From positions 5,725-69,724 of the IMG/VR virus record IMGVR_UViG_3300044960_000476: a DNA stretch of 64,000 bases, one strand, 5' to 3'. Position 1 is the stretch's first letter, and each line of letters begins with the position of its first letter. This document shows positions 1-64,000 of this stretch, piece after piece. The translations under genes were made by a program, and so were the position numbers. Under the pieces are notes generated by a model. It ran no database searches. It was not told the origin of the DNA and saw only the letters and a list, made by a program, of their open reading frames with translations. This stretch comes from a virus.

Positions 1-389
1 TGCCTAAAAGTAGCTCCAGCCGAAGTACCTTCCTCAACAGTTACAACCGCTTGTTCAAGCTCATCAGCAGTATTTGCGTCCAAAGCACGGGTCATCGCAG
101 TGCTTGGACCATTCCAAATATAAATACCGTTTTCTGCAGCATTAGTTTGAGCCCGCACCAAAACGCGGTCGCCCGTAGACATAGTGATGCCGTCAATAGT
201 GGTGCCGGGGCTAGCCAAGTTAATGTTTGCTTGCGTTGCTACACGTACGCTGTCTTTCCAAGACAAGCCTTCAACAGCCGAGTCTACATACGCTTTAGTA
301 GCAGCGTCTTGGTTGTCAGTGGGGTTAGGCAAGTTAATAATTTTAGCCGCGTTATTAAAGTCCAAATTAGTTGCCACAAGCTTCGCCAT
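1..389 (-). CDS. Virion fibre/decoration protein, N-terminal part (runs off the window)
   Basis: Not in the ORF track. Translated by hand from ATG 389: MAKLVATNLDFNNAAKIINLPNPTDNQDAATKAYVD...WKDSVRVATQANINL...TIDGITMSTGDRVLVRAQT...ENGIY, a motif set typical of phage virion structural/fibre proteins. Confidence 0.75.
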   Translation of the reverse strand, partial: MAKLVATNLDFNNAAKIINLPNPTDNQDAATKAYVDSAVEGLSWKDSVRVATQANINLASPGTTIDGITMSTGDRVLVRAQTNAAENGIYIWNGPSTAMTRALDANTADELEQAVVTVEEGTSAGATFR

Positions 390-401
390 AGTCTACACCT
401 C

Positions 402-722
402 TTAAACGCACCTAGCACGTCCCGCCATTGGGACAGTCAAATAAACCAACGCTTGATTAACAGAAACGTGAACAATTTCAGCCAATACTTCTGAACTTCC
501 TACGTTGTAAACATGAATGTCGGGAAAATACCCCAAATTGTGATTAATAGTCCATACAGATGCAGGCGCGGCTTGGAAATGCTCATAAGCAACTGCGCCC
601 CCGCCTGCAGATGAAGTAGTTATACGTGGCGGCCTGACACCAACTGAAACAACCCGAATACCGCGCTGGGATACATAAACCCTGCGTTGGGAGTTTAAAA
701 CATACATTTGTCGCCCGGTCAT
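402..722 (-). CDS. Phage virion structural protein
   Basis: Likely start ATG 722 overlapping the upstream stop (ATGA). WTINHNLGYFPDIHVY motif common in small phage fibre-associated proteins. Confidence 0.6.
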   Translation of the reverse strand: MTGRQMYVLNSQRRVYVSQRGIRVVSVGVRPPRITTSSAGGGAVAYEHFQAAPASVWTINHNLGYFPDIHVYNVGSSEVLAEIVHVSVNQALVYLTVPMAGRARCV

Positions 723-1261
723 GAGGTAATATCCTCCAAAACAATAAACGCCCCCAACAAGGGAGTTTCTACTGTTGCGGGCGAGCCGGGCCAAGTAACC
801 TCAAGGTCATAATTATATCGGCCAGGCGGCATGTTCATGTTCGCCGACTCAACGCGAATAATAAACAACCCCATTGGGGCTTGTGCGCCAGACGGTAAAC
901 CGGCTGATAAAGGCTCTACTTTCAACTCGGTTTCACCTTCTGCAGCATCTTGCGTAAGCCGTACAAGCACGTTACCAAACTTTAAAGTTTGTTTGGTTTC
1001 TGAATTGCCCAACAAAGGACCAGGTAACGGTAAAACAGACAACGTATTAGTTCCTGCTACTGCATTTGCAGCCAACACTACTGGTCCTGGTATTTGAATT
1101 CGTCCGTTAGCAGTGCTAGCTTCTAAAAGCAGCTGGCGCGCTGCGTTGCGAATTTGAAGCCGAATAGAAGCTCCAGTAAGGTTTTCTAAACCCAATGCGT
1201 CTTCAAGCCAAATGGGTAGCTCCCAAGTATCGCCTCTAACAACAGTTATGTTGTGAGTCAT
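719..1261 (-). CDS. Phage structural protein, BppU-like beta-sandwich
   Basis: ITVVRGDTW...LTGASIRLQIR...GRYNYDLEVT pattern; GGGGG RBS upstream. Confidence 0.55.
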   Translation of the reverse strand: MTHNITVVRGDTWELPIWLEDALGLENLTGASIRLQIRNAARQLLLEASTANGRIQIPGPVVLAANAVAGTNTLSVLPLPGPLLGNSETKQTLKFGNVLVRLTQDAAEGETELKVEPLSAGLPSGAQAPMGLFIIRVESANMNMPPGRYNYDLEVTWPGSPATVETPLLGAFIVLEDITS

Positions 1262-1334
1262 GTTTTGCTACCCCCTGCAAAAGTAATTGCCCAAAACCAT
1301 GCCAGAAGTTTATACACAGCACTCTCCCAACACG

Positions 1335-2750
1335 TTACAGCGGTATATTTGACAAGTCGTCAAGCTCTTCAAAAGCGTCTTCAATGTCTACTGTAAAATT
1401 AGGCTCGACTGCGTGGGGTAATGCAGGGTTTTCCTCAGGCAAATACCAAGCAGCCATAGCCAAGCTAACTACCCTGTCATCTTTACCACGCCCCGCTGCA
1501 TGCATTTTAAGCGCACCCGACGGGGTGCGCTCATACACAAAGTCAGCAAACTCCTGAATGTATTCTTTGTCGTCAGGTAAAACAATACGTTGGTTTTCAA
1601 TAAGCAACGCTAGCTTGTTAATGTATTTTTCTTTTTCGACTGTCGTGCCAAAGTTAGCAGTCGACAAAGGAACGCCCATATTAGCCAGCTGCTCAGTAAG
1701 CGGGTCACCAATACCACGCGAGTCAACCACAACAAAAGAGTTGGGGTATTCGCGTTGTAGAGCAGCTAACTGATTAAGCTGGCGCTCCCAACTAACAGTA
1801 TTAAGTCGCTGCACACGAACAACAGTGCGTGTGTCTAAATTTAAGACAGTAAAAACGCTAAAGTCGTCTAAGCGAGCAAAGTCAGCACCAATTACATAAC
1901 GGTGAAATTTACTTTGTGTATTAATTGGCGTAACAAACAATTCGTTTTCCGTTTTGTGCCAAACTTTTTGTTTTGGGCATTCCCACAAACGTTGAAATAC
2001 TGAGCCTGAGTCAGGAATAAACTCTGCGCCATATTCTTGACGAAAAGCACGTTCAGGTTGAATTCGCTTTTGTTGCTCAAAAAACTCCGCAGAAACGTTT
2101 GGGTTTGCTTCCCATGTAGGAAGTTGCCAACAAGCGTATTGCGTATGGTTGGGCCAACCCGGTTTGTCTTTATATTCTAAAGCCGTCCTAAACAGTTCAT
2201 ATACCCAGTCATAACCTTTAGGCGTAGTAATAAGCAACACCCAACCTTGCGTCGTAGTCAATGTGGGCAACAAGCTTTCAAAAAACACTTGTTGGTCCGT
2301 CATTGCCGCTTCGTCCATGATTAGGTAGTCGAGGGTAGCACCACGCAAGTTATCGGGGTTGTCACTGGTTTTTCCCTGAAAGCGGCTAGTTGCTACAAAA
2401 CGGCCTTTGCTGTCGTAATGATGCACGTCTAGACGCATCATGCGCCGCGACAGCGATATTTCTCGTTTACCAGGAAGACGCTCGTGTGCCTTTTTAACCA
2501 TTTCCGCTACACGCTCAAAAACAAAAGTAGCTTGCTCGTAAGTTGGTGCAACTACCCAACCGCGAGAACCGTGGCTAAACAAAATTTCGTAAGCTGCCTC
2601 AACAGCAGCTATTTGGCTTTTACCAGACTGACGGCCTACTACTACAACCCTATATTGCGCCCAAGAGTCATGAACGGCTTGTTGGTAAGGATAAGGCTTA
2701 TAGTCGATAAGACGGAAAAAAGCTGAAGAGGGGGCATGTTTCCTAAGCAT
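1335..2750 (-). CDS. terL: Terminase large subunit
   Basis: Walker A GRQSGKS, VAPTYEQA, NLRGATLDYLIMDEAA (Walker B), TTPKG, nuclease IGADFARLDD and KDDRV. Closely resembles Thermus phage P74-26 TerL as I recall it. Confidence 0.97.
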   Translation of the reverse strand: MLRKHAPSSAFFRLIDYKPYPYQQAVHDSWAQYRVVVVGRQSGKSQIAAVEAAYEILFSHGSRGWVVAPTYEQATFVFERVAEMVKKAHERLPGKREISLSRRMMRLDVHHYDSKGRFVATSRFQGKTSDNPDNLRGATLDYLIMDEAAMTDQQVFFESLLPTLTTTQGWVLLITTPKGYDWVYELFRTALEYKDKPGWPNHTQYACWQLPTWEANPNVSAEFFEQQKRIQPERAFRQEYGAEFIPDSGSVFQRLWECPKQKVWHKTENELFVTPINTQSKFHRYVIGADFARLDDFSVFTVLNLDTRTVVRVQRLNTVSWERQLNQLAALQREYPNSFVVVDSRGIGDPLTEQLANMGVPLSTANFGTTVEKEKYINKLALLIENQRIVLPDDKEYIQEFADFVYERTPSGALKMHAAGRGKDDRVVSLAMAAWYLPEENPALPHAVEPNFTVDIEDAFEELDDLSNIPL

Positions 2751-2791
2751 ATATGTATGTATGTATCAAGCCCCCACTGTATGCTCTTATT

Positions 2792-2802
2792 ATTATACCA
2801 TA
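2792..2802 (-). promoter_or_regulatory. Extended -10 promoter (TATGGTATAAT) for terL
   Basis: TGnTATAAT in the terS-terL gap; the same 14-mer TTTATGGTATAATA occurs at 4797-4810. Confidence 0.7.
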
Positions 2803-2804
2803 AA

Positions 2805-3368
2805 TTAGTCTTTTACTGAACTATATTCCACGTCAATTACTTTTGGGGGCTTCCTAACGAATTCGTCAAGCTTAATAGCTTCGCCTTCGGGTAACGCGGT
2901 CGCGGCGTTGGAAGTGTTCTTAAGCCTATTGCTCATTTCAGTAATAACCGCAAGTCTTGCACGTCTTATTTGTTCGAGAATTTGTAGCTGTTTTGTCAAG
3001 TCTTTAACGGAAACCGGCTCAATGCGCTTACCGTTTTCGTCGTAATATTGTCCTTCATTTTGCATTTGCCAATTACTTTTGGCGCGAAGGTACAGCTCAT
3101 TCATTTCTTGCTCAATAACAACGCTTTTTGCTAAATAACCCGCTAATTCATGCTCAACTAGGCTAGACAAGTCAATATTGCCTACCGCCGCTTTGATGCG
3201 GCGGTAGGCTTTTTCGACTTGCTTAATGGTGCAGTCATACTGCTTGACTAAAGTGTTGTAAATTTCTCGTTGCGTAAAACCCCAAGATGCAAGAGTAAAT
3301 ACCTGTTCATAAAAACTGACCTCTTCTTTTGACTTTACAAGCTGTCGCACCTTATCCAGCACTGACAT
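2805..3368 (-). CDS. terS: Terminase small subunit
   Basis: Directly upstream of terL. N-terminal HTH (VSFYEQVFTLASWGFTQREIYNTL) plus helical oligomerisation region, resembling P74-26 TerS. Confidence 0.8.
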   Translation of the reverse strand: MSVLDKVRQLVKSKEEVSFYEQVFTLASWGFTQREIYNTLVKQYDCTIKQVEKAYRRIKAAVGNIDLSSLVEHELAGYLAKSVVIEQEMNELYLRAKSNWQMQNEGQYYDENGKRIEPVSVKDLTKQLQILEQIRRARLAVITEMSNRLKNTSNAATALPEGEAIKLDEFVRKPPKVIDVEYSSVKD

Positions 3369-4062
3369 AAAGCTTCAGCACCTCCAAAATTGCTTGACTT
3401 CTTCGATAACGTCGAGTAATGGGCAACTCTACGCCAGCGCTTTCAAGCTTGGTAATAGTTTTGCCAAGTAATTCCTCAAATTCAGAGTGGTCGTCTTCAG
3501 TGCCAAACCTAAGTACTGCAATAATGTCTTCCCGCTCTTCGTTGCGCTTTACACGAACAGGTACTTGTTTAGTGCGTGTGTTAATTGCCGCCAGCGCGTC
3601 AGCTAAAAAGTCTTTAGGTTGACCCATAGCTGACGCCAACTCGTCAAGAGTTTTACCACGCTTTTTAAGGGCTTCCACAATTAATCCGGTTTTTACCAAG
3701 TCTTCTCCTGAACCACGGTTATGGTTCAGGCTTTGGCCTAGCTCAATTAATTCTTCTACTTTAAATTCCGACAGCTTACCCATTACAAGCGCAGGAATGC
3801 TGTCGGGCAGCAAGCCGCGCTCAACGCCAAGCGAATAAGCAGTAAAACGCTGCTCGCCGTCCACTAGCATATAAGCGCCTGAGGGCCTGTAGTTTTTCTC
3901 ATTCCAATTTACTTCACAGTCCCATTCAACCACCAAAATAGGGTCACGCATTCCTTTGCTAACAATGCTGTTTAAAATGCCTTCTAATTCTTCCTTAGTA
4001 GCAAAGTGCGGGTTCCAAGGGTTTCTAGCAATAACGTTAACAGAAAGGTTCTTAAGCTCCAT
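3352..4062 (-). CDS. ParB/Srx N-terminal domain protein
   Basis: NPWNP...SIVSKGMRDPILV...YMLVDGEQRF...NHNRG. Start taken at ATG 4062 after GGAG. Confidence 0.85.
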   Translation of the reverse strand: MELKNLSVNVIARNPWNPHFATKEELEGILNSIVSKGMRDPILVVEWDCEVNWNEKNYRPSGAYMLVDGEQRFTAYSLGVERGLLPDSIPALVMGKLSEFKVEELIELGQSLNHNRGSGEDLVKTGLIVEALKKRGKTLDELASAMGQPKDFLADALAAINTRTKQVPVRVKRNEEREDIIAVLRFGTEDDHSEFEELLGKTITKLESAGVELPITRRYRRSQAILEVLKLYVSAG

Positions 4063-4768
4063 TATTTGCTCCATTCTTCTTAGGCGGGTAAATGTGGTAA
4101 GGCCATTGAGGTGGTTCTTTTCCACGTGACAAAATTTCGTCAATTTCTGCCTTAGTAAGCGGCGCCTTCCAAACTATATTGGCATGCAACGGATAAAATA
4201 CGTTTTTAAAAACACACCTTACGGCAATGCTAAGCGCATCCCGCTCATCAACAAAGCGCATCATGTCTGCTTTTTTAAGCCGCCACACAGCCAAAGGGCG
4301 GTCATCGTCTAGGCCAACAAGCCACAACTCGTCGCATAGTTTGCTGTATTGACGGTGGTGAAAACGAAACCGCCAGCGTACATGACCAAAAGTTTTTTCT
4401 TTGCTAATTGTTGAACCTTTTACTTCGACAGTGCGCCCATTGATAGTGCCGTCATAAGCACCCATTGGGAAGTCTTCTTCTTCCAAACCAAAATTCTCTT
4501 TCAAAAAGCGAATAGCGGCTCTACCCACAGCTATTTTAGTAGAGTTGGGGCGTGCACCAATTGCCTCAACAAAGCGCCCCCAGCGTCTAAAAATAGTTTC
4601 AATTTGTTTTGCACTTGGGTATGTAATGCCATGCGCTTCTCGATAGTGTTGCAAGTTTTCACCGCGCCAGTCTAAACGGCTTGGTGGCCTACCTTCACGC
4701 TCCATAAAATGGCGTCCATAGTTGATGTAAATAGGACGGTACTTATCTCTGTCTAAATACCTAGGCAT
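4052..4768 (-). CDS. Putative endonuclease (homing-endonuclease-associated repeat plus PD-(D/E)XK domain)
   Basis: GRPPS...YPSAKQIETIFRRWGRFVEAIG repeat unit, then YDG...VEVKGS nuclease core; GGGAGG RBS. Confidence 0.6.
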   Translation of the reverse strand: MPRYLDRDKYRPIYINYGRHFMEREGRPPSRLDWRGENLQHYREAHGITYPSAKQIETIFRRWGRFVEAIGARPNSTKIAVGRAAIRFLKENFGLEEEDFPMGAYDGTINGRTVEVKGSTISKEKTFGHVRWRFRFHHRQYSKLCDELWLVGLDDDRPLAVWRLKKADMMRFVDERDALSIAVRCVFKNVFYPLHANIVWKAPLTKAEIDEILSRGKEPPQWPYHIYPPKKNGANNGA

Positions 4769-4797
4769 ATAACCTCCCTTAAAAGTTAGCTAACCCT

Positions 4798-4808
4798 ATT
4801 ATACCATA
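4798..4808 (-). promoter_or_regulatory. Extended -10 promoter heading the packaging operon
   Basis: TATGGTATAAT 30 nt upstream of ATG 4768. Confidence 0.7.
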
Positions 4809-4868
4809 AACATAGTTTAAAAATGTTTTACGCGGTCGGGGGTGGTGGGAAAGAATATTTGTGAGTGG

Positions 4869-4952
4869 GGGTTTTTGTGTGGAATTGCCTTTGAGAGGGT
4901 TTTTGTGTGGAATTACCTTTGAATGAAAGGCTTTGAATGGAATTACCTTTGA
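4869..4952. repeat. Three direct repeats GGAATT(A/G)CCTTTGA, period 28-30 bp
   Basis: GGGTTTTTGTGTGGAATTRCCTTTGA at 4869 and 4897; core again at 4938. Confidence 0.85.
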
Positions 4953-5037
4953 GTTGTTGGTGAGCGGCCAATCTAAACACGCGATAATGCGATAAAAATC
5001 GGCCCCCCGACCCCCGACCCCGACCTCGCACTCCATA

Positions 5038-5066
5038 TTGTTTGTTTGGAGGGGATGGGGTACGCT
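5038..5066 (+). promoter_or_regulatory. Possible host sigma-A promoter at the start of the early region
   Basis: TTGTTT-17 nt-TACGCT upstream of AAGGAGGT RBS. Confidence 0.4.
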
Positions 5067-5084
5067 AGACTCATCAAGGAGGTA

Positions 5085-5174
5085 ATGGACGAGGCAGACA
5101 GGCACACACCCGCAACCCACATCGGCAATCGGCCCAAAGCCCACACTGCGAGGCTACCCTCGCGAGAAACTTGA
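5085..5174 (+). CDS. Small early peptide (29 aa)
   Basis: Perfect AAGGAGGT RBS before ATG; MDEADRHTPATHIGNRPKAHTARLPSRET; next gene's RBS follows the stop. Confidence 0.45.
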   Translation: MDEADRHTPATHIGNRPKAHTARLPSRET

Positions 5175-5187
5175 CAAGGAGGCTGGT

Positions 5188-5610
5188 ATGTTCCAGGAAA
5201 TGCGCAAGGTCTTCACGGCGGTCATGGACACTCTCTCGACTTCTCCGGCTCTCATCGGCCACGTGGTGGTACAACTGGAGAAGTGGGATATCAGCGATAC
5301 CGCGTGGACGGTCATCTCGTTCCGCTTGCGCGGGAAGCTGCTGGGTTACCTGCGGGTCTTCAGCAGCTACGCGGTGGCCCGGGCCAAGTACCCGGAAGGC
5401 AGCAAGCCCTACGTCTTGTGGCGGTATTGCGTCGAGCAGGTGAGTGAGCCTCTTGGCACACTTGCACCCAGCATCGGCGAGCTTGAGGACGATGTCCTCG
5501 ACGAACTCCAGGCCGAGGCTGAAGCCGAACGGCAGGAGCGCGAGAACGGTCTCAAGCAGATGGTGACCAAAGGCCGTGTCCGTAAGGCCACAAAGGCCGA
5601 CGGCAAGTAG
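5188..5610 (+). CDS. Hypothetical early protein
   Basis: AAGGAGG RBS, 140 aa, GC3-rich codons. Confidence 0.8.
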   Translation: MFQEMRKVFTAVMDTLSTSPALIGHVVVQLEKWDISDTAWTVISFRLRGKLLGYLRVFSSYAVARAKYPEGSKPYVLWRYCVEQVSEPLGTLAPSIGELEDDVLDELQAEAEAERQERENGLKQMVTKGRVRKATKADGK

Positions 5611-5618
5611 CACATACC

Positions 5619-5647
5619 GGGAGTGAGCCCAGTTTGGGCTCACTCCC
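5619..5647 (+). other. Perfect 13-bp intergenic hairpin
   Basis: GGGAGTGAGCCCA-GTT-TGGGCTCACTCCC; no U-tract. Confidence 0.7.
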
Positions 5648-5671
5648 AAACCCAAAGAATGGAGGTAAACC

Positions 5672-5929
5672 ATGCTCAAAGTCAAGATGAATCAAAATGT
5701 CCTGAGCACGTTGAAATTCGTGGGTAAGACAATGTATAACGGTATCAGCATTACTTATCAACCGTGTATTTGGTCTCGTAAACGCGCAATTTCAATCAGC
5801 TTGCGCAATAAGGTTTTGGCGTATGGCGAGTTCGACGGCGACGGGGACGTAATTACGTTCCGTCTAGTGAGCCAAGATAAGTACTACGCCCAATTAGCAG
5901 CCAGGGTCATTCGGATGATTACCGAATGA
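5672..5929 (+). CDS. Hypothetical early protein
   Basis: GGAGGT RBS, 85 aa. Confidence 0.8.
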   Translation: MLKVKMNQNVLSTLKFVGKTMYNGISITYQPCIWSRKRAISISLRNKVLAYGEFDGDGDVITFRLVSQDKYYAQLAARVIRMITE

Positions 5930-5934
5930 CTCAG

Positions 5935-5972
5935 GAATAAGCGCCAGGGGAGTTATCCCCTGGCGCTTATTC
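5935..5972 (+). terminator. Terminator-like hairpin
   Basis: GAATAAGCGCCAGGGGA-GTTA-TCCCCTGGCGCTTATTC just after the stop at 5929. Confidence 0.6.
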
Positions 5973-6150
5973 GTTGCTTGTGCGCTGTGGCCTGTGGCGC
6001 GACAGCGTTGACGCTGATGCTGTCAACTCGGCCCAGGCTGTAGCGCTGACGCTTGGCCTAGCGCTGCTGGGCCGATGGCTTGGGCTTGGGCTTGGGCGAC
6101 GGCGGCGGCGGCGGCGCGCCCCGGCGGAGCCGGGCAAGGGCGCCTGTGAT

Positions 6151-6549
6151 GTAGTACACCTCTGATGTGGTACGACAAAACGCGGGCCGCAAAAGGGTCA
6201 GAGAATTTGATAGCCCCCCGGAGAGGCCCAACCCGCCCACCCAAAAGTAGTACACCAAAAGCAAAAACCGGACATGACTGAGGTAGTACGCCAGCGCTCG
6301 GCTGTGGTTGCCCCGCTCGTCCCACCACTCGCGGTCCGTACCACCCCCATCGCGCCCACCCTCAAAGGTGGTACACACGCACAGCGCGGTAGAGGTAGTG
6401 GTGGTTTTCTCTCACAAGGCTGAGGTAGTACACCCGGCGGGCCTTGACTGGCCCGCCCGCCCACCCTAAGGTAGTACACCGTCCATCAGCCGGTCCATGC
6501 GGGTGGCCGGTCCTGACTGGCCCGCCCACCCGCCCTTAGTTGGTACGCC
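6151..6549 (+). repeat. Cluster of GTRGTACRCC boxes with CCCGCCCACC boxes
   Basis: Copies at 6151, 6167, 6247, 6283, 6368, 6425, 6471 and about 6540, plus one inverted at 6338. Confidence 0.8.
6444..6472 (+). promoter_or_regulatory. Host sigma-A promoter upstream of the phage RNAP gene
   Basis: TTGACT-17 nt-TAAGGT. Confidence 0.55.
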
Positions 6550-6595
6550 CGCCGCCCACGAGAAAAACAAAAAACAAAAAACAAAAAAACAAAAA

Positions 6596-6621
6596 CGCCT
6601 ACCGGCGACTGACCAGCGGAG
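6596..6621 (+). promoter_or_regulatory. Hairpin motif copy (putative phage-RNAP promoter)
   Basis: CGCC-TACC-GGCG ACTGA CCAGCGG, preceded by A-tracts at 6563-6595. Confidence 0.55.
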
Positions 6622-6626
6622 CAAAA

Positions 6627-6788
6627 GAAAGGAGTGACAACTCCTTTCGCGGCAGCGCCGCCGCTACCGGCCTAGCACGGGCGGCCTGTCGGCGGTCAAG
6701 GGTTCGCTTCGCCCTTCGGCCCTTGACCGCCTGGCCGCCCGTGCTGGCCTCCGCTTAAGCGGCGCTGCCGCTATGCGAAAGGAGTTGT
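6627..6788 (+). promoter_or_regulatory. Structured 5' leader of the RNAP gene (about 150-nt rod pairing with the SD)
   Basis: Nested arms ACAACTCCTTTCGC/GCGAAAGGAGTTGT, GGCAGCGCCGC/GCGGCGCTGCC, AGCACGGGCGGCC/GGCCGCCCGTGCT, GGCGGTCAAGGG/CCCTTGACCGCC. Confidence 0.75.
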
Positions 6789-6796
6789 GGTAGAAG

Positions 6797-8926
6797 ATGG
6801 TAGAGAAACTAAGAAAAATAGTAACAGACAAAGAAGCTACCCTGGTAGAAAAGAAAAACGTTTACCAGGGTAAAATGGTCAATGGAGAGTGGCTACCAAC
6901 TTCTCTCCACGACCGTTATGGCAATATCGTCCGCGTCGTGAAGGTGGAGCGCGATGCGGACAATGAGCTCATTACCCCTGTCGCCAAGGTAGATACTGAA
7001 TTCGTCTTTGTAGGCGGTAACCGTCATCGGGCCGTCTACGTAAAAGAAGACAGCCTTGCCCGGTGGTTGGATGCCGCCGCCGGTGACTCCAACTGGGCTG
7101 CGGCTTCAATGCTGCGGCCCGGTAAGTTGACGAAAGAGAATAAAGAGTTTGGCTGGACGGGGTATGAGGAGTCCAGCCTCGACACCGGTCTTCTCGCCAT
7201 TATGTCGCGGGAAGACTGGACAGTATTCGTTCAGGCGTTCGGTCTACCTGTGGAGGCAAAGCTTGCACAGGTGACTGTCTTCGACCTGGATAACATGGTG
7301 TCCGCAAAGGGCACCATCAGGGTGGCGTTCAGCGGAGAGCACCCAACCGTCTTCCCAAGTTCGTGGAAGAGGTTTGGCGAACTGCGTACCGAGTTTTCCG
7401 CTGTCCTAACTGTTGACGCGGTATACCGCCCCCAAGCGTCTATTAATGCCCAGGAGCTGCAGTACTGGTGCTACAGCAGGGGGCGCAAGTTGGCGGATTG
7501 GGTCTGGGAGGAATTGGCCCAGGCCCAGGAAGCCGTCCTACAAGAAAAGGGGTCTGTATGGACCCCGTATGGATACTTGAGTGCCCTCGGTATGTCGGGG
7601 GCTTTAAAGTCCGTCACCTACGACCTGGTGGACGGGCAACGCGGCAGCTTAACCAATATGTTGCGACGGGTGAAGTTTAGCGCCCGTCGCGGTTTGCGGG
7701 CCAAAACGACCGCGACCGCCATCATTAAGGAAGGAGAAGTACTCCTTCCCGAAGAGGCGAAGCGGCACGTGCGGGTGGGGCAAACGGTTGTAGTAGGTAG
7801 AAACCCCGCGTTGCCTAGCCAGGACTGGCAGGTATACAAAGTCGCGGGGTTCATACCTGCTAACGTCGTTGCATTTAACCCGAACGACCGGGGCTGGACC
7901 GCCGAACTCGGTGGCGACCACGATGGCGATGACTGTGTAGTTTACTACCAGTCACCCGTCGTCGGCGGCGAACCAGTCGGGCAACACGGGCTTGACCTGC
8001 AAAGCATCAAGCCGCAAGCCCGCAAGTTGGACAGCAACACCGTTGAGGCTAGGCTTCAGCGGTGGAAGAACGAAACGGCCGCAAACATCGGGCAGTTCGA
8101 GATTAATGCCCGGCGTTTGTCAACCAAAGGGCACCTTACCACCGAGCGTGCCAAGTTGTTCACTACAGCCATTCAGACGGTAATTGCGTTGAAGAAGCGG
8201 GTGGCCAAGCTGGAAGAACAGGCTTGGTACCCGGCAGTCGACGAGCTGATGGACGCGGCCAGCCGGTTGAGGGGCAAGAACGACGCGGACCGTATTAAGC
8301 GGTTCGCAGCGGGCGAGGTCGAGCAACGGTTCGACAACCCCACGACCGCTGCGTTGGCCGAACAGCTGCGCGGGTCGTTGGCACTGGTGACCACCCGGCA
8401 CCGGTACAACGACAGCGAAGAAATGCGGGCGCTGTTCGGTGCCAATGCGGAAGCGCCCAGCATTGTCAAAAACATGCTGGAAGAATACTATAGCCTCCAG
8501 ACGGCCAAAGCCGAAGCCAAACTGATGGGGGCCGACGTCCACCACCTGAACCAGCGCTTGAAAGTGCTGGTGCATCTGGAAGGCCCCGAGGTGATGATGA
8601 CCCTCGATGAAGAGGCGTGGAAGCAGGCCAGCAAATGGCTGATAGCAAACGCGCCCACCGAGGTGTGGGTGTACTGGAGCCACCCCGAGGTCATCCGCGA
8701 GTTTCTGACCTTCGTGGGCGCGACTAAAATTCGCATCGTTGGGCCGGTGGAAGAAATAAAACTTGAGGTGGGCGAAGTCGTCGAAGTGGACCAAAGCGGA
8801 CTCCGCGAGCTGGTCATCGACGAACAGGAGTTCGTGGTGGCCGAAGAGACGGGCTACCTCGAAGCCGGGCGCTACCAGGTGGTGGCCGTGAGCAAGCGCG
8901 GCGCTACTCTCGAAAAAACAAAGTAG
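6797..8926 (+). CDS. Single-chain two-barrel RNA polymerase (cellular RdRP/YonO/P23-45 gp64-like)
   Basis: Double-psi-barrel motifs in order: AKGT, VVVGRNPALP and LGGDHDGDDCVV (DxDGD metal-binding loop); first large gene of the early region. Confidence 0.88.
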   Translation: MVEKLRKIVTDKEATLVEKKNVYQGKMVNGEWLPTSLHDRYGNIVRVVKVERDADNELITPVAKVDTEFVFVGGNRHRAVYVKEDSLARWLDAAAGDSNWAAASMLRPGKLTKENKEFGWTGYEESSLDTGLLAIMSREDWTVFVQAFGLPVEAKLAQVTVFDLDNMVSAKGTIRVAFSGEHPTVFPSSWKRFGELRTEFSAVLTVDAVYRPQASINAQELQYWCYSRGRKLADWVWEELAQAQEAVLQEKGSVWTPYGYLSALGMSGALKSVTYDLVDGQRGSLTNMLRRVKFSARRGLRAKTTATAIIKEGEVLLPEEAKRHVRVGQTVVVGRNPALPSQDWQVYKVAGFIPANVVAFNPNDRGWTAELGGDHDGDDCVVYYQSPVVGGEPVGQHGLDLQSIKPQARKLDSNTVEARLQRWKNETAANIGQFEINARRLSTKGHLTTERAKLFTTAIQTVIALKKRVAKLEEQAWYPAVDELMDAASRLRGKNDADRIKRFAAGEVEQRFDNPTTAALAEQLRGSLALVTTRHRYNDSEEMRALFGANAEAPSIVKNMLEEYYSLQTAKAEAKLMGADVHHLNQRLKVLVHLEGPEVMMTLDEEAWKQASKWLIANAPTEVWVYWSHPEVIREFLTFVGATKIRIVGPVEEIKLEVGEVVEVDQSGLRELVIDEQEFVVAEETGYLEAGRYQVVAVSKRGATLEKTK

Positions 8927-9316
8927 CGCCTCCGGCGCCCTTCCGGCGGGGGTTGGACCTAAAAAGGGTCCAACCCCCTAAACCATGCAGGCCGCCTGCC
9001 GGCGGCTTGCCAGCGGGGGCCAAAGCCCCCAAAGACAAAAGAAAAAGGGCGCCTGCCGGCGCCCTTCCTGCGGGGCCTGGCGGCCCAAGGAGGAAAAAAT
9101 GAAAAAAGAAATGAAAGAAAAAGTCCTCATGGTAGCGACGGCCGTGGCGTGGGGCCTGTTGGTCCCGGGCCTGGTCCTGGGGTTCCTGGTCGGCCTGGCC
9201 ATTTTCCGGGCCGTCTTGGGCTAAAACACAAAGGGGCGCCTCCGGCGCCTCTCCGGCGGGGGGTGTGAAGCCCCCAAGGCAAGAAGAAAGCCGCCTGCCG
9301 GCGCCGCCCAGCGGGG
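8926..9316 (+). repeat. Five copies of the hairpin motif CGCC-T(G)CC-GGCG-N4-5-CCNGCGGGG, each followed by a G-run stem-loop
   Basis: Copies start at 8926, 8991, 9049, 9236 and 9290; all intergenic and in the same orientation. Confidence 0.9.
9099..9224 (+). CDS. Small membrane protein (41 aa)
   Basis: AAGGAGG RBS; long hydrophobic segment VLMVATAVAWGLLVPGLVLGFLVGLAIF. Confidence 0.7.
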   Translation: MKKEMKEKVLMVATAVAWGLLVPGLVLGFLVGLAIFRAVLG

Positions 9317-9342
9317 CAGGAAAGCCCCGAAAGGAGGTAAAC

Positions 9343-9624
9343 ATGAAACTCATGGACGTAGTTTTGTTGGTGTGCCGTGCCCTCAGCCTGAACGTAGACA
9401 TCATTGCGACCCCAAACGGAGCAATGCTCACTGACGAAAAGGGCAGCCCCGTCGGGGTGATGCGGTTGGTCAATGGCCGCCGCCTGGAAATGGTTTACAG
9501 GAGCGGCAAAGGCGTGGTAAAGCAAGCCATCAGGCTTCCTAAGTTTGTCACCCGACCAATGCATGCGGGCGACAAGCTTCGGGCAGTCGCAGCTGTTGTC
9601 GTCGAGGAGGCGGCTATGGCTTAG
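9343..9624 (+). CDS. Early protein, paralog family E copy 1
   Basis: AAGGAGGT RBS before ATG 9343; MKLMDVVLLVCRAL...DEKGSPVGVMRL. Confidence 0.8.
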   Translation: MKLMDVVLLVCRALSLNVDIIATPNGAMLTDEKGSPVGVMRLVNGRRLEMVYRSGKGVVKQAIRLPKFVTRPMHAGDKLRAVAAVVVEEAAMA

Positions 9625-9683
9625 AGGGGCGCTGTGCCCCCTCGCATGAGGGGGTACGCCTCAGCTAAAGAAAGGGGGTAAAA

Positions 9684-9938
9684 ATGAAACCACGGTTGAT
9701 AGACATAGTGGCATTAGTTGCCCAAGCCATCCGGGGCGGTAAACACCGGGTGGCACTTGGGCCGCAAAAAACCGGTGGCGCTGTATTTGACGACGCGGGA
9801 GAGCCCGTTGGCCTGTTCAAGGTTGAGGGAGAAACACTCCACATCTCCTTGGACGTACACGGCCAAGTCGAGTACTACAAACTCGGCTTGGAAAGATACC
9901 TAAAACAACTTTCTCTGGCAAAGGGGGTAAGAGCATGA
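9684..9938 (+). CDS. Early protein, paralog family E copy 2
   Basis: AGGGGG RBS; RLIDIVALVAQAI...GGAVFDDAGEPVGLFKV. Confidence 0.8.
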   Translation: MKPRLIDIVALVAQAIRGGKHRVALGPQKTGGAVFDDAGEPVGLFKVEGETLHISLDVHGQVEYYKLGLERYLKQLSLAKGVRA

Positions 9939-10063
9939 AAAACGAAGAGGTGTGGGGTGTAATAACCTACTACCCGCCTTGCGCGGCAAAAAAGCAACGC
10001 CGCAATTGGCCTAGGTGGTTCAGATACACCATCCGCAGGCTGTTCAGGTTGAACCGCAAATAA
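9935..10063 (+). CDS. Small basic peptide (42 aa)
   Basis: ATGA overlap with the previous gene, AGGGGG RBS; MKNEEVWGVITYYPPCAAKKQRRNWPRWFRYTIRRLFRLNRK. Confidence 0.55.
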   Translation: MKNEEVWGVITYYPPCAAKKQRRNWPRWFRYTIRRLFRLNRK

Positions 10064-10074
10064 ACAGATAATGT

Positions 10075-10100
10075 GCGCCTCCGGCGCCGTCCGGCGGGCG
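10075..10100 (+). promoter_or_regulatory. Hairpin motif copy
   Basis: GCGCC-TCC-GGCGC CGT CCGGCGGG. Confidence 0.65.
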
Positions 10101-10128
10101 GTGCTGGAGGCCCAGAAAGGAGAAAACT

Positions 10129-10500
10129 ATGCTGGTAAACACCATCAAAGCAGCGGCCCAAGCTTTGGGCGTTAAGTCGGAACCGGAAGTAATTGTAAGC
10201 ACCCACCGTGGTGACACTCACTACGGTGGTGCGTATATGGCCACCGGCGGCATCCTGGAGAATGGGCGGCAAATTGGCCTCTTTAAGGCGGAAGAGAAGC
10301 GCGGTAAAACCGCCGTCGAGTTGCTGCTAAACACTCCATCAGGAGTAAAGAAAGCCTGCTTGAGGATATCAGCCCAGTTGGGCGAACTGAAATCCACCAG
10401 GGAAGGGTTGGCCTACACGGAAGGAATGGCCGCCAAGAACTGGTGGCCGACTGATGCGAGTGGACGGCGCTTCGAAAGCCGTCCGTTGCCCGAAGAATAA
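10129..10500 (+). CDS. Early protein, paralog family E copy 3 (divergent)
   Basis: AAAGGAG RBS; MLVNTIKAAAQAL...GGILENGRQIGLFKA. Confidence 0.75.
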   Translation: MLVNTIKAAAQALGVKSEPEVIVSTHRGDTHYGGAYMATGGILENGRQIGLFKAEEKRGKTAVELLLNTPSGVKKACLRISAQLGELKSTREGLAYTEGMAAKNWWPTDASGRRFESRPLPEE

Positions 10501-10526
10501 GCGCCTCCGGCGCCTGACCAGCGGGG
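10501..10526 (+). promoter_or_regulatory. Hairpin motif copy
   Basis: GCGCC-TCC-GGCGC CTGA CCAGCGGGG immediately after a stop codon. Confidence 0.65.
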
Positions 10527-10573
10527 TGTTCACGGAATGGGCCAACGTGGACACCCCCAAAAGCCTTTGGCCC
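10523..10573 (+). ncRNA. H-type pseudoknot in the 5' leader of the gene at 10589
   Basis: Stem 1 GGGGTGTTCACG/CGTGGACACCCC (one G.U); loop GGGCCAA (10539-10545) complementary to TTGGCCC (10567-10573) next to the SD. Confidence 0.55.
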
Positions 10574-10588
10574 GAAAGGAGAAAAAGT

Positions 10589-10804
10589 ATGGCCTATCTT
10601 TGGTTTCAAACCAGCACCTACCGCGGCCACATCCTTAACGAGGTGTGCGCAGACATCGAACCGGGCTTGCAAATGCTAGAGGAAGCCCTCGACAGCGGTA
10701 ATTTTGTCGAGGGATATGTCCGCGTGGGTAAAAGGAAGTACCCGTTCACGGACACGAATGCCAGCGACGTCATTGCTACTTTACTAGAGAGCAAAGTCAT
10801 TTAG
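10589..10804 (+). CDS. Hypothetical early protein (71 aa)
   Basis: AAAGGAG RBS before ATG 10589. Confidence 0.75.
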   Translation: MAYLWFQTSTYRGHILNEVCADIEPGLQMLEEALDSGNFVEGYVRVGKRKYPFTDTNASDVIATLLESKVI

Positions 10805-10823
10805 GGGTGGTTTATCCACCCTT

Positions 10824-10888
10824 GGGCCGCAAGCCTCCACCTCCACGTGGTGCGGCCTGGGAGCCCCGCAAGGGGAACTAACGGAGGC
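10824..10888 (+). ncRNA. HDV-like self-cleaving ribozyme
   Basis: P1 GGGCCGC/GCGGCCT (G1.U), P2 GCCTCC/GGAGGC, P3 ACC/GGT, L3 TCCACGT, P1.1 CC/GG, P4 CCCC-GCAA-GGGG, J4/2 CTAAC. Confidence 0.9.
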
Positions 10889-10906
10889 AAATGAAAGGAG
10901 TAAAGT

Positions 10907-11287
10907 ATGCTGAATGTAAAGCACATGTACCAGGGAGTTATTATCCGCACCCCTTACAGCAAGAAGGGGCAGGCTAAGACGGGCGACCACTTCACCACTT
11001 ACAGGGCTTTGGCTGATGAAGCGAGCAACCGTTGGCTTGACCTGTACGTCTTTGGCGACGAGGCGGTTTTGGCTGTGCTGCCTCAGAAGCTGCTGGTTCG
11101 CGGAAACGTTTCCGTGTTGAACCTGCCCCAAACCCAAGAACTGCCCGGAAAGACCATTCTTGGGGCAAACGCCCTCTCCCTGGAAGTTTGGGACAGGGGG
11201 AAAGGAAAATGGACCAAAATGGCCGCGTTCATCGCGGGCTTGGCGGCTAAAGCGGAGGCAGAGGAGGCAATTGAACTGGAGTTTTGA
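10907..11287 (+). CDS. Hypothetical early protein downstream of the ribozyme
   Basis: AAAGGAG RBS; 126 aa; acidic C-tail ending ELEF (SSB/OB-fold-like, tentative). Confidence 0.8.
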   Translation: MLNVKHMYQGVIIRTPYSKKGQAKTGDHFTTYRALADEASNRWLDLYVFGDEAVLAVLPQKLLVRGNVSVLNLPQTQELPGKTILGANALSLEVWDRGKGKWTKMAAFIAGLAAKAEAEEAIELEF

Positions 11288-11378
11288 GGGCCATAAGGCC
11301 CTCTCACTGAGGGGGTACACCCCCGCTAAATGCGGGGGAGTACTCCCTTGGTCAAAGGAGGTGGTACACCAGCCGGAA

Positions 11379-11389
11379 TGTGATATACT
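11379..11389 (+). promoter_or_regulatory. Extended -10 promoter facing the non-coding region
   Basis: TGTGATATACT. Confidence 0.5.
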
Positions 11390-11757
11390 AGTAAGCATGT
11401 AGTACGCTCTTGCGGAGCCAGGCAGGGGGCGGGGCGGCAGCCCCGCCCCCCTACTGTCTGCAAATAATTCTCTCCTTACTCTCCCATAGTTATTTTCAAA
11501 CACCCCCGGGGTGGGGGTACAAACCAGCCGAGTAGTGTCCGTTTGGACAAATGGCTAGCCTCTACTCGGCAAGGTGTGTCGACAGACTGGGGAGTAAGCT
11601 ATTTGGCTTACTCTCCAGTTGTTTCTATTTGCTATTTTCTATTTCCTGTTTGCTAACCCCGCGCGGGCAAGCTTGTGGCCTTTAAAGCGGTCGCGGTGGG
11701 CATGTTATCCAGCTTCGTCACAGACGTAAAAAATGAAGCTGACATTCAACAAACCCG

Positions 11758-12386
11758 CATTCTTCCAATATAAAAGTGGGGGGTGGCCTTATTTTGGCTT
11801 ATACGGCCTCAGAGAGGCCAAATTTTTGGATGCCAATTTTGGGGTCGATAAGAAAGGCATTTTTTGCACTTAATATGCTTCCCCGGTATATTTACCCTTA
11901 AACCACCTTACCCCCGTCTTAAAATTGATTATACGGCCTTACAGAGGCATTCTAGAGGTGGGGTTTAAACCTGACGAAAAGTTTGGGGTTAGGAAATAGG
12001 AGCTAGGAAATAGGAAGTAGCAAAATGCTTTACCTTGCTATTTCCTACTCCGCTATTTCCTACTCCGCTATTTCCTAACTCCTAGTTTCTATTTTCTAAC
12101 CCATAACCCACTCTTTTTCTCCGTCCAGGACGTTATTCACCCAACTCACCCTTAATTTATGCCCATTCTTACGATATAAAAATGGGGGGTGGCCTTAAAA
12201 TTGATTATACGGCCTTATAGACCCCTTTTAAGCGGATGGCAAAATTGGGGTCGATAAGAAAGGCAAAAATTGAAGCTAATGTGTCACCCCGGTATATTAC
12301 CCCTTAGAAGGGCTACCCCCCGTCTTAAAATGGCTTATACGGGCTTATAGGGCCATTCTACGGAGGGGGTTGCAAGCTGGCGAAAA
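11758..12386. repeat. Imperfect 223-bp direct duplication (11758-11980 and 12164-12386)
   Basis: Shared blocks GGGGGTGGCCTTA, GGGGTCGATAAGAAAGGCA, CCCCGGTATATT and CCCCCGTCTTAAAAT; TTATACGG at 11799, 11929, 12205 and 12335. Confidence 0.9.
11990..12100. repeat. TAGGAAATAG / CTATTTCCTA short repeats in inverted arrangement
   Basis: Two TAGGAAATAG copies, then three GCTATTTCCTA copies at 15-bp period. Confidence 0.8.
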
Positions 12387-12540
12387 TATAGAGTTTGGAC
12401 TGGATGAAAGAGGGGTTGCGTGCAGGGCAATTCCGTTATTCCTTCCTCCCTTCATACCTTAACCCAAAAACCCCTTATTTCTTAACTCAAAACTTTTCTC
12501 AAAACCCACCAAATTCCGTTACTTTTGAACGAAAAGAGTG

Positions 12541-12960
12541 CCTATAATAAGAGCAAAAAGCCCTATAAAGGGCTTTTTGCTCTCTACTAACTATTAGTTA
12601 GCTAACTACATGCTATATACTAGCTAACTAACAAGTTGTTAGTAAGCTAACTACATGCTTTATATATAACTATAATACGCTGTCGTGTGCTAGTATAATA
12701 TATAAGCTAACTAAAGGAGCTAAACCCTTAAAGGGTTTAGCTCCTAGTATATACTAGTATATTATATATATTTATATATTGTTTTTACTCATTACTATAT
12801 ACTAGCTAACTACATACTTTATACTAACCATCCCTATACTTTATACTAACTAGGAGCATTACCCTATAAAGGGTAATGCTCCTATATATACTTATTACTA
12901 GCTAACTACATGCTTTATATTAACCATCTACATGCTTTATACTAACCATTATAGGGGCAC
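12541..12960. other. Putative replication origin: very AT-rich, AGCTAACTA repeats, three palindromes
   Basis: No ORF. AGCTAACTA(CATGCT) six times; palindromes at 12550-12583, 12715-12745 and 12851-12884. Confidence 0.55.
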
Positions 12961-13011
12961 TACCAACTTTCGAAAATAAACCAACGCTGTCGGGCGCAAG
13001 GAGGGTAGCAA

Positions 13012-13710
13012 ATGACTGTTGAACAAGTTCATGAAATAGTGCGCAAGGTTTACCAAAGGTTAACAAGTATCAAGCAAGTCCAGTATGCTTACATTGGGCT
13101 TGCAGGTGGTTGTGCAGCATGGTTGGCGGGCAAGACAGCCCGCCAACCAAATGACATAGACATTTGGTTTTCAACCAAGCCAAGTTTGTTTAATATGGCT
13201 TGGAAAACTTTGGGTATAACCATAGACGACAATGCTCCAGTATACTTTGATGAAACTAGCGTCCACAAAGAGGTAATTGACGGGGTAGAGGTAAACGTTA
13301 TTGGCATTACTTGTTACTATTCATGGCGGTCGCCTGCAGAGCAATTAGAAAAGCTTATTTCCAGCTTTGACGTACCCCAACACCGTGTAGGGTATGTCAT
13401 TAACGACGGTGAGTTAGACATTTTCATTAACAGTCCGTATTACTATGACGAATGGACTGTCGCAACAATGCTGTGCGACAGCGATGAAGTAGTAACTAAA
13501 ACCAGTCGTGCATTTAAATTTAAACAAGCAGGTTACAAAATGTGCGACAGAATACAATTACTAGCACACATGTATGAAATGGGTGTTGACAGGCGTGTGC
13601 TGGTAACTAAGGACGGCGTTGGCCTGGACACTTGGGTAACGTGGGAAGAATTACCCGGTCATATAGCTAAGCTTGCCCTCGAAACGGCTACTACTAGGAC
13701 TAACCCATGA
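13012..13710 (+). CDS. Nucleotidyltransferase-like protein (Pol-beta superfamily head), catalytic DxD intact
   Basis: LAGGCAAWLAG...PNDIDIWF...FDVPQHRV...RAFKFKQAGY; AAGGAGGG RBS. Confidence 0.75.
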   Translation: MTVEQVHEIVRKVYQRLTSIKQVQYAYIGLAGGCAAWLAGKTARQPNDIDIWFSTKPSLFNMAWKTLGITIDDNAPVYFDETSVHKEVIDGVEVNVIGITCYYSWRSPAEQLEKLISSFDVPQHRVGYVINDGELDIFINSPYYYDEWTVATMLCDSDEVVTKTSRAFKFKQAGYKMCDRIQLLAHMYEMGVDRRVLVTKDGVGLDTWVTWEELPGHIAKLALETATTRTNP

Positions 13711-14414
13711 GCCGCGACAGCGTTAGAAGAAACCTGCTGGACTTGATAGGCAACGTAGTAATTACGTTGCAAGAAAAGTTAGACGGCATAAAGTACGAAT
13801 TGGCATTGTTTGGTGGTGCAGCTGCATGGCTTGTTCACCAAACCAAGCGCATACCGGACAACTTCAACATTAGCATTAACGTTCATCACAATGAAGTTGT
13901 AAAGGTATTAGAACGTCTTAAAATAGACTATGACAGAACATACCAACCTTTCTTTTACAAAACTTCCATTCACGTCTGTAACTTTCCTGTACGCTTAGTA
14001 GTAGCCAAACCACGTTATTCTTCTGCTAAAGGCAATGTACATGCGGAATATCTGTCGTCGTTGCTTGATATTCCGCAACACAGGGTAGTGTTAATTAATT
14101 TGGGAGGTAAATACCAATGCCACTTTTCAGCGCCATTCATGTTTGCCTGGTCCCATGAGTGGACCAGGCAAACAATGTGCCGTGGTATGGTGTACCACCT
14201 CAAGACTAGTTCGACAAGAATATTGCGGGCGGTGCAGGACGGATACAAAGTATCCGACGAAATAAGGCACTTAGGCTTGCCCGCCGAAGTTGGGCTTAAC
14301 ATTAATTACCTTGTGGAAAGGGGGTTAATTAAAACTAAGTACGGCGTGTTTGCTTGGGAAGAGATACCCGAGTTTGTGTCGAAGCTAACGCTAATGGGGG
14401 CAAATGATGCGTAA
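13707..14414 (+). CDS. Nucleotidyltransferase-like paralog 2, DxD replaced by NxN
   Basis: LFGGAAAWL...PDNFNISI...LDIPQHRV. Confidence 0.75.
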   Translation: MSRDSVRRNLLDLIGNVVITLQEKLDGIKYELALFGGAAAWLVHQTKRIPDNFNISINVHHNEVVKVLERLKIDYDRTYQPFFYKTSIHVCNFPVRLVVAKPRYSSAKGNVHAEYLSSLLDIPQHRVVLINLGGKYQCHFSAPFMFAWSHEWTRQTMCRGMVYHLKTSSTRILRAVQDGYKVSDEIRHLGLPAEVGLNINYLVERGLIKTKYGVFAWEEIPEFVSKLTLMGANDA

Positions 14415-15102
14415 AAAAGTCGAACAAGTGCTCCGCTACATTGACAAAACGTTGAAAAAGAAAAACATACCTTACAGGAGCATAATACTGTTTGGCGGTG
14501 CAGCAGCTTATCTGGCTGGCGCAACACAGCGCCAGCCAGACAACATAAATGTCGCCATTTGCACTCATCCAGCACGCCACGACAGCGTTTTATTGGCTTT
14601 GAAAGTAAAAGACTTGCCAATGGCTAAAGCCCATAAAATTCACCGAAAAATAGACATAGACGGCACGGAAGTACGGCTCGAAATAAGCTCGGCATGGCAC
14701 CACAGTACAAAGGCTGCCCACCGCCATGCTGAACATATTTGTTCATTGGTAGACGTGCCGCAACACAGGGTAGTCTATCATTGGGACGGTAGACTAACCG
14801 GTCCAGAATATTACTACTACGCTCCTTATTGGAGCAAAGAAAGCATGACGCAAACTAAGGCCGGTATTAATACCGATACATTGCGTATTGCTAAATTCAA
14901 GAGAGAAAACTATGCCATGTCTGACGACATAGCTATGTTTGCGTTGTTGGGAGAATTGGGCATTCTTGTTGACCTGTGGGTCAGCGAAATGCATATTCTG
15001 ACAACGTATGGCTTTATTGAATGGGACGAAATAACTGACTTTGTGCTCAAAGTAGCCATGATGCACAAAGGAGCACAAAATGAACAGGAAAACAATAGTT
15101 AA
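14404..15102 (+). CDS. Nucleotidyltransferase-like paralog 3, DxD replaced by NxN
   Basis: LFGGAAAYLAG...PDNINVAI...VDVPQHRV. Confidence 0.75.
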   Translation: MMRKKVEQVLRYIDKTLKKKNIPYRSIILFGGAAAYLAGATQRQPDNINVAICTHPARHDSVLLALKVKDLPMAKAHKIHRKIDIDGTEVRLEISSAWHHSTKAAHRHAEHICSLVDVPQHRVVYHWDGRLTGPEYYYYAPYWSKESMTQTKAGINTDTLRIAKFKRENYAMSDDIAMFALLGELGILVDLWVSEMHILTTYGFIEWDEITDFVLKVAMMHKGAQNEQENNS

Positions 15103-15760
15103 CGTATTGCACGCAATAGACGATAAGCTATACGCGTTATACCCAAAACGCTATGCTAGCATGCTGCTCTATGGTGGTGCTGCAGCTTGGTTGGCGGGCG
15201 TGACCAAGCGCCCGCCAACCAACATTAACGTGGCAATTAGCGCCGCGCCTTCATACATTGAGCCCATTTTGAAGGCATTGGGCTTGGAGCAAAACGCCAA
15301 ATTTTACCCACACCAGAGTAAAGCACGTATTCAAATTGACGGCATTGACGTGCTCATGTACATTAGCTCGCCCTGGTATTACCACCAAGACGTTGCTAAG
15401 CGTCATGCTATGCACGTCTGCTCTCTTTTCGACGTACCACAACACCGGGTAGTAATGCATTACCAAAACGGACTAAGTGAGCCGGTTTATTGTGGTTGGG
15501 CGGACACTTGGTCTAGAGAAACCATGTGTAACAGTTACTTGGACGTTTGCACCAATACCATGCGTATTTACAAATTCCTGCAGGCGGGTTATTCCATGTC
15601 TAGCGAAATAGCATTGCTTGGTACATTAGGCTCCCTCGGCATTTCAAAAAACATATGGGCTAACCAACACGGCATTACAGTATCGGACGACTGGATAGGC
15701 TGGAATGAGTTGCCAACGTTTGTATGCCAAGTAGCAATGTCGACAGACACAAGTCAATAA
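15080..15760 (+). CDS. Nucleotidyltransferase-like paralog 4, DxD replaced by NxN
   Basis: LYGGAAAWLAG...PTNINVAI...FDVPQHRV...RIYKFLQAGY. Confidence 0.75.
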   Translation: MNRKTIVNVLHAIDDKLYALYPKRYASMLLYGGAAAWLAGVTKRPPTNINVAISAAPSYIEPILKALGLEQNAKFYPHQSKARIQIDGIDVLMYISSPWYYHQDVAKRHAMHVCSLFDVPQHRVVMHYQNGLSEPVYCGWADTWSRETMCNSYLDVCTNTMRIYKFLQAGYSMSSEIALLGTLGSLGISKNIWANQHGITVSDDWIGWNELPTFVCQVAMSTDTSQ

Positions 15761-15769
15761 GCCGAATGG

Positions 15770-15795
15770 GCGCCTCCGGCGCCTCTCTGACGGGG
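15770..15795 (+). promoter_or_regulatory. Hairpin motif copy between the two paralog arrays
   Basis: GGCGCC-TCC-GGCGCC TCTCTGACGGGG. Confidence 0.6.
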
Positions 15796-15802
15796 TGAAA
15801 AC

Positions 15803-16237
15803 ATGTACAAGCTAGTAAAGTCACTACCTGTGGCGACAGAAATGCCAAGTAAAGACGAATTGCTTCATCAAAGGCGTAAACTCTTTTACTTGGTAGAGGC
15901 CACGCATAAACTGGTCAAACACTTGGCGGGCGACATCGGTAAGCCCCGTACATGGTCTGTGTACTTTACGCGGGAAACACAGCTGGAAAAAATGTTTTAC
16001 GTCAGTTACAGCTACCACATTCCCACCAACCCATACGAACAGCTAATTATTGCCTCGGCTATAACTGACGCTTTTGAATTACCGCGTGGAGTAAACCCGG
16101 CTCTAGGAAAGAAGTGGAAGCGTAACATTCGCTTTTACGTACCATGCACAACTGACGAAGGCGTGCAGACAATAGTAGAAGCAACAAGAAAGTTGGAGGA
16201 GCAGCTATGGGCGTTAAACCAAGAATTGAACAGCTGA
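15803..16237 (+). CDS. Paralog family B copy 1, unknown function
   Basis: MYKLVKSLPV...SAITDAFEL...FYVPCTTDEG. Confidence 0.75.
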   Translation: MYKLVKSLPVATEMPSKDELLHQRRKLFYLVEATHKLVKHLAGDIGKPRTWSVYFTRETQLEKMFYVSYSYHIPTNPYEQLIIASAITDAFELPRGVNPALGKKWKRNIRFYVPCTTDEGVQTIVEATRKLEEQLWALNQELNS

Positions 16238-16509
16238 TGCAGGAAGCAAAAAGCAGAGGGGCTCGGCTGTATGCCGAGCTAAATGCTTTCCTAGGCACCA
16301 CAACTCCAGGACACCAAGAAATAAGCATAAAAATATTGCCCGATAAAACTGCTGTATACTATTGTCTGTATTTGGTCAAACCAGAAGCGTACTTCGTAAT
16401 ATACGCCATGTCTTTGTTTGACCATGAATTCGGCATTGTGCCTGATGCGGAGAAAATTGGCGAGAATGTACTTCTGTCGGGCTTAGTAGGGTGGGTTAAA
16501 CATGATTAG
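16207..16509 (+). CDS. Hypothetical protein
   Basis: Fills the operon with overlaps at both ends; GGAGGAG RBS. Confidence 0.6.
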   Translation: MGVKPRIEQLMQEAKSRGARLYAELNAFLGTTTPGHQEISIKILPDKTAVYYCLYLVKPEAYFVIYAMSLFDHEFGIVPDAEKIGENVLLSGLVGWVKHD

Positions 16510-16915
16510 AGAAACGTTCAGTAAACTACCTGTCCGCAAACGCCGCCCGCCTATGAGTTTTGTAGAAGAGCAGTACAAACACTTGAACCAAGTTATTAAC
16601 GAAGCGCTTACTATTCACGAACGTAATTGTCCTAGCCAATACCATTGCGTGCACTACATTTACCAAATGAAGGAGCCTCATGAGTTTTATTTTCGAATTG
16701 ACGTGGAAAGTGACGCTTACGACGACGAATTCTCCATTTTAGCAACCAAAGCGTCTTTAACTGAAATATTCGGGCTGGAAAGTCCGCCAGTCTTTATGCA
16801 AACTGCTGTGGCTAGCACCTTGCGTTTTACCCTTTACGCTCCAATTACCACCAAAAAGGGCTTGAGAATGCTCAACAGCTTAAGAAATAAGCTAAAGGCG
16901 GGTAAACATGATTAA
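16502..16915 (+). CDS. Paralog family B copy 2
   Basis: SKLPVRK...ASLTEIFGLESPP...LYAPITTKKG. Confidence 0.8.
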   Translation: MIRETFSKLPVRKRRPPMSFVEEQYKHLNQVINEALTIHERNCPSQYHCVHYIYQMKEPHEFYFRIDVESDAYDDEFSILATKASLTEIFGLESPPVFMQTAVASTLRFTLYAPITTKKGLRMLNSLRNKLKAGKHD

Positions 16916-17351
16916 GAAGCTGCTTGATGACTTGCCTGTGCGCAAAGGCAAGTCAACAAAGAAATTTTTAGAAGAGGAGTATTATTACCTCAACCAACTC
17001 ATATACTTGGCGCTTATTCTCCACGAGTTCAAATGCAATGCCAAATTCTACCCCTTTTTCTCTATTTTCAAGGTGGGAGCGTCCAACGAATGTTACTTTG
17101 GAATTGACGTCCAAAGCGTTGTCCCTGACGAAGAATTCTTTATGCTACACAGTCAAGCATCGCTAATGGAAATATTTGGCTTAGAAAGCGCCCCAACGGT
17201 ATTTACTAATAAACTTCGTCGTATTTCACGTTTTCTTATTTACGCCCCACTTACTACCCAAAGGGGCTTAACCATGCTTCACGACATGATAAATAAACTG
17301 CAAAAGGAGGTAAAACATGTACAAGCTGCTGCAAAAGCTACCGATAAATAA
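16908..17351 (+). CDS. Paralog family B copy 3
   Basis: DDLPVRK...ASLMEIFGLESAP...IYAPLTTQRG. Confidence 0.8.
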   Translation: MIKKLLDDLPVRKGKSTKKFLEEEYYYLNQLIYLALILHEFKCNAKFYPFFSIFKVGASNECYFGIDVQSVVPDEEFFMLHSQASLMEIFGLESAPTVFTNKLRRISRFLIYAPLTTQRGLTMLHDMINKLQKEVKHVQAAAKATDK

Positions 17352-17727
17352 CCGCTACACGTGGATGGACGTAATGGACCAAAAGAACATTATGTCCGCG
17401 TTAATGCTGCTCCACCATGACTTAATTGTCGCTAGAGTTGGACGGTTGGGTAGGCCGCGCGACTACTTTATTCGTAGAAGCAGCAGCGCAAAAGTTCATG
17501 AGAGGTTCTTTTGGCTAACCTACCGCTTTGCAACGCCAAAGAATGAGTTTGACGTCCTTCAAATGCAAAGCGCGCTGGTAGAAGTGTTTGAGTTGCCAAA
17601 AGTACCTAAAATGGGTAAAGGCTATTACTCAACCATTGGCTTCTATGCGCCCATAACGACAGAAGAAGGGAGAAAACAGTTAGAGGAATACAAATGGTGG
17701 CTAACAAGCAAGCTAGCAAACGGCTAA
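17317..17727 (+). CDS. Paralog family B copy 4
   Basis: MYKLLQKLPI...SALVEVFEL...FYAPITTEEG; AGGAGGT RBS. Confidence 0.8.
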   Translation: MYKLLQKLPINNRYTWMDVMDQKNIMSALMLLHHDLIVARVGRLGRPRDYFIRRSSSAKVHERFFWLTYRFATPKNEFDVLQMQSALVEVFELPKVPKMGKGYYSTIGFYAPITTEEGRKQLEEYKWWLTSKLANG

Positions 17728-17810
17728 AGGGGTGAAAAATGTAAACAAAGTGCAGTAGTGTAGTAAAGTCGGCCAATCGGCAACAAGCTTTAATTTAAAG
17801 GAGGAATGTT

Positions 17811-18824
17811 ATGAACTGGAACCAGGCTCTTAAAGTGCTTAAGGCTAACTTGGAAGCTCAGGCTAATGGGCTGAAGACGGCGGCTATGTTGTGGGGGCCG
17901 CCTGGCGTTGGGAAGAGCGACATGGTGTTGGCTGCTGCTGAATTGCTCAGCAAGCCGCTTCCTGTCGAGGAAATTCGTTTGTCCACTCTTTCCAACGTCG
18001 ACGTGCGTGGGTTGCCTTACCGCGACGGCGACACCGTTAAGTTCAGCAAGCCCATTTTTGTGCGTGACGAGCCTACTCTCTACTTCTTTGATGAGGTAAA
18101 TACCGCCCCGCCTTCTAACCAAGTCGTGGCTTACGAAATTGCGCTCAACCACCGTATTGGCGGCCATAAGTTGGCACCGGGTAGTGTCGTCGTCATGGCG
18201 GGTAACCGTAGTGTTGACAAGGGCGCTACCTTTGCTATGCCTGTCCCGCTTCGCAACCGTATGCAACACATTACGGTGGAGCCGGACGTTGACACCACTT
18301 TCAAGTATGGGCTTGAAAGGGGTTGGGACAGCAACCTTCTTGCTTTCCTGAAGTTTAAGCCCTCTCTGCTGTTCCAGCCGCCTGCTGGTGACCAAGAAGC
18401 TTTCCCTACTCCGCGTAGTTGGGCTTTCGTCAATGCTATTCTCAACTACGACGACAGCTTGGCTAGCTTGGCGGGCTTTGTGGGCGAAGGCGCAGCTAGC
18501 GAATTCTTGGCTTTCCGTCGTTTGGCTCAAGAATTGCCCAACCTGGACAACGTGCTTAAGACTGGACAGCCCTTTGTCAGCGAAAAGCTCGACGTCATGT
18601 ATGCTTACGTAGTCGGGCTGTCGCAACGTGTGCTCTCCCGCAAGGCTGACAAGGACACGCTTCTCACTTACTCCAAGCTTCTTCAGGCTTTGGGCAAGAC
18701 TCATCCCGAGCTTGTTCCTATTGCCATTCTTGCGCTCGGGAATACCAAGCACCAACAAGTAGCCATTACCCTTCCCGAATACCGCGAGCTGTTCAAGCTT
18801 GTTAATGGTGCCATGAACGTTTAA
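17811..18824 (+). CDS. MoxR-family AAA+ ATPase
   Basis: WGPPGVGKS, FFDEVNTA, MAGNR, PLRNR, FPTPRSW. Confidence 0.93.
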   Translation: MNWNQALKVLKANLEAQANGLKTAAMLWGPPGVGKSDMVLAAAELLSKPLPVEEIRLSTLSNVDVRGLPYRDGDTVKFSKPIFVRDEPTLYFFDEVNTAPPSNQVVAYEIALNHRIGGHKLAPGSVVVMAGNRSVDKGATFAMPVPLRNRMQHITVEPDVDTTFKYGLERGWDSNLLAFLKFKPSLLFQPPAGDQEAFPTPRSWAFVNAILNYDDSLASLAGFVGEGAASEFLAFRRLAQELPNLDNVLKTGQPFVSEKLDVMYAYVVGLSQRVLSRKADKDTLLTYSKLLQALGKTHPELVPIAILALGNTKHQQVAITLPEYRELFKLVNGAMNV

Positions 18825-18834
18825 GGGGGTAACC

Positions 18835-19983
18835 ATGCTTAGTTTCGCTAATAAGCTCCGCCGGGCTCGAACGAGCCTGGCGGTGCATGAGCCGTTTCTC
18901 GCGCATCTGTCGTTTCACACGCCGGTGTATGAGTCAACAGACGGCGACACGGCTTGGACTGACGGTAAGTCGGTGTGGTTTAACCCAAAGTTTGCGGAGC
19001 AGCTTACTCCAGCCGAATTTACGTTTGTCTACGCCCACGAGTTGCTTCACAAGGCATTTCTACACGTAGCACGCCTTAAAGAAAGAAAGCACCTTATTTG
19101 GAACATGGCAACCGACTATGTTATCAACGACATACTGCAGGACCAAGCTAATGCGTTCGTTGGTAACAGTCCGTTCATGAGTGCGCCTCAAGGCGTGCTG
19201 CTCGACAGCAGGTTCAAAAACATGACTGCTGAGCAGGTTTATGACTTGCTCATGCAGGAAGCTGAAGAGCATTTGAAGCAAATTGGCATCAACGCTAACG
19301 ACTTGCGTCCGGGTAAGGACGGCATGGGCGGCCTAAGCGATGCTGAAATGGCCGAAATTAAGCAGCAGGTTGCTTCGGCTGCTCAGTCTGCTAAAATGCA
19401 GGGTAAGTTGCCTATTGGTGTAGCCCGCCTTGTTGACCAGCTTCTTTACCCCACCCGCGACTGGCGTAACGAACTGCTTGCGTTTGTGCAGCAGTTTCCT
19501 GCTGACTACGGTTATTCCCCACCCGACCGCCGTTTTACCGACGGCGAGTTTTTCTTGCCCGCTTTGCAGGGTGAGAAAATTGAAATTTGGGTAGCCATTG
19601 ACACTTCGGGTTCAATTGACAAGAAAACTCTAACGCGCTTTGTTAGCGAAGTGCAGGGTATTTTGTCAGGTTTTGACTTCGTGCATGGTAAACTAATTAC
19701 GTGTGACGCTCAGGTGCATGAAGTCGTCGACTTTGCATCTAGCGACGGCATGGCTAACGTGTTTAACAAGCTTCAATTAAAGGGTGGTGGTGGTACTGCT
19801 TTCCATCCCGTTTGGGAAATTGACGGAGAGCGCCCTGCAGCCTGTATTTACTTTACTGACGGCTACGGTGACTTTGGTAATGAGCCACCTTTCCCTGTGT
19901 TGTGGGCTGTCATCGAAAACGGGCTTCCTCTGGACAAGTTTCCTTACGGTAAGGCTATTAGCGTGGCTTTAGAGCACTTGTGA
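18835..19983 (+). CDS. DUF2201-type metallopeptidase plus VWA protein (MoxR partner)
   Basis: TAWTDG, HELLH, WNMATDYVIN, MIDAS DTSGS, GGGGT, FTDG. Confidence 0.9.
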   Translation: MLSFANKLRRARTSLAVHEPFLAHLSFHTPVYESTDGDTAWTDGKSVWFNPKFAEQLTPAEFTFVYAHELLHKAFLHVARLKERKHLIWNMATDYVINDILQDQANAFVGNSPFMSAPQGVLLDSRFKNMTAEQVYDLLMQEAEEHLKQIGINANDLRPGKDGMGGLSDAEMAEIKQQVASAAQSAKMQGKLPIGVARLVDQLLYPTRDWRNELLAFVQQFPADYGYSPPDRRFTDGEFFLPALQGEKIEIWVAIDTSGSIDKKTLTRFVSEVQGILSGFDFVHGKLITCDAQVHEVVDFASSDGMANVFNKLQLKGGGGTAFHPVWEIDGERPAACIYFTDGYGDFGNEPPFPVLWAVIENGLPLDKFPYGKAISVALEHL

Positions 19984-20027
19984 ACAAGTGGGCCGCCCCG
20001 TAAAGGGCGGCCCTAACTTGGAGGAGT

Positions 20028-20762
20028 ATGAATAAGTTCATCAAATGGATAAACGAACTAATTAACCCAAGAAACCCAAACGGGCTTTATCCTTGGTTGT
20101 ACGAAACCCGGCGTTACCACACACTACAAAAGTTTGGTAGACACCTGTTTTACACCCTCGACAGCTTGGGCACCTTTGAGTTACTGGAAAATAAATACTT
20201 GGTTTATTACAACCATAGTGCTCAAGCCGTTGTTGTAGAAGACGAGGTGTTCATTCGCAGGGTTGCTAGTTACCAAAGCTCGGTAGCTAACTTGTACAAT
20301 GGGTATTTACAGTACGACACAGGTTACGAAGACTATTTCCGTAACCTACCAAAAGATGAGTACAAGAAAAACAGGCTTATTCTCTTCGAGCGTCAAATAC
20401 ATGATGCTGACTTAGCCGCTCAATGGTATGGCTACCCGTCAAAAGACAGGCAATTAATTGCCCTTGAAACTTACGCCACCAAGGGTGCAATTTTCCCGGC
20501 GCGCTATGGCGAAATGCTAAGCAACATGGCATTTCACGGAAAATATTTGTTGCGGTACAATTACAACTTGTACAGCATAAGCGAAGACGGAGAAGTTTTC
20601 AAAGTTGGCGAATTGCCCGACTATCGGGGTTTGGTTAACTTGGACATGCGAAACCCCGAAAACTTCTGTGCCTGGTATATTGCTCGCTACAACAGGCTGC
20701 ACTTACCGAAGAATATTGACATTTTGTTTACCAAAAGCTTGGTAAAAGTTTTAGGAGGCTAA
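20028..20762 (+). CDS. Hypothetical protein
   Basis: GGAGGAG RBS, 244 aa, Tyr-rich. Confidence 0.8.
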   Translation: MNKFIKWINELINPRNPNGLYPWLYETRRYHTLQKFGRHLFYTLDSLGTFELLENKYLVYYNHSAQAVVVEDEVFIRRVASYQSSVANLYNGYLQYDTGYEDYFRNLPKDEYKKNRLILFERQIHDADLAAQWYGYPSKDRQLIALETYATKGAIFPARYGEMLSNMAFHGKYLLRYNYNLYSISEDGEVFKVGELPDYRGLVNLDMRNPENFCAWYIARYNRLHLPKNIDILFTKSLVKVLGG

Positions 20763-20763
20763 C

Positions 20764-21465
20764 ATGTTGTTCGAAGCAGCCCAAGAGTTTGTTTCAAAGC
20801 TTGACCCATTCAACCCAATTTACGCCCTACAGGAAAAGCAATTCTTCATTCCCTACAGAATTGTCGGACAAGAAGACGACCATACTTTTGCTTTAATTGG
20901 CGGTAGCTTTTTTATTAACAAGTCGGAAAAGAATTGCTATTCGTTTGAGTTAATGGGCAAGGCGCGGCATTATTACATGCGGCCAGAAAGATTAGAGGTT
21001 GTTACTTCATGCAAGCCATACGCGTTTGTAGTAAGCAACAGGACTTATTGGCTCAGTGAAGTTTTGCCTGAAGGTTATGCTGCGACATACCTTTCTGTCA
21101 ACAAACTGTTCATTCCCGTTGATGCATTCAAAACCGGTCAAAAGCAAGTTATTAGCAGTAAAATAGAGGGGGTGCTTGACGTCTACCCGCTTTACCTTGT
21201 CGACAACATTTTTGTCAGGGCTGACGACTTGAAAGTTGTGCCCGAAAAGCCGTCGGCGTTCATTCTTAGTCGCGGCACTGTTGCGGTTGTATTTGCCCAA
21301 AATGACGTTTTATTTACTTACAGAAGTAACTGCTTGCTTTTGGACGTCTTAGTTGCATTCAACCAGAGAAATTTGAACACGCATTCTATTCTCACCAATT
21401 CAGCTTGGTGGAAACGTGAAATGAAGCGCTTGGCTAAAAGACACCCCGACAAGGTGAAAGTATGA
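20764..21465 (+). CDS. Hypothetical protein
   Basis: AGGAGG RBS, 233 aa. Confidence 0.8.
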   Translation: MLFEAAQEFVSKLDPFNPIYALQEKQFFIPYRIVGQEDDHTFALIGGSFFINKSEKNCYSFELMGKARHYYMRPERLEVVTSCKPYAFVVSNRTYWLSEVLPEGYAATYLSVNKLFIPVDAFKTGQKQVISSKIEGVLDVYPLYLVDNIFVRADDLKVVPEKPSAFILSRGTVAVVFAQNDVLFTYRSNCLLLDVLVAFNQRNLNTHSILTNSAWWKREMKRLAKRHPDKVKV

Positions 21466-21653
21466 GCAAACTATACTTGGTTATGTTGGCCTATGAGCCG
21501 GAAAAAGCTTTTGAAGCAGTCGACGGGCAACTTAAGGTAAAGTGGGCCGACAAAGAAACGGTTAAGGTTTTATTCGCGTACACCAATTACCTTGATGCTC
21601 TGGAACACGCAAAAGACCCGGATAAAATTCTTGAGCTTGAGTTTGTGGTATAA
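21462..21653 (+). CDS. Hypothetical protein
   Basis: ATGA overlap, AAGGTG RBS. Confidence 0.65.
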   Translation: MSKLYLVMLAYEPEKAFEAVDGQLKVKWADKETVKVLFAYTNYLDALEHAKDPDKILELEFVV

Positions 21654-21654
21654 T
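21644..21654 (+). promoter_or_regulatory. Extended -10 promoter for the replication operon
   Basis: TGTGGTATAAT 25 nt before ATG 21679. Confidence 0.7.
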
Positions 21655-21678
21655 AGGGAGAGCTATAGGAGGCAAAAC

Positions 21679-22461
21679 ATGAGTAACTTGAGAATTTGGA
21701 ACAAGGTAAAGCAACCAGACGTGCGCTATGTCAAGGACTTTCAGCGTAAGGGCGGTTTTAGCGGTAAGGCCATTAATGCCGCTTATAACCACCTTCAGGC
21801 GACTGAAATGTTCGGTCCTATGGGTATCGGTTGGGGCGTCGACATTATTGACGAACAATATGTCGAGGGCGCGACTATTTACCTTAAGGACGACAAGGGC
21901 AAAATTGTCCTAGTAGACGGACGCCCTGTGCCTCTAGGCGAAGAAATTGTACATGTGGTACGTATTCGCCTTTGGTATATTGACCCGGAAACTGGTCAAC
22001 GTGGCGAAGTCTACAACTACGGACAAACTTACTTTGTCGAGGACACTCGAAACGGTCCTAAAACTGACGAAGAAGCCCCCAAGAAAAGTCTGACTGATGC
22101 TGTAAGCAAGGCTCTTTCAAACTTGGGCTTCAACGCAGAAATTCACCTTGGCTTGTGGGACGACAATAAATATGTCGCTCAAGTAAGGGCCGAGCAAGCC
22201 AAAGTGCGGGAAGATGAAAAGGCTCCTGTAAAAGAAGTTGAGCCTAAGCCTCAAGAGCCTACCCCGCCCGCTAAGCAAGAAGGCGGCATTGAATTTGCTG
22301 AGCTTGCGGCTCAATACGAGAAGCTTTCGCCTTCTTTGCGCAATATTGTAGCCGTTAAATTCGCTCAAATTGCGCAAAAGTATGGGGCCAAGAAGCTCAA
22401 AGAAGCTACTCCCGAGGCTTGGGCTGAAGCCATGCAAGTATTGAAGGAGCTTGCGCCTTGA
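21679..22461 (+). CDS. Rad52/Sak-like single-strand annealing protein
   Basis: TEMFGPMGIGWG...DEEAPKKSLTDAVSKALSNLGF...WDDNKY; AGGAGG RBS before ATG 21679. Confidence 0.7.
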   Translation: MSNLRIWNKVKQPDVRYVKDFQRKGGFSGKAINAAYNHLQATEMFGPMGIGWGVDIIDEQYVEGATIYLKDDKGKIVLVDGRPVPLGEEIVHVVRIRLWYIDPETGQRGEVYNYGQTYFVEDTRNGPKTDEEAPKKSLTDAVSKALSNLGFNAEIHLGLWDDNKYVAQVRAEQAKVREDEKAPVKEVEPKPQEPTPPAKQEGGIEFAELAAQYEKLSPSLRNIVAVKFAQIAQKYGAKKLKEATPEAWAEAMQVLKELAP

Positions 22462-23636
22462 CAGTAGATAAGCTTACGCTAGAGTTTTTAGCGTCAGCTA
22501 TGGTTTCAGGCGCTCAAGGAGAGAAACTTATTCGGCTTCTTCCGCTTCGGTATATAAGCAATGAGCGCATTCGCCGCATGGTTGAACGCGTACAAGACGG
22601 TCAACCGCTGTCGGCGCATGAGCTTTTGCTTATTCAAGAAGCAAAAGCCAATGCCGGTTACTTAGAGCGCCCGGAATTATATCTTGACGCTTTACTGTCG
22701 GAAGGCTTTGCTCAAGAAGTGCGTCAGCACGCCTCGGAAATTCAACAAGCGGTGCAGGAAAACAATTTAGCCTTGGTAAGGGACTTACTTTCCAAGCCAC
22801 CACTCGAAATGCGACGTGATGACGAAACCGACTTGGGCGCTGTACTTGAGTCGTTAGAAACTAACGACTTACAAGTCATTAGCCTTGGCAAAAACCTTGA
22901 AGGCATTGAAAACATTTGGGGGCCTTTGTTGCCTGGTGGCGTGTATACCATTGCTGCACCGGAGGGTAGCGGTAAGAGTGCTTTAGCTGAGCAAATAATG
23001 CTCAACGCAGCTACAGCTGGTGTTAGCTGTGTAGACTTTTCTATTGAGCTTTCAAGCGAGGCTAGGGCTTTAAGGTATGCACAACACCTTTATGGCCCTT
23101 CTGTAGGCCCTATGGCCTTTTATAACCGGCTTAGAAACCCACGAGGCTTTAATGAAGCGGACTCGGCCAAAGCAAAGCAAGCTTTAAGCGGTTTGCCTTT
23201 GTATGTGGAGAGTGGTGTAGAAAACATACATCACCTTCTCTCCCTCGCCGACCGCTATATTAGTCGACGCAATGCAAAGTTGTTTACCGTCGACTTCATT
23301 CAAGCCATGAGTGGCGAGCGCGGTCAAGAAGACCCGTACACGGTTATTACGCAAGCCATGAAGTTGCTTTACACCTTTGCACGGGACAACCAAGTTACAT
23401 TCCTTGTGTTGTCGCAAATGAACCGTGAAGGCGTAAAAGCAGCAATGGAAGGCAAAGCGCTCAATAACACGGCACTAGAAGGTAGCGGTAAAATAGGCCA
23501 ATTCTCTTGGGTAGTAAGCTTCATCATCAAAAACGAAGTCGGCGCTACTATGCATACCACCAAGAACCGTCCTACAGGTATGCTAGGGCAAATACCTTTG
23601 CGCTATAATGGAGCTTACTTGAGTTTTCACACATGA
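22458..23636 (+). CDS. DnaB-like (SF4) replicative helicase
   Basis: AAPEGSGKS, FSIELS, VDFIQ, LSQMNRE, LEGSGKI, KNR. Confidence 0.9.
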   Translation: MTVDKLTLEFLASAMVSGAQGEKLIRLLPLRYISNERIRRMVERVQDGQPLSAHELLLIQEAKANAGYLERPELYLDALLSEGFAQEVRQHASEIQQAVQENNLALVRDLLSKPPLEMRRDDETDLGAVLESLETNDLQVISLGKNLEGIENIWGPLLPGGVYTIAAPEGSGKSALAEQIMLNAATAGVSCVDFSIELSSEARALRYAQHLYGPSVGPMAFYNRLRNPRGFNEADSAKAKQALSGLPLYVESGVENIHHLLSLADRYISRRNAKLFTVDFIQAMSGERGQEDPYTVITQAMKLLYTFARDNQVTFLVLSQMNREGVKAAMEGKALNNTALEGSGKIGQFSWVVSFIIKNEVGATMHTTKNRPTGMLGQIPLRYNGAYLSFHT

Positions 23637-24484
23637 TAGAAGACATTTTGAACCATACAGCTACATTCGGCACACCCCCGCCCGCAGATAGCGTAGAAGA
23701 CGTTTTATTGCGGGTTAAAGAGTATTTGTTATACTTGAATTCTAAAGGCGGAAAGATAATCATACAGTCAGAGTTGGTTTATCATTCTTCGGATGGGCCT
23801 GAGCCTGTGCTCAGGCCCAGTTCCGCCGGTAAATGTCCAAGAGCCTTGGCTTACAAGAAGTTATATCCTGATGAATGCGAACCGCTAACGTCACGAAGCA
23901 TAAGTGTTTTCGCGCTCGGTCATGTTATTCATGACATGGAGCGTCAGCTAATTAGCACTGTCTGTCCGTTACATGACGTTGAAAAGCAAGTTGAATTCGA
24001 CTTAGACGGACATAAAATAGTTGGTCATATTGACGGGCTATTGCAGCTAACTAACTCTTTAGTACTGCTTGATATTAAAACTACCAACGCTTCTAGTTAT
24101 GAGCGCATGCTTCGTGAAGGGCCAAGCCCTGACTATGTGGCTCAGTTAAATGTTTACCTAGCTGCTACAGGCTTAAAGGAGGGATACCTTTGGTTATTTA
24201 ACAAAGACACAGCACATAGGGCAATTTTGCCCGTAAGATACGACTATAAGGTTATAGAAGAAGTTAAAAAGCGTTGGCTGTCGGTGCTTTATGCTACAGT
24301 AGACAATATGCCCGACCGCGCATATAGTCCGATAAGCGAGGTGAGAAAAGGAAAACAAACCGGAAGAGAATACCTACCTTGGCAATGCAGCTATTGCGCC
24401 TTTGTGCGCAAATGTTGGGAGCCCGAAGGCTTTCAGTTGTTTATCGAGGACAATAAACCACGTTGGATACGTGAGCAAAGTTAA
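23633..24484 (+). CDS. Cas4/RecB-like PD-(D/E)XK exonuclease
   Basis: RPSSAGKCPR, GHIDG, DIKT, QLNVY, CSYC...C (Fe-S cysteines). Confidence 0.88.
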   Translation: MIEDILNHTATFGTPPPADSVEDVLLRVKEYLLYLNSKGGKIIIQSELVYHSSDGPEPVLRPSSAGKCPRALAYKKLYPDECEPLTSRSISVFALGHVIHDMERQLISTVCPLHDVEKQVEFDLDGHKIVGHIDGLLQLTNSLVLLDIKTTNASSYERMLREGPSPDYVAQLNVYLAATGLKEGYLWLFNKDTAHRAILPVRYDYKVIEEVKKRWLSVLYATVDNMPDRAYSPISEVRKGKQTGREYLPWQCSYCAFVRKCWEPEGFQLFIEDNKPRWIREQS

Positions 24485-24495
24485 CGGAGGTAAGC

Positions 24496-24990
24496 GTGAA
24501 TAAGGTATACTTTAGTGGTTTTGTACAAGTAACTGAACAAAATGCTACTTATAAAGGCACTGTGGGTAACGTTCCTGTATGGACCAACAGTACTGACATT
24601 GGTTCAAAGCTGCTCGAACTGAACGGCAAATACGCGCTTATTGAAGCTACCGTTTCGGCTCGGGAAAAGGACGGTAAGTACTACAACTCTATTTTCATCA
24701 ATAACGTAGTGCCTACCGGACCTGACGTTGCTGCACATACTTTGTATGCTTATGGCGTCATTGAGGCCGCCCGCACTATTAAGCCCGGTTTTTACGAATA
24801 CATCATGCGTACTAACGGTAAGAACCGTAGCCACTATATAAGCCTAACTTCCAGTGAAGACTACACCGAACTGGTTGGTAAGGAGGCAACTGTCATTGCT
24901 AACATTGTTGGCCGTGATGGGCGGTGGCTTGACTTCCGTTTTGACCGCATGTTTGTGGAAGGTGTTGAGAAGGTTGACTTGCCGTTCTAA
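24496..24990 (+). CDS. Probable single-stranded DNA-binding protein
   Basis: MNKVYFSG start, beta-rich, C-terminal DLPF, replication context. Confidence 0.6.
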   Translation: MNKVYFSGFVQVTEQNATYKGTVGNVPVWTNSTDIGSKLLELNGKYALIEATVSAREKDGKYYNSIFINNVVPTGPDVAAHTLYAYGVIEAARTIKPGFYEYIMRTNGKNRSHYISLTSSEDYTELVGKEATVIANIVGRDGRWLDFRFDRMFVEGVEKVDLPF

Positions 24991-25472
24991 TGGACGTTCG
25001 GGAGAAGGGTAAACGTGCAGAGAGAGAATTGGTAGCCCTGCTAAAAAAGCAGGGCTACCAAGCACGTCGAGTATACGGAAGTGGCGCAATTGGCACGGCT
25101 CTCAAAATAAATAACGACACCGGGCAAGCCTTAAATGGCGACGTCTATGTGCCGGAACTCAAACTGGAAATTGAAGTTAAAAATAGAGCCGACTATCCGC
25201 GTTGGCTTGATGACCTGAATGGTAATATAGCTATTGAAGAAGACGGCGAGGTTTGGATAATACAAAATGGACCAAACCTTAAATGTTTTCTTGAACTGGA
25301 GGTAACATGCACGACGAAAAGTTTTTCGACAGTTTGGTTTCGGCGGTGGATGCAGCAGAGTCAAATATTGGCGATAAGGCTCAAAAGGAAAAAATGGATA
25401 CTGGCCCGAAGAGTCTTTCCTCGGCCCACTTCATCCACATTGCCAAAAGCCTTGGCGACGAAGCGCCGCTAG
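24990..25472 (+). CDS. Holliday junction resolvase (Hjc-like)
   Basis: REKGKRAERELV...GD...IEVKNR. Confidence 0.8.
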   Translation: MDVREKGKRAERELVALLKKQGYQARRVYGSGAIGTALKINNDTGQALNGDVYVPELKLEIEVKNRADYPRWLDDLNGNIAIEEDGEVWIIQNGPNLKCFLELEVTCTTKSFSTVWFRRWMQQSQILAIRLKRKKWILARRVFPRPTSSTLPKALATKRR

Positions 25473-25738
25473 ATGCTGAATACATTCACCCTTCTATTCT
25501 AGAGGTTGCTAAGTTCAGCTTGCCATTTGATGCAGAAGGCGAGGACGCCCGCAGAGTAGTAGCAATTGGTTATGGCTTAGGTTTTGCAGCTTGCCTAGCG
25601 TTAATGGACCCAAGAGCAGTCGTTAAGCCCATTCACACCGTTGTTGCAGGAATAATGGCAGGCTCGGCAGCTTACCACAACATTGAGGTGGCAGAAAATG
25701 CTGCTGACGGAGAGAATGTTACTCCTTCAGGAGGGTGA
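25307..25738 (+). CDS. Hypothetical protein
   Basis: GGAGGT RBS; overlaps the resolvase 3' end by about 165 nt. Confidence 0.6.
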   Translation: MHDEKFFDSLVSAVDAAESNIGDKAQKEKMDTGPKSLSSAHFIHIAKSLGDEAPLDAEYIHPSILEVAKFSLPFDAEGEDARRVVAIGYGLGFAACLALMDPRAVVKPIHTVVAGIMAGSAAYHNIEVAENAADGENVTPSGG

Positions 25739-26648
25739 CATTGACCCAAACACAGGGCGGCCCTACAATGGGCCGCCCATACGTCTTCGCTACATATGCA
25801 CTACCAATTTTAAACCCAAAGCCGTCGGAATGCACGAATACGTCAGCGTTGCTAGGTTTAGAAAGCCTTTCGAAGAAGTTGAAGCTGACTTTATCATCGA
25901 CTTGGATAACCTTCCTGCAAATGCGGTTGCCAACGCTGTTACTACGTTGCAAAAGTATGTCGAACAGCCACTACTTTACAACAGCGGTTCTAAAGGCTAC
26001 CATTTAGTTGTGCCTTGGCGTTACTTGGAATTACCCGAAGGTAACTGGAAGCCGGTTTATCAAGCCTTTGTAGAGGCTCATCACATTCCGGCTGACCTTA
26101 GCATTTACCGCGCCCGCAGTTTAATTCGGGTTCCTGGTAGCGTTAATGCACGCACAGGTAAAGTAAAGCGGCTTATTGACTATAGCGACATTGGCAACCC
26201 AAATGCGGAGGGAATTAACTATGAGGTAGGTAATGCAAGTAAGCTTCGTGAATGGCTTTTAGAGCACCGCGACGTAATTCCAGCACAAAAAACGTATGAG
26301 TACAACGACAACGAAGAAGTTTATATTAAACTTCGTCGTCTTGGCACTCCTTTCTGCGTACAAACGCTGTATTTTGACGGAATACCGGCACCCGGACTAC
26401 GAAATACCACTTATTGGACATTAGCTGCATACTACCGCAGTTCTGGTAAGCAACAAAATGAAGCTGAAGAATTGCTTGAAGAGTACGCGCGGCTGCATGA
26501 AGCTAATACTAAGACACCCGTTCATCAACGAATTGCGGAAGCACGTCGTGTTGTGGACGTGGTGTATCGGTATAAGCACAAGTTTTCATGCCGTCGGGTT
26601 GCGACGGAATTAGGAGTGTGTAACCCTGAATGCCCGTTATTGACTTGA
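25698..26648 (+). CDS. Archaeo-eukaryotic-type primase with C-terminal Cys cluster
   Basis: IIDLD, SGSKGYH, DLSIY...LIRVPGSVN, PFCV...RN...FSC...CNPECP. Confidence 0.85.
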   Translation: MLLTERMLLLQEGDIDPNTGRPYNGPPIRLRYICTTNFKPKAVGMHEYVSVARFRKPFEEVEADFIIDLDNLPANAVANAVTTLQKYVEQPLLYNSGSKGYHLVVPWRYLELPEGNWKPVYQAFVEAHHIPADLSIYRARSLIRVPGSVNARTGKVKRLIDYSDIGNPNAEGINYEVGNASKLREWLLEHRDVIPAQKTYEYNDNEEVYIKLRRLGTPFCVQTLYFDGIPAPGLRNTTYWTLAAYYRSSGKQQNEAEELLEEYARLHEANTKTPVHQRIAEARRVVDVVYRYKHKFSCRRVATELGVCNPECPLLT

Positions 26649-27121
26649 CTTCGTGGAAAATAAGTCCGCACGTTCGAAAGCACCTCAGCTTCACTCGGTA
26701 TAATGAAAATACCGGAGAAATACCGTCCATTATTAGTTTTCACGGACATCCAGTGCCTTCAAACAGAGTTGAAGTGTTTTACATTGGCGAAGGCCGACAA
26801 CATTTACGCTGCATGGTTAGCTTCAAACGCAGAAAAGCTAACTTAAAGCAAAACATTATCGAAGAGTATTACGTCTTTACGTTTCCGGCATGGCAAGGCA
26901 CTAACGATATCATTCACCTAATGGAAGAAGCCCCGGGAGAAACATATAAGGCATTTACTTTTGGTGCTTTGTTAAATATTGACCGTTATATACCAGTTGT
27001 TGAACGCATTAAACAGCAGTATAGCGTAGAGTTTTTACTTGACTTTGCACCAGAAGTACTAAACTTTGTGGACCCGGTACTGAATAAAAACTGGCACAAA
27101 GTCAAACAGCATTTATGGTAA
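26630..27121 (+). CDS. Hypothetical protein
   Basis: 163-aa ORF within the operon. Confidence 0.7.
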   Translation: MPVIDLTSWKISPHVRKHLSFTRYNENTGEIPSIISFHGHPVPSNRVEVFYIGEGRQHLRCMVSFKRRKANLKQNIIEEYYVFTFPAWQGTNDIIHLMEEAPGETYKAFTFGALLNIDRYIPVVERIKQQYSVEFLLDFAPEVLNFVDPVLNKNWHKVKQHLW

Positions 27122-27124
27122 AAT
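27114..27124 (+). promoter_or_regulatory. Extended -10 promoter
   Basis: TATGGTAAAAT upstream of AAGGAG and ATG 27140. Confidence 0.55.
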
Positions 27125-27139
27125 AGCAAAGGAGCCAAC

Positions 27140-27640
27140 ATGAGTCGTTCTTGGGAAAATGCTTACGCAATAGGAATAAAAGGCGAGGCAATTGCGCCTG
27201 CAATACTTCAACGCTTTTATCCCGGCGCTCAAGTTATTGCCGTGAAGGATACTAAAGACCAAAAATGGTTGCATAGTGACTTTGTTGTATACTACAAGAA
27301 CGACCGCTTTTTGGTTGAAACTAAATATGACACACATTCTACTGGCAATATTGCAGTCGAGTCGCATATCCATTATTTATCAAGTAACCGTATAGTTCCT
27401 GGTTGGCTACACAAAAGCAAAGCTGACCGTGTTTTGTACATTCTATCGGCTTTTAAAAGGGCGTATTTAATCGACTTGGCATGGCTACGCCTAGAAATAT
27501 CCAAGGGAAATTTCCGGCTAGCCAAGACTAATGTACAAGGTAAATATGAGCCGTATTTTTACCTTGTATCAATGCAAGCCCTAAACGCTCATAGAGTAAA
27601 TTCTATGAGTGTAGAGGAGGAAATACATGACACTGAATGA
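27140..27640 (+). CDS. PD-(D/E)XK nuclease-fold protein
   Basis: GIKGE...SDF...VETKYD...TGNIAVE...GWL...KAD. Confidence 0.7.
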
Positions 27641-27968
27641 GTATCAGAGGGAGGCAAAACGAACAGCTATTTACAGGTATCCACTCATTTATACGGTACT
27701 AAAGTTAAATGGAGAAGCAGGCGAGCTAGCTGAAAAGGTAGGAAAACTGTTGAGGGATGAACACAGGTACGCATACCCAAACATGTTTTCTTACACACAG
27801 TCAGATAGAGAGGCATTGAAGAAAGAATTAGGTGACGTGCTTTGGTATGTAGCGGCTATAGCAACTGACTTGAACCTTACTTTGGAGGAAGTAGCGACCA
27901 CTAATCTTGCTAAACTGGCTGACCGTGCACAACGTGGTGTGTTGTCAGGCAATGGAGATGAGAGGTAA
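27627..27968 (+). CDS. MazG-like NTP pyrophosphohydrolase
   Basis: LNEYQ...[12 protein letters not shown]...KELGDVLWY...NLAKL. Confidence 0.9.
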
Positions 27969-27972
27969 TACT

Positions 27973-28194
27973 ATGCAGAACGAGAAGACTGAAGTGAAGT
28001 ACCCCAAGCCCCCTCGCCCTGTGTTTACGGACAAAGGCGGTTTTAACCCCCTGGCTTACCTTGCTTACACTGTGGACGAGGAAAACAAAACCCTTACTAT
28101 TATTTATCCTGGTCATGAGCTTACTCTAACTGGACGTCCGGCTGCATTTTTCTTGCACCTAATGGGCGACGCTAGGACTAAAGTGTTTGAGTAA
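27973..28194 (+). CDS. Hypothetical protein
   Basis: GAGGT RBS before ATG 27973. Confidence 0.65.
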   Translation: MQNEKTEVKYPKPPRPVFTDKGGFNPLAYLAYTVDEENKTLTIIYPGHELTLTGRPAAFFLHLMGDARTKVFE

Positions 28195-28215
28195 CGCTAG
28201 CTAAAAGGAAAAAGC

Positions 28216-28872
28216 ATGAAAAACATAATTCTAAGCGGGTTAAAGTTTCATCCTAAGCTTGGCTATGCTTACCGCACTTATCGTCCAGTAGGTTTAACTT
28301 GTCCTTCTGAATGTCCGTTTTTGAATAATGGCTGCTATGCCCAAAGCGGGCCGACAGCTATTCACCAAAACAGAGCAGAAGGTAAAAGTTTACCGCTTGT
28401 AAATGCTTTTAAAAAGCTTATGCGCGGTGCTTTAGTTCGTCATATGGTTTCTGGCGACTTGTTTATTAACGACGAAGTTGACCAAGAAGCCATAGAAGAA
28501 ATTAAAGCTGCACATAAGGCTCGGCCTGACGTGAGGGGTTGGAGTTACACGCACGGCTGGCGGCGTTTGGATGCCGCCAGCCTTAATTTATCCAACCTAA
28601 CCTACAATGCTAGCTGCGAAACTCCTGAAGACGTCAAGCTAGCTTTGCAGTCGGGTTGGCCTGCTGTAATGGTGGTTCCTGAAAACCACCCAAAGCGTCA
28701 AGACTATGGCGAATTTGTTGCCGTGGTTTGCCCTAACCAAACTGCAGACATTACGTGCGACCGCTGTCAACTCTGTCTGAAGAAAGACAGAAAAATAAGC
28801 GGTAAGCCTATGGTTATTGCTTTTAGGGTGCACGGTGCTAAAAAGAAAGCAGCAGAAAAGCAGCTAAAATAG
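28216..28872 (+). CDS. Cys-rich phage protein (Gp88-like, radical-SAM-related fold, tentative)
   Basis: TCPSECP...CYA, RHMVSGD, YTH, NASCE, CPNQ...CDRCQLC, FRVHG. Confidence 0.6.
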   Translation: MKNIILSGLKFHPKLGYAYRTYRPVGLTCPSECPFLNNGCYAQSGPTAIHQNRAEGKSLPLVNAFKKLMRGALVRHMVSGDLFINDEVDQEAIEEIKAAHKARPDVRGWSYTHGWRRLDAASLNLSNLTYNASCETPEDVKLALQSGWPAVMVVPENHPKRQDYGEFVAVVCPNQTADITCDRCQLCLKKDRKISGKPMVIAFRVHGAKKKAAEKQLK

Positions 28873-28874
28873 AG

Positions 28875-29228
28875 GTGTCTATGGATGGCCTGTACCACCG
28901 TCAGCTTGGGTTTCCAAACGTGCCGCTTCCATGCGGCACGTTTTTGCTTAGTTACACCCGGCATGCGCTGAAAGAAGCGCTGACGGACTGTTACAGCTGT
29001 ATTCAATTGCCGCCTAGTTTACAAGTAACGCCCGAAAGCATTGTTGAAATTGAAGTTAAACAAAAAACTGTGGTTAAAGTTTTAGTTAGAATTGAGTATT
29101 CTAATGACTTTGACCTGTGCTTAGTGTTAAAGCCGCACCACCTTTGGGCAACGGTATTGACGGTGTGGCTTAATAAACGCAATGACCAGCATTCTACGTT
29201 AAATATAAGCCGATATAAGTTGCCGTAA
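28875..29228 (+). CDS. Conserved phage hypothetical protein
   Basis: YTRHA...EIE...DLCLV...TVWLN...DQHSTL. Confidence 0.65.
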   Translation: MSMDGLYHRQLGFPNVPLPCGTFLLSYTRHALKEALTDCYSCIQLPPSLQVTPESIVEIEVKQKTVVKVLVRIEYSNDFDLCLVLKPHHLWATVLTVWLNKRNDQHSTLNISRYKLP

Positions 29229-29239
29229 GGAGGTGCTAA

Positions 29240-29821
29240 GTGGGGTTAAAAATAGCATTGCATGGCTATGGTAGGGCCGGTAAAGACACTGCAGGCGCGG
29301 TACTATGCGAAGTAATTCCCGGCATGACCAGGGTTGCTTTGGCGGACTTTATCAAAGAAGACGTCGCTCAGTATGTTGAGCATTTGACTGGAATTAACGT
29401 ATGGAATTGCGACGAAAAAGAAAAAGAGTTAATTCGCGGGTTTCTTATTGCCGCCGGTAACTACCGATATCAAAAGTACCTGTATAAGCTAATGTCCAAA
29501 GTTGCCCAATGCGCTCATGTTGTAAATACGAGAATTTATAGGCTCGAAGAATGTGAAGCGTGGCTTGACGCGGGCGGCATTATCGTTGAGGTTAGACGTG
29601 CAAACAACCCGCCTAAAGAGCCTTATGAAGCTGAATACCTTGAGTTGGCCCGACAGCGTGGGTATATACACTATGTACTAGAAAACAACAGCGACTTGGA
29701 AAGCTTTAAAACCAAGGTAGCAAAGTGGGGCGAGGAGTTGTTTCTAAAATGGAGAAAAACCTTTTCCATCCAGACTTTATATACTTACTTAAAAAACTTA
29801 AGCCAAGCACAGCCGTCTTGA
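29240..29821 (+). CDS. Deoxynucleoside monophosphate kinase-like protein
   Basis: P-loop GYGRAGKDT, ALADFIKE, GGIIVEVRR, LENNSDLE. Confidence 0.8.
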   Translation: MGLKIALHGYGRAGKDTAGAVLCEVIPGMTRVALADFIKEDVAQYVEHLTGINVWNCDEKEKELIRGFLIAAGNYRYQKYLYKLMSKVAQCAHVVNTRIYRLEECEAWLDAGGIIVEVRRANNPPKEPYEAEYLELARQRGYIHYVLENNSDLESFKTKVAKWGEELFLKWRKTFSIQTLYTYLKNLSQAQPS

Positions 29822-30120
29822 TATGTCCTTATTGTGCCGCACCCATTGCTGTAAAAATGGCTATTGGATATACTGAATATGACCGGTGTAGCTCGCCCGA
29901 ATGTTTAACAATTGGAGAAAGGTTTAGGCAAGAGTGGCGTAACATGGGTATAAAACCAATGCGGCTGAATGAAGTAATTAGAGCGCTGCGTTCTATTCAG
30001 GAGCAAAAGACTGACATAATAGCTAAAGAAGCACTTGCCAATAACCCAATAGTATTGGCTTGGCTTCATATGCTGGAGGAAAATGATGCTACAAGGGCTA
30101 CCGACAATTCAACCGGATAA
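29749..30120 (+). CDS. Hypothetical Zn-binding protein
   Basis: CPYC...CSSPEC; GAGGAG RBS. Confidence 0.6.
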   Translation: MEKNLFHPDFIYLLKKLKPSTAVLICPYCAAPIAVKMAIGYTEYDRCSSPECLTIGERFRQEWRNMGIKPMRLNEVIRALRSIQEQKTDIIAKEALANNPIVLAWLHMLEENDATRATDNSTG

Positions 30121-30619
30121 ACTTGACGGTGCTGCTAAACATGAGCAAGCACGAAAGTTATATAACTTATTCAAAAAGACTTTGAGAAATTTTCAAACCC
30201 ATATAGAAAAAACCATACCCGAATTGCATCATGTTGAGGCCAACGTTGACCGAGAATATGTGAGTAAAAACTTTAACCGTATGTCGTTTCTAGTTATTTC
30301 CAGTTTTTATTCGGTCATGACCTTTACTGATTGGCAAGCGTATCAGGAAAGCCAATTTCCTATTCTTCCAATGCATGAAGCCTGTGAAATTGAAACTAAC
30401 GTTTCAAGCGATGCGTTTTTAGTTATTCAGCCTGAACTTATTAACCCTACTGAATTAGCTGTCTTTTGGTCAATGGAGAAGCTAGGCGGCGGCATGGCGT
30501 GGCCCAAGCTACCTAACACTACTTTTTGGTCAGGGCATGTAGACTTTCCTTTTTTTGAACCCAGAGCTTTTGAAAAGCGATATTTGTATCTAATAGATAA
30601 TTACCCCGTTTACACTTGA
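30083..30619 (+). CDS. Hypothetical protein
   Basis: GGAGGA RBS, 178 aa. Confidence 0.75.
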   Translation: MMLQGLPTIQPDKLDGAAKHEQARKLYNLFKKTLRNFQTHIEKTIPELHHVEANVDREYVSKNFNRMSFLVISSFYSVMTFTDWQAYQESQFPILPMHEACEIETNVSSDAFLVIQPELINPTELAVFWSMEKLGGGMAWPKLPNTTFWSGHVDFPFFEPRAFEKRYLYLIDNYPVYT

Positions 30620-30626
30620 GGTTATT

Positions 30627-30839
30627 ATGTCGCACTTACCGCCGGAATTAAAACCAAAATGTCCGCGCTGTAAGAAAGACACATTAGTAGAAAAGTTTCA
30701 TCGTGGCGAACCTGTTTACTGTTGTTACGACTGTCGTTGGTGTTGGCACATAGATGATGAAATGCTATGGGAGGCTATATATGCGTCTACTAAACCTAAT
30801 CGCAAACGTGTGGGCAAGACTAAACGGTCTTCTGTATGA
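30627..30839 (+). CDS. Zn-ribbon protein
   Basis: CPRC...CYDC. Confidence 0.65.
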   Translation: MSHLPPELKPKCPRCKKDTLVEKFHRGEPVYCCYDCRWCWHIDDEMLWEAIYASTKPNRKRVGKTKRSSV

Positions 30840-31125
30840 CTACACCCTACAACCAGAAGGCGTAAAAGTTTATGTAGTCAAAAAGCTTTGGCCTAAATGG
30901 GCTGCAGCACAGACAATAGGTGAGTCTATTGTTATGCATGTAAACTTTGACGGCCATGCTCAAATATTCAACCACGAAATGATACATGTAAAACAATTTC
31001 GTCAATATGGGCTCCTACTTCCCTTGCTTTATGCATTTGACTGCATAGTCAAGTTTGCTCAAGGAAAACACTATTACTTTGACAACAGGTTTGAAGTTGA
31101 AGCTAGAGAGGTGAGTGGATGGTAA
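30781..31125 (+). CDS. Zincin-like (HExxH) small protein
   Basis: AQTIG...HEMIHVKQ...FEVEAR; GGGAGG RBS. Confidence 0.7.
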   Translation: MRLLNLIANVWARLNGLLYDYTLQPEGVKVYVVKKLWPKWAAAQTIGESIVMHVNFDGHAQIFNHEMIHVKQFRQYGLLLPLLYAFDCIVKFAQGKHYYFDNRFEVEAREVSGW

Positions 31126-31838
31126 AGCCCGTACTTGATAAAGGCTTTGTCCGGTTGGTGGGCTATAACGTTGACTTAATTGACGCAAAAGAAGAAAATT
31201 TTGGCTTTGTGCTATTCAATGGGCACACTCTTGATGCACAAATTGTGCGTGCAGCTAGAGTTAGTTATGGGCATGGCACTAAGACTGTGCGCGATGACGC
31301 CAAGCTTATCAAGTATTTGTTAAAGCATGAGCACTGGTCACCATTTGAAATGGTGGAATTTAAATTTCATGTTAAAGCCCCTATTTTTGTAGCAAGGCAA
31401 TGGTTTAGGCATCGCACGGCAAACGTAAACGAAATATCAGGACGCTATTCTGTGTTGCCTGAAGAAGTTTATATTCCTGAAGCTTTTCGCAAACAAGACG
31501 AAAAAAACAAACAAGGCTCAAACGGTACGCTAGATGAATACACAAATGCTCACGCCATTGATGCATACACAGAAGCCGTAGCTTATGCTTTCGAAGCTTA
31601 TAAAGCTTTGTTAAAAGCAGGCGTTGCAAGAGAAATGGCGCGTATGGTGTTGCCTTTGTCTACATACACCGAGTTTTACTGGAAGCAAGACTTGCGCAAC
31701 CTCTTGCATTTCCTGCGCCTGCGCATGGACCAGCACGCGCAGTGGGAAATTCAAGAATACGCTCGCGCTATTCTGTCCATAATTGAACCATTCTTGCCTA
31801 TTACTATTAACGCTTGGAAGGAGCTTCAAGATGAGTGA
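31119..31838 (+). CDS. thyX: Flavin-dependent thymidylate synthase
   Basis: AARVSY, HWSPFE, RQWFRHR...NEISGRY, AREMARMVLP, HAQWEI. Confidence 0.97.
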   Translation: MVKPVLDKGFVRLVGYNVDLIDAKEENFGFVLFNGHTLDAQIVRAARVSYGHGTKTVRDDAKLIKYLLKHEHWSPFEMVEFKFHVKAPIFVARQWFRHRTANVNEISGRYSVLPEEVYIPEAFRKQDEKNKQGSNGTLDEYTNAHAIDAYTEAVAYAFEAYKALLKAGVAREMARMVLPLSTYTEFYWKQDLRNLLHFLRLRMDQHAQWEIQEYARAILSIIEPFLPITINAWKELQDE

Positions 31839-34800
31839 CTTGCGGGAGTACATTTGGAAGAAGCAGTATGCTCAAGGCAACGAGTCTATTGAGCAAGGTT
31901 TTAGGCGTGTAGCTGAAAACATTGCATTGGCTGAACCTATTGATAAGCGAGAAGAAGCTATTGAAGCTTTCTTCGAGATGATGCAGTCCAATAAATTTAT
32001 TCCTGGTGGCCGTATTCTAGCCGGTGCGGGAAGTGCGCATGGAAATAACTTAAATTGCTTGCATGGGGACACTCTAGTACAAACCCGTGAAGGGGTTTTT
32101 CCTATTCGTGCCTTGGTTGGGCAAAAGCATCAAGTATTGACTCGCAACGACACCTGGCGTTGGGCAGAATTCCGCGAGTTTGGTCAACAAGAATTGTACC
32201 GCGTCGTTTTTAGCAATGGCGAGGAAGTGCTTGCTACAGCCAACCACCGTTGGTACACCCGAAAAGGTGTATACACTACGCAACAATTAGTCAATAAGCG
32301 CATTCCGGTAATGGCAACTTATATTCGTCCGCCTAGAAACGACGACTATTACCAGGGAGTGCGCCACGGTTTGGTTTATGGTGATGGAAGCAAAAATTCT
32401 ACTTCTTACACATATGGGTTGAGGCTATTTGGCATTAAACAGTCTTTGGCTCAAATGTTTGATAGCTATGCCAAAATAACTGAAAAACAATATGGCGGGC
32501 GCGAGCAAACCGTAGTGACTGTAATTGGCGGCCATTACAAGGAGTTGCCGCCCGCTAATGCTAGCGACAGCTATTGGTATGGTTTCTTCTGTGGGCTTCT
32601 TGCAGTCGACGGCTGTGTTGATGAGCTTGGCTCGGTCATTATTCATTCTGCTGACAAAGAAGCCCTGCAAACCATAGCCAAGCGACTCAAACACTTTGGT
32701 ATTGCTTATGCTAGCCTTAAATGTACTCGCGAGCTAAGCCCGTATGACGGCAGCCATAAACCGGTGTATGGTTTACGTCTTTTCCGTCGCACCCTGATGC
32801 CGGAAGACTTCTTGCGTGAGGACCATCGCCGACGTTTTGTAGATAAGTCGCAAAGCGGCAAGCACTCTAGTCTAAAAGTTGTCGCTGTTGAATCTACCGG
32901 GCTGACTGAAACTGTTTATTGCGCTGTCGAGCCTGAAACGCACAGCTTTGTCCTTGCGGGCGGTATTCTGACCGGAAATTGCTTTGTAGTGGACGGCGCT
33001 CCTGAGCCACCCGGAAGCAATGATTGGGCTTTGTTGCTTGCTAAAAAGCTAGCACTTATTACCAAAGTTGGTGGTGGTACGGGGCTTAACCTTGACCCTA
33101 TTCCGCCCCGTCGCAATTTCCTGCAGCAAACCGGTTCTCTTTACATTTACATTAACCCTAACCACCCCAACTCGGACGACGTTTACACTGGACGCATTAC
33201 TCAACGCTTTACTGGTCTAAAAATTGAGCAGGGCTATAAAGTTGCCGGTATTTTGACTAAAGTCAAAGACGCACCACAACGTGCTGAATGGCTGCTTGTT
33301 GAGGACTCTATTGAGTCCATTTGGGACAATGCAGCCCAAATGGTTAAGCTCATGCTTGATGGAAAAGACGTAGTGGTGTGTTTGGACGCTCTAAGGCCAG
33401 AAGGCGCGTGGGTTAATGGCTCTGGTGGTGAAAGCAGCGGCCCTGCTTCTTTCGCTGTTGAAATTTTCGACAACTATGCACGTTGGGCTATGCGCGGTGG
33501 TGCCGAGTATGCAGGCCCTGTAGCCACGCTTCGTTATCTGTATGCCCCTACGCTAAGGGTTATTAAGCAAGGCGGCACTCGCCGTGGTGCGGGTATGGCA
33601 ACCCTTAGCATTCATCATCCAGACATTAACGACTTTATTACCTGCAAAGACTTGGACCGCGAAAACGCGGAAGGTGACATTTCCACTTTCAACATTAGCG
33701 TACTGGTTGACAACAAAACCATTGAAAACTATCAGAATAACGAAAGCACTGCTTGCGCCTTGCTACAGGCTATTGCCGAACACGCCCACGCCACCGGTGA
33801 GCCTGGAGTGCTCTTTGTTGACACCATTAACGCCAATAACCCCTTAGCTGCTATTGACGGCCCTATTGTTGCTACCAACCCTTGCTTTGTCGGTGAAACC
33901 CGCATTCCGACTGAATTTGGTTTGGTGCCCATTGAGCAACTAGTTGACAAAGAAAGCTTTAAGCTGGTTACTGACAACCGTGCTCCTTTGTTTGGCCTTG
34001 GGCAACCCAATGAAAGCCTTGGGGTAACTGTAAGAGGCAATGTTCGGGCGTTTTACACCGGAGAGCGCGAAGTAATTCGCGTTGAAACAAAAGAAGGCTT
34101 TACTCTGACGCTAACGCCTGACCATAAACTGCTTACTCCTTCAGGCTATCGTAAAGCGGGTGACTTGCAACCCGGCGACAAGCTGTTTGTGCAAAGCGGA
34201 GAGGGCTTGTGGAGTCAAGATAAGGCTCTTCCAGCTGAAACGCTAAACTTTATTGCTGAGCGTTTGCCTAAAGCTGGTGGTAAACACTCTAGCGGTAGGC
34301 GTGACATTCGTGAGCAGTATGCCAACTTGCCTACCGAGTGGAGTGAAGAATTGGGTTTGGCGCTTGGTTGGCTTATTGGTGATGGCTTTGTGCGCAAAGA
34401 CGGCGTAGGCTTGTATTTCAGCAATAAAGAATTTGCGGATGCGCAAACTGTTGTTAGCAGTTTGCGTAAATGGTTTGGGCAAGGTTATTTAACGGCAACT
34501 AACTTTAATACTCAGTATTTGCGTTTTGGTAAACTACCAGCAGAATTTTTCATGACGCTTGGTGTAAAGCCTGTCAAAGCCACCGATAAGCAAGTGCCAG
34601 AAAGCATTTTCACTGCACCTCGGGAAGCCGTGCGTGGTTTCTTGCGTGGGTTGTTTAGCACTGACGGTACTGTCGAAGGTGGCGTGCACAAAGGGACATG
34701 TAGCGTCAGACTAGCCTCTTCGAGTAAAAAATTACTTGAAGGCGTGCAGTTGTTGTTGCTCAATTTTGGTATTTTTGGACCTATTTATCATCGTAGGGCG

Positions 34801-36588
34801 GCTCAGCGTAAAGCTTTGCCGGATGGTAAAGGTGGACTAAAAGAGTACTCTGTTGCTGACCAGTACGAACTTATTATCGGTGGCAAAAGCCGCGACCGCT
34901 TTGCTGAAGTTATCGGTTTTGCCTTGCCGCACAAGCAAGCCAAACTCGAAGAATTTGTTTGTTTTAATAAGAACAAACAAAGAAAATTCCGTCGCCAAAG
35001 CTTTGAAGCAACAATAACTAAAATTGAGCCTGTAGGTGTTGCTAAAGTTTATGATTTGACAGAACCAATTGGGCACAGTTTGGTTGCAAATGGTGTGGTG
35101 GCACATAATTGCGCCGAAATAACATTGTATCCCGGAGAACCATGCGACCTCGGCGCTATTAACTTCTCCGAATTTGTTAAAGACGGTGCTATTGACTACG
35201 AAGGTTTAGCTCAAACTGCTAAATTAGCCGTGCGTTTTCTTGACGATGTGCTCACCGTAGAAAAAGCACCGCTTAAAGAAATTACGGCTGCTATTGAAGA
35301 CAAGCGTCGCATTGGCCTTGGTTTGATGGGGCTAGCAGACGCGCTCATTAAGCTCGGCATTGCGTATGATAGCGAAGAAGGAAGAAAAGTTGCCGCAAGC
35401 ATGTTTGATGCTGTGGTCAAAGCAGGACTGCAAGCCTCAAAAGACTTGGCCGTGGAGCGTGGTGTGCCTGACGGAGTGCGCCGAGCCGGGCTAGCGAGGC
35501 GCAATATTGCCCTATTTACTGTAGCGCCTACCGGCACTACTTCAATGCTGGCGGGAGTGTCGAGTGGTGTTGAACCTGTCTTTGCCGCTGCCTATGACCG
35601 CCGCATTGACACTGAAGTGCACAAAGTGCTGCACCCTTTGCTTGTCAAAATGCTAAATGAGCAAAATGCTTTAGAGTGGGCGCGCCAAGCTAATGTACCA
35701 ACGGTTAAAGACGGGCAATGGAACCTTGAGCTTATCATTGAAGGTATTAACAAGGCTCACGGTAGCGTTCAGCCTTTTGTTGAACGTGGTTGGTTGCCGC
35801 CTTGGTTTGCTTGCTTTAAGATAGCTCACGACATTACTCCAAAAGACCATGTGTTAATGCAGGCGGCCATTCAGCGGGTTATGGACCAGGAAATGGCCGG
35901 GAATTCCATTTCCAAAACTATTAACCTGCCCAACCACGCCAGCGTAGAAGACGTGCTATCAGCTTACGTACTAGCCCACAAAGAAGGTTGCAAAGGATGT
36001 ACGGTTTATCGTGACGGTAGCAGGGCTTTCCAAGTGCTTTCGGTAGAAGACGGCGACTTTGAGTCTTGGGCAAAACAGTTCGAAACTGTAAGCGCTAAAC
36101 CAAACGATAATAATGCTACTTTTGTTTCAGCCCTAAGGACGCGTCCGCGTGTTATTCAGTCGCTAACACACAAATACGAAGTTGGTGGCCGTAAAATTTA
36201 CGTCACCGTCGGCTGGAATGAAAAGGGCGAAATTGTCGAGGCTTTTATCAACCTGTCCAAGCCAACGCCTAACGAAGCCGTAATAGCTGACTTGGTTGGT
36301 AGGTTGCTGTCGGTGGCGTTTAAGCATGGCGCTGAAGTTAAAGACGTTGTAAAGCACCTACAAGGGCATTATGACCAATCTGGTGGCTTCTCAGAGGGTA
36401 TGGGCTTTGTTAACTCTATGTGGGATGTGGTTGCCCATGCGCTGCTGAATACGGGGCCAAATAGCGAAACTAAAAATATTTTAATTAATGCACCGCGCAC
36501 CGACAGCTGTCCTGAGTGTGGTGGCCCTCTTGTTAGGAAAGGCGGATGCAACAAATGTGAGAAGTGTGGCTATGAAACGTGTGGCTAA
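31831..36588 (+). CDS. nrdJ: Class II (B12-dependent) ribonucleotide reductase with two inteins
   Basis: FIPGGRIL, RRGAGM, TFNISV, TGEPG, TNP|C, EPCDLG, RRIGLG, TVAPTGT, SISKTIN, TVYRDGSR; TSCPD-like and Zn-ribbon C-terminus; no nrdB in the window. Confidence 0.93.
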   Translation: MSDLREYIWKKQYAQGNESIEQGFRRVAENIALAEPIDKREEAIEAFFEMMQSNKFIPGGRILAGAGSAHGNNLNCLHGDTLVQTREGVFPIRALVGQKHQVLTRNDTWRWAEFREFGQQELYRVVFSNGEEVLATANHRWYTRKGVYTTQQLVNKRIPVMATYIRPPRNDDYYQGVRHGLVYGDGSKNSTSYTYGLRLFGIKQSLAQMFDSYAKITEKQYGGREQTVVTVIGGHYKELPPANASDSYWYGFFCGLLAVDGCVDELGSVIIHSADKEALQTIAKRLKHFGIAYASLKCTRELSPYDGSHKPVYGLRLFRRTLMPEDFLREDHRRRFVDKSQSGKHSSLKVVAVESTGLTETVYCAVEPETHSFVLAGGILTGNCFVVDGAPEPPGSNDWALLLAKKLALITKVGGGTGLNLDPIPPRRNFLQQTGSLYIYINPNHPNSDDVYTGRITQRFTGLKIEQGYKVAGILTKVKDAPQRAEWLLVEDSIESIWDNAAQMVKLMLDGKDVVVCLDALRPEGAWVNGSGGESSGPASFAVEIFDNYARWAMRGGAEYAGPVATLRYLYAPTLRVIKQGGTRRGAGMATLSIHHPDINDFITCKDLDRENAEGDISTFNISVLVDNKTIENYQNNESTACALLQAIAEHAHATGEPGVLFVDTINANNPLAAIDGPIVATNPCFVGETRIPTEFGLVPIEQLVDKESFKLVTDNRAPLFGLGQPNESLGVTVRGNVRAFYTGEREVIRVETKEGFTLTLTPDHKLLTPSGYRKAGDLQPGDKLFVQSGEGLWSQDKALPAETLNFIAERLPKAGGKHSSGRRDIREQYANLPTEWSEELGLALGWLIGDGFVRKDGVGLYFSNKEFADAQTVVSSLRKWFGQGYLTATNFNTQYLRFGKLPAEFFMTLGVKPVKATDKQVPESIFTAPREAVRGFLRGLFSTDGTVEGGVHKGTCSVRLASSSKKLLEGVQLLLLNFGIFGPIYHRRAAQRKALPDGKGGLKEYSVADQYELIIGGKSRDRFAEVIGFALPHKQAKLEEFVCFNKNKQRKFRRQSFEATITKIEPVGVAKVYDLTEPIGHSLVANGVVAHNCAEITLYPGEPCDLGAINFSEFVKDGAIDYEGLAQTAKLAVRFLDDVLTVEKAPLKEITAAIEDKRRIGLGLMGLADALIKLGIAYDSEEGRKVAASMFDAVVKAGLQASKDLAVERGVPDGVRRAGLARRNIALFTVAPTGTTSMLAGVSSGVEPVFAAAYDRRIDTEVHKVLHPLLVKMLNEQNALEWARQANVPTVKDGQWNLELIIEGINKAHGSVQPFVERGWLPPWFACFKIAHDITPKDHVLMQAAIQRVMDQEMAGNSISKTINLPNHASVEDVLSAYVLAHKEGCKGCTVYRDGSRAFQVLSVEDGDFESWAKQFETVSAKPNDNNATFVSALRTRPRVIQSLTHKYEVGGRKIYVTVGWNEKGEIVEAFINLSKPTPNEAVIADLVGRLLSVAFKHGAEVKDVVKHLQGHYDQSGGFSEGMGFVNSMWDVVAHALLNTGPNSETKNILINAPRTDSCPECGGPLVRKGGCNKCEKCGYETCG
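32056..32979 (+). mobile_element. Intein 1 in NrdJ (308 aa, LAGLIDADG endonuclease)
   Basis: N|CLHGDT...TANHRW...GLVYGDG...GLLAVDG...ILTGN|C. Confidence 0.92.
33883..35109 (+). mobile_element. Intein 2 in NrdJ (409 aa, LAGLIDADG endonuclease)
   Basis: NP|CFVGET...TPDHKL...GWLIGDG...GLFSTDG...VYDLT...VAHN|C. Confidence 0.95.
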
Positions 36589-36636
36589 GTTGCCTGTGGG
36601 GGCGGGCGTCAAGCCCGCCCCCGTTAAGGGGGTGTA

Positions 36637-36852
36637 ATGAATAAAAAGAAGGTATGGGTAACGCTAAACGAAAACAAAATTGCTTTTTCGGAAAAGCAGT
36701 CAATAGGAGAAGTTGAAATGTTCTTTAACATGTTTGAAGACGACTCTATTGATAGCCTAGAACCTTGGTTAAAAATAGGGCTTGTGTATAGCCCCAAATA
36801 TGAGGTATTCTATCCAGTATATGTTACCAAACAAAGTTTCATACATGCTTAA
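36637..36852 (+). CDS. Hypothetical protein
   Basis: AAGGGGG RBS after a GC hairpin at 36598-36622. Confidence 0.6.
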   Translation: MNKKKVWVTLNENKIAFSEKQSIGEVEMFFNMFEDDSIDSLEPWLKIGLVYSPKYEVFYPVYVTKQSFIHA

Positions 36853-37060
36853 GTACAAGCTTAACGGCAAAGCAGAGCAAATAGTTTTAGAAGTTGCTGT
36901 CGAGCCCGGTAGCCTGCTTTTATACGCAGACGCACCAAATATAGGCCGTGTTTGGGGTTTAACTCCAGACGCAATTATCAACCACATAGTAGCCTTTATG
37001 GAAGACGAAGGAGCAGAAGAGATGGAGGTAAAAAAGTATGAAAGCTTATATGACGCTTGA
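36845..37060 (+). CDS. Hypothetical protein
   Basis: Overlapping operon arrangement; start uncertain. Confidence 0.5.
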   Translation: MLKYKLNGKAEQIVLEVAVEPGSLLLYADAPNIGRVWGLTPDAIINHIVAFMEDEGAEEMEVKKYESLYDA

Positions 37061-37247
37061 ACTTAGCTTGCACGTAGAATATCCAGACGGAACTCACCCT
37101 TACGACGTACAAACCGTTGCTTACGAAAAAGCACGAACTTTGCAAGAATACTTGCGGGCTAACCCCCAAGTGCTTGGCACTTTCGGTGGCACACTTGACT
37201 TGGAAGGCTTGCGAGTAAGTTTAGCAAGGCTACACCAGTGGGAATGA
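37038..37247 (+). CDS. Hypothetical protein
   Basis: GGAGGT RBS. Confidence 0.65.
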   Translation: MKAYMTLELSLHVEYPDGTHPYDVQTVAYEKARTLQEYLRANPQVLGTFGGTLDLEGLRVSLARLHQWE

Positions 37248-37282
37248 GCCAGAACATTAATTGCGTTTAGGAGGTTTATAAA

Positions 37283-37498
37283 ATGGCAAACACAGAAACT
37301 TTTGATTGGGTAATGTTTTTCTTTCAGGTTTTAATGTGCTTGGGCTTGTTTGGCATCATTGTCCGCCTAAAGTGGGATAGCGAGTTGGGCGTAAAACGGG
37401 ATGGTGTATTTCTTTTCTGGTATATTGTTGGGCTTTTGGGCTTTTTAGGAGCCTTAGGAGCCTATTTAACGCTTGTCTATTACATACTAATCGGTTAA
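37283..37498 (+). CDS. Two-TM membrane protein
   Basis: AGGAGG RBS, two hydrophobic segments. Confidence 0.7.
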   Translation: MANTETFDWVMFFFQVLMCLGLFGIIVRLKWDSELGVKRDGVFLFWYIVGLLGFLGALGAYLTLVYYILIG

Positions 37499-37510
37499 CA
37501 TGGGGGTGGA

Positions 37511-38221
37511 ATGCACCGCGACCGCTTTTATATCGCATGGGGCCTTTTTGTCTATGTGCTAATTTTGGTAACTAGCTTCCTGCACACTTGGGAAAGCTAC
37601 TTACCTTTTAGCGAACATGGCCCTAAGTTAGTTGACCCAAAAATTGAAGCCCTTGGCGTGGCTTTGGGCCTCGACATGGCTATCATTTACTTTAGCTTTA
37701 TTGGTGTGTTACGTCAAAGCAACACTGCTAAAGCTGCTAGCGTAACGGCCATGTTACTGGTTTGGTTTGCCGTAATGGTAAGCATGCTCGGACTACCGGA
37801 AGCGCTCAAAGAAAGCGACCCGGCTAAAAACGTCATTGGCTTTATATTGTCTTTGTTCGTTCCATTGTCTTCACTAAGGGTGGGGCAAGTCCTTGGCGAG
37901 CTTGCTCGTGGCACCCCGCCCGCGACTGCACCAACGCGAATGGAATTGCTTAGGGAAGCTTTTGCCGAAAAGCTGTTTAACATTGTCATGGCAAGGCTTG
38001 ACCCAAACAAAGTAAACAAACCTAAGGAAACTTACCTTCCCACAGAAGAAGCGGCAAGTAAAATTGGCATCAGCCGAGAGGCGTTGGTGCAAGACTGGCG
38101 GGCTGGTAAACTATCAAGCGTAAGGCTCAAAAGAGGTCAGCTAGACTCGTGGGAATGGTGCCTAGAGGACTTGGTGAAATACTATGGAGCTAAGGACGTA
38201 CAACCTAATAAAAAGCCGTAA
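37511..38221 (+). CDS. Four-TM membrane protein with C-terminal excisionase-like HTH
   Basis: Four hydrophobic segments, then YLPTEEAASKIGISREAL...RAGKL. Confidence 0.7.
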   Translation: MHRDRFYIAWGLFVYVLILVTSFLHTWESYLPFSEHGPKLVDPKIEALGVALGLDMAIIYFSFIGVLRQSNTAKAASVTAMLLVWFAVMVSMLGLPEALKESDPAKNVIGFILSLFVPLSSLRVGQVLGELARGTPPATAPTRMELLREAFAEKLFNIVMARLDPNKVNKPKETYLPTEEAASKIGISREALVQDWRAGKLSSVRLKRGQLDSWEWCLEDLVKYYGAKDVQPNKKP

Positions 38222-40427
38222 CCAATTGCCCGAACTGCTGGCACGCTTAAGGCGTGCCAGCTACGTGGCTTTGGACACTGAAACAAGTGGGCTGAATATT
38301 CACCAAGACGACTTTAACTTGGCAGGAATAGCTGTCGCGCCCAACCCATATGAAGGCTATTACATTCCAGTAGGCCACCTTAACTTTGGTGGAATTAATT
38401 ATCAGCCGGATAACTTGCCAAGCGAAGACGTAGCAAACTTTTTACGTGAAGTGTTTAAACATTGTCGCGTTGTCATGCACAACGCTTCTTATGACCGGCA
38501 AGTTTTGTATAGAAGTTTGGGGCTCAGCTTAGCGGAAACTTACTCCGACGACACAATGGTGGCCCTTCATCTAAAAGATGAAAACCACCAACTGTCGTTA
38601 AAAGCATGGGCTAAAACCTTGCTTAACGTCGATGAGCGCAACCCACAGCTTCCTGCTAACTTTGAGGACGAATTGCAAGAAAAACTGCTGCGTTGGGAAT
38701 ACGTTAACGCGCTAACACCAAGCGGGCGCAAGTCACGAAGAAAGGTTTGGAGTTTAGTCCCCAATTGGCAAGACATTGTGTATGACCTGTGGGGCGACTA
38801 CCATAACGGCGCCGTTAGTTTTAACTTTGTACTGAATTTTACGGCTAAGCTATTTGGCCTATTGCGTTTGCGCGGCTTAGCGGAATATTCAGGTACGTTT
38901 CCCTCGGACTTTCGTTATGTGCCGGTAATTTATGGCGCTGAATACGCCTTAGATGACGTCATGAATACTCACGCTTTGTGGGCCGAGGTTGAAGCGTTTT
39001 TCATGCAACATCCTGAACTAAAAGCTTTGTATAGCGACATTGAATTACCGGTAAATGACATAATGGCCCGCGCTAGCGTGCGCGGTGTGCTTGTCGATAC
39101 GCAGCATTTAAAGCAAGTTAAAAGCTTGCTAGAAGCCAGAATTGAGGAAGTCCGCGAAAAGGCTATGGAAGCTGCAGCGCAAATTCTTCCAATGGAAATG
39201 GTGTTGTCAGGAGCAGTAAAGCTTGACACCTTCCTTAGCTCACCGCGACAGCTTTCCAAGCTAATATACGAAATTCTAGGCTTTCCAGTCATTGAGCTTA
39301 CTGATAGTGGTGCTCCCTCGACAGCGCGTCAGGTATTGGAACTTTTGGTTCATACCAGGCCCTCAAAACGTCCTGAAGTAACCAAAGAAGCAAGGGAGTT
39401 TATTCGGCTAAAGTTACGGTATGAAGCTTTGCGTAAACTGCATTCTACCTACACCGACTCAATTCTTAGCAAATTAGACAGTCAGCAAAGGCTGCATACC
39501 CAATACAACACAGTAGGAACCGTGTCGGGGCGCATGTCTTCTAACAACCCTAACTTCCAGAACATGCCCCGCCTGCTTCCAGAAGAAGTAGCCGATAAAC
39601 CCTGGTTGCATGGTATTGACATTCGCCGAGCTTTTGTTGCTGACCCTGGTCATGTGTTTATCAGTGCCGACTATGCAAGCATGGAGTTGGTAGTTTGTGC
39701 AGCGCTGTCGGGCGATGAAACCATGACCAGACTTCTAAACGAAGGCCGTGACTTACACAGCTACACCGCCCGCTATGCTTTTAAAGTTGGCATGGACTTG
39801 GACGACGCGGAATTCAAAAAGCGGTATAAAGACTATAGGCAAAAGGCTAAAATTGTAAACTTTGCCCTTATTTATGGGGGCACTGCTTACACTCTAATTC
39901 GCAACTTTGGTTTTCAGGAACAAGAGGCTGTGCAACTCATTCAAGGCTACTTTGAAGCTTACCCTCAAGTTAAAACCTGGATGGAGCGGGTATACAAGGA
40001 ACTAGAAACCAAAGGTTATGTGGTGTACCCCGAATACAACTACATTAAACGTATGGATGCCGTCAAGCCACGTGATGCGTGGAATAAAGAAGCAATGCGG
40101 CAATTTAAAGCCGCATTGCGGACATGTCAAAACGCCTTAATTCAAGGCTATAGTGCATTCTTAGTCAAAGACGCTATTGTAAAAATGACCAGGCGCTTTC
40201 AAGAAGAAAACTTGGACGCTCAAGTTATATTTCAAGTGCATGACGAAATTGGCGTTTTGGCAAGAGCAGAATGCGCAAAGAAAGCGGCTCAAATAATGCT
40301 TGAGTGCATGGAGCGTGACATAAACGGCGTAAGGCTTCAAGCAGAGCCAGAGTTTAAGCTCACCATGTCTAAAACCGAAGCACCAATGCCGCCAGAGCTT
40401 GTCGATAGCCTAGTAGAAGGGTTATAA
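38184..40427 (+). CDS. polA: Family A DNA polymerase with 3'-5' exonuclease
   Basis: ALDTETSG, HNASYD, SGRMSSNNPNFQN, ADYASME, RQKAKIVNFALIYG, VHDE. Confidence 0.96.
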   Translation: MELRTYNLIKSRNQLPELLARLRRASYVALDTETSGLNIHQDDFNLAGIAVAPNPYEGYYIPVGHLNFGGINYQPDNLPSEDVANFLREVFKHCRVVMHNASYDRQVLYRSLGLSLAETYSDDTMVALHLKDENHQLSLKAWAKTLLNVDERNPQLPANFEDELQEKLLRWEYVNALTPSGRKSRRKVWSLVPNWQDIVYDLWGDYHNGAVSFNFVLNFTAKLFGLLRLRGLAEYSGTFPSDFRYVPVIYGAEYALDDVMNTHALWAEVEAFFMQHPELKALYSDIELPVNDIMARASVRGVLVDTQHLKQVKSLLEARIEEVREKAMEAAAQILPMEMVLSGAVKLDTFLSSPRQLSKLIYEILGFPVIELTDSGAPSTARQVLELLVHTRPSKRPEVTKEAREFIRLKLRYEALRKLHSTYTDSILSKLDSQQRLHTQYNTVGTVSGRMSSNNPNFQNMPRLLPEEVADKPWLHGIDIRRAFVADPGHVFISADYASMELVVCAALSGDETMTRLLNEGRDLHSYTARYAFKVGMDLDDAEFKKRYKDYRQKAKIVNFALIYGGTAYTLIRNFGFQEQEAVQLIQGYFEAYPQVKTWMERVYKELETKGYVVYPEYNYIKRMDAVKPRDAWNKEAMRQFKAALRTCQNALIQGYSAFLVKDAIVKMTRRFQEENLDAQVIFQVHDEIGVLARAECAKKAAQIMLECMERDINGVRLQAEPEFKLTMSKTEAPMPPELVDSLVEGL

Positions 40428-40428
40428 T

Positions 40429-40458
40429 AGTCCAGGGCGTCAGCCCTGGACTTTTTTG
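40429..40458 (+). terminator. Intrinsic terminator after the polymerase gene
   Basis: AGTCCAGGGC-GTCA-GCCCTGGACT followed by TTTTT. Confidence 0.8.
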
Positions 40459-40469
40459 TTAAGAAAACT

Positions 40470-40982
40470 ATGGACGAAGACTTGTTGTTCCTTGACGAAA
40501 AAATGGTAACCAACAAAGAGGTGCCGGAGTGGAAAACAAATAACAAGCAGTGGCCTTCTAACATGCCGGAATTAAATATCGAAAGCGCTCAGGCATACAC
40601 TATCCTCGAAAAGGAAAACGGAAAAATTAAAGCATATGTCACCCTTTGGGAACCTTCAAGACGCTTTGAAGCTGTCGGAGAGGATGAAGCAACTTTTCTT
40701 GGCTCTTATTACGAGGAAGTGCGCACAGTTTTCCCTAAGGAATATTTGGTTTTATTGCGCATGGACGTTACTTCACCTAAAGTTGTGGACATACGTTATG
40801 TGCCCGAAGAAACCATAGTTGAAGTAAGCAAAGACGACACTACCGGTTGGGCTATTACTACAGAACGCATATATGTCCTGTTTCAACAAAGCAGCAAAAA
40901 AGCGTTCAAAAATGCCATACACCAGCTTAGGTGGACTTGTCTTTTAGCAAATATGGGCGCATTACCAGCAGCTAAGCTATAA
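40470..40982 (+). CDS. Hypothetical protein
   Basis: 170-aa ORF, last plus-strand gene. Confidence 0.7.
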   Translation: MDEDLLFLDEKMVTNKEVPEWKTNNKQWPSNMPELNIESAQAYTILEKENGKIKAYVTLWEPSRRFEAVGEDEATFLGSYYEEVRTVFPKEYLVLLRMDVTSPKVVDIRYVPEETIVEVSKDDTTGWAITTERIYVLFQQSSKKAFKNAIHQLRWTCLLANMGALPAAKL

Positions 40983-40984
40983 AT

Positions 40985-41018
40985 AAAAAATGGGGTTTGG
41001 CGAAAGCCAAACCCCGTT
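40985..41018. terminator. Terminator between convergent middle and late units
   Basis: AAAAA-TGGGGTTTGGC-GAAA-GCCAAACCCCG; U-tract on the minus strand. Confidence 0.8.
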
Positions 41019-41021
41019 AAA

Positions 41022-41348
41022 TTATCTTATAGTTAGCCGCAAACCAACCCGCCAAGTAAACTCGCCATTACGCAACCGGCTATCTAACACAGCAGTCCAG
41101 CGTTCCGTATCTAGCAAAAACTGAAAACGTAAATAGCTTTCCGCAAAGTTACTGAATATGCCAATTTCTGGTAGTACCCAAAAGTATGGCTCGCCTGGAA
41201 AATTCAGTTTGGCAATAGGGTAATTGTACCGAAGTTGAAAGTACGGACCGCTGTTAAACTGATAGCCTAGCTCGGCATCTAAGTCACTAGCAAAAGCTCG
41301 CGCGGCTAATATAACAAGCAAAACAAGCCACCTTTTTAAGGCCCCCAT
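41022..41348 (-). CDS. Secreted small beta-strand protein (outer-membrane-like) in the lysis module
   Basis: Signal peptide MGALKRWLVLLVILAARAFA, then amphipathic strands ending FTWRVGLRLTIR. Confidence 0.6.
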   Translation of the reverse strand: MGALKRWLVLLVILAARAFASDLDAELGYQFNSGPYFQLRYNYPIAKLNFPGEPYFWVLPEIGIFSNFAESYLRFQFLLDTERWTAVLDSRLRNGEFTWRVGLRLTIR

Positions 41349-41590
41349 CTACGCAAAAGCTCCTTAACTTGCTCAATGCTGTACACGCCATTAGCTACCA
41401 AAGCAGCCAAGACGCCGCCTACAACGCTTTCAAGGCTTACGCCATTGAAAACAATGTAAAGCACAACCCCGACAGCCCACGACAACAACTGTGCGACAAA
41501 GCCGCTAGCCTTGGTCAAGGTTTTTAGTCCTTGAGTAAAAAGAATAACCAAGGGTACAATAGCCGCAATTTGTTCCGCCGTCAGTTCCAT
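41336..41590 (-). CDS. Holin-like membrane protein
   Basis: 84 aa, three hydrophobic segments, ANGVYS motif, GAGGAGG RBS. Confidence 0.7.
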   Translation of the reverse strand: MELTAEQIAAIVPLVILFTQGLKTLTKASGFVAQLLSWAVGVVLYIVFNGVSLESVVGGVLAALVANGVYSIEQVKELLRRWGP

Positions 41591-41615
41591 AGCATACCTC
41601 CTCGACTAAAGTATA

Positions 41616-41762
41616 TCAAACTTCTTCACCTAAAGCTCTAAGCGCCTGTTTAAGCTCTTCCCATAATTCTTCAATTTCCTCTTCTTCCAGTCCGTATGAA
41701 TACCAAGGGCCGCTTCTACACAAATTCACAGCAGCAGTAATAAGTCGTTCATATTCGTCCAT
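41616..41762 (-). CDS. Small acidic protein (48 aa)
   Basis: Not in the ORF track; TGATG coupling; MDEYERLITAAVNLCRSGPWYSYGLEEEEIEELWEELKQALRALGEEV. Confidence 0.55.
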   Translation of the reverse strand: MDEYERLITAAVNLCRSGPWYSYGLEEEEIEELWEELKQALRALGEEV

Positions 41763-41971
41763 CAAAAACCACCACGTCTTGGGCGCTGAGGCCACGACTC
41801 CTCAGCGCCTTTGTCCTGGTGTGTCCCACCGGGCGTCCCACGCCCACTCTGGTTGATAGTCAACCAGGGAAAGTTCAACCACTGTCGTAGGGCCGTCGTG
41901 GTAAACCCTACAACAACTGCCGCTAAAGCCAACAATAAACCCAACAAGCTAGCTTTCGGTAGCTTCTTCAT
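41762..41971 (-). CDS. Small membrane-anchored protein
   Basis: N-terminal hydrophobic segment, 69 aa. Confidence 0.55.
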   Translation of the reverse strand: MKKLPKASLLGLLLALAAVVVGFTTTALRQWLNFPWLTINQSGRGTPGGTHQDKGAEESWPQRPRRGGF

Positions 41972-42266
41972 TGTTAGTAACCTGCAAGTAACTTATAAGT
42001 TCAGGGTTGTCAGCAATGACAGCATACAAAGCCGCAGCAAGGACGTGAATTTGATGCTCGGTCAAGTCCATGTTAAGCGTATAGTCAATAGCGTGTAACA
42101 CCTCGTGAAGTAAAGTATCGGCAAGCTGTTCCGGGTCTTGCGTTTTAACTAAATGAATTTCACAGCGGTCGGCCATGTACATGCCGAATATGTTATGGCC
42201 GGGAATTGGGTCAACAAACCTACAATTCCATGTTTTGCCTAGGATGCGCAGCTGAAAGTCATTCAC
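41949..42266 (-). CDS. Zincin-like metallopeptidase
   Basis: DTLLHEVLHAI; AGGAGA RBS. Confidence 0.75.
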   Translation of the reverse strand: MNDFQLRILGKTWNCRFVDPIPGHNIFGMYMADRCEIHLVKTQDPEQLADTLLHEVLHAIDYTLNMDLTEHQIHVLAAALYAVIADNPELISYLQVTNNEEATES

Positions 42267-42808
42267 GCTTTATTCTCCTTAGCCCACAGGTCCGCCCACA
42301 CTTTATACCAACGACTTGGTACAAGCTTTGGGTCTAAAGCCCATTCAGAAGAACGCAAGTCAAAAGCATGCAATTTGTAAGTAGTTACCAAGTTCCATAC
42401 TTTTTCGGCATACCTTGGGTCTGTGGCGTATACTGGAGCAATGCGCTGCAAAAACTCCTTCGTTTGGCTGCGGTGAGGCAAGGCAGCGTCATACAAGCCG
42501 TTGTAAAACAGCCTACCGTGGTCAATAAAAGCTTCAGTATAACTTTCATATACTCGCCATCTAGCTACTTCAGTAACCCATTGCCCGTTTCGAAACTCTT
42601 TGGTTGGTAGCTCAATGACCGGTCCGGTCCAACCGCGTCCTGCTTTAATGCCAAACAGGTTTTTTGCTTTCTGTGCTAGCTGCGACCGCCCCCAACCAGA
42701 CTCTAAAATGGCTTGGGCTAGGCTAATGCTTGCTGGAATGCCTAGCCTTCTGTTGCTTTGTCTTGCGTGTGGTGCTAGCGTGCTTATAAACTCTTGTGGC
42801 TTAGTCAC
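42263..42808 (-). CDS. Endolysin, GH73 glucosaminidase (FlgJ-like)
   Basis: AQAILESGWG, NLFGIKA, YATDPRY. Confidence 0.93.
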   Translation of the reverse strand: MTKPQEFISTLAPHARQSNRRLGIPASISLAQAILESGWGRSQLAQKAKNLFGIKAGRGWTGPVIELPTKEFRNGQWVTEVARWRVYESYTEAFIDHGRLFYNGLYDAALPHRSQTKEFLQRIAPVYATDPRYAEKVWNLVTTYKLHAFDLRSSEWALDPKLVPSRWYKVWADLWAKENKA

Positions 42809-42810
42809 AA

Positions 42811-43167
42811 TTAAACCCCCTCATGAAATGTTCTAGGATGAACTGCCGTACCCGGCTTTGCTTGTGTGTATAAAGGATGGTGTGGTTTAATGCCAATACA
42901 ATACAGTGTGGAAGCACCAGCAAGCCCTAAAAACTCACCGGGTTTTGCTTTGTAACCTCTGTTAACGCTGTCTATTAAACCATACAGCAAAATGTAGTAC
43001 CGGTTGTGGGCGTCCAAGACTATGTAGTTGTTACCCCTTTTGTTGCCAACTTCAATAACTTCGCCAAACGTTGGTGCAACAACTAACTCTTCAATAGCTG
43101 AAAATATTATTCCAGCATGACTTGCTGGCTCGACAATGCAGTCTTTGGGTAAAGGTAGTGTCCACAT
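42811..43167 (-). CDS. Degenerate M23 peptidase-fold protein
   Basis: HAGI...VVAPTFGEV...GNNYIVL...PGEFLGLAGAS...VHP; HxH Zn motif absent. Confidence 0.5.
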   Translation of the reverse strand: MWTLPLPKDCIVEPASHAGIIFSAIEELVVAPTFGEVIEVGNKRGNNYIVLDAHNRYYILLYGLIDSVNRGYKAKPGEFLGLAGASTLYCIGIKPHHPLYTQAKPGTAVHPRTFHEGV

Positions 43168-43186
43168 ATTATGTTTTTATTATACA

Positions 43187-43411
43187 TCATTCGGGTACGG
43201 TAAAATACCAAAGCCCGCCTTGTTTATATATCAAGCCCCTTTTTCCTACTTGCACTCCAGGTTGGGTTTTAACATAAGGCAAAATTGTGCCCCACGAAAA
43301 AACAAAAACTTCAACGTAAGTACTGCTTCCTTCAGTAAATACTTTTTGTACTATAGCGTCAATAGTACGCTCATTATGACGAATGCGCCGGTCTACAAAA
43401 GGTTTTATCAC
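43187..43411 (-). CDS. Small tail-tip-associated protein
   Basis: 74 aa directly after the tail tip gene. Confidence 0.55.
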   Translation of the reverse strand: MIKPFVDRRIRHNERTIDAIVQKVFTEGSSTYVEVFVFSWGTILPYVKTQPGVQVGKRGLIYKQGGLWYFTVPE

Positions 43412-43412
43412 T

Positions 43413-45911
43413 TCAGCCCCCTAATAGCCAATCTTCGCTGTCGTCGCGCACACTCCAGGTACGTCCAAATGGGTCATACATACCATCAGCGCTAACCCAA
43501 TAAATTATGTCTTCGTACGGCTGCCCGTAAGGGTCAACATTGTAAATAATGGTTGTATGGAGGGTTTCGGTTAGTGTACCCATGTACCCAAGCTGCACAG
43601 TAGAACGAACTTGCCCGCCCGCTTGAAAGCTTAAACTCGGCTCCTCTAACACCAAATAATAATCCCAAACTTCAATTCTTGCTCCAACTCCCCCCTCTGG
43701 TAAGCGAGGAATAGCTACTACTTGATTAGCTAAAAGCCCGCTATAGCCTACAACCTCCATTTGTGCGGTTATCCACTCTAAAGCTTTACGCAATGCTATA
43801 GCGTCAATAATGCGTTCAGCATAATTGGAATATACGGTATAGCCTTCGATAGTAAAACTATCAGCATTACCCGGAATGGAGTACTGTGGTACAAATTCGT
43901 TTTTAATATTTTCCTTATTTCCAAAAAGACGTTTACCGTATGCTAACAGCTCTCCGACAATATTTTTATCTTGCATGCGCGCCCAAAGCGGAACGTGTGC
44001 GCCAGTAGCCAACCATTGCGGAGCATCCGCCCGCCCACCAGATGCTGAATAAACTAATTCGCCTTTAGCTTTTGCTACCACTTCATAATAAGCAAAAGGC
44101 GGTGTGTAAACTATTAAACGAATTTTTGTCACACCATAATAACCGTTTACTGTTCCATACACTAACTCATATGTAGTATATGGGTTAGCAAACAAGTTTA
44201 AGTCAATATTACGGGCTTCAAAAAGACGGACTTCAAGGTTTTTATAAACTGCTGCATTGCCGCTACTGTCAACAAGGGGTACTTCTACTACAGGAAAATT
44301 ACTTCCAGCCCTTGCTTCCGTTGTGGGATTGCCGTTACTGTCCAAAAACCAAACATTTACCTGTGTTGAGCCTGTTGGTGAGGCAGTAATAGATGAGGAT
44401 AAGCCCTCAAGCCTTAGTTCACGCGGCGGAACCTCACCTGTATTAAAGACAGGTACACCAAAACGCAAGTCTGGTAAAAAGTTTCCTTCAGCGTCGCTAT
44501 GTAAACGAATAGCTGGCAAATTTTCTAAACTGCCAACATTTGGATATGGAGCTAAATGCACTAAATAAGGCATTCCACCATAGCTTTTCAAAGTAAACCC
44601 ATTTGCCTGAGCAACTGCATCTATCTTGCTTCGTACAGATTGGTTGCGTATGGCATACAGTTGCAACCAGTCATAATCCGTATCTAAGTTAACTAGTTTG
44701 GCTTCTCCAGCGTTAGTGTCGGGGTTTTGTTTCCATACAGTCATTGGTCGCCAAATAACGTTTTTGTCTTCAATAAACGGGCGAACTCCCGGAGTCAATG
44801 TGCCAATAACGTGTGTAATGTAACCTAAGTCGTCAGCAAACGGTAATTGTTTAGCTTGTCCGTCTGGAGTAACAACTACTTCAATATCTTCGTTTCGGTT
44901 GAGAATATCAACAGCACTTTCCAAGTCTAATGTTATTAAGTTTCCGTTTGCGTAAGGCTCAATAGAAAGCCTACTTAAGGTTCCAACCATTACTACCGCA
45001 CCATCTAATTCAATGCGAACTTGTGAACCTAGCGATAATACAGAACTATAGCGCCCACTTGGTACAACCAAAGTTAAGCTTTTTCCGCTAAATGAGCTTG
45101 TATACTCAGAAAAGTCTATGTTGTTAATTACAACGCGTAGTTTAGGGACATATAAGTTTGCTTTACCCAACCTTGTTTGTTCCGTCGGACTGGCTGTTGC
45201 GTATTCTTCTTCCAGTAGTATAAAAACAGTATCTACGTCATATAGCGTATTACTAAAAGTAATTTTCAAGCAACCATGAGTGTAGTTATTAACGGCAATA
45301 TCATTACTAGTCGGTATTGAAGTGTACCAAGTAATATCTCCTACTTCACTTTTGGCTAAACCTAACTCACACGTCCAGCCAAAACCAAATCCGGTGGACC
45401 ACTTAATAACTTCAGTAAAAATTCCCGCCCAAATTAATTTAATTTCAATGTCCTCAATGCGTATCAAAAAGTCCGATAATTTAAATAGTTTAGACTGCCA
45501 GTACCCATAGCTTGCTCTTGGCGGTGCGGGCCAGTAAGTGTAATTACCTTGTAGTTGGTTACCGTCTGGTCCAACTAAATAAAAACCAATGTATTGAGCG
45601 TTAAAAAGTGGGCGCACATTTTCTTTATTTATTTCCATATATGTTGCTGTAATGTCAACCATTACAGGCGGTAATTCGTGCTCTTCTTGCTCGCCAGGCG
45701 GACCAACTAGACTGGTAAACCGCATGGCTACTCGGTAGCCCGCGCCAACTGGTAAGTTTGTATAAAACCGTAAATGTGTCGGTGTATCTTCTACGCCCGG
45801 AGTTGCCGATTCCCAAATGTATGCGCGTCTTAAGCGTTTACCAATAACAATATTTTGGCTTCCTGCCGTTAAGTCGCTAAAAGTGTCCAATACTAAGCTA
45901 CGTTTTGCCAT
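43413..45911 (-). CDS. Tail tip/hub protein (putative)
   Basis: Large beta-rich ORF downstream of TMP; start ATG 45911 (TAATG coupling, GGGGG RBS). Confidence 0.6.
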   Translation of the reverse strand: MAKRSLVLDTFSDLTAGSQNIVIGKRLRRAYIWESATPGVEDTPTHLRFYTNLPVGAGYRVAMRFTSLVGPPGEQEEHELPPVMVDITATYMEINKENVRPLFNAQYIGFYLVGPDGNQLQGNYTYWPAPPRASYGYWQSKLFKLSDFLIRIEDIEIKLIWAGIFTEVIKWSTGFGFGWTCELGLAKSEVGDITWYTSIPTSNDIAVNNYTHGCLKITFSNTLYDVDTVFILLEEEYATASPTEQTRLGKANLYVPKLRVVINNIDFSEYTSSFSGKSLTLVVPSGRYSSVLSLGSQVRIELDGAVVMVGTLSRLSIEPYANGNLITLDLESAVDILNRNEDIEVVVTPDGQAKQLPFADDLGYITHVIGTLTPGVRPFIEDKNVIWRPMTVWKQNPDTNAGEAKLVNLDTDYDWLQLYAIRNQSVRSKIDAVAQANGFTLKSYGGMPYLVHLAPYPNVGSLENLPAIRLHSDAEGNFLPDLRFGVPVFNTGEVPPRELRLEGLSSSITASPTGSTQVNVWFLDSNGNPTTEARAGSNFPVVEVPLVDSSGNAAVYKNLEVRLFEARNIDLNLFANPYTTYELVYGTVNGYYGVTKIRLIVYTPPFAYYEVVAKAKGELVYSASGGRADAPQWLATGAHVPLWARMQDKNIVGELLAYGKRLFGNKENIKNEFVPQYSIPGNADSFTIEGYTVYSNYAERIIDAIALRKALEWITAQMEVVGYSGLLANQVVAIPRLPEGGVGARIEVWDYYLVLEEPSLSFQAGGQVRSTVQLGYMGTLTETLHTTIIYNVDPYGQPYEDIIYWVSADGMYDPFGRTWSVRDDSEDWLLGG

Positions 45912-47026
45912 TAAACACCCCCCAATAGCCAAGTACGGACAGCAGACATATTTATCCAGCCATTATTTACCAGTATTAAATCATCAATAAAAACGCCGCC
46001 TCCACCTATCCACGTACCATTGTTTAACAAACTAGGAGAAGTAGTAGAAGGCGTCAAAACCTCTTCAATAGTATTAAACCCTACCGTCAAAGTTCCAAAA
46101 TTCATTTGGGCGTACAGATAATGATAACCACTAGGTAACGTCCGTGACCAGGAATAAATTAACCCATTCGCAGTTTGATATGTTAAGTAAATTACGTCGC
46201 CAATATGGTAAACAAATAAACCGTTGTTGTCAGAAACTGAGCGTAAAATAGTTCCGTCTGCTAAACTGATGTCGCGGCATAGCAAAGCACCAAAACTCCA
46301 GCCATAATTATCTAAAACGAAAAAGTTACGTTGAAGCTCTCCAACCGCTATTCTGTTATTTTGGACAGGGCTGTACCAGTCTTTATATAGTGGCGTTACG
46401 CCGGGTGCATTAAACCACTGACTTCCATCGACAGAATAATAACGCAAGATATTAGATAAAGCGTAAACTTTGAAAGTAAAACGGTTTCCGCTGTTAAAAG
46501 TTATACCCGGTGGAAGCCCGTTTGATGTCGACGGGTGAATAGGCGTATAAGCTGGCGTTGCTTGTTGAGGCGGCCAATTATGCGATGCGGTATTAAGGTC
46601 TGTTGGAATGGCCAATAAGCGTTCGGATGGCGGCGATACAGAAGTTACCTCTGAAACAGTAAACATGTTAACTTGAAAAACAGGTAATTCTACTGCGTAA
46701 GTTACTTGCCCATCCCAAGTTAAATATCTGGTAATGTTGCGCGTTGGTTCGCCAAAAACTACCTCTAAAGCACGCCCGCTATCTGTGTAAAGAATATGAA
46801 CCTCGTCTGAAGCCAAAAATGCCAATAAAGCTAATTCGTTCTCAGGTAAAGAGTCCCAAGACAGCATTAAAGTTTTTCCATTACTGTCTGCAATTCGTCT
46901 TAGTCTAATTGCTCGACTTGCCGTAACTACCTGTCGTGTTGATGTAGACAGGTTGTAAGTAACTCTGCTAGGCGGAGTAATAATTATATCGGCATCGTTA
47001 ACAAAGCCCCTAAAACCAATTCTCAT
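45911..47026 (-). CDS. Tail protein (putative)
   Basis: Position in tail module; beta-rich. Confidence 0.55.
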   Translation of the reverse strand: MRIGFRGFVNDADIIITPPSRVTYNLSTSTRQVVTASRAIRLRRIADSNGKTLMLSWDSLPENELALLAFLASDEVHILYTDSGRALEVVFGEPTRNITRYLTWDGQVTYAVELPVFQVNMFTVSEVTSVSPPSERLLAIPTDLNTASHNWPPQQATPAYTPIHPSTSNGLPPGITFNSGNRFTFKVYALSNILRYYSVDGSQWFNAPGVTPLYKDWYSPVQNNRIAVGELQRNFFVLDNYGWSFGALLCRDISLADGTILRSVSDNNGLFVYHIGDVIYLTYQTANGLIYSWSRTLPSGYHYLYAQMNFGTLTVGFNTIEEVLTPSTTSPSLLNNGTWIGGGGVFIDDLILVNNGWINMSAVRTWLLGGV

Positions 47027-48366
47027 AGCAGCGGCTCCACGCGAAATACCATTTTATCGGTGTAAGGAAAGTAGGCATAACCGTCAAAAGCAATGCCAAT
47101 TAAAATATTCCAGCTTACAGGGCGGTTGGAAAAACTCGACACAATTTTTGCATTGCGGTTTTTAATTTGATAAGTTTCCGTACCAATGGTAACAGTTTGA
47201 ATAACCGGCGGCTTAGAATACCAATACCCCGTCGGAAAACCAATTGAACCAAAAAAACCGTAATTTGCAATAGTAATATCGTTTTCCAAAACTTTTAGTT
47301 GAGTATCAATTTCAATACTATTATCTTCGTTGTAAGTAGCTTTATACAAATAAAAGCCATCATTTTTTACACAAATAATTTTGTCATCATAAACCGGCCA
47401 AGCCATTAGTACGTCGCTTGCGTCGTAAACTGCATTTGGTTTGCTTGTAGAGCTTAAAAACAAAGGAGAATATGCTGGATTGAGCCGAAGGCTAGTATTA
47501 AAACTGCTAAGTACTTGAAGTATAGGGTTAAATGCCCACACCCCACTTGGTGTATCAATTAAAAGTTGTTGACCATCATAGTAAGCAGTTCTACCAACAG
47601 TTAAATTTGTTACAGTTGGGCTGCGAAAAAATTGGTCGCCATCAAACCACAACACAACTAATTTACCGCTCAAGTCTGCAAATGCAATTAAATATTCGGG
47701 TTTGTTTTGTCCTATTGCAGGTTGTGACTGCCAAATGCCTAATCCGTATTGTACAGGGCTATTGTGAACAACTTTGACTCCATTTTTCATGTGCCATATT
47801 GCAACGCCAGACGTATAAAAAATAACCATATACGGCCAAGTCACAAAAACATTTAATATCTCATCGTTTACGCCAGCACCAATGTTTTTTAGTTGAAAAA
47901 TAGGCCAAATAGATGTTCCGGGCACAGGTGGCAGCGCCCGATATGGGCGCTGCACAGTACACTCAACTGTAAAGTTGTACAAACCAATTACGTCTTTGTC
48001 TGGCTCATAGCTAAACTCAAAGCCGTCCGCCCTATAACGTCTTCCACGCCACGACAGCCAACGCTTTGACTTGGGTTTATTAAATAGCGCCTCAAGGTCG
48101 CTTAGCGCATCGGCGGGTACATCTTCAAGCCGAAAACTTATTTGGCCCGAACCCTGAAGTTCGGGCCAAGCCACACGAATTGCACCAAAACCCACGTCGT
48201 CTTCAGTAATGTCATTAATAGGCCGATAGTCAAATTTAGTTACTGGGTACGGAATATAAATATTGTCAATAAATAGTTCGTCGCCTACTTCTAAATTAGG
48301 CTCAGTTGGTGCCAGAGTTATGTTTGTTCCCGTCAAGTTCCCGTTCTGCATTATCTGGTGAAACAT
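47023..48366 (-). CDS. Tail protein (putative; possible beta-propeller C-terminus)
   Basis: GGAGG RBS; position in tail module. Confidence 0.55.
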   Translation of the reverse strand: MFHQIMQNGNLTGTNITLAPTEPNLEVGDELFIDNIYIPYPVTKFDYRPINDITEDDVGFGAIRVAWPELQGSGQISFRLEDVPADALSDLEALFNKPKSKRWLSWRGRRYRADGFEFSYEPDKDVIGLYNFTVECTVQRPYRALPPVPGTSIWPIFQLKNIGAGVNDEILNVFVTWPYMVIFYTSGVAIWHMKNGVKVVHNSPVQYGLGIWQSQPAIGQNKPEYLIAFADLSGKLVVLWFDGDQFFRSPTVTNLTVGRTAYYDGQQLLIDTPSGVWAFNPILQVLSSFNTSLRLNPAYSPLFLSSTSKPNAVYDASDVLMAWPVYDDKIICVKNDGFYLYKATYNEDNSIEIDTQLKVLENDITIANYGFFGSIGFPTGYWYSKPPVIQTVTIGTETYQIKNRNAKIVSSFSNRPVSWNILIGIAFDGYAYFPYTDKMVFRVEPLL

Positions 48367-48832
48367 GATTAGCCTCCAAATAATCTTGAATTTCTTGGGC
48401 GTTTTTAAAGAGCGGTATATTTACGTTGCTAATAGCCCTAATGTTTTCAACTATACTGCGCAGCTCTACTGCACCAACACTAGCGATGACTAAAACACCA
48501 AACATTTCTGCTAAACTAGACAAAATATCTACTTGACCAGATACAACAATTCTATAAAACAGCCCGTATGCAGCAAGCAATAATATGTAAGCCATAAGCT
48601 TTGAAAGTAACTTAAATTTAAGAGTTTTTGAGTTAGCTGTCCCTCGTTTTTTGGCCGCTAAATAGCCTGTTACAGTATCTATAGCTATTAAACCGCCTAA
48701 AGCAAGGTAAGCGTCTGGTTTGTGTACAAAAACAAAAGAAACTATAGCCAGAATAAATTTTTCCAACTTTGGTAATGCAATTACCTTAAAATGAGCGACC
48801 ATTTCATTCGCTAACCTCTGAAAGTCGCTCAC
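48302..48832 (-). CDS. Phage holin family 4-like protein
   Basis: IAIDTVTGYLAA...K...E.RSIVENI pattern with TM segments. Confidence 0.75.
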   Translation of the reverse strand: MSDFQRLANEMVAHFKVIALPKLEKFILAIVSFVFVHKPDAYLALGGLIAIDTVTGYLAAKKRGTANSKTLKFKLLSKLMAYILLLAAYGLFYRIVVSGQVDILSSLAEMFGVLVIASVGAVELRSIVENIRAISNVNIPLFKNAQEIQDYLEANHVSPDNAERELDGNKHNSGTN

Positions 48833-48970
48833 TAGCTACCTCCTCTTGTTCCGGTAATATCATATAATACTCAAACAATTCTTCTTTCACTTTGCTTAAC
48901 TCTTCCATCAATTTTTCTAGCTGCTCAAACATTTGTTTAATGTCAACATTCATTAATAACCCCCACATTG

Positions 48971-50656
48971 TTAATACCATCTACCAATTGCCGTAAGTTT
49001 AACAGGCTCGTTGGTAGTACTGACAAATGTCAAGCCGTTCCAATACCATTTTTTTACCGTTACGCTTGTTGACGACGGCGCATCGTCAAAATTTACAACC
49101 ACAGGAGAGTCGCTTGAGTTTTTTTGCACCCCTATTGTTACTACTGGTGCTGCGGTAAATTCAGCTGGATAATTCCAAGTTTCAGTTTGTGCGCTTCCTG
49201 CAGTGCTGCCCCAACAAATTTGCGTTCCATCCGGTAGCCGCACATAACTACCATTAGTGTTAGAGCCATATACCGCCCCATAACGACGCCAAGAACTCCA
49301 AGTACTTTGTAAAGTACGAATATACATAAAAGCGTCGTTAGAGGTTGGCACATACATTTGCACACAAGAAGCACCGGCACCCCTAAATACCATTAAAAAA
49401 CCTGCTTTATTTGCTGTTGGGGGTTGGTTAGAGCCTCCGCTACCGCTGTTGACAGTTTTATAAACACCAGTAGTTGTCAAAGTATTCCAATCTTCGTCGT
49501 CAAAATTGAACGTACCACGGTTTAAATAAGCATCATTAGCAGAGAAAGCACCATTGGCATCTAAGTAAGCAAGCCCGTTAGGTTGACCTAAAATACTAGA
49601 CGAAATTTTAGCCAGAGTAATAGCCCCGTCTGCTATATTTGCCGTGTTGACGGTATTGTTATTTAAACTAGTAGTGATAGTTATGTCAGAACTGCCATTA
49701 AAATTAGCAGTTCCTGATACTGCGCCACTCAAATTAATAGCCCGCGCTGTAGCAAGTTGGCTTGCAGTGTCAGCATTTCCTTGGACTGGACCAATTAATA
49801 CTCCGCCGTTTAGCAATTCAATGTTTCCGAATACGGCCCCGCCCGCTTTAGATAAATAAAAACCTTCAAGCGCGGGCGTGCCCGCATGAATAAGAGCCAA
49901 GCGCGTTAAGCTAAAGTTAGTGCCGACACTATTAGTACCTTCTAAAGTAACCCTAATAGCAAGGGGCGGGTCTGAAAATGTGGCACTATCAAATAGAAAC
50001 GACTGCTGGTTTAAACCGGAAGTGTAATAACCAAGTACAACGTATGTAGTACCATCGTAACTAGCTTCTAATTTGACAGCCGATAGCCCTTGTGGTATTG
50101 CTGAAAATGCTAAAAATAACCTAGCACTATTTACTAAGCTGACGTCAAATAAAAACGTTGAAGTGCTTATCGTATAAACAACTGGATAAACGTTGTTGCC
50201 AATAAAGCTGCGACCGCTGTTGTCTGGTTTAAACGGGTTTAACCTGTTATTGTCCGTTTGAACATTTCCGTTTGTAGACAAAGTAACCGAAATGTCGGGA
50301 TTAATACCGGCGTGAACTAAAGCGTCGGCAAAGTCCAGCAAAACATGAGGACTTGGCCGATGGTCACGTTTGAGAACTAAACCATAAGCAGGATTAAGAA
50401 TTAAGTGTCTTCCTACAATAACGTCGCGTCCAGCTTGAAGGTCTTGATTAACGTGTAAGCTTTCAATATTTATGGTGCCTTCAGTAATACTTCTAATAAT
50501 GTCTTCCATTCTTTTAAAGTTGTAATTTAGCGTGTTGGTTGGGTCCGCTTGAAGAGGGCCGCTAAACGTTTCTCCCGGCCTAATATCTTCGGCGCTTAAA
50601 ACACTCTCATCGTGGTAAAACAAGTTAAAACCGTAAATTGCTGTCTTGCGAGGCAT
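48971..50656 (-). CDS. Tail fibre / receptor-binding protein
   Basis: GNADTASQLATARAINLSG...FNGSSDITI repeat, knob domain (DWNTLTTTGVY...WSSW), gp53-like NGSYVRLPDGTQICWG...AIGRW. Confidence 0.88.
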   Translation of the reverse strand: MPRKTAIYGFNLFYHDESVLSAEDIRPGETFSGPLQADPTNTLNYNFKRMEDIIRSITEGTINIESLHVNQDLQAGRDVIVGRHLILNPAYGLVLKRDHRPSPHVLLDFADALVHAGINPDISVTLSTNGNVQTDNNRLNPFKPDNSGRSFIGNNVYPVVYTISTSTFLFDVSLVNSARLFLAFSAIPQGLSAVKLEASYDGTTYVVLGYYTSGLNQQSFLFDSATFSDPPLAIRVTLEGTNSVGTNFSLTRLALIHAGTPALEGFYLSKAGGAVFGNIELLNGGVLIGPVQGNADTASQLATARAINLSGAVSGTANFNGSSDITITTSLNNNTVNTANIADGAITLAKISSSILGQPNGLAYLDANGAFSANDAYLNRGTFNFDDEDWNTLTTTGVYKTVNSGSGGSNQPPTANKAGFLMVFRGAGASCVQMYVPTSNDAFMYIRTLQSTWSSWRRYGAVYGSNTNGSYVRLPDGTQICWGSTAGSAQTETWNYPAEFTAAPVVTIGVQKNSSDSPVVVNFDDAPSSTSVTVKKWYWNGLTFVSTTNEPVKLTAIGRWY

Positions 50657-50698
50657 AGTACTCCTTAGTATGTGGGCGGGCTAATGCCCGCCCACTAT

Positions 50699-53600
50699 TC
50701 ACACTTGTTCGTCGCGTAACTTCTTGTCTAGAGCTTTAGAAGCTTCTCTGACCAGCTGCTGCCTTTCAAAAGCGGCATTAATGTTAATTACTGTTGGGCG
50801 CGCGTTGGGGTAATAATCCAACGCTGAAGGCATGTCAGCAAACTTATTTTTACCTTCTTTAAAGGTGAACCTGTTTTTGTCAAACCAGCGCCCTATTTCT
50901 TCAGTTGCTGCTGCAATAGCCATACCCGCGACAGCAGCGCCAAGCGCTACAACAGGGTTAGCAATAGCAGCAGGCAAAGCAGCTGCGCTAGCCAATTCGC
51001 CGCCAACACTAGTAATAGCAGCACTAGTTAAAGTTTGACCAACGGCAGTTACACCACTCATTGTAGCAGACGCGGCGGGCGGGGCAGCACTAGCTAATGC
51101 CATGCCGCCGGCAGCGCCGACAGAAGCCCCCATAACTCCGCCAGAAGCGCCTATAACTCCACCAGCACCGCCAGCACTACCAAACACCAAGCCCATAACG
51201 GCTTGTGCTGCATAATTTGCCGCGTAACGAATTAAGGCTTCACTCAGCATTCTGAGGAATTGCCCTAAAGCGTCTAATACATAGTCAAAGAAGCTTTTAG
51301 CACTTTCTTCTGCCCTCTTAAATTCATCTCGCCACTCTCTTTGGGCTTGGGTTACTTCCGCTAACTTTTCTCTGTATTTTTCTGCTTCGGAGCTAGTTGC
51401 ACCAAAGTTTTTAACCGCTTCGTCATACAGCTTTTGGTACATTGCTCTTTCGTCTTCAAGCGCAGCTTTACGGTCATTAAGCCTGCGCATAGTTTCTTCG
51501 TGCTGGTATTGGTCCCGCAGCATTTGCGCTGGAATGTTTAACAAACTAGTAAACAAACTTTCAATGCCGCTTTGCAGTTGCTGCACCATATTTATTAGCA
51601 AAGCCTCCAAACGTTTTAAGTCTTGCTCTTCCAAGTCACGCAAAAGGCCGCGCAAACCCGCACGCAAATAATTTATGGCTTCTCTTAATTGCTCGGCATT
51701 TAGTGCTAAGCGTTTTGCGTCTTCCTCACCAAAGAACATTTGCGCGAGCGACATGTCGTCCAAGCGCAAAGCCTGCATGATGAGGTTGCGTTGCGCTTGA
51801 ATTCGGCCCTCTTCACCAGCCCAAGGCATGGTAAAGAAAGGACGACTAGCTACGCTTTGCAACCATTGAGCCGGTAAACTGTATAGAGCAGACGCAGCAC
51901 CTTCCGCACCACGGTTATCTAAAGTTTGGGCAAACACGCGTTTAGCTTCTTGGCGGAAAGACAGTTGTAGGCTGCTAAATTCGCCTGTAAGCAGTCGCAA
52001 GGGCTCAGAAAGAAGTTTGCTAACGCTGGTTTTCGTAGCTGCCGCCAACTCGCTTACAGACTTTTTAAGCAAGCTTTTTTCTTGCTCTGACAAATTTAAT
52101 TCAGCGGCAATGGTGTCAATAAAAGCTGCTAAAACAGTGAGGCTGTTTTGCAAGTTTTCAACAGCTTGCAATGCGGCGTCATAGCCAATTTGTCCAGTTT
52201 CATAAGCTCGCTCAATGGCGTTCAGTACCGGCACAACCTGGTTTATATAATTTTCAACACGCTGCTTATGTTCGTTTTGTATTTCACGCAGGCGGTTGGC
52301 ATAGTTAGGGTCATCTTTATCGTACTCAGCCGACATAATTTGCAGGCTGGTTAATTGTTCAGAAAGCTTTTGTAGGGCCTTTAATGCGTCAAATACCGCA
52401 GCTAAGTCCCCCACTTTCCCAAGTTGTATGTTTGCCAAAATGCCTTGCAAGTTTCTTTCTGCGTCGGTTAAGTCTAAACCAGCGGCGTTAATTTTTGCTT
52501 CTAAAGCCTTTCTTTCCTTTTCAACCTGCTTGATAGCTGCATCTACAATAAGCTTAGCGTAACGTTGTGCTGTAGTCGCAGAAACTTCTATGCCGCGCTC
52601 GCTTAATAGCTCAGTTACTTTTGCTACCAATTGAGGGTTGGTATCAGAAGACAGGCTTGCATTTAGCTCTCGAATTAAAGTTAGCGGGTCATCAACGCCG
52701 AGCAAAATTTTAAGCCATTGAGCATCGGTAATGCCCATTCCGCTTTTAGAAGGCAATTCGCTCAAGGCTTTGTTTACTTTGCGTTTTACGTCAGCTTGAA
52801 CGTTGGGGTTAGGTACTTCAGCGCCATAATTGACTAAAGCATCAATAGCGGCTATGTAAGTTTTTAGGGCTTGTTTTGCAGCAGCTTCATCCCCGCCCGC
52901 CAAAGTTTCGTCTATTTTTTCAGCCGCGTCTTCAATTTCCTTTGTAAGCTGCTCAATGCGGTCGGCTATGGTTTTATCGGCAGCATCAAGCAAAGCTTTA
53001 GCAAAAAGTGCAGCAACCGAAGCAGTAACGTCAAAGCCTCTGGTTTTTAGCTGATTAGCAATTTCGTTAGCCAAACCGGGCTGCGTTTTCTGCGATAAGT
53101 CAAGGTTAAGGGTTTTTACAAACGCAACCGGGTCGTCAATGCCCAAAATAATTTTTACCCAATCGGTGCTGTCAATGCCAAGCCCGCTTAAAGAGGCAAG
53201 ACCAGCAAGAAAGTTTTGGACGTCTTGGTCAATTTCACGCTTGCGTTTTTCGTCATTAATAGTTTTGCCAAATTCTGCTAAGGCTTTTACTGCATTGACA
53301 TAGGTTTCTAACGTTTCTGCAAGGTTAGCTCCAGCCGCGACAGCGTTTTTCAGTTCATTATCAGCATCGCGAATAACGTCACGCAATTTAGTTTCCTGTA
53401 GAGCAAGCTTTTTGTCTTCCAAAGTTTTAATAATGTCTTGAATAGACTTAAAGCTTCCGTCTACTGCTTTAGTTAATTCTTCTACTTCAATACCTAAGTC
53501 AATAAGTTCCTTTATCGGCCCTTCCTTAAGTTCAGTAAGCGTAGGCAGAAGCTTATTTAAGTTGTTAATAGCGGCTTCAACTTCTTCAACGGTTTCGGTG

Positions 53601-56600
53601 TCCTTAACATTAGACGCGTTGTTAACTTCAGCAAGGGTTTTCCTTATATCAGCCTCTTTAATTTTAGTATAAGTAGACAGCACAACGTTTTCACTTAGCC
53701 CGTATTGCTCCACCGACTTCTTAAAAGCATCAAAAGAAGTAGTATCAAACAAAGCTTTTTGTGCTAGTTGAACGGTGCTGCGGCTAATTTGCTCATACAA
53801 GCTTTTAATTTGGTCAAGAAAGTTTTCACGGTCGGCGGGGGTAATAATGAGGTTGGTTTTCACTTCTTTTTCCAGTTGCTTTAAACCATTTAGCAAAGTA
53901 TCAAGCACACCAACCCGGTCTTGTATTCTTTCCTTGGTCAAATTTTCTATGCCCTCTAAGCTTTTCTCAAACTCTTCAACATTGTTTCTAAACGCCTTAA
54001 AGCTGCTTTCTAGTTTTGCAGCTTCAAAAGCAGCCTCAGCCCCCTTTAGTTCTCGTTTTATGTCGTTAAGTTTCTCGTTCAACGCGCTAAGCGTTGAGCC
54101 GCCTTCAAACAAGACTGCTTTTTGAGTGTTGAGCAGGCTTTCTGCGCTTCCGGCGGTTTTAGCGGCTTCTTTCAGTAATGCTTCAGCTTCCTCTCGGTTA
54201 CCGGCGTCTTGCTCTTCCTTTGCCCGTCTGAGCAAGTTGTTGGCCTTTTCAAGCAACTCATTGTATTGAATTTCTACCTTTGCTGCTTCTAGGCGCTTTT
54301 TGGCCTCTCTGTAAATGTCCTTAATGCTGTTTAAAGTGTTATCAATAAGACTTAACAATTCGCTGTAAATTTTGCTTACGCTGCCGTCGCCAAGTGTTTT
54401 GAGTACTTCATCAAGCGTTTTTTGCGTGTTGTTATAATTTATTTTTGTAGACAGCAAAGCTTTAGAAATAGACTTGTCTGGGGTTGTGTCCATTTTTTCA
54501 ATTCTTTCACGCAAAGCTTTACCGCTTATTTGTTTTTGGCTATTTTTCAAGTCTTCGCTAAGTTTAATTAAGTCTTCTTGCGTTTTTGCAAATTCGGCTC
54601 TAAAGTCAGCAAACTCTTCGTCCAAGCGGGCAATTTGGTCCTCTTTAAACGACTGCGGGCGGAAAGCTTCGGCACGACGCTTAAAGCTTTTTACTATTTG
54701 CTCAAGCTTTTCTTTTAAGTCCTTGCTATAGTCGTTTAAGTTCAAAACTACCCCGCTTAGCGCCTCGTTTAGCTTTTGGGCAAAAGTTGTTACCTGCTCT
54801 ACCACCTCATTCAGCATTTCGTCACTTTGGGCTATTATGGCGTTAAATGCAAGCTTAGAGTTAGTAATTTGGCTTTCTAGCTTAGCCACACGCTCAGTAA
54901 GAGCACGCATGCGGTTTAAGTCAGCTTCAGTCTTACCACCTTTACTACGCAAAGCAGCCAACTCGTTACGTGCTTTAGCTAGCTCGGTTTCAATATTAAG
55001 CATGGTTTCAAGACGTTTAGCCTCGTCAACATAGCTTTTTAGTAGCGCTTCTTCTTGGTAAGTCAATTTGCCTCTTCTTGCTTTTTCTTCTAGACGTTTG
55101 CGCTCAACTTGATACTTTTGTAGCAGGTTTCTCAAGTTAGTAGTGCTTTGACCAAATACTTGTTTACCAACCTCTTTTAGCCTTTCTACATTCTGTTTAA
55201 AAGTGGCCTCCATTTGCACCAAATTGCCCAATATAGTTGCCACTTCCACATAACCGTTTGCTAGCTCAACAATTTGGGCACTCAAGTCGTTAGGACGGTT
55301 TTTACGGCTTAGCTGTTCAAGCTTTGATAATCCTTGAGAAGTGTATTGCTGCAGCTGCGACAGCTGACCGCCGTCAGTAAATAGCTGGTCAGACAGCAAC
55401 TCTACAAACCTTGCAGACGCTCCGGTAAGCAGCTTGCCGCTTTCAACCATTTGAATGCCTTTGTCAATAAAGGCTTGAATGTTTCGAAACCTTTCTTCAG
55501 GCTTTGTAGCCCTACGGCTGGCTTTAAACGCACGCTCTAATTCAGTAACTTGGCGGTCATACGTTTCTGCTAACGGGCGAATGTTATCAAGCCCCTCAAA
55601 AATAGCTTTTTGCATGTTAATAAATTGGTCCAAAGGCAAGTTCATGCTTTCTTGGACCAGTTGGTTAACCGTTTGCATTAGTCTGGCGGTCGCGGTGTTG
55701 CCGCCTTTAGCGGGGAAAAACACTTCTTCAATGCTTTGGAATAGCCTGGTATTTACTTGTGCCCTAGCGCGCGCCAGCTCTTGTTCAAAAGCATAAATAG
55801 CTTTCTTTTGCTGTTCAACTTCAAGCTTGGCTCTATCTAAATTAAATTCCGCTTCTACTAACGCAGGGTTGTTTAGAGAAGCGCCCCTACCCTTTAGTTG
55901 CTTAATTAAGGTGTTATAAAAACTGACGTCTTGTTGTTTAATTCTTAGCAACTCATTCAAACGTGCAAAGTCGGACGGTAATATTTGAGCAGCTTCAAGC
56001 AACAAAGCTCTTTCGCGTTGGCGTACTGCTTGCTTTTCTTGCGCATACTGCGCAAGAACTTCGTTCGTTGCTTTTGCAATAGCTGCTGCATTAGCTTGTC
56101 CAGTCAAGTCCGAAGAAGCCGCCCTAATAGCGTTTAGCTGCGCCTGCAGTTTAATAAACGGAGCTTTATCGGGTGGAGCGGTAAGTAACTCTTTGTTCAA
56201 GTCCAAAGCTTTCAAAGCAGCTTGCAAAAGAGAGTTTACCGTCTTGGTAGTGTCGTCAAACGCGGCTAACGCTTCACCTAAATCAGCAAGCGGGCGCACC
56301 TTTTGTAGCAATTCGCGTTGGCTTTGTAAAATTTGAATATCGCGCATTAAGCTTTGGTAGTCGCGGTTATTAGTGACCAATTCTTCAAAACTCATTTTCT
56401 TTGGCCTGCCTTTGGACCACCAATCGTACAAGGTTTTTACCAGTTCTTGAATTTGACCAACTTTTTCGTCAATCATTGCGTCAAACGCATCGCTTAGCTG
56501 ATTAGACGCTTTGCGCATCATGTCGTTAATTTCTCTCACCTTTTTGTCTTTGTTAATAAGCACATTTAACTCGGCTTCTGACTTACCGGGGTTTGCGTCC

Positions 56601-59600
56601 ACTACTTCTTGAATAGCCTTGTCCAATTCTTTACCCAAAGCCTCTAAATCGGCCAATATTTTCTTTTCAGCCGAAGAAGTGATGGCTTTGTTAAGGTTGC
56701 GGGCAGCGTTAACAGCGCGACGAATAATTTCGGCGCTTGGTGTACGCAGCTGCTCATCGCTAAAAGCAGCAATAATTTGTGCTTCCGTCAAACCTCCAAG
56801 GCGTGATAAGTCAACTTCGGTTAGTTTACCATCAGTATTTCTTACGACAACATTACCGCTTTCAGAAAAACCCCTTACTACAGAGCGGTCTACTTCTTGG
56901 CCTTTAGCAATGCGTTCTTGTTTTTGCTTCTCTGCTTGAAGAGTAATAGCCCCAACCGTCGTTAATACAGCGGCTACAATACCAGCAGGCCCTAAAAAGC
57001 GAAGTAGTACTCGGCCAAAAAGCGTTAGTCCCTCTATCAAAGCCGCCAGCGAACCGCTTAAACGCCCTATAACGCCCTTGCTATCCTTCAACGTTTTCTC
57101 TAGGTTTTTTGCATCCTTAGGGTCAACCTTAAAAGCCTTAAACAATTCGTCGGTAAACTCCTTTGTGCTTTTACCAATGTTTTTCAAAAAGTTGTTCATT
57201 AACCGAAAAAAGCTCGCTACAAGAGCGATAGTAATAGCAAGCCCGGCTTGTCCGGCCAAAGCACGCACTAAGTTTCCAAGCGGTCCAGTAGCGTCAAGTA
57301 TCATGCCCACTAACTTAGTGGCTTGGCGAATAAGCTCTACCAAGCCAAGTAGTGAGGTTTGCAAGCTTGCTAACGCAACGCTAGGGCCGCCAATGCCAAT
57401 ATTTCCTAACGCGTCTTGCCCTGAGCGGGAAATAAGCAAACCAATACGACGCTGATATTCTTGAACATCAAAACGCCTGTTTTCGCGGTCGAAGCCGAGC
57501 AGGTTAGTAATATCAACGTTTCTGTAGTTTTCAGCAACCTTTTCTAGCCGCTTGCTATGCTCTTCGTACTTTTTAGTGCCGTATTCTACAGCACGTGCAA
57601 TGTCGTAGTAATTGTCAACAACGTCTTTTCCTGTGTCAAGATAATACCGCGTAGCCTTGGCAATTTCTTCAACAGAAAACCCTATGGTTTTGCTAGAAGA
57701 CATTAGTTTGCTAAACAAGTCGAGCGCTTTGTCTGCCTGCGGCCCGCCTACTTCCACAACCTGGTTAAGTTGTTCAGGTCCAATTAAACGCTGGCGTTGT
57801 TCAAGCAAAGTAGTCTTTATCTTTTCCTTCAATTGGTCAAAAGGAACAGCAAACGCCTCGCTAATAAAGCCAAGCGTTTGTGCTAGCTGCTTTATAGCTA
57901 AATCGTCAAAAGCTAAGTTATTTCGAGTAAAGAAGCCAAACAGGTCAGCAACTTTTTGCGTAGCAACATTGGCTACAGTTGCCAATTCAAGCAACTCCTC
58001 GCGCAAGTCTTCAATTTGTTGAGCAGCTGCTTCCTCATAATTAAGCTGCAAAATATTCTTATAAGTTTGTAATTCTTTGTTTAGGGTTTCCATGTCTTGA
58101 ATGTACTTTGCTACGGTAAACCCAATACCAAATACCGCAGCTACACCCAAACCTGAAATAAAGTTAGCAAGGGTGTTAAGCAGCAACCCTTGAGCGGCAT
58201 CAATTGACGGACCAAAATTGGTAACAAACTTACCTCTAATTTTGGCCGCCTGCATGGTTACAGCAGGGTCAGTAGACATTTCTAACTCTTTTAATTTTCT
58301 GCCCAAGCTAGGAAAAAACGCCGAAAGGTAACTATCAATTAGCTGTTGCTGTCTTACTTGACGGCCAGCTTTATAAAAATCGGCATAAAAGTTATCATCG
58401 GCTTGCTCTCTTGCCATTAGAGCAACGCCCGCTCTTTGAAGCTGGTTAACAAAGTTTGTGTTTGGGCCTCGCTCATCGAGGAATTTTGCAGCGCCTTCAA
58501 TGGCATCGGCCACCATGTCAACAATAGAGTCTTCAAGAATTTGAAAACGGGTTGGGTCTTTACGAATAGCTTGTGCTGTGGCTCGAATTTGAGTATTGGT
58601 GGCGGTCAAAAGTTGTTGAGAGAAAATGCGTACAGCTTCTTCAATAGCAGGAAATACCCTTTGACCGCCGTTTTTAATTAAGTCCTGAACCGCAGCTTCG
58701 TTGCTTAGCATTAAGTTAGAACGCATGAATTTTACCAACTTGTCAGTGTTTGTAACAACGACGTCGCGGAGTGCTTCGGCGCCAAGGCCAACAGACATGT
58801 CGGCACCTAAAGTGCCTTTAATAATTTGCGCATATAGCGTGTCAACTAGCTTTTCGGGGCTACCACGAACAAAGGCCAATATGCGAGAAAAATTATCAGT
58901 CTTAATATCGGGCGCTAGCTTTTTAAGCCCTTTGCCAACCAAAGCTTCTTTAAACTTCTCTTCAAAGTCGTAAAGCAGCTGTTCTTGCTGTTGAGTAAGA
59001 GTTTTCGATACACCTTTAATAGTCCCAGCAACGCCTTTTACGTAGTCAGAAAGGGCGTTATCGGCTTCTGCTAAACTTTTAAGCAGTTGTTGGCCCCATT
59101 GCTGTTGCAAAAACTCTTGCCCATCTGACTTTTTGCTAGACACTTTCAAAAAGCTTTCGGCTAAAGCTTTAACCGCATCCCTTTCCTTCTTGTCAATTTG
59201 CGTAACAATAGCTTCGTAATTCTTTTGCAGGTATTTAACAAAAGAGCGGTATTTTTCAGGGTCAACCGTATAAATTTGGTCACCCGCGCCTTCTTTAATT
59301 TTCAACATACCGCCAAGCTTGCCAAAGCTGCTAACACGGCGGCTTACAGACGTTGATAACTCATTAGCAGCTTTAATAAACTCTTCTAGAGCTTGCTTAG
59401 TTTGCAACATTGACTTGCTTGCTTCGGTAAATTTGTTAGCTTGCAACAAATTAAGCGTTTTATTAAACGAACGCGACAGCTCACTAAATTGCTCAGACAA
59501 GGCTTGTGCTTTTTCCGGCGCAACGCCTTTTAGCCTTTCAATTTGTTTAGCAAAAAATTCAGCACCCTTAGGGTCAAGCTTTACTTCCAAGTCTTTACTT

Positions 59601-59698
59601 TGCGCCAAGCGGTTTAGTAACTGAGCAATAGGAGCTAAGCCCTGCTCAACTTCTTTACGCAAATTAGTTAGAGATACAGAAAGTTCAACTTCGGCCAT
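50699..59698 (-). CDS. Tape measure protein (2999 aa)
   Basis: Very long helical Ala/Leu/Lys/Glu-rich ORF after the tail tube and chaperone; hydrophobic segments; Gly/Ala-rich C-terminus. Confidence 0.92.
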   Translation of the reverse strand: MAEVELSVSLTNLRKEVEQGLAPIAQLLNRLAQSKDLEVKLDPKGAEFFAKQIERLKGVAPEKAQALSEQFSELSRSFNKTLNLLQANKFTEASKSMLQTKQALEEFIKAANELSTSVSRRVSSFGKLGGMLKIKEGAGDQIYTVDPEKYRSFVKYLQKNYEAIVTQIDKKERDAVKALAESFLKVSSKKSDGQEFLQQQWGQQLLKSLAEADNALSDYVKGVAGTIKGVSKTLTQQQEQLLYDFEEKFKEALVGKGLKKLAPDIKTDNFSRILAFVRGSPEKLVDTLYAQIIKGTLGADMSVGLGAEALRDVVVTNTDKLVKFMRSNLMLSNEAAVQDLIKNGGQRVFPAIEEAVRIFSQQLLTATNTQIRATAQAIRKDPTRFQILEDSIVDMVADAIEGAAKFLDERGPNTNFVNQLQRAGVALMAREQADDNFYADFYKAGRQVRQQQLIDSYLSAFFPSLGRKLKELEMSTDPAVTMQAAKIRGKFVTNFGPSIDAAQGLLLNTLANFISGLGVAAVFGIGFTVAKYIQDMETLNKELQTYKNILQLNYEEAAAQQIEDLREELLELATVANVATQKVADLFGFFTRNNLAFDDLAIKQLAQTLGFISEAFAVPFDQLKEKIKTTLLEQRQRLIGPEQLNQVVEVGGPQADKALDLFSKLMSSSKTIGFSVEEIAKATRYYLDTGKDVVDNYYDIARAVEYGTKKYEEHSKRLEKVAENYRNVDITNLLGFDRENRRFDVQEYQRRIGLLISRSGQDALGNIGIGGPSVALASLQTSLLGLVELIRQATKLVGMILDATGPLGNLVRALAGQAGLAITIALVASFFRLMNNFLKNIGKSTKEFTDELFKAFKVDPKDAKNLEKTLKDSKGVIGRLSGSLAALIEGLTLFGRVLLRFLGPAGIVAAVLTTVGAITLQAEKQKQERIAKGQEVDRSVVRGFSESGNVVVRNTDGKLTEVDLSRLGGLTEAQIIAAFSDEQLRTPSAEIIRRAVNAARNLNKAITSSAEKKILADLEALGKELDKAIQEVVDANPGKSEAELNVLINKDKKVREINDMMRKASNQLSDAFDAMIDEKVGQIQELVKTLYDWWSKGRPKKMSFEELVTNNRDYQSLMRDIQILQSQRELLQKVRPLADLGEALAAFDDTTKTVNSLLQAALKALDLNKELLTAPPDKAPFIKLQAQLNAIRAASSDLTGQANAAAIAKATNEVLAQYAQEKQAVRQRERALLLEAAQILPSDFARLNELLRIKQQDVSFYNTLIKQLKGRGASLNNPALVEAEFNLDRAKLEVEQQKKAIYAFEQELARARAQVNTRLFQSIEEVFFPAKGGNTATARLMQTVNQLVQESMNLPLDQFINMQKAIFEGLDNIRPLAETYDRQVTELERAFKASRRATKPEERFRNIQAFIDKGIQMVESGKLLTGASARFVELLSDQLFTDGGQLSQLQQYTSQGLSKLEQLSRKNRPNDLSAQIVELANGYVEVATILGNLVQMEATFKQNVERLKEVGKQVFGQSTTNLRNLLQKYQVERKRLEEKARRGKLTYQEEALLKSYVDEAKRLETMLNIETELAKARNELAALRSKGGKTEADLNRMRALTERVAKLESQITNSKLAFNAIIAQSDEMLNEVVEQVTTFAQKLNEALSGVVLNLNDYSKDLKEKLEQIVKSFKRRAEAFRPQSFKEDQIARLDEEFADFRAEFAKTQEDLIKLSEDLKNSQKQISGKALRERIEKMDTTPDKSISKALLSTKINYNNTQKTLDEVLKTLGDGSVSKIYSELLSLIDNTLNSIKDIYREAKKRLEAAKVEIQYNELLEKANNLLRRAKEEQDAGNREEAEALLKEAAKTAGSAESLLNTQKAVLFEGGSTLSALNEKLNDIKRELKGAEAAFEAAKLESSFKAFRNNVEEFEKSLEGIENLTKERIQDRVGVLDTLLNGLKQLEKEVKTNLIITPADRENFLDQIKSLYEQISRSTVQLAQKALFDTTSFDAFKKSVEQYGLSENVVLSTYTKIKEADIRKTLAEVNNASNVKDTETVEEVEAAINNLNKLLPTLTELKEGPIKELIDLGIEVEELTKAVDGSFKSIQDIIKTLEDKKLALQETKLRDVIRDADNELKNAVAAGANLAETLETYVNAVKALAEFGKTINDEKRKREIDQDVQNFLAGLASLSGLGIDSTDWVKIILGIDDPVAFVKTLNLDLSQKTQPGLANEIANQLKTRGFDVTASVAALFAKALLDAADKTIADRIEQLTKEIEDAAEKIDETLAGGDEAAAKQALKTYIAAIDALVNYGAEVPNPNVQADVKRKVNKALSELPSKSGMGITDAQWLKILLGVDDPLTLIRELNASLSSDTNPQLVAKVTELLSERGIEVSATTAQRYAKLIVDAAIKQVEKERKALEAKINAAGLDLTDAERNLQGILANIQLGKVGDLAAVFDALKALQKLSEQLTSLQIMSAEYDKDDPNYANRLREIQNEHKQRVENYINQVVPVLNAIERAYETGQIGYDAALQAVENLQNSLTVLAAFIDTIAAELNLSEQEKSLLKKSVSELAAATKTSVSKLLSEPLRLLTGEFSSLQLSFRQEAKRVFAQTLDNRGAEGAASALYSLPAQWLQSVASRPFFTMPWAGEEGRIQAQRNLIMQALRLDDMSLAQMFFGEEDAKRLALNAEQLREAINYLRAGLRGLLRDLEEQDLKRLEALLINMVQQLQSGIESLFTSLLNIPAQMLRDQYQHEETMRRLNDRKAALEDERAMYQKLYDEAVKNFGATSSEAEKYREKLAEVTQAQREWRDEFKRAEESAKSFFDYVLDALGQFLRMLSEALIRYAANYAAQAVMGLVFGSAGGAGGVIGASGGVMGASVGAAGGMALASAAPPAASATMSGVTAVGQTLTSAAITSVGGELASAAALPAAIANPVVALGAAVAGMAIAAATEEIGRWFDKNRFTFKEGKNKFADMPSALDYYPNARPTVININAAFERQQLVREASKALDKKLRDEQV

Positions 59699-59710
59699 GC
59701 TTACCTCAAA

Positions 59711-59923
59711 TTAAAAAAGTTGTCCAAGCCCTCCAACCGCACTAACCTGTGCTAACATTTTTTCCCGCTCGACAGCTTTTTCCATTAACTTAACAAGGCC
59801 GCGTATAGTCATCCCGCGCACAGCATTTGGGTCTATTTTGACTGTAACAATAATGTCCAAAATTATTTCCCAAGAAAGCGGCTCGGAGTCTGGTTTCCCT
59901 GTGCGCGGGTTTAAAACTTTGGG
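59711..59923 (-). CDS. Tail assembly chaperone -1 frameshift extension (gpGT-like)
   Basis: Slippery C CCA AAG at 59917-59923; the -1 frame is open to TAA 59711, just before the TMP RBS. Confidence 0.8.
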   Translation of the reverse strand, partial: PKVLNPRTGKPDSEPLSWEIILDIIVTVKIDPNAVRGMTIRGLVKLMEKAVEREKMLAQVSAVGGLGQLF

Positions 59924-60327
59924 CGGGCACTTCCGCTACCTTTTGGCATAGAGTCGAGAATGTGCTGCAAAAACCACTCACCTAGAACAGGATAAGTGGT
60001 CATTAGCAGAAAAATAGCGTTTTTCCACCCATCACTGCTGTATTCCGACTGGTTTACATAAGGCCATGTAGCGGCATGAAACATGCATACCAACAATTCA
60101 GTCGTTTCAAGAATGGCTTCTGTTTGGTTTTCTTTGCCTTGCAATTCATTAAGTTTCAAAAAGTCATCAAGAGTTTTTCCGTGGTCACGCTGCAGACGTA
60201 GCCAAAAGTCGATGTCTAGCGGAGATACTGTAAACGTGCCAAAAGGAAACTCTTTCTTAATTGGAGCTTCCTTACCGTATATATCGCCAAGTGTCAGCAT
60301 AATAAAAGAAGAGGGTTGGACAGCCAA
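59911..60327 (-). CDS. Tail assembly chaperone (gpG-like)
   Basis: Between tail tube and TMP; start uncertain (TTG 60327 or ATG 60300). Confidence 0.75.
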   Translation of the reverse strand: MAVQPSSFIMLTLGDIYGKEAPIKKEFPFGTFTVSPLDIDFWLRLQRDHGKTLDDFLKLNELQGKENQTEAILETTELLVCMFHAATWPYVNQSEYSSDGWKNAIFLLMTTYPVLGEWFLQHILDSMPKGSGSARPKF

Positions 60328-60358
60328 AGCTGTCCAACCCCTAAAGTCACATTAAAGC

Positions 60359-61381
60359 TTAAAGTTTGTACACGTGTTCAATGGTAATGCCGTTGTTGCC
60401 GTCGGCGTACGCAGTAAACCGAACTGCACCCTCAATAAAGTCTGGACCAGAAATGTTGTGGTCGGGCCATTCGATGAGGGCAAAAGGCACCTTCACAACA
60501 AACAAGCTCGGAGTGGTGGCGTTACCGCCGCTGTGGGTGTAGTTTACAACATTGCTCGGGTCAGAGAAAGTAAACACCATTTGCAAGAATTGGCCGTTCA
60601 GTACCGCATCATAAAACTTTTCCGGGTCGCCAGGGAAGGAGTTAGCGTCTACGGTAATAGAACCGGTAATTTCAAAACGGCCAGTCGGTACGGTGCGGCG
60701 GAAGCGGCTGCCAAGACGGTAGCGGTCGCCATTGGCGTTAGTATTGCCGTTAATTTCAAAAGAGCGCACCGGAATTTCAGTAATTGAGCCGCCGGCATCG
60801 CCCACTTCTACCTTGGCCTGCTCAAAGTAAAGGCCGTATTCAGTAGCAGGCACGGTAGCGGTAACGGCAGTCCCATCAACCGAAGCGTTAATGCCAATAA
60901 AGTCAATACCAAACAACCCAAGCTGGTTAATGTCTGCCCGCACCCGCCAGCCAGACACCTTCATATCGGTGTAAAGCTTGCGCACTTCTCCGTCGTAAAC
61001 GGCAACAGTAGCATAAGGCAAGTCACTAGTATCAAGAGAGTATTGTCTGCCGTATTCAGGAGCAGTAAAACTTACAGAAGTGTGCGGGCCAAGCTGAGTG
61101 ATATTGTTGACTACAGTAAAAGCCAAAGGGAGCAAAGTGTGAAGGCCGTGGTTAGTAGCCTCAACCTCCAAGCCACCGCTTACGTCCAGCGTACCAAGCC
61201 GCGCCAGCTTGCGGTCACGCATGGCCTGACGACGCAGCGCTTCAGACTGATAAATAGTCGGCGCAGCACGCAGGGTTTCGGACCGTAGCGGCATCGCATA
61301 ATCGGTAGCGCTAAAAGTAGCAGGCGTGCCTTGGGCAGTCTGCCGCTTTACTACAACAATCGAGTCAATTCCTCTCGGCAT
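60359..61381 (-). CDS. Major tail tube protein
   Basis: SETL...DVSGGLEVE...YTDMKVSGW...TGRFEITGSITV; position; followed by hairpin plus U-rich run. Confidence 0.85.
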   Translation of the reverse strand: MPRGIDSIVVVKRQTAQGTPATFSATDYAMPLRSETLRAAPTIYQSEALRRQAMRDRKLARLGTLDVSGGLEVEATNHGLHTLLPLAFTVVNNITQLGPHTSVSFTAPEYGRQYSLDTSDLPYATVAVYDGEVRKLYTDMKVSGWRVRADINQLGLFGIDFIGINASVDGTAVTATVPATEYGLYFEQAKVEVGDAGGSITEIPVRSFEINGNTNANGDRYRLGSRFRRTVPTGRFEITGSITVDANSFPGDPEKFYDAVLNGQFLQMVFTFSDPSNVVNYTHSGGNATTPSLFVVKVPFALIEWPDHNISGPDFIEGAVRFTAYADGNNGITIEHVYKL

Positions 61382-61391
61382 GTGTTCCTCC

Positions 61392-61883
61392 TCAGTGGAA
61401 ACGCCATTGGGCTTCTAAAGTTATAGTTGCAACGCCTTTGTAACCCCAATCGGGTATTGTGTCAGGTTTATTGTCTTCGTTGCCTTCTTCGTCAGCAAGA
61501 ATATATGCGTAGTCTGTGTCAATAATTTCTAGCATTTCTTCATCTAGCAGTCGCGTTTGAGCCAATAAGTTTTCAGTCATTTGCGTAAAAATGTCAGACA
61601 TTTTAAAAATGCCTGTTTCAGGGTCAGGATGTTCGTAATGAAGCTCAATAAGTACTTTTACTTTACGGGTGCGACGACTGCGGTTAGTACCACCAAGAAC
61701 GTTTGTTTCCCAATCAGGGCCTAAGGGCGAAATTAAAACAAACGGATAACCAGGTATGCGCGGTGGAAATTTACCAACGCTGATACCAATAATGTTTTCA
61801 ACGCTACCATCGTAAGTGGTAAACGTCATATTGTTTAAATAGTTTTGTAAAGCCTCAACAAACTCGCGCTCATAATTACGCAT
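61392..61883 (-). CDS. Tail terminator-like protein
   Basis: Directly upstream of the tube gene; YPFVLI motif; AGGAGGT RBS before ATG 61883. Confidence 0.6.
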   Translation of the reverse strand: MRNYEREFVEALQNYLNNMTFTTYDGSVENIIGISVGKFPPRIPGYPFVLISPLGPDWETNVLGGTNRSRRTRKVKVLIELHYEHPDPETGIFKMSDIFTQMTENLLAQTRLLDEEMLEIIDTDYAYILADEEGNEDNKPDTIPDWGYKGVATITLEAQWRFH

Positions 61884-62853
61884 TTTGGTTACCTCCTGTC
61901 TTTTTTGATAACGCAGAAATAAGGGCAATTGCGGCTAGTTCAGGATTAGTAGCCGGAAAATTAACGCCTTTAAACCCGGCTCGAATAAAATTGCTCATAG
62001 GGCCTATTTCGTCATTTGGAATATCAAAGTCCATAGAAACGCTGACTTTAAAACCAAATTTATTGTCTTCTTGTATAACTTGTCTTAAAGCAGCGCTTGC
62101 GCGACTTGCCATTTGTGCCAAACTTGCGTCTTTTAAACTAACAGCTATTTTAGACGCTAATTGCTCTCTAGTGCTTTCTGCTGAGGCTAAAGCACCATAT
62201 CTACTGACTACTTGTCGCAGTTGAACTTGGTTTAACCTAAACTTACCGTTAGCAACTGCTTTAGCAAATTGGCCGGTTTCATAACCCCACTTTCGTTGTG
62301 GAATAAGCAAAGAATTAATGTCCTTTAACCCCGTAACTCGTTTTAATGCTGTAGCCGCAGTTTTGTCACCATAACTAGCCAAAACCCTCATGCGCGTTTT
62401 ATACTGGTCAATTTGTGACCTGCTTTTTGGTTTATTTCCTCGACGATAAGCTCTATAACTTGGGTAACCACTGGATAAGTACCACGCCATGACCGGAACG
62501 GTTTTACGTTTAAACTTTTTTACATCAAGAGCGTTTAAAATTTTGCTAATACGCGTGAGGGCTTGCCTGTCTTCAATTTTTTTATTAAGCTCGGTTATTA
62601 AGTCTTTACGCTCACTTGGCGTCAAAGCCATAGCGCTTAGCCTGCGCATTTCGTTTTGAAATTTTACCTGTGCGTTTTTAGTAGCTAGGTTTTTTAGCTG
62701 ATTAGAAATGCGTTGCGCTACTCTAGGGTTTTTTACTGCATCATCAAATGCAAGCCTCAACCTAACATCCAACGCCGACAGCAGTGCGGCTGAAATAGCC
62801 TGAGTGCTTTTTGCTGTAAAAGCCTTTAGTCGAGTGTTCAAGCGGTAACTCAT
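61876..62853 (-). CDS. Basic neck/tail completion protein (putative)
   Basis: Lys/Arg-rich, head-tail module position. Confidence 0.5.
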   Translation of the reverse strand: MSYRLNTRLKAFTAKSTQAISAALLSALDVRLRLAFDDAVKNPRVAQRISNQLKNLATKNAQVKFQNEMRRLSAMALTPSERKDLITELNKKIEDRQALTRISKILNALDVKKFKRKTVPVMAWYLSSGYPSYRAYRRGNKPKSRSQIDQYKTRMRVLASYGDKTAATALKRVTGLKDINSLLIPQRKWGYETGQFAKAVANGKFRLNQVQLRQVVSRYGALASAESTREQLASKIAVSLKDASLAQMASRASAALRQVIQEDNKFGFKVSVSMDFDIPNDEIGPMSNFIRAGFKGVNFPATNPELAAIALISALSKKTGGNQNA

Positions 62854-63257
62854 ATTTTAGGAAACCCCGCTTCAAAACCGTCCTCAACAAAACTAGGCCC
62901 GGTTAACAAACCTTCTTCACGTTTCTTCTGAAGTGCCCACTCATCAAGAGAAGCAAAACCTTCAGCAAAGGCGTCTTTGTACAAAGCTTGATAAGCAGGA
63001 AGTCGGCGCAGAATGTAAGCGGCAACAATAGCAGCTACAGCGTCTTTTACATATTCAGCATCTTCAGGCGGCAAGTCTGCTATAGGCGGTAACACCAAGT
63101 CAAACCTAGCGCGTAAATGCATTCTAGCTTTTTCCCAAGCGTCTAAAACGAATTCGTCGTATCTGGCTTGCGTTACACCGCCCTTACCGTCAATGGTAAC
63201 CTGGTTAGGGCGTAGTACCTCAGCTGGTATGTATTTCCACACCCTCTCCAGTTCCAT
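62850..63257 (-). CDS. Head-tail adaptor (putative)
   Basis: 135-aa helical protein after the capsid gene; GGAGG RBS. Confidence 0.55.
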   Translation of the reverse strand: MELERVWKYIPAEVLRPNQVTIDGKGGVTQARYDEFVLDAWEKARMHLRARFDLVLPPIADLPPEDAEYVKDAVAAIVAAYILRRLPAYQALYKDAFAEGFASLDEWALQKKREEGLLTGPSFVEDGFEAGFPKI

Positions 63258-63387
63258 CGGCGTCCTCCATTAATTGTACATGGCCTGCAGCCTTAAAAAG
63301 CAGCGCTAGTTGCCTGGAGAGGGTTAATTCCTCTCCAGGCATGTAAAGCTTACCTACGTACAAAATACGTAAAGCTAAGCAGCGCAT
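63220..63387 (-). CDS. Small head-associated protein
   Basis: TAATG coupling; GKLYMPGEELTL motif. Confidence 0.5.
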   Translation of the reverse strand: MRCLALRILYVGKLYMPGEELTLSRQLALLFKAAGHVQLMEDADGTGEGVEIHTS

Positions 63388-64000
63388 TAGGCGTACTGCA
63401 TTTTCTTCACGCGGTGGCACTTAAGGGTCTTGGGGTCGTAGTCCAGCATCCGAGGCAAGCCGTGGAAGCCGTGGAAAATGGCGTAGTAAGGATTGGGCTT
63501 TCTGCGTCCGTCGTCTACCACTACGTAAGGGCCAGTACCAAGCTCAAGCCGGTTACCATCAGTATGAGCGTGGGCGGTCATAACGAATTCAGCCAAACGC
63601 CCCGCGCCCTCGTAAATAACAATAAGGGTGTTGTCAGGAATAAACTTGTGGAAAGTGCCGGCGGCGTCCAGGTAACCACCATCGTACACCGTCACCCGCA
63701 TTCCAGTCATCCGGGAGTAAGCGTCAATGACATACTCATCCGGGTAGAAATAAAGCGGGGTAGGAGTAATGGTAGTAGACTCGTTGTTAAAGCCGCGCCA
63801 GGCGTCCCAGAATTTAGTGTTTTCGCGCAAAACGCGGGCAAAATTAGAAGTGACAAGCAGTTCAACAGGGCGGTACTTACCCGGCACAACAGGGTCATCC
63901 ATTGCCGCATTACGCAGGTCAATGGCCCACTTAACCGGGTCATTATCAGACACGCCAGCAGTTTTAGTCACAAAGTTAGTTGCGGGCAAAGTAAAGCTGT
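63387..64000 (-). CDS. Probable major capsid protein, C-terminal part
   Basis: Open to the window edge; VTVYDGGY.D..G..HKFIPDNTLI pattern typical of lambda-E-like capsid proteins; upstream of head-tail genes. Confidence 0.65.
   Translation of the reverse strand, partial: SFTLPATNFVTKTAGVSDNDPVKWAIDLRNAAMDDPVVPGKYRPVELLVTSNFARVLRENTKFWDAWRGFNNESTTITPTPLYFYPDEYVIDAYSRMTGMRVTVYDGGYLDAAGTFHKFIPDNTLIVIYEGAGRLAEFVMTAHAHTDGNRLELGTGPYVVVDDGRRKPNPYYAIFHGFHGLPRMLDYDPKTLKCHRVKKMQYA

Follow-up and report, generated by a model that had tools for sequence, protein, structure and literature searches.

Class II CCA-adding enzymes are marked by the motifs GGxVRD, DxxRRD (motif B) and E(D)DxxR (motif D) (PMC2910056, PMC12166844). 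Short nucleotidyltransferases (NTases) that resemble the head of such enzymes occur widely among phages and giant viruses, and among them is Gad2, which defeats Gabija; this phage anti-Gabija protein of ~400 aa has a predicted NTase domain and no demonstrated mechanism. Autographivirids encode NTases of ~180–230 aa with a CCA-head-like fold (phiKMV ORF16, LKD16 ORF16, gh-1 and PP2, some of which are annotated as Gad2 family); DxD and an invariant third Asp were present in 7 of the 7 that were aligned, with one such gene in each fetched locus. In the Pol-beta-superfamily enzymes characterised so far, the carboxylates of motif A hold the catalytic metals.

The window examined here is the whole stretch of 64,000 nucleotides that we analysed, taken from a virus record of 69.7 kb. 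It has four tandem NTase-fold genes, three of them with NxN, in contrast to the single DxD gene of the autographivirid loci. The ORF listing of the window placed the four on the plus strand, as overlapping ORFs at 13012–15760 which encode paralogs of 226–235 aa, and the entire record holds exactly these four members of the family. The overlaps between successive ORFs measure 4, 11 and 23 nt. Ribosome sites (AGGAGG/AAGGAG) are clear for copies 1 and 4, and copy 2, which starts within an ATGA overlap, has a weak site of its own. The features of the region are the following:

12999–13004, plus strand: Shine-Dalgarno sequence AGGAGG of copy 1, 7 nt 5′ of the ATG (direct sequence reading).
13012–13710, plus strand: copy 1, 232 aa, pI 5.3, with GG at 32–33, D48-I-D50 and FDVPQHRV at 119–126 (ORF, alignment, AlphaFold2).
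13153–13161, plus strand: copy 1 codons GAC ATA GAC, for D48 I49 D50 (codon reading).
13707–14414, plus strand: copy 2, 235 aa, pI 9.3, with N52-F-N54; its start overlaps the stop of copy 1 (ATGA) (ORF, alignment).
13860–13868, plus strand: copy 2 codons AAC TTC AAC, for NFN (codon reading).
14404–15102, plus strand: copy 3, 232 aa, pI 8.7, with N47-I-N49 (ORF, alignment).
14542–14550, plus strand: copy 3 codons AAC ATA AAT, for NIN (codon reading).
15080–15760, plus strand: copy 4, 226 aa, pI 7.7, with N48-I-N50 (ORF, alignment, AlphaFold2).
15221–15229, plus strand: copy 4 codons AAC ATT AAC, for NIN (codon reading).
15803–17727, plus strand: a second tandem array, of four 136–147 aa paralogs, which adjoins the NTase-fold array (ORF listing).

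All four genes belong, as diverged tandem paralogs, to a tiny phage protein family, which has 7 proteins among 1.84 billion representatives. In the four-way alignment, copies 2–4 showed 28–32% identity to copy 1, and BLASTP among the paralogs gave E values of 1e-22 for copy 1 against copy 2 and 2e-60 for copy 3 against copy 4. Thirty-one columns were invariant across all four copies; in the numbering of copy 1 they include G32, G33, A35, A36, L38, T42, R44 and P46 (GG.AA[WY]L...T.R.P), D120, P122, Q123, H124, R125 and V126 (D[VI]PQHRV), and W211 and E213 (W.E[LI]). The hG[GS] loop after the first strand reads GG at 32–33 in 4 of 4 copies, GS in the family member P0008 and GH in P0009. The [DE]h[DE]h motif on the second strand was found in copy 1 (D48-I-D50) and is missing from copies 2–4 (NFN, NIN and NIN). 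With its flanks, this motif reads N-DID-I, D-NFN-I, D-NIN-V and T-NIN-V in copies 1 to 4, and only copy 1 has both motif-A carboxylates. An earlier note on this DNA had described four overlapping ORFs of this size with common motifs, DID being confined to the first; the ORF listing, the alignment and BLASTP confirmed the former statement, and the alignment and codons the latter.

The NTase fold that had been claimed for the array was borne out by AlphaFold2 models of copies 1 and 4 (pLDDT 91.0 and 88.6, respectively) and by their Foldseek and VIA-wide matches. The alpha/beta core of the Pol-beta-superfamily NTase fold was present in models and matches, and essentially all of the listed structure matches of both copies are NTase-fold proteins. 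For copy 1, Foldseek against the PDB gave 37 matches at E≤0.001 (best E 2.5e-5, 195–224 alignment columns), with ranks 1–5 titled 'tRNA processing enzyme' and rank 6 and others titled CCA-adding enzymes; VIA-wide, 4 of 48,161 chains were found at Z≥8 (FAM46B, Z 9.1 with 196 residues aligned; FAM46C, 8.7; 4wby, 8.3; 1miv, 8.2). Copy 4 had 7 chains at Z≥8 in the first pass, with the CCA-adding enzyme of Bacillus stearothermophilus on top (1miv_A, Z 10.2, 183 aligned, rmsd 4.9). In a second look, the Thermotoga CCA-adding enzyme (3h3a_B) reached Z 9.7 with 194 residues aligned. A profile of the four copies matched 5uvd, a 'nucleotidyltransferase-like protein' in the PDB, with E 0.0046 over the GG...DxD head, and the structure neighbours in the ESM Atlas were PolyA_pol/CCA clusters (TM 0.54–0.60). 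The models thus support a Pol-beta-superfamily NTase fold which is nearest to the head plus neck of class II CCA-adding enzymes; copies 2–4 share the fold of the superfamily but not its catalytic signature.

Class II CCA-adding enzymes (PolyA_pol, PF01743; 1miv, 3h37/3h3a and 5hc9) were the best full-length structural matches. The array proteins have a head plus neck as in 1miv, 3h37/3h3a, 4wby and 9kma (Z 8.2–10.2, 173–194 of 226–232 residues aligned) with strand, GG, helix and DxD strand following one another in the same order, and ~70 residues past DxD they have a conserved Asp motif that resembles class II motif B. However, GGxVRD is replaced by GG[AC]AA[WY]L, all that corresponds to motif B is [FL]D[VI]PQHRV, which has no Arg-Arg, and the EDxxR signature of motif D does not occur. 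Moreover, at 226–235 aa the array proteins stop once the neck-like domain is complete and have no tRNA-holding body/tail, whereas the matched chains are 344–517 aa long, and 3 of the 4 copies have no DxD. The PF01743 HMM gave no match at E≤10 in any of 10 family members. Profile links to named families were weak overall: none of the models in Pfam, PHROG, NCBIfam or PADLOC matched the family, and a tblastn search of 50,697 phage records with copy 1 brought up 12 records, none of them relevant (best E 3). FAM46/TENT5 (6jyj) also ranked at or near the top, in matches that span copy 1 (Z 9.1, 196 residues aligned) and copy 4 (Z 8.6, 191 residues aligned) from end to end, but FAM46/TENT5 proteins are eukaryotic, with ~330 aligned-chain residues, and at 8–12% identity have no sequence-level relation to the array.

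The autographivirid NTases are like the array proteins in length and fold, and a motif-B-like 'FD..' element is common to both groups; 'LDTFDVPQHRV' of P0005 resembles 'LDTFDYTLNQI' of LKD16 ORF16. In hhalign, the two families aligned over GG..P.DID with an E value of 8.8e-4 and a probability of 23%, in 55 columns covering motif A only, and past motif A the sequence relation was not significant. Matches in BFVD included short phage NTases such as the 'Poly A polymerase head' of PS3, the proteins of PP2 and LKD16, and the 'tRNA nucleotidyltransferase' of Lullwater, with E values of 8e-5 to 3e-3; for the autographivirid and Gad2-annotated group the values were E 1.5e-4 to 3e-3 and TM 0.39–0.56. 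Among the ESM Atlas feature neighbours of copy 1, 20 of 30 were in clusters carrying Pfam Gad2, which in the best of these clusters marks 50% of the members. Those of copy 3 were AbiEii/DUF6036-type NTases rather than Gad2, and with regard to MNT-HEPN/AbiE-type toxin-antitoxin modules, in which the NTase gene has a HEPN or AbiEi partner, AbiEii-type clusters were low-feature neighbours of copy 3 only. By its modelled fold, the array falls into one broad structural group with the short proteins labelled 'nucleotidyltransferase/Gad2-family' in other phages and in giant viruses. The likeness to Gad2 itself (PF26128) would be one of fold and annotation, with ~400 aa for Gad2 versus 226–235 aa here. 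To call the array an 'undescribed system', as the earlier note did, was too strong, since short CCA-head-like NTases, some of them annotated Gad2, are common in phages and giant viruses.

Copy 1, with DID and E87 as a candidate third carboxylate, is most likely an active nucleotidyltransferase, and its proposed acceptor would be an RNA 3′ end or another hydroxyl. Within the clade, an acidic residue stands at position 87 only in the two members with DID (E in copy 1 and D in P0005); the residue is Ile in all NxN members and Phe in the NID member. The other candidate is the residue after the invariant V94, which is Asn in copy 1 and P0005; past the beta3-beta4 turn, the strand of copy 1 has V-N-V, versus the invariant V-D-L of autographivirid NTases. 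If that strand holds the catalytic position, copy 1 would also be without one of the three carboxylates, and P0008, with DVD plus V-E-N, would alone be complete. An Asn at this place would favour the view that no copy is an enzyme and that the NTase fold acts as a binding scaffold, either a sponge for nucleotides or RNA ends or an inhibitor of a host protein, with the DID of copy 1 as a relic or a metal/ligand site. The DxD, NxD, NxN and NxS states that all occur in the family, with the remaining cleft residues conserved, fit such a scaffold, and non-catalytic NTase-fold proteins are established elsewhere, with RsfS and mitoribosome assembly factors among our fold matches. On the other hand, copy 1 and P0005 have retained D48, D50 and an acidic position 87 at just 53% identity, and P0008/P0015 likewise keep DVD; we consider a scaffold without any enzyme quite unlikely.

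The ancestor of copies 2–4 would have exchanged both carboxylates for Asn and the E87 position for Ile, and its descendants would no longer be capable of two-metal catalysis. No conserved acidic substitute for the lost carboxylates was found in the alignment of the NxN copies. Perhaps copies 2–4 are catalysts even so, through an Asn-bound metal, other acidic residues or other chemistry, with four specificities in the array like those of split CC- and A-adding enzymes: they show full conservation of both the GG loop and the motif-B-like D-P-Q-H-R, and an Asp directly precedes the first Asn in copies 2 and 3. However, this Asp is Thr in copy 4 and P0004, both motif-A carboxylates, the metal holders of the characterised enzymes, are replaced in 5 of 5 NxN sequences, and the candidate third carboxylate is Ile, which makes persisting catalysis very improbable. 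Most likely, copies 2–4 still bind a ligand without turnover, be it a nucleotide, a nucleic-acid end or a host protein. Purifying selection keeps their GG loop, R44-x-P46 and D-[VI]-P-Q-H-R.

Decay usually begins with the loss of catalytic residues, and copy 2 has the longest branch in the tree, so that copies 2–4 could be taken for decaying duplicates, that is, pseudogenes in the making or neutral passengers. This is barely credible and already contradicted, because all copies have full-length open frames despite saturated synonymous sites (pS 0.67–0.81 and pN 0.41–0.52 for the paralog pairs), the 31 invariant columns persist among them, and orthologs at 96% and 67% identity retain NIN and all motifs; P0004 (NIN), 67% identical to copy 4, is full length with every family motif. 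In the listed part of the DNA of a relative's copy-4-like gene, 18 differences reproduce the residues of P0004, 11 of them in codons with an unchanged residue and 7 in 5 codons with a changed one, and the visible changes are thus predominantly silent. Since synonymous sites are saturated, yet 5 of 5 NxN sequences (copies 2, 3 and 4, P0002 and P0004) retain N-x-N together with every family motif, and silent changes dominate, the NxN state looks old and maintained as far as the sequences indicate, as the earlier note had proposed against decay. In the tree, the DID/NID and NxN clades are separate, with weak support for the split (64/92).

The gene contexts of the relatives are known from fragments alone. 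P0004 (NIN), P0014 (DID) and P0006 (NID) each list a longest contig of 15,123 nt. In a contig of 2,254 nt (run X1), a copy-1-like gene is joined directly to a copy-4-like start, with 1,701 nt skipped, and a second DVPQHRV-coding match is present ~690 nt further along. As this contig joins a DID gene straight to a NIN gene, the make-up of the array varies, with the pattern of one intact plus dead members kept. Two diverged phages appear to retain one DxD member beside dead members, the ORF overlaps and the weak ribosome site of copy 2 fit coupled near-equimolar synthesis, and the pI of copy 1 (5.3) is complementary to that of the other copies (7.7–9.3), all of which would suit an obligate hetero-oligomer with copy 1 as the catalytic subunit and copies 2–4 as structural or specificity subunits, like active/inactive paralog pairs elsewhere. 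Such an assembly is unlikely: the order is DID-NFN-NIN-NIN in the window versus DID directly followed by NIN, with a further member upstream, in the relative, and since the dead partners vary in both number and kind, a fixed 1:1:1:1 complex is improbable. In addition, what is conserved in the dead copies belongs to the nucleotide-binding cleft (GG, R-x-P and D-P-Q-H-R), with no obvious new interface.

Because gene content differs between related phages while 'one intact, others dead' is kept, we infer that copies 2–4 may act separately, as diversifying binders or blockers beside one enzyme. By analogy with Gad2-type viral NTases, their role would be in host takeover or counter-defence. For the explanation as a whole, namely one probable enzyme with non-catalytic binder/blocker paralogs that serve host takeover or counter-defence, we would put the chances at about even. 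It is a long shot that the NxN proteins form a new class of metal-free counter-defence pseudo-nucleotidyltransferases, in which the nucleotide/3′-end pocket is kept with Asn replacing the metal ligands; their targets would be immune signalling nucleotides, which they would sequester, or else RNA/tRNA ends or host NTase toxins, which they would cap or shield. Each paralog would have its own target, and the DxD copy would modify or repair the same target.

The locus is a natural experiment, in which one carboxylate-keeping member and three Asn-exchanged members, predicted to be co-expressed, are all conserved. If the dead copies bind the ligand of the live copy, they could reveal what this group of viral NTases recognises, and they could show whether the biological effect needs catalysis, which bears on viral NTases in counter-defence. 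If they are ordinary diverged accessory proteins, they would be a modest addition to the catalogue of viral NTase-fold families.

No terminator-like site was found on the plus strand from 12435 to 18000, which covers the gap between both arrays, and the four NTase-fold genes are probably made from one transcript. The 136–147 aa paralogs next to them had no Pfam or PHROG match. The phage comes from a hot spring and is phiFa/P23-45-like; the NTase-fold array lies in its early/middle region, which is variable, and the four genes are most likely accessory early/middle genes; in phiFa, the nearest phage, unrelated genes were found at the place syntenic to the array.

Four overlapping ORFs of 226-235 aa were identified in tandem and in the same orientation between 13012 and 15760. 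They are referred to here as copies 1-4:

13012-13710, plus strand: copy 1, 232 aa, motif A D48-I-D50 (DID)
13707-14414, plus strand: copy 2, 235 aa, motif A N-F-N
14404-15102, plus strand: copy 3, 232 aa, motif A N-I-N
15080-15760, plus strand: copy 4, 226 aa, motif A N-I-N

Successive copies overlap by 4, 11 and 23 nt, with the start of copy 2 lying within an ATGA overlap, and strong ribosome sites were detected at copies 1 and 4. Identity to copy 1 was 28-32%, and the four-copy alignment has 31 invariant columns, among which are GG.AA.L..., T.R.P, D.PQHRV and W.E. The paralogy far exceeds chance, as BLASTP gave E values of 1e-22 for copy 1 against copy 2 and 2e-60 for copy 3 against copy 4. 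The earlier note had described four overlapping ORFs with common motifs, and the ORF listing, alignment and BLASTP agree with it; its reading of DID in the first copy alone, with NFN, NIN and NIN in the rest, was likewise confirmed from the codons, the Asn codons being AAC or AAT. Within the whole 69,724-base virus record, copies 1-4 were the only family members found.

Scans of copies 1-4 and their relatives against Pfam, PHROGs, NCBIfam and PADLOC gave nothing above noise. The four-copy profile matched PDB entry 5uvd ("nucleotidyltransferase-like protein") weakly over the GG...DxD head (E 0.0046), a match no longer obtained with a 10-sequence profile, and copy 4 alone had no match in PDB by sequence. 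The single PDB match of the 10-sequence profile, SpoIIIAG (E 0.51), was dismissed as chance. AlphaFold2 models, built from the 10-sequence family alignment, reached pLDDT 91.0 for copy 1 and 88.6 for copy 4 (pTM 0.85 for both), with an identical order of secondary-structure elements. Foldseek gave 37 PDB matches at E<=0.001 (best 2.5e-5, 195-224 columns), the leading entries being, by title, CCA-adding enzymes or "tRNA processing enzyme", followed by ANT(4'), TM1012 and FAM46. In a Foldseek-independent search, for which the stated background is Z 7-8 and which gave moderately higher values here, copy 1 matched FAM46B (Z 9.1, 196 aligned), FAM46C (8.7) and the CCA-adding enzymes 4wby (8.3) and 1miv (8.2), and copy 4 matched 1miv (Z 10.2, 183 aligned, rmsd 4.9), then 4wby, 9kma, 3h37 and FAM46B. 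A second structural search placed the Thermotoga CCA-adding enzyme 3h3a_B at the top (Z 9.7, 194 of 232 residues aligned). These CCA-adding and FAM46 matches extend over the full protein, head and neck alike, recur for two paralogs and fit the sequence motifs; on these grounds we consider the nucleotidyltransferase (NTase) fold claimed in the earlier note to be established at the level of predicted models. By the same models, no solved architecture is nearer than the head plus neck of class II CCA-adding enzymes.

Phage proteins of short length that carry the names "Poly A polymerase head", "nucleotidyl transferase" or "tRNA nucleotidyltransferase" (PS3, PP2, LKD16, Lullwater) were among the matches to viral models, as were many giant-virus proteins. 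In the ESM Atlas, the structure neighbours of copy 1 were PolyA_pol/CCA clusters (TM 0.54-0.60), and 20 of its 30 feature neighbours fell in viral clusters carrying Pfam Gad2 (PF26128), the family of a phage anti-Gabija protein; in the best of these clusters half of the members carry Gad2, which we take as a lead only. The named neighbours of copy 3, AbiEii/DUF6036-type NTases with low feature counts, are also a lead only.

The family is rare. Searched exhaustively by profile, 1.84 billion representatives yielded 7 proteins at E<=0.001, and a word-indexed search yielded 5, while a further homologous-protein search returned P0008 and P0009 alone. Related-locus searches in viral, metagenome and genome contigs yielded no confirmed locus, and blastn and tblastn against phage records gave nothing relevant.

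Relatives of copies 1-4 and their motif A states
P0002: 96% to copy 4, differing at 8 of 226 residues; NIN
P0004: 67% to copy 4; NIN
P0005 and P0014: 53% to copy 1; DID
P0006: 34% to copy 1; NID
P0008 and P0015: 274 aa; DVD
P0009: 275 aa; NLS
P0007: copy-2-like fragment; motif not given

In the 10 aligned sequences, DxD occurs three times, NxD once, NxN five times and NxS once. M1, G32, A35, A36, R44, P46, V94, D120, P122, H124, R125, T162, Y175 and I181 are invariant in all ten, so the cleft-lining motifs are kept whatever the carboxylate state.

The earlier note had proposed that the NxN state is maintained rather than decaying, and several lines of evidence uphold this. The window paralogs are synonymously saturated (pS 0.67-0.81, pN 0.41-0.52), indicating that the duplications are old. 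Both Asn residues are nevertheless kept in 5/5 NxN sequences, although a single A-to-G change is enough to restore Asp and drift would be expected at positions free of constraint. As an ortholog of copy 4, P0004 is full-length and has every motif. In addition, a 2,254-nt contig from the public metagenome run X1 carries the start of a copy-4-like gene at 82% nucleotide identity; 18 of the 27 differences, all within one 154-nt piece, could be compared, and these reproduce the P0004 residues exactly, 11 falling in residue-keeping codons and 7 in the 5 changed codons. As this piece is the most conserved N-terminal part, its excess of silent changes is biased towards constraint; judged from these codons, neutrality is excluded within the 154-nt piece, where constraint is overstated. 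In a maximum-likelihood tree, a weakly supported split (64/92) separates (P0006,(copy 1,P0005)) from ((copy 4,P0002),(P0004,(copy 2,copy 3))). A single ancient loss with later duplication would fit this topology.

The NTase fold is defined by three motifs, hG[GS], [DE]h[DE]h and h[DE]h, and the carboxylates of the last two hold the catalytic metals. Position 87 co-varies with the motif A state, being E or D in the two DID members of the copy 1 clade, Ile in all NxN sequences and Phe in the NID sequence. If it is the third carboxylate, copy 1 would retain all three metal ligands and copies 2-4 would have kept none. In an alternative register, the third carboxylate would sit one residue after the invariant V94, at a site occupied by Asn in copy 1, by Glu in P0008 alone and by an invariant Asp in autographivirid NTases. 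A joint MAFFT alignment with the latter was rejected for placing the third carboxylate because the GG loop and hairpin strands were misplaced. T162-x-T-x-R166 was considered by spacing as CCA motif D (EDxxR) and dropped, because its register is not pinned down by the ranges that align.

For comparison with Gad2, seven aligned autographivirid "nucleotidyltransferase" proteins (LKD16, PJNP013, phiKMV, PP2, gh-1, Henninger and MR12) served as stand-ins; according to a 2026 preprint, this group is annotated as Gad2 family in some phages. Their invariant elements are GG, R-D, P-x-D-x-D, a V-D-L strand and F-D-[YFA]-[TN]-[LI]-N. In profile-profile comparison with the family of copies 1-4, the GG...P.DID region alone aligned (E 8.8e-4, probability 23%), and a search seeded with LKD16 ORF16 returned 2 proteins and no more. 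"LDTFDVPQHRV" of P0005 resembles "LDTFDYTLNQI" of LKD16; it lies some 70 residues past DxD, a position that fits motif B of class II enzymes, described in the literature as DxxRRD with a role in ribose recognition. According to the models, copies 1-4 resemble the catalytic part (head plus neck) of a class II CCA-adding enzyme; they fail the HMM and motif tests of that family and have no tRNA-binding body or tail. In fold, size range and viral distribution they are similar to short phage NTases and Gad2. The family is therefore best placed among the CCA-head-like viral NTases, as a branch that has diverged very far, and is not demonstrable as a member of PolyA_pol or, judged via the autographivirid stand-ins, of Gad2.

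The window covers the majority of a tailed-phage genome, and it was found in public runs labelled as hot-spring and microbial-mat metagenomes; no RNA run is among those listed, which has no bearing on expression. The following features were identified, along with a DnaB-like helicase, a PD-(D/E)XK nuclease, a family A DNA polymerase and tail-fibre-like proteins:

1335-2750, minus strand: large terminase
6797-8926: 709-aa ORF, sole Pfam match RdRP PF05183 (two-barrel type; E 7.9e-5, under the gathering score)
15803-17727, plus strand: second tandem array, directly 3' of copies 1-4, four paralogs of 136-147 aa
16207-16509: 100-aa ORF inserted among the small paralogs
17811-18824, plus strand: AAA+ ATPase (MoxR/dynein-type)
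18835-19983, plus strand: DUF2201 metallopeptidase/vWA-like protein
50699-59698, minus strand: 2,999-aa ORF among the tail genes

The small paralogs are basic (pI 8.9-9.8), share 21-33% identity, and have in common an L-P towards the N-terminus and a Y-[AV]-P-x-T-T-x-x-G towards the C-terminus; they had no match in Pfam or PHROG. As no terminator-like site was found on the plus strand in 12435-18000, copies 1-4 and the four small paralogs probably share one transcription unit. At 12852-12882, 130 nt upstream of copy 1, an AT-rich repeat field contains a near-perfect 31-nt palindrome (AGGAGCATTACCCT arm, ATA centre, complementary arm), and repeated promoter-like hexamer pairs "TTTATA..TATACT" occur at 12818-12847 and 12914-12943.

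The closest relative of the DUF2201 protein is found in the nearest phage, Thermus phage phiFa (44% identity), whose gene order matches: RNA polymerase, small genes, AAA+ ATPase, DUF2201 and replication genes. The genes syntenic to the array, phiFa_35 and phiFa_36, are unrelated to the NTase family (hhalign E 0.61 and 0.75), so the array occupies a variable accessory slot between the early genes and the replication module. Neither has a significant hhalign relation to the small paralogs, which phiFa_36 resembles by eye in its "YSVTTP" ending. A block of 54-59% G+C at 6000-11500 (genome about 45%) includes the 709-aa ORF, and a 701-aa "RNA polymerase" is annotated in phiFa at the syntenic place.

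The array itself turns over among relatives. On the X1 contig, a copy-1-like gene (P0005) is joined directly to the copy-4-like gene. The 1,701 nt that are skipped run from the end of copy 1 through copies 2 and 3 into the first bases of copy 4, and the contig has 330 letters of its own between the two matches; a second DVPQHRV-coding match follows about 690 nt further on, which is one gene length. P0004 (NIN), P0014 (DID) and P0006 (NID) each have a longest contig of 15,123 nt and are probably on one contig. Together with the X1 junction, this indicates that a related phage appears to carry a different set, again of one intact and other, degenerate members. A closer, co-occurring strain, in another metagenome run (X5), showed 99.6% identity over 13297-14134 (copies 1 and 2; 3 differences in 838 nt). 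Over 14220-17669, which takes in copies 3 and 4 together with the small paralogs, identity fell to 94-97% (9 differences in 303, 77 in 1,889 and 75 in 1,239 nt by piece), and the second small paralog has a +1/-1 indel pair (16799 and 16807). The drop marks the downstream part as a variation hotspot, and the mosaic suggests recombination or a local hotspot.

Copy 1 would be a working NTase. In copies 2-4 two-metal catalysis would be impossible and, as the conserved pocket is retained, they may bind something. A fixed heterotetramer of the four copies, which the gene overlaps would suit, is less favoured, as the variable composition of the array points to separately acting paralogs; a complex prediction on the four copies with copy 1 as partner (score 0.00, mark 0.32) is neutral on binding. 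Gad2 is described as having a predicted NTase domain, its mechanism still being called unknown in reviews. By analogy with this precedent, and given the position and turnover of the locus, we infer that separately acting paralogs may serve in host takeover or counter-defence. A counter-defence role of the pseudo-enzymes specifically as decoys or sponges free of metal seems rather improbable. A phage array that combines one DxD with several NxN NTase paralogs was described nowhere in the literature searched, which covered titles and abstracts of the papers listed and main-text passages on Gad2. What is new is a very small family without existing models, with one DxD gene beside several conserved NxN genes.

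Besides phiFa, several hundred phage records contain the conserved AAA+ ATPase/DUF2201 pair, many of them from hosts such as Escherichia, Klebsiella, Pseudomonas and Vibrio, and it is frequently mis-annotated as "HNH endonuclease". Opposite the AAA+ ATPase gene, on the minus strand, there is a 348-aa open frame (17790-18836), which is most likely no real gene and just a shadow ORF arising from the G+C-richer coding strand.
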